From: Erysipelothrix larvae
GTDB taxonomy: Bacteria > Bacillota_I > Bacilli_A > Erysipelotrichales > Erysipelotrichaceae
DNA: 32,000 bases
Direction of reading: 5' to 3'
Assembly (NCBI RefSeq): GCF_001545095.1
Contig: NZ_CP013213.1
Location: 390,001-422,000 of the forward strand
The notes under the pieces are model-generated. The model had not been told where the DNA came from. It did no database searches and worked only from the letters and a program-made list of their open reading frames with translations. Shown piece after piece: positions 1 through 32,000 of this stretch; position 1 is the stretch's first letter, and each line of letters opens with the position of its first letter. A program made the translations under genes and the position numbers.

Positions 1-1
1 G

Positions 2-841
2 AGCATTCCGGATTACTTCCGTAAAGATAAAGATAAGAAAGTCTATGATACAAAATCAACGGGTATGAAGGTCTTAAGTTCGATACTCTTAACGGTTGCG
101 TTTGGAATCTATTGTGGACTCGTCGTGTATGCTACCTTTGGTTACAGTGGGTTTGCATTCGTAGGATTTGGAATTGCGGGGGTTCTTTGTGCAATCGCTT
201 GTATCATTGCAGGGATTGGATTTCCGTATATTAAACTCAATAAACTTCACCAAAAAGCCCTTATCGTGCTTTATTCAGTTGGTATTTCACTCATGCTTAT
301 CCTGATTCTAAAAGGGGGAAGTCTCTTGTTTAGAATCCAGGTCAATTCACTTCAACTCATCTGTGTGACGTTGATACTAACACTATCCTTAATCTTAACA
401 GGACTTATGGATCGTAGAACACAACAAGGTGCACGGTGGTATGGTCAGATATCCGGGCTCAAACGCTTTATTGAAGTTGCAGAGCATGATCGACTTGTGA
501 AACTGGCAGAAGAAACACCCACCATTTTCTATGACATCCTTCCATTTGCGTATGTATTGGGTGTTACGGATGTATGGAGTAAGAAGTTTGAATCAATTGC
601 GATTGAAACACCCGATTGGTATCATACAACTTCAACCATTCCCAATATGAACAGCATCTATATGTGGTCGATGTTGAATCGTTCCATGAATACCGTCCAA
701 CGATCGATGATTTCTGAGCCAATTAATTCAACATCATCAGGCCGTGGCTTTGGTGGTGGCGGTGGCTTTGGCGGTGGTTCATCTGGCGGTGGTGGCTTCT
801 CAGGTGGCGGCTTTGGCGGCAGCGGTGGCGGCGGCTGGTAA
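2..841 (+). CDS. DUF2207-type membrane protein, C-terminal portion (5' end lies upstream of the window)
   Basis: The frame is open from nt 2, with no stop before the listed ATG at 65, so the gene enters from the left edge. Several hydrophobic helices are followed by a Gly/Phe/Ser tail (GGGGGFGGGSSGGGGFSGGGFGGSGGGGW). I recognise this tail as the usual C-terminus of DUF2207 proteins. Stop TAA at 839-841. Confidence 0.65.
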   Translation, partial: SIPDYFRKDKDKKVYDTKSTGMKVLSSILLTVAFGIYCGLVVYATFGYSGFAFVGFGIAGVLCAIACIIAGIGFPYIKLNKLHQKALIVLYSVGISLMLILILKGGSLLFRIQVNSLQLICVTLILTLSLILTGLMDRRTQQGARWYGQISGLKRFIEVAEHDRLVKLAEETPTIFYDILPFAYVLGVTDVWSKKFESIAIETPDWYHTTSTIPNMNSIYMWSMLNRSMNTVQRSMISEPINSTSSGRGFGGGGGFGGGSSGGGGFSGGGFGGSGGGGW

Positions 842-856
842 GATGGGAGGGACGCT

Positions 857-1591
857 ATGCTAAAAGTGCAACGACAACAAAAAATAATAGATTATTTAAA
901 GAATCATGAGTTTGCGCGTGTTGAAGACCTCGTATTACTTACCGATGCTTCAGAAATTACAGTTCGGCGTGATATTATTGAACTTCACGACAAGGGTAAA
1001 CTAAAAAAAGTGCATGGTGGTGCACAAAGCGTTGATCAGGAATGGGTTAACACTGACATTGATGTGGAAACACGTATCCTTGAAAACATTGACATTAAAA
1101 AAGAAATCGCAAAACGAGCCAGTGCGTTAGTACAAGATAACATGATTGTATATCTTGATGCGGGTTCAACCGTGGGTGAAATGATTCCTTTACTTAAAGG
1201 AAAGAAAATCATCGTTTATACCCATGGTGTTCACCACGTTACACGACTTGTACGACATGGTATTGAATGTCATCTTGTTGGTGGGGATGTGAAACCCGCA
1301 ACCCTAGCTTGTGTTGGTGTTGAGTGTATTCAAGCACTTTCACACTATAAGTTTGACCTTGCTTTTTTGGGAACCAACGCAGTTGATCCTGACTTTGGGT
1401 TTTCAACACCCGATGTGAATGAAGCAGCAGTAAAACGTAAAATCATTGAACAAGCACACGATGCATACTGCCTTGTGGACCATTCAAAGTTTTATAAAAT
1501 CTCAAAGGTATCCTTTGCAGATGGTGATGCATTAAAAATCATCACGGACATAAAACCTGAAGGTGCGGATACATCCTTTATCTTCGCATAA
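857..1591 (+). CDS. DeoR-family transcriptional regulator (FruR-like)
   Basis: SD GGGAGGG lies just upstream of ATG 857. The N-terminal HTH reads LTDASEITVRRDIIELHDKGKLKKVHGGA. DeoR C-terminal sensor motifs YLDAGST and FLGTNAV are present. Length (244 aa) is typical of FruR/DeoR regulators. The FruR assignment is only inferred, from fruK-fruA lying downstream in the window. Confidence 0.85.
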   Translation: MLKVQRQQKIIDYLKNHEFARVEDLVLLTDASEITVRRDIIELHDKGKLKKVHGGAQSVDQEWVNTDIDVETRILENIDIKKEIAKRASALVQDNMIVYLDAGSTVGEMIPLLKGKKIIVYTHGVHHVTRLVRHGIECHLVGGDVKPATLACVGVECIQALSHYKFDLAFLGTNAVDPDFGFSTPDVNEAAVKRKIIEQAHDAYCLVDHSKFYKISKVSFADGDALKIITDIKPEGADTSFIFA

Positions 1592-2259
1592 TCACAACTG
1601 TCATACGCTGTCACAATCTTTAAAAATGGATTGAATGATATGCTCGAGATCATTTCATATAACACATACACACTAAATCAAACAGACACGATTTTATAAT
1701 CCAAACCTGTTTGATTTTTTTTTGGATTTATCTTGGGTGACCCGAATGTTTTATTATTGAATCGTTTGAGAAAGGGAAAATGAACAGGGTAGGTCTACTA
1801 CCCATTTCAAGTCATGGCACCTGATGGAAGCCTTCGATACACAAATGGGGTTGTGTTTATCAATCCGTTTATTACACGGAGTACACGGATCACATCGTGT
1901 ACGGTATCTATGGTATCAGTGCGTCACTTTGACCTTGACCTCAATCTTCTGGATTTGAGGGTGTGCTAGGCTTATTAATTTGAGGATTGCTTCGTTCCAT
2001 AATAGTGTGCGACCTCTTTTCTACATTGGTTAAACGGCTTGTTTTTATGGTCTTCTGATCGGTTCCAAAACGAATCCGTGCATCTGTTTATTTAAACATC
2101 ACGGAAAACGCATTGTTTTGGGATTCATAGAAATGAGTGTATTTGTCAACTGAATAATGGTCCAAATCTCAATTGAAAACTGGTCCACTACCGTTTGTCA
2201 TTGAATGAGTTTTAAAAAACTGATATCATAGTCTTACTCCTTTTAGGAGGGTTTGGATT

Positions 2260-2302
2260 GGTAGAAACTTTTGTCTGCAAACTTGAGGTTTCTACCTTTT
2301 TT
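2260..2302 (+). terminator. Intrinsic terminator with no gene in front of it
   Basis: Perfect 9-bp stem GGTAGAAAC (2260-2268) / GTTTCTACC (2288-2296) followed by TTTTTT (2297-2302). No ORF of 60 aa or more lies upstream on either strand. Confidence 0.55.
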
Positions 2303-2518
2303 ATGAACTTCATTAAATTAAGTAAACCAAAAAACACTTATATACAGAAAACCATTTTGTATAAAGTAACGTAATGCTTTATTTTGATGGTCTAAGATAC
2401 TCAATTTATACCAATTAATCCTCAAACTTTCCTTAAGCAAGTGAAGAACGGTCAATTGCTTCACCTTTAAAAGTTGTGTTTTAAAGTGAAAACCCCAAGT
2501 TACATCTACTATCCTTTA

Positions 2519-2543
2519 TAAACATCCTTCTGGGTGTTTTTTT
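2519..2543 (+). terminator. Intrinsic terminator, copy A of a near-identical repeat flanking the three-gene cassette
   Basis: Stem AACATCC (2521-2527) / GGGTGTT (2532-2538), loop TTCT, T-run to 2543. It is nearly identical to the element at 5816-5839. Confidence 0.6.
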
Positions 2544-2664
2544 ACTTCATATGGAAGTCTCACAATGCAATGATAATAATTGTAGTTGAATAATGATTGG
2601 AAACTTTGTTAAAAAATAAAGAATAATAACAATGTCGTAATAATTCTGAAGCAAATATTCTAAA

Positions 2665-2726
2665 TTGAATAAAAACCTCAATTATTTAATACTTAAAGGA
2701 GCGATTAGGGGATTGTGGGGTATAAT
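2665..2726 (+). promoter_or_regulatory. Putative promoter region of the three-gene cassette (exact -35/-10 uncertain)
   Basis: Candidate TTGAAT (2665-2670) - 16 nt - TAATAC (2687-2692). There is also a perfect TATAAT at 2721-2726 without a good -35. The region is very AT-rich, and it is the only intergenic space ahead of the ATG at 2821. Confidence 0.3.
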
Positions 2727-2820
2727 GGATGCGCCATAAGGTCTGTATTATTAAAGGAAGGCGCATAGTGGAAGGTGCATCAGGTAAAAAATTGATGCTG
2801 TTCACAAGAAAAGGTAAATT

Positions 2821-3582
2821 ATGAAAGAATATAATGAAAGTGTAGATTATAAGGCCATGGATTTCTTTACGAAAGAAAGATACATCCAAATTCATTGGAA
2901 GTGGGTTGAGTATTACAAGACGCTTCGCGTAAGCATCGACAATAAAAGAATACATTTTTATCATGACAGCACACGATACGCTTTGAATTATGTCAACACA
3001 CTCTTTGCCGTGAGTGATCAAGATCGAAATGATGCACTGTTCTTGCTGTTACTGCGCTTGCTAAATTTCGAATGTATCAAGAGTGAGACACTTGATATTA
3101 CCATAGGTTTAGATAAAATTAACGGAAACTACAGTAGTTTCATTAATGACTTACTTGCGTTACTGAAGGGTTTTTCCTACATACGAATACTAACAATTGT
3201 ATTTGATGGCATTCCGGATGAAGTAATTGTCATTAATGAGTCAATCAACACTGCAAAGATTGAGCAATTAGAGATCGGAGCAAGTAAAGGACATTATAAT
3301 CAACATCCTGTTGTTGCGTTTGATGTATGCGAATTGTTCTACTTGGAACAACTCATTGTTCAAGTTAAGGATAATAAAAGCTTGGAAGTTCTCTTAAGAA
3401 GTAAGTCACTTAAGACAATTGAACTTTATCTAAGTGGATACAACAATGCAGAATTTGATATCATTAATGACGCATTACAAGTAATCGATATATATGCTTC
3501 AGCGAATTACCAAAGAGCAATGAGTTTTACAGAGTGTTTCACAGATGCCGCAGTTATTGTGAATGGATATCAGTTGAGGTAA
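2821..3582 (+). CDS. Hypothetical protein A of orphan operon (253 aa, no recognisable domain)
   Basis: ATG preceded by AAAGG 6 nt upstream. Uninterrupted 253-codon frame. Stop lies 4 nt before the next gene's start. AT-rich codon usage. I recognise no catalytic or binding motif. Leu/Ile-rich beta-alpha-like periodicity in the C-terminal half (LEQLIVQVKDNKSLEVLLRSKSLKTIELYLSG). Confidence 0.75.
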   Translation: MKEYNESVDYKAMDFFTKERYIQIHWKWVEYYKTLRVSIDNKRIHFYHDSTRYALNYVNTLFAVSDQDRNDALFLLLLRLLNFECIKSETLDITIGLDKINGNYSSFINDLLALLKGFSYIRILTIVFDGIPDEVIVINESINTAKIEQLEIGASKGHYNQHPVVAFDVCELFYLEQLIVQVKDNKSLEVLLRSKSLKTIELYLSGYNNAEFDIINDALQVIDIYASANYQRAMSFTECFTDAAVIVNGYQLR

Positions 3583-3586
3583 GAAC

Positions 3587-4378
3587 ATGACCTATATATT
3601 AGAACAAGTACTGAATGAAATCAAGACGGGTGTCAAGCAATATGAGGACGCAAACAGAACACACTTCAAACTTGGAGCGGTGGATAGTCTGTCAATGTTG
3701 ACTATTGAAGTTAGCGTAAATTTTGGAGCAATATTATATGAATATGAACCGACTAGTGATGAACCGTTTTCATTATATATTTCAATCAACCAATATTCAT
3801 TTGATTTTTCCGTCATTGATTTACCTACACTCATGAATGGTTTGAACAAGGAAATACTGATCGATGCAGTATTTATTGATTTTCTATGTGAGATTAAAAG
3901 TAAGATTGACTTTGAAATTTTATGTGGAGATATCTGCGAAATCATCAACATTAAGAGAATATTAACAATGTCAATTCGTGGGTTAGTGTATCAGAATGAA
4001 CGAGTATATTTAGATAACATTGATAATCGAACGCTAAGAAATTTATTTTTTGAGACACAGGTGAACTCAGATGGGTCTATAAGACATCATAAACAGTGTA
4101 TTGTCACATTTGGCAAAGCTGTTAAAATTAACTTAGAGGGTGCTTTCTTCAATGTTGCGAAATGGGATGACGTTGCAGTAGTATTGAGTACAGATCGAAT
4201 TACTGATTGTGTAATCAGATGTTATGACACACAAGAAGAGAATTTTAAAGCCATAAGCTCGAACACCTCTAATTTTCAATTAACAACATATTATGAACCA
4301 AACTTCATCAAACAGTACCTCACTGTTTGTAGTTATTGGGGAGTATGCTTATTAAAGTTTGAAGAAAACATATTTTGA
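3587..4378 (+). CDS. Hypothetical protein B of orphan operon (263 aa, no recognisable domain; possible distant paralog of A)
   Basis: SD GAGG 7 nt upstream of ATG 3587. 263-codon frame. Stop TGA at 4376-4378. Weak co-linear matches to protein A: SYIRILTIVFDG at residues 119-130 of A versus NIKRILTMSIRG at 121-132 of B, and RVSIDNKRIHFYH versus EVSVNFGAILYEY near residues 36-55. Confidence 0.75.
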   Translation: MTYILEQVLNEIKTGVKQYEDANRTHFKLGAVDSLSMLTIEVSVNFGAILYEYEPTSDEPFSLYISINQYSFDFSVIDLPTLMNGLNKEILIDAVFIDFLCEIKSKIDFEILCGDICEIINIKRILTMSIRGLVYQNERVYLDNIDNRTLRNLFFETQVNSDGSIRHHKQCIVTFGKAVKINLEGAFFNVAKWDDVAVVLSTDRITDCVIRCYDTQEENFKAISSNTSNFQLTTYYEPNFIKQYLTVCSYWGVCLLKFEENIF

Positions 4379-4401
4379 ACCGTATAAAAGGGAGAAGTAA
4401 C

Positions 4402-5682
4402 ATGAGCCAAGCGCATTACGAAACAATAAAGGAAGTTCTTGATAAATTTACAAAAGTACACAAAGAAAAAGAAGAAATCCTTGTGAACTTACCATTCAAC
4501 ATGCTTGAAGCACTGGGGATAGAGCGAAATGAAGTTAGAATAACACAACTTATTTATAGCCTGATTTCTCCAGGAAAATCAAAATATCATAAAGAATTCC
4601 TGATGTTATTTCTAAAAAATGTTTTAGGGTGTTCTGATTGTTATGATGACCACGTCAAATATAAGGTAAGAAGAGAAGTTACGATTAATCGTACAGAAGC
4701 GACAAGCACAGGAAGAATTGATTTGTTGATTGTGAAAGAATCAAGCAACAATTCCCTGTTAAATTTAATGCCAATTGAAGTTAAGATAGATGCCAAAGAC
4801 CAGCCTGAGCAATGTAGCCGATACTTAAAATATGTAGACTCACTAATGAAGCAAAAGAGTATCACTGACACAAAACCATCTAAACTATACTATCTAACAA
4901 TAGATGGGAGAAGTCCATCTGCGAACGCGTTTGAAAATATGAAAGTAGATAAACCAAGAGTAGTTGCAATATCTTTTAGAAAGCACATATTAAAGTGGTT
5001 GGATGAATGTCTAAAGCTAATCAATAATCAAGTAGGGAATCAAGATATTAATAGCGATGAACAAATCGCGAGTGCAATCAAATCATTTAAAGGAACGATA
5101 GAGAACATGACTAAAAAGAACAAACCCAATGATTCAATATTACAGATGCTTAAAGATAACCAGGAATACCTCCCAGCAATGTTCGAAATTAGAGATTTCT
5201 TGGATACCGGCTTAAAGGAAGTTGAGATTCATGTGCTAAAAGAGATATCTGAAGCAGTCAGTAAATCAGAGCGCTTTAACGGCCAATATTGCTTCGTTGA
5301 CGAGTATGCAATACTCAATTGTTATTCATATTTAAATTACAAAATCAAAACTGTTTTGGAATATGATAGAAATCTATATATTGCGGTAACGCTTTATAAT
5401 TCTGACGGTAAGATTACACATTTTGAAGAGGACCATCGAAAAATAGTTGAGAATTTAAAATGTAAATTATCGGATAAAACCACAGATGACGGATTCATTA
5501 CATGGAAGCACATAAAATTATCAACTGACGAAATATTAATAAGGGCGACTAAACATTCAAATCCATTTGATCACCTTAATAATGTAAAACAAATAGCAGA
5601 TGAGATCATAAATATATATCGTAGATTCGATGAGAAAATCAAACAGTTTATTTTAGAGAACTCAGAAGGTTATAATTTGTGA
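4402..5682 (+). CDS. PD-(D/E)XK nuclease-superfamily protein (PDDEXK_4 / PF14281-like), 426 aa
   Basis: I prefer ATG 4402 (SD AGGGAG at 4390-4395, 6 nt upstream) over the in-frame TTG at 4375 listed in the ORF track. N-terminal block FNMLEALGIERNEVRITQLIYSLISP is followed by GRIDLLI ... IEVKIDAKDQPEQCSRYLKY. That gives a D...(E)xK core with the DQ..Q..RY tail I recall for the PDDEXK_4 family. D codon at 4720-4722, E at 4777-4779, K at 4783-4785. Confidence 0.7.
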   Translation: MSQAHYETIKEVLDKFTKVHKEKEEILVNLPFNMLEALGIERNEVRITQLIYSLISPGKSKYHKEFLMLFLKNVLGCSDCYDDHVKYKVRREVTINRTEATSTGRIDLLIVKESSNNSLLNLMPIEVKIDAKDQPEQCSRYLKYVDSLMKQKSITDTKPSKLYYLTIDGRSPSANAFENMKVDKPRVVAISFRKHILKWLDECLKLINNQVGNQDINSDEQIASAIKSFKGTIENMTKKNKPNDSILQMLKDNQEYLPAMFEIRDFLDTGLKEVEIHVLKEISEAVSKSERFNGQYCFVDEYAILNCYSYLNYKIKTVLEYDRNLYIAVTLYNSDGKITHFEEDHRKIVENLKCKLSDKTTDDGFITWKHIKLSTDEILIRATKHSNPFDHLNNVKQIADEIINIYRRFDEKIKQFILENSEGYNL

Positions 5683-5815
5683 TGGTCTATGATAATCAGT
5701 TTACAGAAGAAAAAAGCCAAAATCCATAATGCAAGAGACGCGCTTTAGATGCCTTCGCTCCAAGAAATAGTGTTACGCGTGCCCCCCCAAAGTAAAGTTC
5801 GCGACTCACAATTTA

Positions 5816-5839
5816 CAAACATCCTTCGGGGTGTTTTTT
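5816..5839 (+). terminator. Intrinsic terminator of the cassette, copy B of the flanking repeat
   Basis: Stem AACATCC (5818-5824) / GGGTGTT (5829-5835), loop TTCG, T-run to 5839. It lies about 135 nt after the stop of the nuclease-like gene. Confidence 0.6.
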
Positions 5840-5876
5840 AGGTGATGCAAAAAATTTCTCTAAACAAGAAGAAATT

Positions 5877-5892
5877 AGGAAAACGATTTCAG
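5877..5892 (+). promoter_or_regulatory. cre / LacI-family operator-like palindrome 1 upstream of pullulanase
   Basis: AGGAAAACGATTTCAG has core GAAAACGATTTC, a near-palindrome around a central CG. It matches the cre consensus WTGNAANCGNWNNCW except at the T of TG. Confidence 0.4.
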
Positions 5893-5901
5893 GTCAGACC
5901 C

Positions 5902-5930
5902 TTGATTTTAGGAAAGCGTTTTCATATAAT
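5902..5930 (+). promoter_or_regulatory. Sigma-A type promoter of the pullulanase gene
   Basis: TTGATT (5902-5907) - 17 nt - TATAAT (5925-5930). It lies about 50 nt upstream of ATG 5979, which has SD AGGAGG. Confidence 0.65.
5910..5925 (+). promoter_or_regulatory. cre / LacI-family operator-like palindrome 2, between -35 and -10 of the pullulanase promoter
   Basis: AGGAAAGCGTTTTCAT with core GAAAGCGTTTTC (one mismatch from a perfect dyad). It occupies the promoter spacer, a classic repressor position. Confidence 0.4.
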
Positions 5931-5978
5931 GTTTGGGTAAGACTTGTTGGGGGCAAGATTTCAGTTCAGGAGGAGACT

Positions 5979-8900
5979 ATGCGGGTAAGAAAACACCTAT
6001 TACAATTTGTGTTATTGTTAAGCCTTGTATTTACTGCATTACAAGGTGCACCAGTGTCAGTGGTAAGGGCTGACAATGTTCGTGAGATTACGGTTCATTA
6101 TACGGGATCGAAACAAGATATTGCATTTCATTTATGGGATGAAACGGGCGGTTTTTTCCATAGTACACAAAAAGAAGCAAACTGGGATGATGGATCATAT
6201 CCAGCGGTGAGTGGCGATCACCCTTATTATGTTTTAAAAACAAACGAAACGGATAAGACGTGGACGTTAGGTGCCATTGTTCGGTATGGTGAGGATAAAG
6301 AAAAAGTGTATGAGGGAGATATACTCATTGAGATCACTCCTGAAGTTATAGATATTTATCTAGGGGATGATTCCCGTGTTTCTTTTGATGGAACCAGTAC
6401 AGCACCAACACCTGAATCAGATTCAACCGTTGGTCGTGATAGTACTTTTAAAAGTGATGCGAAAGACTACATCTACATTCATTTACTGAATGAAGGCATT
6501 AACCCAAGTCAACTCACCCTTTGGGCATGGGAAGATGCACATGATGATTACCGTGAAGGAAATTGGGATACAGATCGTTTACGTCCATATGATGTCACCG
6601 ATCAATTCGCAACCTTTAAGATTGGGTTGATTGACGATGCGCAACTCTTAGGATTCTTGTTTCACTATGGTGATTCACAGTCATCGGATTACTTCTTTGA
6701 TGTATCCACAGATGTTCGCGATATTTACCTAAGAAAAGATGATACGAATGTGTATCAAGATGCTGAGTTTTCGGATGTTCAAGTTCAATCTGTAAAATGG
6801 GTGGATGTGAATACCCTTGAAATTGGATTTCCATCGGCTACCACAATCGATGAGTCAAGCTTAAAAGACTCGATTGAGCTGTTTAAAAATGGACAGACCA
6901 TTGACTTTTCAATTGCGAAAGTTGAAGATAAGTCAGTTCAATTAACGGTTGGTGCACAGGATTTCAGCGTTAAGGACAACTACTCCATCACTATTGATGG
7001 GCGTTCAATGAATGTTGTGTTTGACTGGCGTTTTATGGATGAACATTACGCAACCGATGCGCCACTTGGAACTGATTGGAACAATGAAGCGGTAACCCTC
7101 AACTTCTGGTCACCCAGTGCAACACAGGTTGAAGTGGTGCTCTATGATAAAACCGACCAAACAAAGGTTTTAAAGACGTTTTCAATGGATGAAGTGGATC
7201 ATGTGTGGGTTCTTGAACTCAAACCAAGTGATGTGGGCGTTGATTCACTGACCAATACCTATTATCAATTTAAGATTACACGCTTTGGGGAAACAGTGTA
7301 TGGATTGGATCCCTATGCACGTTCCATGGCACCATGGGATGGGATTCATAAATCAGCAAGCTGTGATAGTACTCAGCCTGAGTGTATTGGTAAAGCAGCA
7401 TTTGTAAATCCTGCAAATACAACCATGGAAACAAGTTATGCTGACATTGAAGGCTATGAAGGCAGAGAAGATGCGATTATCTATGAAGTGCATGTTCGTG
7501 ACTTTACCTCTGATATTGAGATTGATGAGACACTCAAGGCGAAGTTTGGAACCTTCAGTGCTTTTATTGAGAAACTGGACTACATTGAGTCAATGGGTGT
7601 AACCCACATCCAACTCTTGCCAGTAATGGCCTATTACAATATCGATGAAAATAATCGTGATGAACGTGTGTGGGATGCCTTAGCACAAGGTGCTGATAGT
7701 AATTATAACTGGGGGTATGATCCACACAGTTACTTTACATTATCGGGTGTTTATTCTGAAGATAACACCAATGCAGAACTGAGAATTCAAGAGTTTAAAG
7801 CGCTCATTGATGAGATTCATAATCGTGAAATGGGCGTCATCTTGGATGTTGTATATAACCATACTGCAGCGGTTCATATCTTTGAAGACCTTCAACCAAA
7901 CTATTATCATTTTATGGACTTTATGGGGAATTCAAAAACAAGCTTTGGTGGGGGTCGTTTAGGAACAACGCACCACATGGCATCACGTATCCTTACCGAC
8001 TCAATCATGTATTGGGTTGAAGAGTTTAAGGTGGATGGGTTCCGTTTTGACATGATGGGTGACCATGATGCAGCGTCGATCCAAAGGGCTTATGATCTTG
8101 CATCGAAAGTGAATCCAAATATCCTCATGATTGGAGAAGGCTGGGTTACCTTTGTTGGGGATGATGATGAGCGTGTTCAAGCAGCGGATCAAAAATGGAT
8201 GCAATATACCAGTGCGGTTGGATCCTTCTCAGATGAGTTTAGAAATGAATTGAAATCTGGGTTTGGTAGTGAAGGTGAACCACGCTTCTTAACCAATGGG
8301 GCGCGTTATATTGAAACCATCTTCAATAATATCAAGGCGCAACCGGGTAACTTTAAAGCGGATGAGCCACACGATGTCGTGAACTATATTGAAGCACATG
8401 ATAATTTGACATTGTACGATGTGATTGCGCAATCCATAAAGAAAGATCCAAAGGATAACAATTCTGAAATCTTACAACGTCAACGTCTTGGAAACTTTAT
8501 GGTGTTCACCTCTCAAGGAACTGCCTTTATGCAGGCGGGTCAAGAATATGGGAAAACACGTCAGGTTAACATTGATGCATTTAAAGAACCGGTGGGTGCA
8601 TGTGGTACGACAATGGATGAACCCATTCATAAGGCAACCTGTATGTTGAATGCAGATGGCACACCATTTGAATATCCATACTTTATTCATGATTCCTATA
8701 ATTCAAGTGATAAAATTAATCACTTTGACTGGGCAAAAACACAGGATCGTGATACCTATCAAGAAAATGTTCATACCGTAGACTATACGAAAGGGTTAAT
8801 TGCACTGCGTCGTTCTGTTGATGCGTTTACCTTAGATACACTTGAAGCGATTGATGAGAAGGTTGTCCTGCTAGAGGTTGAAGAGCAAAACAGTGCGGAC

Positions 8901-9248
8901 TTAATGCTAGCGTATGCGATTTATGATGACGATGCGACGTATTATGTCTTAATTAATGGTGATGATGAAACACGTACTTTCACATTTGATTCAAAAACTG
9001 CATCCGCAATTCGTAAGGCAGAGGTACTTGTGGATAACCAACAAGCAGGATCAACTGCACTTGAAGAGGTCAGTGGGTTAAATCTTGACGAAACGATTAG
9101 CGTGGATGCACTGAGTGGCATTGTGCTTCGTGTTGAAACCCAATCATCAATGAACCAATACTACATTATGGGCGGTATTTTAGTTGTACTGGGTGTTGCA
9201 GTTGCGATTTATGCTAAAAAACATCCTAAAGTTAAACACGATTCATAA
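5979..9248 (+). CDS. pulA: Type I pullulanase (GH13), secreted, C-terminal transmembrane anchor
   Basis: N-terminal signal peptide (LLQFVLLLSLVFTALQGAPVSVVRA). Two pullulanase-associated/CBM41-like modules (HLWDETGG, TLWAWEDAHDD). CBM48-like segment (TLNFWSPSATQVEVVLYD). Pullulanase signature YNWGYDP. GH13 regions DVVYNH, GFRFDMMGD, GEGW and YIEAHDN. C-terminal helix YYIMGGILVVLGVAVAIYAKKH. Confidence 0.9.
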   Translation: MRVRKHLLQFVLLLSLVFTALQGAPVSVVRADNVREITVHYTGSKQDIAFHLWDETGGFFHSTQKEANWDDGSYPAVSGDHPYYVLKTNETDKTWTLGAIVRYGEDKEKVYEGDILIEITPEVIDIYLGDDSRVSFDGTSTAPTPESDSTVGRDSTFKSDAKDYIYIHLLNEGINPSQLTLWAWEDAHDDYREGNWDTDRLRPYDVTDQFATFKIGLIDDAQLLGFLFHYGDSQSSDYFFDVSTDVRDIYLRKDDTNVYQDAEFSDVQVQSVKWVDVNTLEIGFPSATTIDESSLKDSIELFKNGQTIDFSIAKVEDKSVQLTVGAQDFSVKDNYSITIDGRSMNVVFDWRFMDEHYATDAPLGTDWNNEAVTLNFWSPSATQVEVVLYDKTDQTKVLKTFSMDEVDHVWVLELKPSDVGVDSLTNTYYQFKITRFGETVYGLDPYARSMAPWDGIHKSASCDSTQPECIGKAAFVNPANTTMETSYADIEGYEGREDAIIYEVHVRDFTSDIEIDETLKAKFGTFSAFIEKLDYIESMGVTHIQLLPVMAYYNIDENNRDERVWDALAQGADSNYNWGYDPHSYFTLSGVYSEDNTNAELRIQEFKALIDEIHNREMGVILDVVYNHTAAVHIFEDLQPNYYHFMDFMGNSKTSFGGGRLGTTHHMASRILTDSIMYWVEEFKVDGFRFDMMGDHDAASIQRAYDLASKVNPNILMIGEGWVTFVGDDDERVQAADQKWMQYTSAVGSFSDEFRNELKSGFGSEGEPRFLTNGARYIETIFNNIKAQPGNFKADEPHDVVNYIEAHDNLTLYDVIAQSIKKDPKDNNSEILQRQRLGNFMVFTSQGTAFMQAGQEYGKTRQVNIDAFKEPVGACGTTMDEPIHKATCMLNADGTPFEYPYFIHDSYNSSDKINHFDWAKTQDRDTYQENVHTVDYTKGLIALRRSVDAFTLDTLEAIDEKVVLLEVEEQNSADLMLAYAIYDDDATYYVLINGDDETRTFTFDSKTASAIRKAEVLVDNQQAGSTALEEVSGLNLDETISVDALSGIVLRVETQSSMNQYYIMGGILVVLGVAVAIYAKKHPKVKHDS

Positions 9249-9260
9249 GAGAAACCAATG

Positions 9261-9286
9261 AAACACCCTTAAATGGGTGTTTTTTT
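9261..9286 (+). terminator. Intrinsic terminator after pullulanase
   Basis: AAACACCC (9261-9268) / GGGTGTTT (9275-9282), loop TTAAAT, T-run to 9286. It lies 13 nt after the stop. Confidence 0.75.
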
Positions 9287-9349
9287 GAGTGAAAACGCAA
9301 CTATTTGAGCAGTTAATGATAAAAAATGCAAGAAAATGATTGATTATGA

Positions 9350-9378
9350 TTGAAACCGTTATCAAGTTATGATATATT
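9350..9378 (+). promoter_or_regulatory. fruK promoter with overlapping cre site
   Basis: TTGAAA (9350-9355) - 17 nt - TATATT (9373-9378), preceded by TGA (extended -10). TTGAAACCGTTATCA (9350-9364) fits the cre consensus WTGNAANCGNWNNCW at every defined position. Confidence 0.55.
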
Positions 9379-9401
9379 GTTGGTGTAAAGGAGAGGATAA
9401 G

Positions 9402-10328
9402 ATGATCTGGATTTGTACGTTAAATCCTTCAATTGACTATCACATGTCCGTGGATTCCTTGGATTTAGGGAAGACCAATCGCAGTCAATGTGAACATGTT
9501 GTCATTGGAGGAAAAGGCATCAATGTCGCAATTGTACTGAATGAACTTGATGTTGCTTCAACTGTTTTTGGATTTGTCGGGGGTTTTACTGGAGATAAGA
9601 TTGTGAATGAACTCCAAAAATATCCACACATTCACGATGCATTGACCCGTGTTGAATACGACACACGGATTAATGTCAAGGTTAAGGGACAGGTTGAAAC
9701 AGAGATCAATGGACGTGGTCAACCGGTTAGTGAAACCGATGTTAAGACCATTGAGACAACGTTATCCCATGTGTCTAAAGGGGATCTTGTTGTATTGACG
9801 GGCAGTGTAGCAAATGGGATGGATTATCGCTGGTATCTCAACGTAGCACGTCAATGTTTAGATCGTGGCATCGAGTTTGTGGTGGACTTTGCAGACACAA
9901 CACTGCTTGAAGTGCTCAAGTATAAACCACGCTTAATTAAACCAAATGTGAGTGAACTTGAGGCTATTTTAAATACACCGATTGAAACCGATGAAGACAT
10001 CATCAAGGGTGCACAAAAACTTGTGAGTCTTGGTGCACAAGCATGCATCATATCAAATGGAGCAAAAGGGTCATTTCTTGTGACACACGATGCAATCTTC
10101 ACATCGAATATTCCTGAAGGTGACTTTAAGAATTCTGTAGGGTCGGGGGACTCAATGGTTGCAGGATATCTTAAAGGATACATCGCACAAGAGTCTATAA
10201 GCACCTCATATCAATATGCAGTTGCATGTGCAAGTGCCACCGCTTATTCAGAACACCTTGCCACACATGAGGCAATCGATCAACTTATGAAACGAGTAAA
10301 AATATCAGAGGTAGGAGGAACATTATGA
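9402..10328 (+). CDS. fruK: 1-phosphofructokinase (PfkB family)
   Basis: I prefer ATG 9402 (SD AAAGGAGAGG upstream), giving MIWICTLNPSIDY, the characteristic FruK N-terminus. GGKGINVA and GSGDSMVAG PfkB motifs are present. Its stop overlaps the fruA start (ATGA). Confidence 0.9.
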   Translation: MIWICTLNPSIDYHMSVDSLDLGKTNRSQCEHVVIGGKGINVAIVLNELDVASTVFGFVGGFTGDKIVNELQKYPHIHDALTRVEYDTRINVKVKGQVETEINGRGQPVSETDVKTIETTLSHVSKGDLVVLTGSVANGMDYRWYLNVARQCLDRGIEFVVDFADTTLLEVLKYKPRLIKPNVSELEAILNTPIETDEDIIKGAQKLVSLGAQACIISNGAKGSFLVTHDAIFTSNIPEGDFKNSVGSGDSMVAGYLKGYIAQESISTSYQYAVACASATAYSEHLATHEAIDQLMKRVKISEVGGTL

Positions 10329-12184
10329 AACTCGAAAATGTACTTAGACAAAGCGTAATGATGTTAGACCTTAAATCAACATCCAAAGAAGCCGTGATTC
10401 ATGAACTGGTGATGATGTTGGTAGAAGATGGTGTATTGGATAAATCAAATCGTGAAGCGTTTGAATCGGTAATTTGGGAACGAGAAAAGATCAGCAGTAC
10501 AGGTGTTGGCGATGGGGTTGCGATTCCTCATGGTATGAGTGAACTTATTTCAAAACCAACTGTTGTATTTGGTAAGAGTACCCAAGGCATTGAATTCAAT
10601 AGTTTAGATGGTAAACCGGCATGCTTGTTTTTCATGATTGCGACACCAAAAAACTCAAACAATGATCACTTGGCATTATTGTCACAACTCTCCGCACGAC
10701 TTATGAATGAAACTGTGATTCAATCACTCACACAAGCAACTTCAAAACAACAGGTGCAAGACATTTTAAATGCAGATGTTTCACAAACAGTCAGTGAAGT
10801 AGATGACGATGCGCCATTTGTGGTTGCGGTAACAGCATGTGCAACAGGTATTGCCCATACTTATATGGCACAAGAAAAACTGCAAAGTGCTGCGGGTGTT
10901 CATCATGTCAACATTAAAGTTGAAACCAACGGTTCAGCAGGTGTAAAAAATAAGTTATCCGCTCAAGATATTGAAAAAGCAGTGGGTGTTATTGTTGCGG
11001 CAGACATTCATGTTGAGATGAATCGTTTTGCAGGAAAACCACTGGTTCATGTTCCTGTGGCGCAAGCGATAAATAAAGCAGATTCATTAATTGAAACCAT
11101 TGTGAATGGTAATGTCCCTGCTTATGTCGCTTCACATCAAGACAAAAAAGAGTCTGAAGCACCAAAAGGCGTGTATCAACACCTTATGAATGGTGTATCT
11201 CATATGTTGCCTTTTGTAATTGCAGGGGGAATCTTGATTGCGATTGCCTTTATGATTGACCAAATCATTGGGGTACCAACCGATAGTTTAGGGAAACTGG
11301 GAAGTTATAATGAACTTGCAGCAACCTTCAATACGATTGGTGGGATGGCCTTTGGCTTCATGCTTCCAGTTCTTGCAGGATATATCGCAATGAGTATTGC
11401 GGATCGACCAGGTCTTGTTGTTGGGTTTGTAGCAGGCGGCCTTGCAAGTGCAGGGGGTGCAGGATTCTTAGGTGCACTCTTGGGTGGATTTGTCTCAGGC
11501 TATGCGATGAACGGGACAAAGAAACTCCTTGAAGGACTCCCAACCTCCATGGATGGGATTCGAACAGTACTGCTTTATCCATTGTTTGGTGTCCTTGTCG
11601 TGGGACTTGTGATGACCTTAGTCAATTATCCAATGAGCGCTTTGAATAATGCGATGAATAATTTCCTTACAGGTCTTTCTGGAACCAATGCAATCCTATT
11701 AGGACTCATCTTAGGAACAATGATGGCCATTGACTTGGGTGGACCGATAAATAAGGCAGCCTATGTCTTTGGTACAGGGACACTTACTGCAACAGTCAGT
11801 ACAGGGGGAAGTGCAGTGATGGCTGCGGTAATGGCTGCAGGGATGGTTCCTCCATTGGGTGTATTTATCGCAACACAACTCTTTAAAAACAAGTTCACGA
11901 AAGACCAACAACAAGCCGGTCTTACAAACTTAATCTTGGGAGCATCCTTTATTACTGAAGGTGCCATTCCCTTTGCATCCAGTGACCCAATTCCAATGTT
12001 GATTAGTTTTGTGGGTGGATCTGCGATTGCATCAGCGCTTGTGTTAATGTCTGGAATTCAAGTGCTTGCTCCTCATGGTGGTATCTTTGTCATCATGCTT
12101 GTATCCAATCCATTGCTCTATATTGCTTACATTGCAATAGGTTCTGTGATTTCTGGAGTACTCATCGGACTGCTTAAAAAATAA
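10325..12184 (+). CDS. fruA: PTS fructose-specific EIIABC component
   Basis: EIIA-2 domain with AIPHG histidine. EIIB with VTACATGIAHTYMA cysteine motif. Long polytopic EIIC domain. Translationally coupled to fruK. Confidence 0.9.
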   Translation: MKLENVLRQSVMMLDLKSTSKEAVIHELVMMLVEDGVLDKSNREAFESVIWEREKISSTGVGDGVAIPHGMSELISKPTVVFGKSTQGIEFNSLDGKPACLFFMIATPKNSNNDHLALLSQLSARLMNETVIQSLTQATSKQQVQDILNADVSQTVSEVDDDAPFVVAVTACATGIAHTYMAQEKLQSAAGVHHVNIKVETNGSAGVKNKLSAQDIEKAVGVIVAADIHVEMNRFAGKPLVHVPVAQAINKADSLIETIVNGNVPAYVASHQDKKESEAPKGVYQHLMNGVSHMLPFVIAGGILIAIAFMIDQIIGVPTDSLGKLGSYNELAATFNTIGGMAFGFMLPVLAGYIAMSIADRPGLVVGFVAGGLASAGGAGFLGALLGGFVSGYAMNGTKKLLEGLPTSMDGIRTVLLYPLFGVLVVGLVMTLVNYPMSALNNAMNNFLTGLSGTNAILLGLILGTMMAIDLGGPINKAAYVFGTGTLTATVSTGGSAVMAAVMAAGMVPPLGVFIATQLFKNKFTKDQQQAGLTNLILGASFITEGAIPFASSDPIPMLISFVGGSAIASALVLMSGIQVLAPHGGIFVIMLVSNPLLYIAYIAIGSVISGVLIGLLKK

Positions 12185-12189
12185 GGAAT

Positions 12190-12242
12190 AAACCTTGTAG
12201 ATATTGATTCATGTTTTGAATTCTTTCTGCAAGGTTTTTTTG
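12190..12242 (+). terminator. Terminator after fruA
   Basis: AAACCTTG(TAG) ... (CTG)CAAGGTTT stem followed by TTTTTTT (12235-12241). The loop is rather large (about 27 nt). Confidence 0.55.
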
Positions 12243-12329
12243 TTATTTTGTGTGATAATTAAGTTATTGATTCACATTAGATTATTCTGTGGTATTCTAA
12301 ATAACAGTTAACCATTTTTTTGTGTTACA

Positions 12330-12338
12330 TGTTATAAT
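12330..12338 (+). promoter_or_regulatory. Extended -10 element upstream of cdaA
   Basis: TGTTATAAT (TGnTATAAT) ends 22 nt before ATG 12360, with SD AGGAGG in between. I saw no convincing -35. Confidence 0.35.
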
Positions 12339-12359
12339 TAATAAGGTTAGGAGGTTTCT

Positions 12360-13535
12360 ATGCCACTCAATTTATTATGGTTTCAGTCATTTTTACAAGC
12401 AGTAAAAGTGCTCATCGATTTTTTAATTGTTTGGGTTCTTATTTACTACATTTTAAAAGTGGTCCGAAACAACTCAAGAACAGTGCAAATTTTTAAAGGG
12501 GTAGTGGTCATAATCCTAGTGCGATTTGTAGCACTTTATTTAGGTTTATCAACAGTACAAGCTTTAGCAGATTTCGCAATTCAATATGGTTTTATCGTTT
12601 TTGTGGTTATATTTCAACCTGAAATACGCGGACTCTTGGAACGTCTTGGTAAGACATCAGTATTCTCATCAATTAATACACTTACTGGAAACGAACGTGA
12701 GCGTCTGGTTAATGATTTAGTGAATGCGGCAGTGACGTTGTCACGGCGTAAAACAGGTGGACTTATTACCTTGGAACAAGGACATTCATTGGTCGATTAT
12801 ATTAAAACAGGAACCCCAATTAATGCCACCGTTACTGAAGATTTACTAACGTCAATCTTTGTAACTACAACACCACTTCATGATGGTGCTGTGATTATTA
12901 AAGGAGATCGCGTTGCGTGTGCATCTGCGTATTTCCCACCAACTGCTCGTGAATTATCCTCACGCTATGGTGCGCGTCACCGTGCAGCGTTGGGAATCAG
13001 TGAAATCACCGATTCAATTACGATTGTTATTTCTGAGGAAACTGGAACTATCTCAATTGCAGAAGGTGGTAAATTGACGGAAGTGGATGAATTTAGCTTG
13101 CGTGATTATTTAAATTCTGTCATTAAAAACACAGAGAAGGAAGTAAGCGAGAAGATTGATACACGGATATCACGTCGTATTAACTTTGGTCGTTTAAATG
13201 TGGATCCAATTCGTGTTGAACGCGTAGATGGTGAAGAAATTCCTCAATTAAAGAAACAAAAAGAAAAGAAAGAACAAACAGAAAAAACAAAAGAAGGCTT
13301 TGTTGGAAGCTTTAAGAAACGTCGTGAAATGAAAAAAGAAAAACGTGAAGAACTTAAAGAATCTAGCAAGAAGGTTTATAAAAAAGATCGTTCGGATTCT
13401 AAACCCGAACCAAAAGATGGTCGTGTTAATTTAGAAGACATTAAGTCTGCAACACGGATTAATGACGACGCTGACAGTGAAAATCGTGCAGAAACACATT
13501 CTGATCAACGTGATGGAGGTGAGTCTGATGAGTGA
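12360..13535 (+). CDS. cdaA: Diadenylate cyclase CdaA (c-di-AMP synthase) with a long charged C-terminal extension
   Basis: Three N-terminal TM helices. DAC domain with the LHDGAVII (DGA) and GARHRAALG (RHR) motifs. Residues from about 256 to 391 are a Lys/Glu/Asp-rich low-complexity tail. The stop overlaps the cdaR start by 8 nt. Confidence 0.9.
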   Translation: MPLNLLWFQSFLQAVKVLIDFLIVWVLIYYILKVVRNNSRTVQIFKGVVVIILVRFVALYLGLSTVQALADFAIQYGFIVFVVIFQPEIRGLLERLGKTSVFSSINTLTGNERERLVNDLVNAAVTLSRRKTGGLITLEQGHSLVDYIKTGTPINATVTEDLLTSIFVTTTPLHDGAVIIKGDRVACASAYFPPTARELSSRYGARHRAALGISEITDSITIVISEETGTISIAEGGKLTEVDEFSLRDYLNSVIKNTEKEVSEKIDTRISRRINFGRLNVDPIRVERVDGEEIPQLKKQKEKKEQTEKTKEGFVGSFKKRREMKKEKREELKESSKKVYKKDRSDSKPEPKDGRVNLEDIKSATRINDDADSENRAETHSDQRDGGESDE

Positions 13536-14883
13536 AAAACATAAGGGGTCAAAGGGACATCCAACCAATGAGAAAACAGAAATAGCACAACGTATCGCCA
13601 AGCAATCCGCTCGGTTTGCACGTCGTTATGAAGCAGTGACTGATTTTGTTTCACGCATATTCCGTTGGTTTAGTGCGTGGTTTGACCGTATTATTTTCAA
13701 TCAGAAGTACAGTAAACTTGTTGCATTTGTTGTCGCAATTCTTGTTGTTATGGCATTTACAAACAACCCTGTGGAACCATTATTCCAAACGAAAACATTA
13801 ACACGTGTGAAAGTCAATGCGATTTATAACTCTGAAATGTATGAAGTAGAAGGCATTCCAGAATATGTTGAAGTGAATATAATTGGTGATTACAGTGATG
13901 TTATCTCTGTGAATGCTAATGATATTACTGTGGACTTAGATCTTGGTAAGTTGACAGAAGGTCAACACCAAGTTGACTTTGTGCCTGTGGGTGTATCACA
14001 GCGTGTACGGGCAACCGTCACACCATCATCTGCAAGAGTCACAATTCGACTCAAAGAAACCAAGACGATGGAACTCAGTTATGACTTTATTAACCTTGAT
14101 AAACTTGGTAATCAATTTGTCTTGGGTGAAGTAACCCTCGATAATCGCGATGTCACAATCTCTGCTTCAAGAGAAACTCTAGATACCATCGCATTTGTGA
14201 AAGCGTTGATTGACGTGAGTGGTAAAACCGAAACCTTTACACAAGAAGCAAATGTTGTAGCGTATGATCAAAATGGTAACCGTGTTGAAAATGCAGATGT
14301 GATTCCACGTGTTGTGAATGCAACCGTTGAAGTGTCATCACCAAGTAAGACCGTACCAATTTATGTATCCATTGAAGGGGCAATCCCAAATAACAAGGCC
14401 GTTGCTTCAATTACACAAGATCATAATGCGATTACGATTTATGGACCACTTTCAGTATTGGATACGATTGATGAGATTGTAATCTCAGTACCCGCATCTA
14501 CCTTGACACAAGGGCGTATGACACACAACATTACCCTGCCAACAGGTGTTCGTTATGGTAATGTATCGAAGGTTAACCTTGACGTTAAATTAGGTGATGC
14601 AGTCACCCAAACATTCGACAACATTCCGATTACATATCGAGAAAATGTGAATGGATTTAAGATTCGGGCAACCAATGAAGATGACTTTACAACATCAATT
14701 ACGGTAACCGGTACCGCAGAAAATATTGCAAGCTTTAACAGAGACAACATCGCAGTATTTATCAATATGCGAAATATTCAAGAAGGAAACAATCAAGAAG
14801 TTCAATTGTATGTTGATTCGAACTTTACCTTACTCAACATTGTCTCAACGAAACAAACAATTATTATTGATGTCATTAAGTAA
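13528..14883 (+). CDS. cdaR: CdaR / YbbR-domain regulator of CdaA
   Basis: I prefer ATG 13528 (SD GGAGGTGAG upstream; MSEKHKG...) over the upstream in-frame start at 13462. One N-terminal TM helix followed by repeated YbbR-like beta-rich modules. Canonical position between cdaA and glmM. Confidence 0.85.
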   Translation: MSEKHKGSKGHPTNEKTEIAQRIAKQSARFARRYEAVTDFVSRIFRWFSAWFDRIIFNQKYSKLVAFVVAILVVMAFTNNPVEPLFQTKTLTRVKVNAIYNSEMYEVEGIPEYVEVNIIGDYSDVISVNANDITVDLDLGKLTEGQHQVDFVPVGVSQRVRATVTPSSARVTIRLKETKTMELSYDFINLDKLGNQFVLGEVTLDNRDVTISASRETLDTIAFVKALIDVSGKTETFTQEANVVAYDQNGNRVENADVIPRVVNATVEVSSPSKTVPIYVSIEGAIPNNKAVASITQDHNAITIYGPLSVLDTIDEIVISVPASTLTQGRMTHNITLPTGVRYGNVSKVNLDVKLGDAVTQTFDNIPITYRENVNGFKIRATNEDDFTTSITVTGTAENIASFNRDNIAVFINMRNIQEGNNQEVQLYVDSNFTLLNIVSTKQTIIIDVIK

Positions 14884-14907
14884 ATAAATAGAAAAGAGGT
14901 CTTGGAC

Positions 14908-16233
14908 ATGGGGAAATATTTTGGAACAGATGGAATTCGTGGTAAAGCGAATGGGAAATTAACACCTGAATTGGCTTTAAAAGTCGGTCAGTATTTAGGA
15001 TATGTATACAGAGGGAAGCGTGTTCTTATTGGACAAGACACACGCTTGTCCTCATCAATGCTTGCAAGTGCTCTTGCAGCTGGAATCACTTCAATGGGTG
15101 CGGATGCATACCAATTGGGTGTTTGTGCAACACCAGCTCTAGCATATACTGTGAAGCATGAAACATTTGAAGCAGGTGTCATGATTTCTGCAAGTCATAA
15201 TCCATTTGAGGATAATGGTCTAAAAGTATTCTCACATCAAGGAACAAAGATTGACGATACGCTTGAAGGACATATTGAAGCGTACATCGATGGTGAAGAA
15301 ACCCTTGAATTTGCTTCCCCAAAAGAGATTGGAATTGTCGTAGATTACAAACAAGGAATGAATGCATACCGTGCATACCTTGAAGCGATTATTCATAACC
15401 GTTTTGATGATTTAAAAGTAGCGCTTGACCTTGCGAATGGTTCTGCAGTTTCATCAGCAAAACAAGTATTTGAAGCATGCGGTGCTACCGTATTCGTAAT
15501 GAATGATCAACCCGATGGTGTCAACATCAACGTTGATGCAGGATCAACCCATCCAGAAAAACTTCAAGCATTTGTAGTTGAAAAAGGATGCGATGTCGGA
15601 TTTGCCTTTGATGGCGATGCAGACCGTTGTTTAGCAGTTGACCACACAGGAACCCTTATTGATGGGGATAATATTCTATATGCATTTGGTGTCTTCATGA
15701 AACGTGAAGGTTCATTAAATGACAATACAGTTGTCGCAACTGTAATGGCTAATTTAGGCTTTACCCGTTCACTTGAAAAAGCGGGAATCCACATGCTCGC
15801 AACCCAAGTGGGTGATAAATATGTGTATCAAAAAATGGTAGAAGGAGATTATAGTTTAGGTGGCGAACAATCCGGACATATCATCTTACGTGATTATGCA
15901 ACAACAGGGGATGGTGTTCTTACAGCACTTAAACTCGCGCAAGTCATGGTTCATGAAAACAAGTCATTGCATGACCTTGTAGCTCCATGCATGCGTTTCC
16001 CACAACTCCTTAAGAATGTACCAGTTGCATCGAAGGAAGTGTTTATGTCGCATCCACTTGTGCTTAAAGAACTCGAAGTGATTACTGAAGCATTGGGTGA
16101 TGAAGGTAGAATCCTTGTACGTCCTTCTGGAACTGAAGAATTAGTTCGCGTCATGGTAGAGGCGAAAACCGATGAGTTGTGTCATCAATATGTGGAGCAG
16201 ATGATTCAAGTCATTGAGTCGATAAAGATGTAG
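14908..16233 (+). CDS. glmM: Phosphoglucosamine mutase
   Basis: ATG 14908 with SD AAAGAGG 8 nt upstream. MGKYFGTDGIRG N-terminus, active-site SASHNP, GEQSGH. Conserved cdaA-cdaR-glmM synteny. Confidence 0.93.
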   Translation: MGKYFGTDGIRGKANGKLTPELALKVGQYLGYVYRGKRVLIGQDTRLSSSMLASALAAGITSMGADAYQLGVCATPALAYTVKHETFEAGVMISASHNPFEDNGLKVFSHQGTKIDDTLEGHIEAYIDGEETLEFASPKEIGIVVDYKQGMNAYRAYLEAIIHNRFDDLKVALDLANGSAVSSAKQVFEACGATVFVMNDQPDGVNINVDAGSTHPEKLQAFVVEKGCDVGFAFDGDADRCLAVDHTGTLIDGDNILYAFGVFMKREGSLNDNTVVATVMANLGFTRSLEKAGIHMLATQVGDKYVYQKMVEGDYSLGGEQSGHIILRDYATTGDGVLTALKLAQVMVHENKSLHDLVAPCMRFPQLLKNVPVASKEVFMSHPLVLKELEVITEALGDEGRILVRPSGTEELVRVMVEAKTDELCHQYVEQMIQVIESIKM

Positions 16234-16241
16234 GTGATGTT

Positions 16242-16898
16242 ATGAAATACGTTATCAATGTTGTGGAAGATGAAAGAGACTTAAATGAACTTGTTAAAAG
16301 TTATTTAGAGAAAGCAGGCTATGAAGTGCGTTCTTATATAACTTATGATGAGGCAAATGCCCATGTTCAAGATGAAGATGTGCATTTGTGGATTTTAGAT
16401 ATCATGCTCGATGATAAAAGTGGGTTTGACTTAATCGAGCGAATTCGTAGTGTTTCAAAGTCTACGCCAGTAGTCTTTATGTCTGCGCGTGATAAAGAGT
16501 TTGACCGAATTATTGGTCTTGAAAAAGGAAGTGATGATTACATCACCAAACCGTTTTCTCCAAAAGAACTTGTGCTTCGCGTCAACAACATTATTAAGCG
16601 TGTTTATAAGCAAGATGTTCAAGTTGAAGTTGATGGTTATATTATTGACGAAAAACAACGTAAAGCCCTTAAAGATGGGGAAGAACTTGAATTAACTACC
16701 AAGGAATTTGATTTATTGATGATGTTTGTGAAGAACCGTGGTGTTGCCTTTACGCGTGAACAAATTCTTGTTCATGTGTGGGAAACCAACTACTTCGGTT
16801 CAGATCGTGTTGTAGATGATACACTCAGACGTCTTCGTAAAAAGATGCCAGGCCTTAATATCCAAACAATTTATGGCTTTGGATATCGTTTAGGATGA
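16242..16898 (+). CDS. OmpR/PhoB-family response regulator
   Basis: Receiver domain (VEDE..., LWILDIML phospho-acceptor Asp, KPF) plus a winged-helix output domain (LTTKEFDLLMMF, GFGYRLG). It starts 8 nt after the glmM stop. Confidence 0.9.
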   Translation: MKYVINVVEDERDLNELVKSYLEKAGYEVRSYITYDEANAHVQDEDVHLWILDIMLDDKSGFDLIERIRSVSKSTPVVFMSARDKEFDRIIGLEKGSDDYITKPFSPKELVLRVNNIIKRVYKQDVQVEVDGYIIDEKQRKALKDGEELELTTKEFDLLMMFVKNRGVAFTREQILVHVWETNYFGSDRVVDDTLRRLRKKMPGLNIQTIYGFGYRLG

Positions 16899-18238
16899 GT
16901 AAATTCAAAAACTGGGTTCGTAATCTGTCACTTGCACAACAATTATTTGTGATTGTTGTTTTTGTGATGTCCTTCCTCTTTGTATTTTTCTTTGGCGTGT
17001 TATCGGTCAGTGTGGATGAATTTGTAAAGTCACAAATGAGCTATATGCTACACCATGCTCAAGATACTGTGATCGAAAACTACAAAATGGGACTGGGAAA
17101 AGAGAATGTATTTGGGGTGCGTGATGATTCAATTACCCACATTATTCAAAAGAAAGATGGGACCTTATGGTTTTCATCCGATGATGCAATGGAAGAAATT
17201 GATACAACTTTACTCCAACAACTTGTCATCCAAATGAATGCAATTGAGTTGTATGATCGCATTAACTATACCAGTGGAACTCAAAACTTAATTGCGATTC
17301 AAAATATTGATAAAGAAGCAACCATTGCTTCAATCATGTCGATTCAGTATCAAAACAATTTTAAACGGGCACTTTTAAATAGTTTTGTGTATTTAATCAT
17401 GGTTACCATGAGTGTGCTTTTTGTACTCTTAGTTTTATGGATGAGTACCATCATTCACCCGTTGAATCAGATTAAAGACTATATTGAAAAGATCAAACAA
17501 CAAAAAAAGGCAACGCTGCGTATTGACCGTGGGGATGAGATTGGAGCGGTTGCTAATGCGCTTGTCGAGATGAATGAAGAAATTCAACGACAACAAGCAC
17601 AAAAAGAAGAAATGCTACAGAATATTTCCCATGATTTAAAGACACCTGTTGCGACCATTAAATCATACAGTGAAGCCATCAAAGACGGAATCTATCCTTA
17701 TGAGACCTTAGAGAAGTCTGTCGATGTGATTTTAGAACATGCCAATCGACTTGAAAAGAAAGTGTATAATCTGTTGATGTTGAATCGTATGGATTATATG
17801 ACCAATGAACAAATTAAATCCAATGAGAAGTTACACCTTGCTCCCATTGTGGAACAAGTGATTGTATCATCCAAACAAATACGCCCTGAAATTGACTTGA
17901 AGTTAGAATTAAAAGGGGATGATTTATTTGTAGGCCAAGAAGAACCATGGCGTGTAGTGATAGAGAATTTATTGGACAATGCCCTTCGCTATAGTGAAAC
18001 ATGCATTGTGATTACCATAAATTCAAATGAATTAAGAGTTTACAATGACGGAAAAGGCGTGGATCCAAATCGGATTCAACAGCTCTTTAAACCGTATGAA
18101 AAGGGGGAGCAAGGCCAGTTTGGTCTTGGATTGGCAATTGTTTATCGTGTCGTAACAAACTATGGTTATTCAATTTCTGTTCAAAACGAAGATCGTGGCG
18201 TTTGCTTTACCATTAAAAGGAAAGAAGGAAAAAAATGA
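16895..18238 (+). CDS. Sensor histidine kinase (2 TM, HAMP, HisKA, HATPase_c)
   Basis: ATGA overlap with the response-regulator stop. H-box ISHDLKTPVATIKSY, N-box ENLLDNALRY, G-box GLGLAIV. Two hydrophobic helices flank a domain of about 130 aa outside the membrane. Confidence 0.9.
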   Translation: MSKFKNWVRNLSLAQQLFVIVVFVMSFLFVFFFGVLSVSVDEFVKSQMSYMLHHAQDTVIENYKMGLGKENVFGVRDDSITHIIQKKDGTLWFSSDDAMEEIDTTLLQQLVIQMNAIELYDRINYTSGTQNLIAIQNIDKEATIASIMSIQYQNNFKRALLNSFVYLIMVTMSVLFVLLVLWMSTIIHPLNQIKDYIEKIKQQKKATLRIDRGDEIGAVANALVEMNEEIQRQQAQKEEMLQNISHDLKTPVATIKSYSEAIKDGIYPYETLEKSVDVILEHANRLEKKVYNLLMLNRMDYMTNEQIKSNEKLHLAPIVEQVIVSSKQIRPEIDLKLELKGDDLFVGQEEPWRVVIENLLDNALRYSETCIVITINSNELRVYNDGKGVDPNRIQQLFKPYEKGEQGQFGLGLAIVYRVVTNYGYSISVQNEDRGVCFTIKRKEGKK

Positions 18239-18957
18239 AAAGCACTAAAGAACAGCATCTTGCCGTTTTGATTGATGCAGAAAATGTTCCACATGCAAAC
18301 ATCGCAGGTATTTTGGAAGAAATTGCACGTTATGGAACACCAACTATCAAACGAATTTACGGAGATTGGACACGACAAAGCGCTTCAGGGTGGAAACAAC
18401 ACCTCTTGGAGAATGCCATCACACCAATCCAACAATACGCATATACCACTGGTAAGAACTCATCAGATTCTGCGATGATAATTGACGCAATGGACTTGCT
18501 TTATGAAGGCAATGTCGAGCGCTTCTGCATCATCTCCAGTGATTCAGACTTTACCCGTCTTGCGGTGCGCTTACGCGAATCAGGACGCTATGTAATCGGC
18601 ATTGGCGAACGAAAGACACCCAGTGCATTTATCGTTGCGTGTGATAAGTTCATCTATATGGACCTTATTGAAATGAAAACACCAACACAAGAACAAGACT
18701 TACAAGTTTCTAAGAAAAAACTCAGTGATTTAAAGCATTTGGTTGAGTCATCCATTAATGACCTAGCAGATGATAATGGTTATGTGTTTATGGGTGATCT
18801 GGGGAATTTATTAATGAAGAAACGTCCGGATTTCGACCCTCGTGATTATGGTTTCTATCAATTAACACAATTGTTAAAAGCGATGAAACTATTTGACATT
18901 GACGAAAGAAGGGTAGAAAATAGTAACGTAAAACACGTATATATACGTAATCGATGA
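18235..18957 (+). CDS. NYN-domain (LabA/DUF88-like) protein with C-terminal OST-HTH/LOTUS domain
   Basis: ATGA overlap with the kinase stop. LAVLIDAENV ... IYGDW ... NSSDSAMIIDAMD ... IISSDSDFTRLAVRLRESG is the NYN/PIN-like acidic-residue pattern. The C-terminal GYVFMGDLGNLLMKKRPDFDPRDYGFYQLTQLLKAM resembles OST-HTH. Confidence 0.8.
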   Translation: MKSTKEQHLAVLIDAENVPHANIAGILEEIARYGTPTIKRIYGDWTRQSASGWKQHLLENAITPIQQYAYTTGKNSSDSAMIIDAMDLLYEGNVERFCIISSDSDFTRLAVRLRESGRYVIGIGERKTPSAFIVACDKFIYMDLIEMKTPTQEQDLQVSKKKLSDLKHLVESSINDLADDNGYVFMGDLGNLLMKKRPDFDPRDYGFYQLTQLLKAMKLFDIDERRVENSNVKHVYIRNR

Positions 18958-18973
18958 AAAGAGAAGGAATGTT

Positions 18974-19537
18974 ATGAAGAAGAAGTGTGTGTTAGCGAGC
19001 CAGTCGCCCCGTCGACGTGAGTTGATGACGTATTTAGGACTCTCGTTTAGTGTCGTACCATCTAATGTTGAAGAAATATTGGATGGGAATTTATCCATTG
19101 AAAGCCAAATTGAATCCATTGCAGTTCAAAAAGCACGACCGATCTTAGAATCAAATCAAGATCGAGTTGTGATCGGTGCGGATACAGTGGTTGTTCTCGA
19201 TGGAGAAATCTTAGGGAAACCTAAAACAGCAGAAAAAGCTGTTGAGATGTTAAGAAAGCTTTCTGGAAGGACCCATGAAGTCATTACCGGTGTTGCCTTA
19301 TTATCATCAGAAAATGAAGTGATATTCCACAATAAAACCTTCGTGACATTTTATGAATTAAGTGATGAAGAAATAACTCGCTATGTAAACACCAAAGATC
19401 CATTGGATAAAGCGGGGGCTTATTCAATTCAAGGACAAGGTGGATTATTCGTGTCAAAGATTGATGGAGATTTCTACAGTGTGGTTGGGTTACCAATCTC
19501 AAGAATCTACCATGAATTGACACACAACAATTGGTAA
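18974..19537 (+). CDS. maf: Maf-family nucleoside triphosphate pyrophosphatase
   Basis: LASQSPRRRELM N-terminal signature, GADTVV, KAGAYSIQG. 187 aa. Confidence 0.9.
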   Translation: MKKKCVLASQSPRRRELMTYLGLSFSVVPSNVEEILDGNLSIESQIESIAVQKARPILESNQDRVVIGADTVVVLDGEILGKPKTAEKAVEMLRKLSGRTHEVITGVALLSSENEVIFHNKTFVTFYELSDEEITRYVNTKDPLDKAGAYSIQGQGGLFVSKIDGDFYSVVGLPISRIYHELTHNNW

Positions 19538-19542
19538 ATATG

Positions 19543-19577
19543 AAAAGTCGCTCTTAATATGAAGAGCGATTTTTTTA
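19543..19577 (+). terminator. Intrinsic terminator after maf (A-run upstream, possibly bidirectional)
   Basis: TCGCTCTT (19548-19555) / AAGAGCGA (19562-19569), 6-nt loop, TTTTTTT at 19570-19576. This is the first terminator seen after the cdaA promoter region. Confidence 0.8.
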
Positions 19578-19711
19578 AAAGTTGAACCAGTTAAAGGGAT
19601 GAAACGAAATGAAATGTTAAGATTTACGAAAATTATCCAATGCATTACCCACCGCATGATCATAAGATTCTTCGAATACCCAACAATCATGAACTTTAAG
19701 ACAAATAGTAG

Positions 19712-20623
19712 CTAATGTGAACATAACACTGCGAACACAACGTTGATGTGTTCGTAATATTGGTTCAGTTCCTGATAGAGGTCAGTGTTCTTAAAGGGTA
19801 AGGCTTCTATTGTTTTGATGAGCGAAGGATCCAGATAAACAAAGACTTTAAGTTTCATGCCTTGTTTATAAATATCTATCTTAGAGATGTGCGCAAACCC
19901 TTTAAGGTGTTTTTGAAGGATCAATCGAATCCGTTCAATGATTTCAGGGTTTAAGCTAATCGACCCGGAGAGTTCTTTGAAAGACGAAATGAGCAGCGAT
20001 ATGGGTTGTTTTATTGAAATCATGGATAATGTCAGGGTCATGAAGAAATCCCCTGTATAGTGTAAAAAACCAAAGGATGAGTCCACGGGTATAAGACTGA
20101 GCAACCCAACAGCAAGACCTACACCCAATGATTGCAATCCATCCATGAAGTTAGTTCGCGATTCTGCTTCAAGAATCATGCTAATTCCACCGATCTTCTT
20201 GTTTTGTTTCATGTTGAAATAACTCAAAGTAAAACACATTATGACCATTAAGATGGCGTATGGAAGGACTGGACCGAGTATAAGCGTATCACCCCTACCA
20301 AACCTAAAATAATCCAGTGCACTTGTAGCAGTATTAACAACCGAAACCCCCAAAAGTCCAAGTGTAAGTAAGGACTTAACAAGCGCATATAAGGGTTCTA
20401 AGAAGTACAGACCATCGGGGTAACTTTTCGTGGTGTGTTTACTGATTTTGGAAATATAGATTGCTGCAATCGATGAGGCTAATGCAATGAAAGAGAAGAA
20501 GAAATCAAGAAAAAGTGCTTGAATTTGTGTTTGAGTATATACCCAAAACCCTGCAGCTGCAATCAGGGCATTGAAAAGGATGCTGATTAATAGGGCTTGA
20601 TGTTCTATTTTCTTTTGAGTCAT
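19712..20623 (-). CDS. Cation-diffusion-facilitator-like membrane transporter
   Basis: Minus-strand ATG with SD GGAGG. Six predicted TM helices followed by a soluble C-terminal domain of about 80 aa. The layout and the PDGLYFLEPLYAL segment resemble the CDF (PF01545) TM2-TM3 region. The usual H/D metal ligands in TM2 are replaced (FLDFFFSF). Confidence 0.5.
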   Translation of the reverse strand: MTQKKIEHQALLISILFNALIAAAGFWVYTQTQIQALFLDFFFSFIALASSIAAIYISKISKHTTKSYPDGLYFLEPLYALVKSLLTLGLLGVSVVNTATSALDYFRFGRGDTLILGPVLPYAILMVIMCFTLSYFNMKQNKKIGGISMILEAESRTNFMDGLQSLGVGLAVGLLSLIPVDSSFGFLHYTGDFFMTLTLSMISIKQPISLLISSFKELSGSISLNPEIIERIRLILQKHLKGFAHISKIDIYKQGMKLKVFVYLDPSLIKTIEALPFKNTDLYQELNQYYEHINVVFAVLCSH

Positions 20624-20660
20624 TGAATACCTCCACTTGTATTTAACACATAATTATATA

Positions 20661-20683
20661 ATAATAGACATAGAGTCTATTAT
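20661..20683. promoter_or_regulatory. Perfect 9-5-9 inverted repeat, candidate TetR operator in the divergent intergenic region
   Basis: ATAATAGAC (20661-20669) - ATAGA - GTCTATTAT (20675-20683). It lies between the CDF-like gene (-) and the TetR gene (+). Confidence 0.5.
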
Positions 20684-20756
20684 CTACAATCAATGTTGGC
20701 AGAAATGTCGCCTAAACGACAGATTACATGATAATGTCTATGAAGGAGTCAAAATA

Positions 20757-21326
20757 ATGAACCAAAATGATCGAAGGGTTAGAAAAACCAGAGCAGCACT
20801 AAAACACGCACTGATAACACTTATGGATACACATCCCATCAATACCATTACGATCAAGATGTTAGTGCATGAAGCGGATGTCCATCGGGCAACCTTTTAT
20901 ACACATTACCAAGATATCTATGATTTATATACAGATATTGAAACCGAAATCATCAACACCTTGAAACAGACAATAACATCCAATGATGTCTATAACACAT
21001 CGGATTTGTATCAAGTGCTTATTGATATGATTCATGCGAATAAACAGGTGTTTTGTGCACTCCTATCAGATCAAAATGAGTATTCATTTCTCAGTAAAAT
21101 GGCACCAATTATAGAAGCCAGTTATCTACAGTTTTGGACCCAAGAAACCCATCAACCCACTGCGACACAAGCGATGGTCTGTCTCACGAAATATCACATC
21201 AGTGGGTGCATTTCAATGATTACCTTATGGCTTAAAGGACAACTTCCACAAACGATGCATAAAGAAGGACTTGCTGAACTCTTAAATCGGATCAATACTC
21301 ATTTTGAAACCTTAGAACTTCAATAA
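20757..21326 (+). CDS. TetR/AcrR-family transcriptional regulator
   Basis: I prefer ATG 20757 (SD GAAGGAG upstream) over the start at 20637. N-terminal HTH RKTRAALKHALITLM ... ITIKMLVHEADVHRATFYTHYQDIYDL. 189 aa. Confidence 0.85.
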   Translation: MNQNDRRVRKTRAALKHALITLMDTHPINTITIKMLVHEADVHRATFYTHYQDIYDLYTDIETEIINTLKQTITSNDVYNTSDLYQVLIDMIHANKQVFCALLSDQNEYSFLSKMAPIIEASYLQFWTQETHQPTATQAMVCLTKYHISGCISMITLWLKGQLPQTMHKEGLAELLNRINTHFETLELQ

Positions 21327-21403
21327 TGATTCAAATAAAAAATGTTATTCTGTTTATTTGGTGATGGGGAAGATAACTTAATCACAAGGGATTAGGCGAA
21401 AAC

Positions 21404-21430
21404 ATAAAAAAAAAGAACATCGATGTTCTT
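21404..21430 (-). terminator. Intrinsic terminator of the small acidic-protein gene
   Basis: Palindrome AAGAACATCGATGTTCTT (21413-21430). On the minus strand it is followed by a run of 9 T. It abuts the stop codon. Confidence 0.7.
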
Positions 21431-21753
21431 TAGTGTTTAAGAGAATATGAAGCGTTTAATCGAGCGCTTTTTTCTTTCATTTCTTCAAGGACTGTATGTA
21501 CGGTTGTTTCTTCCATGTCTTCAAATCCTTCTTCAAGTTCAGATATTGCATCAAGTATTGATTCCAATTGAGACAAATCAACATCTCTTAATGAATACTC
21601 GTGTTCACTAAAATGCCACGTACGAATTGGATAGTAGTCCAGAATTGCTTCTGAATCACGTTCAACAAAGATTGTATCATACAAATCAAGTGATCCCGAT
21701 TCAAGCGCGTTTTCAATTTCAGCGATGAGTACTGAATAGTTGTAGCCAAACAT
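21430..21753 (-). CDS. Small acidic hypothetical protein (107 aa)
   Basis: Strong SD (TAAGGAGGT) 6 nt upstream of the minus-strand ATG, and its own terminator. Asp/Glu-rich, predicted soluble. I recognise no domain. Confidence 0.65.
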   Translation of the reverse strand: MFGYNYSVLIAEIENALESGSLDLYDTIFVERDSEAILDYYPIRTWHFSEHEYSLRDVDLSQLESILDAISELEEGFEDMEETTVHTVLEEMKEKSARLNASYSLKH

Positions 21754-22157
21754 ACATTGACCTCCTTACATAACTAATGCAAGATACATTTTAACACATT
21801 TCGATGTGTTTTTGTAAATAATGAAATATTGAATAATGAAGTGTGTAAAATTTGCGTGTAGTGACCCCATTGATTGGTTTTATATTCATCCCATTTACAA
21901 TCAATCACTTCATTATACCACTAGGATCTATCGACTTTTATATATTTGGAAAGTGACAATTAAGACGTATACTACGGCACAGGCTCTATTGAAGCATCGA
22001 GAGGATCAACGTGTAGGGGGAACACATTTATTCATTGAAGGTGTAGCAGTTTCTGATTTCTCAAGTCATGATACCATTCACATTGATATTCTGTCTTCAC
22101 CAAATCGTTGGTTGTGGTTTATTGAACCAATTAAGGTTTTCTTCCAATAGGGAATAC

Positions 22158-22192
22158 ATGCCAGTACTCAGCGGATTTACTGGCATTTTTTT
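22158..22192 (+). terminator. Intrinsic terminator closing an ORF-poor + strand region
   Basis: ATGCCAGTA (22158-22166) / TACTGGCAT (22178-22186), 11-nt loop, T-run to 22192. Confidence 0.7.
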
Positions 22193-22264
22193 ATGAGAAA
22201 TGGGGAAGAATTGAAGGGTTAATGAGAATAATATGTCAAAATTGATAAAATATGATGATAGCGC

Positions 22265-22295
22265 TTGACTTGAAGTTAACTCTAAGGTGTAAGAT
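22265..22295 (+). promoter_or_regulatory. MerR-type promoter (19-bp spacer with dyad) upstream of the aldo/keto reductase-MerR operon
   Basis: TTGACT (22265-22270) - 19 nt - TAAGAT (22290-22295). The spacer holds an imperfect dyad, CTTGAAGT (22269-22276) TA ACTCTAAG (22279-22286), with 6 of 8 positions complementary. Confidence 0.55.
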
Positions 22296-22336
22296 AAGGG
22301 TACGTGACCCAAAGGTTATCACGATGGAGGTTGATC

Positions 22337-23314
22337 ATGGAAAAAGTAAAACTTGGGAATACCGATATTATGGTTTCTAAACTGTGTTTAGGATGCATGA
22401 GTTTTGGGAACAAGGATAATGATCCTGGAAATTGGATGTTGAATTATGAAGACAGTGAAGCATTGATTAAGAAGGCACTCGATTTAGGCATTAACTTTTT
22501 TGACACAGCAAATGTTTATTCAAATGGTGTCAGTGAAGAATTTGTTGGGAAGATCTTAAAAAAATATGCGAAGCGTGAAGATGTCGTGATTGCCAGCAAG
22601 GTGTATTTTAACGAAGGCAATCTTTCTAAAGAAGCCATCTTGCGTGAGATTGAAGGGACGTTGAAGCGATTGGATACTGATTACTTAGATCTCTACATCA
22701 TTCACCGTTTTGACTACAACACCCCAATTGAAGAAACCATGGAAACCTTGGACTCACTTGTGAAAAGTGGAAAGGTACGTGCTTTGGGAGCATCTGCAAT
22801 GTATGGGTATCAATTTCAAATGATGCAAAATGTTGCGCTTAAGAATGGGTGGACACCCTTTGTATCCATGCAAAATCACTATAATATGTTGTATCGTGAA
22901 GATGAGCGTGAAATGGTTCCCTATTGTAAACTAACCAATGTGTCTTTAACACCGTATAGTCCACTGGCAGCAGGAAGGTTGTCACGAACACAGTGGCATG
23001 CTAATACCAAACGAACTGAAACGGACGCAATCGCAATCCGTAAGTATGATTCGACAGAAGCAATGGATCGTAAGATTGTTGAACGAGTGCATGAATTGGC
23101 GGATAAATATGGTGTTACAATGACTCAAATATCCCTTGCATGGTTGTTTAGCAAAGGTGTGACTGCACCGATTGTTGGGATTACCAAGATGCATTATTTG
23201 GATGATGCAGTTGGAGCACTTGATGTGAAACTTACGGATGAGGACGTTTCATATCTTGATGAATTATATATACCGCATAAAGTAATGGGCGCAATTAGCC
23301 CAGAAGGGAAATAA
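22337..23314 (+). CDS. Aldo/keto reductase
   Basis: I prefer ATG 22337 (SD GGAGG). LGCMSFG, GINFFDTANVYSNGVSEEFVGK and DLYIIHRFD motifs. 325 aa. Confidence 0.9.
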   Translation: MEKVKLGNTDIMVSKLCLGCMSFGNKDNDPGNWMLNYEDSEALIKKALDLGINFFDTANVYSNGVSEEFVGKILKKYAKREDVVIASKVYFNEGNLSKEAILREIEGTLKRLDTDYLDLYIIHRFDYNTPIEETMETLDSLVKSGKVRALGASAMYGYQFQMMQNVALKNGWTPFVSMQNHYNMLYREDEREMVPYCKLTNVSLTPYSPLAAGRLSRTQWHANTKRTETDAIAIRKYDSTEAMDRKIVERVHELADKYGVTMTQISLAWLFSKGVTAPIVGITKMHYLDDAVGALDVKLTDEDVSYLDELYIPHKVMGAISPEGK

Positions 23315-23316
23315 GT

Positions 23317-23700
23317 ATGAGAATAAAGGAAGTCAGTGAGTTATTGGGGATATCGTCACATACACTTCGATATTATGAAAAAGTTGGATTGATGCGTCCA
23401 GTTCCGAAAAACGGAGGTGGGATTCGTGATTATGAAGAACAAGATGTTTCGCGACTCCGCTTTATTCAATGCATGCGCAGTGCAGATGTATCCATTGATA
23501 TTTTGAAACAATATATTGATTTGTTTGATTCACCAGGTGATACAACATTGCAGCGTAAAGCACTCTTAAAGGATCAGTATGAAATCATGCAGGCTAAGTA
23601 TCAAGCAATGGAAGAAGGGCTTGCATATCTTGAGCATAAAATCAGCTTGTTGGATACAAATCAGCTCGATACAAAGCTTGAGGAAAGTATTAGAAAGTGA
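23317..23700 (+). CDS. MerR-family transcriptional regulator
   Basis: MRIKEVSELLGISSHTLRYYEKVGLM HTH followed by a coiled-coil dimerisation helix. It starts 2 nt after the reductase stop. Confidence 0.9.
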   Translation: MRIKEVSELLGISSHTLRYYEKVGLMRPVPKNGGGIRDYEEQDVSRLRFIQCMRSADVSIDILKQYIDLFDSPGDTTLQRKALLKDQYEIMQAKYQAMEEGLAYLEHKISLLDTNQLDTKLEESIRK

Positions 23701-23708
23701 AACAATCA

Positions 23709-24298
23709 ATGAAAACATTTTACATGATGCGTCATGGACAGACGCTGTTTAACGTCCGTAGGAAAATTCAAGGGGATTGCGATTCACCACTTACACCGCT
23801 TGGACAAAAACAAGCATTGGTCGCAAAAAACTATTTGGAAGATGTGGGGTTTGATCATTTTTATTCATCAACATCTGAACGGCTTCAGATACATTGGAAC
23901 TCATGATTGGAAGTGAACTTCCATATACACGGCTAAAAGGGCTTAAAGAGCGTAGTTTTGGCATGTTTGAAGGGGAGAGTGAAGACTTAAATCCTTCATG
24001 GCAAAATGGTTACGACGACATGTTTCCAAACTTTGGGGGAGAAACAAGTGATGAAGTGATGCTTCGCTTGAAAAAGACCTGTATTGAGATTATGGAACAG
24101 GCGGACCATCAAAAAGTGTTGGCAGTGTCTCATGCTGGTTCCAGTTATCATTTCTTAAGGAATTGGCTGGATGATGAAACTATTTCCCAGATTTTTAAAG
24201 ATGGTGGATTCCCGAATTGTTGTATTGTAAAATATGAGTACCAAGAGGGTGAATTTACGTTTGTCGACGTAATTCGCCCTGACTTCTCAAATCTATAA
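23709..24298 (+). pseudogene. Histidine phosphatase (phosphoglycerate-mutase family), interrupted by a -1 frameshift
   Basis: Frame 1 reads MKTFYMMRHGQTLFN ... YSSTSER, then runs into LQIHWNS-stop. Frame 2, from 23882, reads ASDTLELMIGSELPYTRLKGLKERSFGMFEG ... AVSHAG. Adding one G to the GG at 23881-23882 restores the family consensus SSTSERASDTLEL. Confidence 0.75.
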
Positions 24299-24315
24299 AA
24301 GAAAGAGGATCCATT

Positions 24316-25479
24316 ATGATTTATGCATATTACCTGTTTATGTTCTTTGGGCTAGGGGTGTTTTTGCCTTTTTTATCCGTTTACTTTGTCGAAACGACAC
24401 CGATGCGTGCCAGTCAAGTAACCTTAATGATGGCATTTGTACCTGTGATTCAGTTTTTTTCCACTAACTTCTTTGCCTTCTTAAGTGACAAAACCCGAAA
24501 ATATAAACCAATTCTTGTGTTCGCAACCTTGTGCACGATTGCAAGTTGTTTGTTCTTAGGTTATGTAGCACGTTTTGAATTGGTAGCGTTAGTGATCGTC
24601 GCCTATGCAATCTTTGCATTTTTCATGCAATCACCGTCTCAATTATCCGAGAACTTTGTCCTTCAGTATTCGAATGAACGCAATATTCCTTATGGTCGTT
24701 TACGGTTGTTTGGATCTTTGGGGTATGCGATTGCTGGGTATTTTGGTGGTGCTTTAACTCAAGAGTTTGGGTTGTCAATTATCTTTATCGTATATGCAAT
24801 TTGTTTGTCGACGCCTTTAGTACTGGTTAATAAGTTTCCAGATATTAAGGAAGTGGAAAGAGAACAAAAAGAAGACATACCGAAGGATTCTAATATCTAT
24901 AAGCGCTTGTTTGCGAATAAACGCTTTGTGGTTTTATTGTCTGTGTCTTTTTTCATCCTAGCATCAATTAGTGTTATTGCGACATTCTTTGGGATTTATA
25001 TTACTGAACATGTTGGTTTGGATCTTAAGTTTCTCGGTTTAACAACACTGATTTCTGCAGGGACAGAAATACCGATGATGTTTTTTTCAAACAAACTCAT
25101 TGATAAATTTGGTGCGTATAAGATTTTAGCGGTTGCGGCAATCCTTAATGCAATGCGCTTTATTGTCTATTTGATGTTCCCAGTTCGAAGTGTTATCTTG
25201 CTTGTGACCGCAACCCATGGTATTGGTTATGGTTCTGCGTTCACTTCGATAATCCATCTTATTGATAAAGAAATCCCTGCAAATATACGTGCATCTGCAT
25301 TATCCCTTAATACAACCCTTGCAATGGGGATTGGGACTTCTGTCATTACAATTTTGGGCAGTACATTCTTTAATGCGCGTACGGTATTTGGATTGTTGGC
25401 ATTCTTTGAAGTGTGTGGACTTGCAATCTGCCTGTACTTAATCAATACAACCAAAGAAGATGAAACGTTGGTGATTTAG
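24316..25479 (+). CDS. MFS transporter (12 TM, MFS_1_like type)
   Basis: SD AAGAGGA upstream. About 12 hydrophobic helices with a central charged loop (KEVEREQKEDIPKD). N-terminal LPFLSVYF and FAFLSDK motifs. Confidence 0.8.
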   Translation: MIYAYYLFMFFGLGVFLPFLSVYFVETTPMRASQVTLMMAFVPVIQFFSTNFFAFLSDKTRKYKPILVFATLCTIASCLFLGYVARFELVALVIVAYAIFAFFMQSPSQLSENFVLQYSNERNIPYGRLRLFGSLGYAIAGYFGGALTQEFGLSIIFIVYAICLSTPLVLVNKFPDIKEVEREQKEDIPKDSNIYKRLFANKRFVVLLSVSFFILASISVIATFFGIYITEHVGLDLKFLGLTTLISAGTEIPMMFFSNKLIDKFGAYKILAVAAILNAMRFIVYLMFPVRSVILLVTATHGIGYGSAFTSIIHLIDKEIPANIRASALSLNTTLAMGIGTSVITILGSTFFNARTVFGLLAFFEVCGLAICLYLINTTKEDETLVI

Positions 25480-25488
25480 TTCATGATT

Positions 25489-25517
25489 GAAGAGATGTTA
25501 AGTACGTCTCTTTTTTC
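25489..25517 (+). terminator. Intrinsic terminator after MFS transporter 1
   Basis: AAGAGATG / CGTCTCTT stem (one G-U pair) followed by TTTTT. Confidence 0.6.
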
Positions 25518-25655
25518 TTGCCCCTAATTACTTCAATACACTAAAAGTCTGATTTATCATGGTGTGTAAGGCAGTGATGCTGTATAATCAAGAGTATGTG
25601 AAAATGTCCAAGGGAGATATTTTTGTTTTTATAAGAAGAGGAGATACGTTTTTGT

Positions 25656-26819
25656 ATGTTTAAAAGGTATAAGGGGAGTTATCTAAGTTATTTTCTAATG
25701 TATAACTTTTACTACTTATCATGGGCACTGTTTTCTGCATTGATCTCTGTGTATCTATTGGATAAGGGGTTTAAACCCAGTGATGTTTCATTAGTGGTGT
25801 CGTTTTCATTTTTTTCATCCATGGTCGCACAACCCCTTATTGGTGTCATCAGTGATAAGTACAACAGTAAGCTTGTGAACACAGTGCTTTTGTGTATTGC
25901 AAGTTTGGGTGGGCTATATTTTGCCTATGCAAAGACCCTTTTTGAAATCACCTTTGGGTATAGTTTGGTGATGTTGTTGGTGAATGGTACCAGTCCTGTC
26001 GTTGAAAAGATGGCAACCACAAGCAGTTTTCAATACGGTAAGATTCGTATATGGGGGACGATTGGGTATGCTGTGGGATCACAATTATCGGGGTTGATCT
26101 ATGAAAAGATATCCCCTCAAACCATCTTTCTTGTATTTGCATTTACGATGGTGCTGTCGATACTGGGGTTATTGGGTGTGCGTGATGTTGAACAACCCAT
26201 TGACCCTAAACAAGATCGGACGAAAGTCGGGTTTATGAGTTTGTTTAAGAATCGTCAGTATTTGTTTTATATTGTGATTGCGAGTATTTTCTATGGTGTC
26301 ACAAACATTGGACACACGTACACCTCATCCATGCTTCAAAGTGAAGGGATTGATGTGAGTTTAGTGTCGACGATTTTATCCTTTGCGGTAATCTGTGAAT
26401 CCCCCGTTGTGTTTTTCTCAGGGAAGTTTATGGATCGCATTGGCAATAAACAATTGCTCTATATAGCCTATGGTGCAATGATCGTACAATACTTAATTTA
26501 TGGCTTTAGTTTCCCAATGAGCCTTAAAATTCTTGTGACCTTATTATTCAAACATGCACCTGGGATGTTATTTATTATGATTAACCTAAAAGTTGTGAAT
26601 ACATTAATTGATGCAAAAGCTCAGATTACTGCCTTGGCGATTGTTCAGACAGTTCGTAGTTTAGCATCCATTGTATTTCAAAACATTGGTGGTACGCTTC
26701 TTGATTTTACAACATATCAAAATCTCTTTTTATTCATGCTGGCCATGATGGTTATCGGGATGGTTCTCATCGTTTTTGCGAAGATTCCATCGGGTAATGA
26801 TAAACGCTTATTCAGTTAA
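25656..26819 (+). CDS. MFS oligosaccharide:H+ symporter-like permease (LacY-like)
   Basis: 12 TM helices. N-terminal FYYLSWALFSALISVYLLDKGFKPSDVSLVVSFSFFSSMVAQPLIGVISDK resembles the LacY/RafB family block ending QPLFGLLSDK. Confidence 0.7.
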   Translation: MFKRYKGSYLSYFLMYNFYYLSWALFSALISVYLLDKGFKPSDVSLVVSFSFFSSMVAQPLIGVISDKYNSKLVNTVLLCIASLGGLYFAYAKTLFEITFGYSLVMLLVNGTSPVVEKMATTSSFQYGKIRIWGTIGYAVGSQLSGLIYEKISPQTIFLVFAFTMVLSILGLLGVRDVEQPIDPKQDRTKVGFMSLFKNRQYLFYIVIASIFYGVTNIGHTYTSSMLQSEGIDVSLVSTILSFAVICESPVVFFSGKFMDRIGNKQLLYIAYGAMIVQYLIYGFSFPMSLKILVTLLFKHAPGMLFIMINLKVVNTLIDAKAQITALAIVQTVRSLASIVFQNIGGTLLDFTTYQNLFLFMLAMMVIGMVLIVFAKIPSGNDKRLFS

Positions 26820-26861
26820 GCTTATTTAGGTATAATTATTTTTGTTTTTGTGAGAAAATAA

Positions 26862-28301
<1,440 letters not shown>

Positions 28302-28305
28302 CGAT

Positions 28306-28330
28306 AAGGAGCATGTCTCCTTTTCTTTTA
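28306..28330 (+). terminator. Intrinsic terminator after the GH1 gene
   Basis: AAGGAG CATGT CTCCTT followed by a T-rich run (TTTTCTTTT). Confidence 0.6.
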
Positions 28331-28423
28331 CTTTCTACAATGATCCTAGCATCAAATCATGAAACACACCCAGAATCTTTTAATTTTGCTAAACAAGTGT
28401 CATAATAATAAAAAAGGGGGTGA

Positions 28424-29539
28424 ATGCGTGTGAAGGTTGTATCACTGATTGATTCATTTAAACACAGTTTTCCATCCCAACAAGGCTGTGAGATTGTGAA
28501 ACGGGCGATATCAGGTCATGATGTGAGCGCGTTTTGTGTTGCGGATGGGGGCGAAGGAACAACGCAAATTCTTACGGAATTGTACCAGGGAGACATGCGT
28601 GAAGTGCTAATTGTTGATCCATGTGGACGTCCACTAAGATCCCCTTTGGGTTATGTGAAGGAAAAGAACGTGGCGATTCTTGAAAGTGCTGAAGGGGCAG
28701 GTATTCAAAAGGTACGTCGCGATGAATTGAATCCCTATACCTTAAGCAGTTATGGCGTCGGACTGCATCTCAAAGAAGCATTAAATCTAGGTGTCGATAC
28801 GATAATTTTAGGATTGGGTGGGAGTGCTACATTGGATTGTGGGTATGGCATGTTGATGGCTTTAGGACTCAGATTTATCGATACCAATGGAAACTACATG
28901 ACACACTTTGATGTGCGTTTGGGAGATGTGAAAACGATTGAATGGGATCAGCTTGATCCGCGCTTAAACACAATCCATATGATCCTTGCCAGTGATGTTA
29001 CCAATCCTCTTTTGAAAGAAAAGGGGAGTGTGTATGTCTTTGGGAAGCAAAAAGGGCTCGATCCACAACACTTTGAATCGTATGATCTTGATATGGCACA
29101 CTTTGCAAAGATGATAAGTGATCATGCTGGGGTCGATGGTGCACACACACCAGGTGCAGGTGCAGCAGGTGGAATTGGGTTTGCCCTTGCCAGTATTTGT
29201 GATTGTGAGTTTGTATCAGGGGTTGACCTGATCTTAAATGATCCAATGATTCAACAAGCACTAGACGGTGCTGATGTGGTACTTACAGGTGAAGGATGCA
29301 TTGATGCTCAATCCTTAGATGGAAAGTTAATATCAGGTGTGATTAGGGAATGTCAGAAGCGATCTGTTGGCTGTGTTTTGGTATGCGGTCACTATGATCT
29401 TGATACAAGTCTTGATGGAGTCAAAGATGTCATTGTAATCAGTGATCCTGATTTAAGCCTTGATGAGGCATTGGATCAAGGGCCTGAAAACCTTGAATTA
29501 GCAATCTCCAAATATTTCAATACCATGAAAAAGGTCTAG
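28424..29539 (+). CDS. glxK: Glycerate kinase
   Basis: IDSFK, ADGGEGT and TGEGCIDAQSLDGK motifs. The true start may be GTG 28430, which is 9 nt from the SD AAGGGGGTGA and gives MKVVSLIDSFK. Confidence 0.85.
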   Translation: MRVKVVSLIDSFKHSFPSQQGCEIVKRAISGHDVSAFCVADGGEGTTQILTELYQGDMREVLIVDPCGRPLRSPLGYVKEKNVAILESAEGAGIQKVRRDELNPYTLSSYGVGLHLKEALNLGVDTIILGLGGSATLDCGYGMLMALGLRFIDTNGNYMTHFDVRLGDVKTIEWDQLDPRLNTIHMILASDVTNPLLKEKGSVYVFGKQKGLDPQHFESYDLDMAHFAKMISDHAGVDGAHTPGAGAAGGIGFALASICDCEFVSGVDLILNDPMIQQALDGADVVLTGEGCIDAQSLDGKLISGVIRECQKRSVGCVLVCGHYDLDTSLDGVKDVIVISDPDLSLDEALDQGPENLELAISKYFNTMKKV

Positions 29540-29711
29540 CAATAGGTCTTTTTTTATTTACGGATTCATAATATTCGTAAATTTTGTAGGGATATTGAAA
29601 TGAACTAAAAAGAGCTGAAAATAAATTCATAAAATGAGTAAAAAAAAACGTATTCATGCATAAAATTATTTGATAAATTAAACACAAAGATTAAGACGGA
29701 GGGAAGAAGTT

Positions 29712-30992
29712 ATGCTGAAGCGTCAATTTACGCAAAGCGCTCACCGTTTAGGATTGATGGTTTTAATCAGCTTGTTTTATTTCAATCCATTGTATGCAGC
29801 TGCTTATGAAGATAAGCACGATCTTTTAGTTGGTACACATGGAACAAGCGAATGGGTTATTACCTATGATGGGATCCTAAAAATATATGACGGTGAGTTT
29901 GAGCTTGGTACCAATCTGAAATGGTGGGATTATAAGGATTTCATCACGAAGATTGAGTTTGTGGGAAATGTAATTGCACATAGGAATTCAACAACCTTGT
30001 TTGGAGAATTAGATAAAGTGCAAGAGATTGTGGGGCTTGAGAAATTGGATACCACAGGGGTAGAAGTGTTTCAAGATATGTTTAGAGGCATGACATCCAT
30101 CAAACATTTGGATTTAAAAGGAATGAATACTGAACGTGGCATCAATATGATTGGGATGTTCAGTGGGATGAGCCAGCTTGAGTCACTGGATATCTCGCAG
30201 TTTGACACGTCCAAATTGATGTATGCTCGAGGGTTATTTAGTGGGTTGAGTTCACTAAAATCCTTAGACTTATCAAATTTTGATACACAAAATCTTGTGG
30301 ATGCACGGTTTATGTTTGAAGGGATGACATCACTTGTAGACCTGAAGATGATGCAAACAGATTTAAGAAATCTTGAATTTGGATATGAATTGTTGGTGGG
30401 GGCACCATCGATTCAAAGCATTACGTTAACAGAAACATTCTCTTTTGGAAATGATCCCGATTTGTTTGCGTTACATGATATTATATCAAGTCCAATGTTT
30501 GATGACACGCTGTATACAGGCCTGTGGCAAAACGTTGGCACTGGGACACTTGATAACCCATTAGGAGAATTTATCTTCAGCACCCATGATTTATTGGTGT
30601 ACTACAACGGAATTGAAATGGCAGACACGTATGTCTGGCAACCCATTCTAAAATCTGAAGAAGAATCAGACATTGACCTTGATCTAGAGATTGAATCGGA
30701 CATTGAGACTGAAAGCGATGAGGGGTCAAAAGAGACGGGGAATACACAGGACCCAGAATATGTTGAGAATGGTCCAGATGAAACGGGGCATGAAAACCCC
30801 ATAGAGAAAAGTGAGGGTGAAGTGGAGGAAACTTCGTCACTACCACAGGATGAAAACATTGCGACGGATTCGCAAGAGTCTACCAAAAATCTACCAAAAG
30901 CAGGAATATTGTCAGTGAGTTATCGAAGTGGATTTGCATCATGTTTTGTGGGATGTCTTGTATTGTTTCTGAATAAGAAATCAATCAAGTGA
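29712..30992 (+). CDS. BspA/DUF285-type leucine-rich-repeat surface protein with LPKAG cell-wall sorting signal
   Basis: Signal peptide. About 25-aa repeats of the form MFxGMxSLxxLDLSxFDTSxLxxxxxMF. Acidic linker (ESDIDLDLEIESDIETESDEG). LPKAG (30891-30905) followed by a hydrophobic helix and a KK tail. Confidence 0.8.
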   Translation: MLKRQFTQSAHRLGLMVLISLFYFNPLYAAAYEDKHDLLVGTHGTSEWVITYDGILKIYDGEFELGTNLKWWDYKDFITKIEFVGNVIAHRNSTTLFGELDKVQEIVGLEKLDTTGVEVFQDMFRGMTSIKHLDLKGMNTERGINMIGMFSGMSQLESLDISQFDTSKLMYARGLFSGLSSLKSLDLSNFDTQNLVDARFMFEGMTSLVDLKMMQTDLRNLEFGYELLVGAPSIQSITLTETFSFGNDPDLFALHDIISSPMFDDTLYTGLWQNVGTGTLDNPLGEFIFSTHDLLVYYNGIEMADTYVWQPILKSEEESDIDLDLEIESDIETESDEGSKETGNTQDPEYVENGPDETGHENPIEKSEGEVEETSSLPQDENIATDSQESTKNLPKAGILSVSYRSGFASCFVGCLVLFLNKKSIK

Positions 30993-31061
30993 TGCAAGTT
31001 TGTGAACGTTTCAAAAAAATTCACTGAAAAATGTTTCTATATCTTAGTGAGCATGTTTAAA

Positions 31062-31092
31062 TTAAGTGTGCAGGGTTACTCTGCACACTTAA
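31062..31092 (+). promoter_or_regulatory. Perfect 12-bp inverted repeat immediately upstream of the Mga-like gene's SD
   Basis: TTAAGTGTGCAG (31062-31073) - GGTTACT - CTGCACACTTAA (31081-31092). SD AAGGAGG starts at 31095. No T-run follows, so it is not a canonical terminator. Confidence 0.5.
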
Positions 31093-31102
31093 CTAAGGAG
31101 GA

Positions 31103-32000
31103 ATGATGGAAGCACTGTTTTACAAATTTATTTATGATAAACAAATTAAACGCGTGATTAAGATGTTGGATTATCTATATCAAGCGAAACACCATGTTAC
31201 ACTTACTGAAATTGCAGAGTTCTTAGGCGTTACACCCAAAACAATTTATGCAACAATCGACCTGTGCAATACACATTTGTCTGAAGAAGAGTGTGTTAGC
31301 ATTGTGGGTAAGGAAATTGTGTACAGTGGCGGGGTGAATGAGTCCATTGAGGGTTCATTGATTAAAGTTGCACAAAAATCAATTGAATTTCAAATATTAG
31401 AGTATGCTTTTACCAATCGTAGGCTAACCTCAAAAGAACTTGCAGATGAGTTATATATCTCAGACTCGATGTTACGATCACGCATTAAACATATTAATCA
31501 AGCGCTGGAGCCCTTTAATTGTATGTTGTCATCGTATACGGTTCAAATGTGTGGGGACGAAAAGAACATTCGATATTTCTACTATACGTATTACAATGAG
31601 ATTCAAGAACTTTTTATCTCAATCAATGGTGACAAATTACGCTATGTGAATGACTTAACACGAAAAGTCAATTCAGTGTATCAAAAAATCGACGCACCCA
31701 AGTTACATTTTAATGTCCAACAAATAGCACGATGGTATCTGTTGATTCGTGAACGCATTGTGTCGGGGAATTATATTGAACTGGATGGGTGGTTTATCGA
31801 CCAAATTACCAAACGATCGTCTTATGGAATCTTTCGCAGCATTTATGAGCCACAGATTAAAGAAGCGGTGGGGGGACTTTTCATACCAGAAGCAGAACTT
31901 GTCTGGGCATATGTGATTTGCTTTAGCGCAACGGTGTATACCGCAAAAGCCCTTGAAGATCCATCCGTGACTTTGTATTGTGATGAACAAGACAATTTAA
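31103..32000 (+). CDS. Mga-like / HTH-domain transcriptional regulator, 5' part (continues beyond the window)
   Basis: Not in the supplied ORF track. My manual translation from ATGATG at 31103/31106 shows no stop through nt 32000 (about 299 codons). Two HTH-like segments (VTLTEIAEFLGVTPKTIYATI, LTSKELADELYISDSMLRSRIKHINQAL) are typical of Mga/PRD-type stand-alone regulators. Confidence 0.6.
   Translation, partial: MMEALFYKFIYDKQIKRVIKMLDYLYQAKHHVTLTEIAEFLGVTPKTIYATIDLCNTHLSEEECVSIVGKEIVYSGGVNESIEGSLIKVAQKSIEFQILEYAFTNRRLTSKELADELYISDSMLRSRIKHINQALEPFNCMLSSYTVQMCGDEKNIRYFYYTYYNEIQELFISINGDKLRYVNDLTRKVNSVYQKIDAPKLHFNVQQIARWYLLIRERIVSGNYIELDGWFIDQITKRSSYGIFRSIYEPQIKEAVGGLFIPEAELVWAYVICFSATVYTAKALEDPSVTLYCDEQDNL

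Follow-up and report, generated by a model that had tools for sequence, protein, structure and literature searches.

PDC-S26 was described as a single-gene phage defence candidate found by guilt-by-embedding and is one of 145 PDC systems, which were called untested candidates (Payne et al., bioRxiv 10.1101/2024.01.29.577857). Its call as a candidate rests on being found within or next to BREX, DISARM or type I restriction-modification (RM) systems (bioRxiv 10.1101/2024.01.29.577857). For the Pfam family PF14281 (PDDEXK_4) the function is listed as unknown (PMC3424549). In the literature, PDC-S26 was mentioned only in a pipolin survey; no mention was found for IPR029470 or in the supplements of the PDC paper. 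The family is spread across phyla and occurs on plasmids and in pipolins. We analysed a 32,000-nt stretch of the Erysipelothrix larvae chromosome, called the window here, in which a gene of this family (C) stands behind two other genes (A and B) in a 3.3-kb cassette. Coordinates are those of the window and, unless stated otherwise, of its + strand. For the locus as a whole we favour, with about an even chance of being right, the explanation that it is an accessory cassette with a divergent nuclease of the PDC-S26 family, gained or lost by recombination between repeats; C would be a stand-alone effector, and A and B would be accessory at most or unrelated cargo.

Gene C (AOC36_01875; 4402-5682; 426 aa from the ATG) encodes a predicted PDDEXK_4/PADLOC PDC-S26 nuclease. 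Against PF14281 the protein scored 85.3 bits (gathering threshold 22.3, E 6.7e-24), with aa 32-207 aligned to positions 1-167 of the 183 in the profile. In this nuclease domain (4495-5022) the residues E92, D107, E126, K128, Q137 and Y141 are invariant, the last five being unchanged in all nine aligned family members. A preliminary description of this DNA had recognised a PD-(D/E)XK core resembling PDDEXK_4 and had named D107, E126 and K128 as catalytic; the Pfam threshold was passed and the three residues are invariant among the relatives of C, in line with both statements. C is predicted to be a PD-(D/E)XK nuclease of the PDDEXK_4 family with the RecB-like D...ExK...QxxxY signature. Furthermore, C matched the PADLOC model PDLC04983 (PDC-S26) with E 2.8e-38 (aa 10-412 on positions 11-409 of 413) and two more PDC-S26 models with E values of 5e-33 and 7.2e-31, all three end to end. 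In PADLOC-DB 2.0 these PDC-S26 models were the only matches; no other system model, including Shedu, Gabija, Lamassu, Septu, Hachiman and PD-T4/T7/Lambda, was matched. Identity to the retrieved family members was 23-29% across the family alignment and at most 39% in the best local segment. Judged by its sequence, C is a divergent member of the already catalogued PDC-S26 candidate family. The former view that the cassette matches no defence architecture was wrong for C. Classification by defence tools, which had been named as grounds for refutation, applies to C, but not to A and B, for which no PADLOC match was obtained.

The predicted model of C reached a pLDDT of 70-93 at about aa 40-240 and stayed below 50 at aa 262-426. 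With the modelled nuclease domain, the best Foldseek matches were nucleases of restriction and defence, such as MspJI, PaqCI, Cdn1 and SduA, all of them weak (E 0.01-1; none significant). Shedu SduA, MspJI, PaqCI, Cap4 and Cdn1 have the catalytic fold in common with C, as far as such weak structural matches go, but none of their PADLOC models matches C, and C is without SRA, SAVED, CARF or DUF4263 domains. The comparison with PDDEXK_4 is also limited, as the Pfam domain spans just aa 32-207. The C-terminal half (aa 208-426; 5023-5679) is family-specific and mostly helical and lies outside the Pfam domain and inside the full-length PDC-S26 models. We infer a role of this half in regulation, sensing or oligomerisation. 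The nuclease domain, putatively metal-dependent, may be kept in check by it; such an arrangement of effector and regulatory domain in one polypeptide would resemble the single-protein nuclease defences.

Relatives of C adjoin a type IV restriction enzyme, a KAP NTPase with WYL, HNH and PLD nucleases, an IetA-like ATPase, PDC-S41, PDC-S02, type I RM and Cas1/2/4 genes. In one of these loci (L004), HsdM, PDC-S02 and Cas1/2/4 are found nearby, and the embedding feature of PDC-S26 is present there. Thus, a search for homologues of C in defence neighbourhoods of other genomes, suggested in the preliminary description, was successful for restriction, CRISPR, WYL and KAP-NTPase genes. A conserved partner gene of the C family was found in none of 14 loci, and the immediate neighbours are mutually unrelated. 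The locus resembles PDC-S26 in the matches of C to three models over essentially the whole length and in the relatives beside RM, CRISPR and WYL genes. It differs in that C is the third operon gene behind two orphans, whereas the family is catalogued as single-gene, and in the position of the cassette among housekeeping genes instead of within BREX, DISARM or type I RM. Most likely, C would be a stand-alone anti-phage or anti-plasmid effector that cuts invading DNA, in keeping with its relatives, which occur as single genes in defence neighbourhoods. If C protects against phage, this would be a first piece of functional evidence on PDC-S26.

The cassette is a discrete accessory unit, present in one and absent from the other of two sister strains. 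On the sister-strain contig L012, located through a 90% cluster look-up, the gap between the DeoR and pullulanase genes measures 1,095 bp, compared with 4,387 bp here, and the cassette is absent. Positions 1832-4378 of L012 align with window 1-2543 at 97.3% identity, and positions 4307-13422 with 5770-14883 at 98.8%. The segment missing from L012 is 2481-5774 (3,294 bp), which can equally be written 2476-5769 owing to a 5-bp core. In this respect the preliminary description of a self-contained unit is supported, since L012 lacks exactly the 3.3-kb segment. So far, the cassette has been seen in one genome only. The difference can be due either to insertion here or to deletion in the sister strain. 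Raised divergence of the flanks as a sign of imported DNA was uninformative, with only about 5% over 250 bp beside each junction.

The segment is bounded by two direct repeats of 160 bp, a feature absent from the preliminary description. The left copy (2382-2542) consists of a host-like part, as in the sister strain (2382-2480), and a cassette-specific part (2481-2542); in the right copy (5677-5839) the cassette-specific part comes first (5677-5774) and the host-like part follows (5775-5839). The identity between the two copies is 65.5%; shuffled sequences gave 49.7 +/- 1.9%, and control segments next to the repeats gave 49-52%. The right repeat begins at the last codons and the stop of C, whose TGA (5680-5682) aligns with a TGA at 2385-2387. 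At the GTGTT core of the left copy (2476-2480), partner of the same core in the right copy (5770-5774), L012 changes from left-copy to right-copy sequence. The empty site is an exact left/right hybrid repeat, with ...AAAAGTTGTGTT joined to ACGCGTGCC... at the crossover. Hence, 2481-5774 would have been gained or lost by in-register recombination at the GTGTT core between the diverged repeats. If the segment excises, a circle junction is expected in which ...GAAATAGTGTT is followed by TTAAAGTGAAAACC...

Both repeats end in terminator-like hairpins. The left one (2520-2542) has the form AAACATCC-TTCT-GGGTGTTT followed by a T-run (-8.8 kcal/mol, z -4.0) and was picked up by the terminator scan. 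The right one (5817-5839) is near-identical with a TTCG loop (-10.2 kcal/mol); it failed the T-run rule of the scan and was identified as a copy of the left hairpin. The hairpin pattern matched twice in the window, with 0 matches expected by chance. Terminators bracketing the unit had been placed at 2519-2543 and 5816-5839 before, in agreement with these hairpins. From its sequence and position the right hairpin is predicted to close the A-B-C unit when the segment is integrated, and the left hairpin would serve as terminator of C if the segment were circularised. As a signature of mobile elements the hairpin was rejected: the 47 metagenome and 16 viral matches were all terminator-like and 23-32 nt long, with no extended similarity.

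CIME-type elements are cis-mobilisable or integrase-less integrative elements with a short cargo bounded by direct repeats. Short cargo, direct repeats at both ends, presence or absence among strains and a hybrid repeat at the empty site are likewise found for the present cassette. However, its repeats share only about 65% identity, with the crossover in the middle of the repeat at a 5-bp core, and no integrase is encoded in the 32-kb window. With integron cassettes it has in common that the repeat, like an attC, sets in at the stop codon of the final gene. Nevertheless, an attC at the repeat was rejected: apart from the short hairpin of the terminator and some local stems, no attC-like long hairpin with R''/R' cores was present, and IntI was not found in the window. 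Within the window we detected neither a recombinase or integrase nor a second copy of the cargo module nor, by tblastn, a decayed copy of C. Whatever the function of the genes, the pair of filled and empty sites makes it possible to test directly if a cassette without a recombinase moves between diverged repeats in the chromosome of a Gram-positive bacterium.

Direct repeats at the ends, polymorphism between strains and the lack of an own recombinase in the window would also fit a selfish module, in which C is a toxin neutralised by the acidic A or B (addiction), or in which C aids recombination at the 160-bp repeats. Some PD-(D/E)XK proteins promote recombination or transposition. The Pfam family PDDEXK_2 is listed as a putative transposase (PMC3424549), which can be counted for this possibility, as can the acidity of A and B (pI 5.1 and 4.7). 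However, the proteins resemble no known family of transposases or toxin-antitoxin systems; for A and B, in particular, Pfam, PADLOC, NCBIfam and PHROGs gave no toxin or antitoxin match. A pI near 5 is commonplace among cytosolic proteins. In an unsystematic look at the loci of C relatives, comparable repeats were not seen. Moreover, a PD-(D/E)XK nuclease alone does not explain the precise reciprocal exchange. We consider a selfish module very unlikely.

Genes A (AOC36_01865; 2821-3582; 253 aa) and B (AOC36_01870; 3587-4378; 263 aa) precede C on the same strand, with gaps of 4 nt between A and B and 23 nt between B and C. Sizes and gaps of the three ORFs agree with those given before. A Shine-Dalgarno site for each ORF had also been proposed; such sites lie 4-6 nt upstream of each start and are borne out by the anti-SD pairing energies of -6.1 (A), -7.0 (B) and -9.0 kcal/mol (C), compared with -2.7 +/- 2.5 for 21-mers of the island and -10 to -13 kcal/mol for host genes. 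The open frame of C reaches back to TTG 4375. As this codon is without Shine-Dalgarno (-2.5 kcal/mol), ATG 4402 was taken as the start. The chance probability of ORFs of 253-426 codons at the composition of the cassette is about 4e-10 to 2e-16, and among the reading frames of A, B and C only the annotated ones gave codon log-odds above 0.

These values bear on the question if the cassette is a decaying relic without current function, that is, an old insertion being lost, with A and B as fortuitous or degenerating ORFs. Its occurrence in a single genome and absence from the sister strain, an adjoining ORF-free stretch of about 0.9 kb, and Shine-Dalgarno sites and codon adaptation weaker than those of host genes would be expected of such a relic. 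But A, B and C are all intact, with a chance of such ORFs of at most 4e-10, the coding signal is frame-specific, the catalytic residues of C are all preserved, and starts and Shine-Dalgarno sites are properly spaced. Decay appears highly improbable.

The AT-rich leader (2543-2820), the presumed promoter region, has a G+C content of 0.29-0.32 in 500-nt windows across it. TATAAT at 2721-2726 is a perfect -10 hexamer; a good -35 is absent, and the promoter is only tentative. The promoter scan of the leader gave only 9/12 consensus matches, at 2598-2627 and 2801-2830. An upstream ORF of 31 codons (MRHKVCIIKGRRIVEGASGKKLMLFTRKGKL; 2729-2824) encodes a basic peptide and ends in a TGA that overlaps with the start codon of A (ATGA). 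With a Shine-Dalgarno pairing of -9.1 kcal/mol, stronger than that of A, it may be a putative coupled leader peptide. Leader, A, B, C and terminator probably form a single transcription unit.

The cassette has a G+C content of 0.335, and its individual genes range from 0.327 to 0.348. For the flanks 0.38-0.46 was determined in 500-nt windows, and 22 host genes gave a mean of 0.395 +/- 0.021 (z -2.2 to -3.2 for the difference). The value of about 33% given for the cassette in the preliminary description is correct; that of 43-60% for the flanks was too high. The difference is real and stems from codon positions 1 and 2. Because A, B and C do not depart from the host at third codon positions (GC3 0.30-0.35; host mean 0.346), composition is weak evidence for a foreign origin, and the horizontal acquisition formerly deduced from the contrast is only weakly indicated by it.

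A (pI 5.1) and B (pI 4.7, 3% cysteine) are predicted to be acidic, soluble proteins, and both are orphans. A word-indexed search of 5.8 billion protein clusters returned only A and B themselves, as did an exhaustive phmmer (HMMER) search of 1.84 billion representatives with A and B concatenated; PDB sequences, plasmids (tblastn) and viral contigs gave no match. In Pfam, PADLOC, NCBIfam and PHROGs nothing was obtained at E <= 1, save one PHROG for A (E 0.12), which was treated as noise. No relationship was found between A and B, or of either with the C family profile or with the neighbours of C homologues. Leucine-rich repeats were rejected, as neither protein has internal repeats. The AlphaFold single-sequence model of A (pLDDT 40.6) was unusable for a fold search. 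Thus, A and B appear to be lineage-restricted and not conserved components of the family of C.

The preliminary description had proposed a three-gene system. In this view, C would be the executing part of a three-component system for defence or abortive infection, in which A and B sense infection or restrain the nuclease. The short gaps (4 and 23 nt), a single leader and a single terminator, joint gain or loss of all three genes as a 3,294-bp unit, and the unusual composition and codon-usage level common to A, B and C are consistent with this, and a closely spaced, uncharacterised upstream gene precedes several relatives of C (275 aa in L005, 317 aa in L008 and 459 aa in L001). However, these upstream genes share no relationship with A or B or among themselves, the family of C is catalogued as a single-gene candidate, and no model of PADLOC, Pfam, NCBIfam or PHROGs was matched by A or B. 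As A and B are without homologues, co-conservation of the trio cannot be demonstrated, and the co-occurrence in other genomes expected earlier was not observed. We regard a three-component system as rather unlikely. The cassette is a reasonable defence candidate; nothing shows a new three-gene system. With C as stand-alone effector, which we prefer, A and B would be co-transcribed acidic cytosolic proteins that may at most modulate or inhibit C or lend it specificity; otherwise they would be unrelated cargo. It should be noted that the tight packing of A, B and C and their joint gain or loss would also suit a true three-part system. If a partnership with C is true, the orphans would illustrate how lineage-specific accessory genes come to be added to a conserved nuclease effector. 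If none of the explanations discussed holds, the cassette would be an ordinary strain-specific islet of the kind found in most genomes.

By Pfam, the flanks in the window encode LemA, DUF2207, DeoR, pullulanase, FruK, FruA, CdaA and GlmM, that is, housekeeping and carbohydrate functions; a defence island around the cassette was not detected by this annotation, nor embedding in BREX, DISARM or type I RM. The position outside a defence island and the lack of a detected recombinase count against the explanation that we favour. Between deoR and the left repeat lies the ORF-free stretch of about 0.9 kb (1592-2381, no strand assigned), with stops in all six frames. A pseudogene or RNA at 1592-2820 was rejected, with no Pfam match in six frames, no Rfam match and no strong structure signal. 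As a far-reaching combination, the orphans A and B could control the PDC-S26 nuclease C in a new three-component immune module. It would travel in a 3.3-kb cassette without an integrase and dock by in-register recombination between 160-bp 'terminator modules', and the ORF-free 0.9 kb would have been left behind by earlier cassettes at a dedicated docking site; we hold this combination to be improbable to a high degree. Taken by itself, the stretch, which is 95-98% identical in L012, may be left over from former occupants of the site.

The cassette with the three same-strand genes A, B and C (window 2481-5774) was shown to be strain-variable, repeat-bounded and self-contained. In a 90% cluster look-up, DeoR, the pullulanase and FruA each had one close relative, all on a single 20-kb Logan contig of a sister strain (L012, run SRR6161627), and none was found for A, B and C. 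The gap between deoR and the pullulanase gene measures 1,095 bp on L012 versus 4,387 bp in the window. L012 matches window 1-2543 with 97.3% identity and 5770-14883 with 98.8%; both alignments overlap on one single repeat copy. A repeat search gave two colinear, equally spaced matches (2515-2542/5812-5839 and 2382-2408/5677-5703). By alignment, a 160-bp direct repeat was found, starting at the stop codon of C and ending with a terminator hairpin. Its left and right copies are 65.5% identical, compared with 49.7 ± 1.9% for shuffles and 49-52% for segments just outside. In a three-way alignment the L012 repeat follows the left copy as far as GTGTT at 2476-2480; from the GTGTT at 5770-5774 on, it follows the right copy. 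Judged from this hybrid, the strain difference is evidently one repeat-to-repeat unit of exactly 3,294 bp, exchanged in register at the 5-bp core.

Insertion in the window genome and excision in the sister lineage would predict identical sequences, and an outgroup is needed to choose. The repeats differ by about 35% and the flanks by 1-3%; thus, the repeats either predate the strain split by far or have never been identical. If circularised, the segment would form a complete unit in which C is followed by about 150 nt, the hairpin at 2520-2542, an AT-rich leader of 280 nt and then A. Neither a recombinase in the window nor an attC-like structure was found. An addiction or mobility role of the cassette is a less likely alternative to one in defence. 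The clean evidence from a filled and an empty site for an apparently integrase-less cassette is new here. The 20-nt hairpin AAACATCCTTCNGGGTGTTT, found in 47 metagenome and 16 viral contigs (L013-L075), was considered as a mobile-element marker. Similarity never extends beyond 23-32 nt, and it was rejected as a generic TTCG-loop terminator present in many unrelated contigs.

Re-reading of the sequence, a part of the Erysipelothrix larvae chromosome, returned the three ORFs of the preliminary description with the same sizes and coordinates: A (2821-3582, 253 aa, AOC36_01865), B (3587-4378, 263 aa, AOC36_01870) and C (4402-5682, 426 aa, AOC36_01875), separated by 4 nt (A-B) and 23 nt (B-C). Every start has a properly spaced Shine-Dalgarno-like site, with pairing energies of -6.1 (A), -7.0 (B) and -9.0 kcal/mol (C), compared with -2.7 ± 2.5 for the island background and -10 to -13 kcal/mol for host genes. 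The same check detected no such site at the alternative TTG start of C (4375). The chance of a stop-free run of 253-426 codons in the cassette composition is 4e-10 to 2e-16, and codon log-odds are positive in the annotated frames of A, B and C only. These long stop-free runs, frame-specific log-odds and spaced sites argue that A, B and C are real genes, or were such until very recently; a decaying relic is a less likely reading. Near-identical terminator-like hairpins lie on the left (2520-2542, folding at -8.8 kcal/mol) and right (5817-5839, -10.2 kcal/mol). A strongly basic upstream ORF of 31 codons (2729-2824) starts behind a good Shine-Dalgarno site (-9.1 kcal/mol), and its stop overlaps the start codon of A in the sequence ATGA. 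This ORF may encode a leader peptide with coupled translation.

The G+C content is 0.335 for the cassette and 0.327-0.348 for its genes, versus a mean of 0.395 ± 0.021 for 22 host genes in the window (z -2.2 to -3.2). Low G+C against flanks of 43-60% had been taken to indicate horizontal acquisition. The flank values were too high; the contrast itself holds. GC3 of A, B and C (0.30-0.35) is the same as the host mean (0.346), and the deficit sits at codon positions 1 and 2, reflecting a high share of I, L, N, K, D and E in the proteins. Thus, composition alone is a weak argument for recent foreign origin.

C was shown by profile and residue comparison to be a divergent PDDEXK_4/PDC-S26 nuclease with its putative catalytic residues intact. 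It passes Pfam PDDEXK_4 (E 6.7e-24, aa 32-207) and aligns end to end with three PDC-S26 models of PADLOC (2.8e-38, 5.1e-33, 7.2e-31); NCBIfam and PHROGs scans gave nothing further. Eight distant relatives were retrieved (<=39% identity over half the length). E92, D107, E126, K128, Q137 and Y141 are invariant in their alignment with C, including the catalytic triad D107/E126/K128 named before. Going by RecB-family nucleases in general, the QxxxY motif presumably puts C in the RecB/Cas4-like branch. In the AlphaFold model, built on a shallow alignment, confidence is high at about aa 40-240 and low across the helical C-terminal half. Foldseek gave only weak matches to the PDB, led by the nuclease domains of MspJI, PaqCI, Cdn1 and SduA (best E 0.01), and a profile search of PDB sequences gave no match. 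The Pfam family PDDEXK_4 is given as of unknown function in PMC3424549. The PDC systems are 145 candidates put forward by "guilt-by-embedding" at loci of BREX, DISARM and type I RM, described by their authors as untested (bioRxiv 10.1101/2024.01.29.577857). Beyond this source, our literature search found one mention of PDC-S26, as frequent cargo of pipolins (PMC11551731). Hence the architecture is not undescribed as first proposed, since its nuclease belongs to a family already listed among the candidates. New here is a PDC-S26-type nuclease paired with two orphan genes. The cassette merits a bench test and is unlikely to surprise a specialist greatly.

For A and B, no model in Pfam, PADLOC or NCBIfam was found at E <= 1. 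In PHROGs, B had no match and A one with E 0.12, taken as noise. Among 5.8 billion protein clusters each finds itself only, and when A and B were concatenated and run with phmmer exhaustively against 1.84 billion representatives, only the two self matches came back. PDB sequences, plasmids and viral contigs contained no match. Furthermore, A and B are related neither to each other, nor to the C family profile, nor to any neighbour of C relatives, so the trio is not co-conserved. The two proteins are acidic (pI 5.1 for A, 4.7 for B) and soluble by sequence; neither has internal repeats or a segment hydrophobic enough to span a membrane. Modelled from its sequence alone, A reaches a pLDDT of 40.6. 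A three-component system, in which A, B and C act together, is possible in view of the tight packing and joint inheritance of the genes, but comparative support is absent.

Relatives of C were found on 11 plasmids and five IMG/VR contigs, and in no deposited phage genome. In L004 their neighbours are Cas4/Cas1/Cas2, PDC-S41, type I HsdM and PDC-S02, in L006 a type IV restriction enzyme, and in L008 a KAP NTPase resembling QatA/PifA/PDC-S20 together with a WYL regulator. On the Vibrio plasmid L009 they are an HNH nuclease and a DrmC-like PLD nuclease. L010 has an OLD-like endonuclease, a DUF2779 protein resembling Cas4, and WYL; L011 has an IetA-like ATPase and WYL; and in L001 the relative lies at the edge of a Mu-like prophage. 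When the neighbours from 14 loci were compared all against all, the WYL regulator was, nuclease aside, the sole family common to independent loci; the close relatives L011 and L077 additionally have flanking genes in common. WYL genes (L008 7755-8747, L010 7534-8340, L011 6210-7115, L077 7159-8064) recur within one or two genes of PDDEXK_4/PDC-S26 relatives, and none is present in the E. larvae window. The family thus behaves like a defence-associated gene that stands alone, its neighbours differing from locus to locus. This single-gene distribution suggests that C would be a DNA-cutting defence effector under control of its own C-terminal half. A and B would be accessory at most.

In three independent loci a HAD-type hydrolase or 5'-nucleotidase directly flanks the C relative on the same strand (L005 3443-4078, L006 1061-1963, L011 4265-4906), which may be a two-gene pairing that recurs in PDC-S26. 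On the viral contig L076, a second copy with weak similarity (1458-2546) comes after a PDDEXK_4 gene (57-1286). In L080, such a gene (5890-7080) is followed by an overlapping 396-aa ORF (7050-8240), similar in its C-terminal part to the L009 HNH endonuclease.

Next to the docking point of the cassette, about 0.9 kb (1592-2481, L012 3423-4310) contain stop codons in each of the six frames, match neither Pfam nor Rfam and show no strong signal of RNA structure. The sister strain keeps this stretch at 95-98% identity; such a non-coding length is unusual for a 2.5-Mb Firmicute. Just past deoR, a hairpin (1680-1725, CAAACAG...CTGTTTG) followed by a nine-T run is probably the deoR terminator; window 1592-1741 folds with z = -2.9. 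The cassette and a 1,089-aa cell-surface pullulanase stand between the DeoR-family regulator and fruK-fruA (857-12184), and in both strains the pullulanase separates the presumed fructose regulator from its operon. An NYN ribonuclease with OST-HTH/LOTUS domain (18235-18957) and a DUF285/leucine-rich-repeat protein near the right window end (29712-30992) have no link to the cassette. A DUF2207 membrane protein ends in a glycine-rich C-terminal tail, GGGGFGGGSSGGGGFSGGGFGGSGGGGW (740-831), coded by short GGCGGTGGCTTTGG direct repeats.
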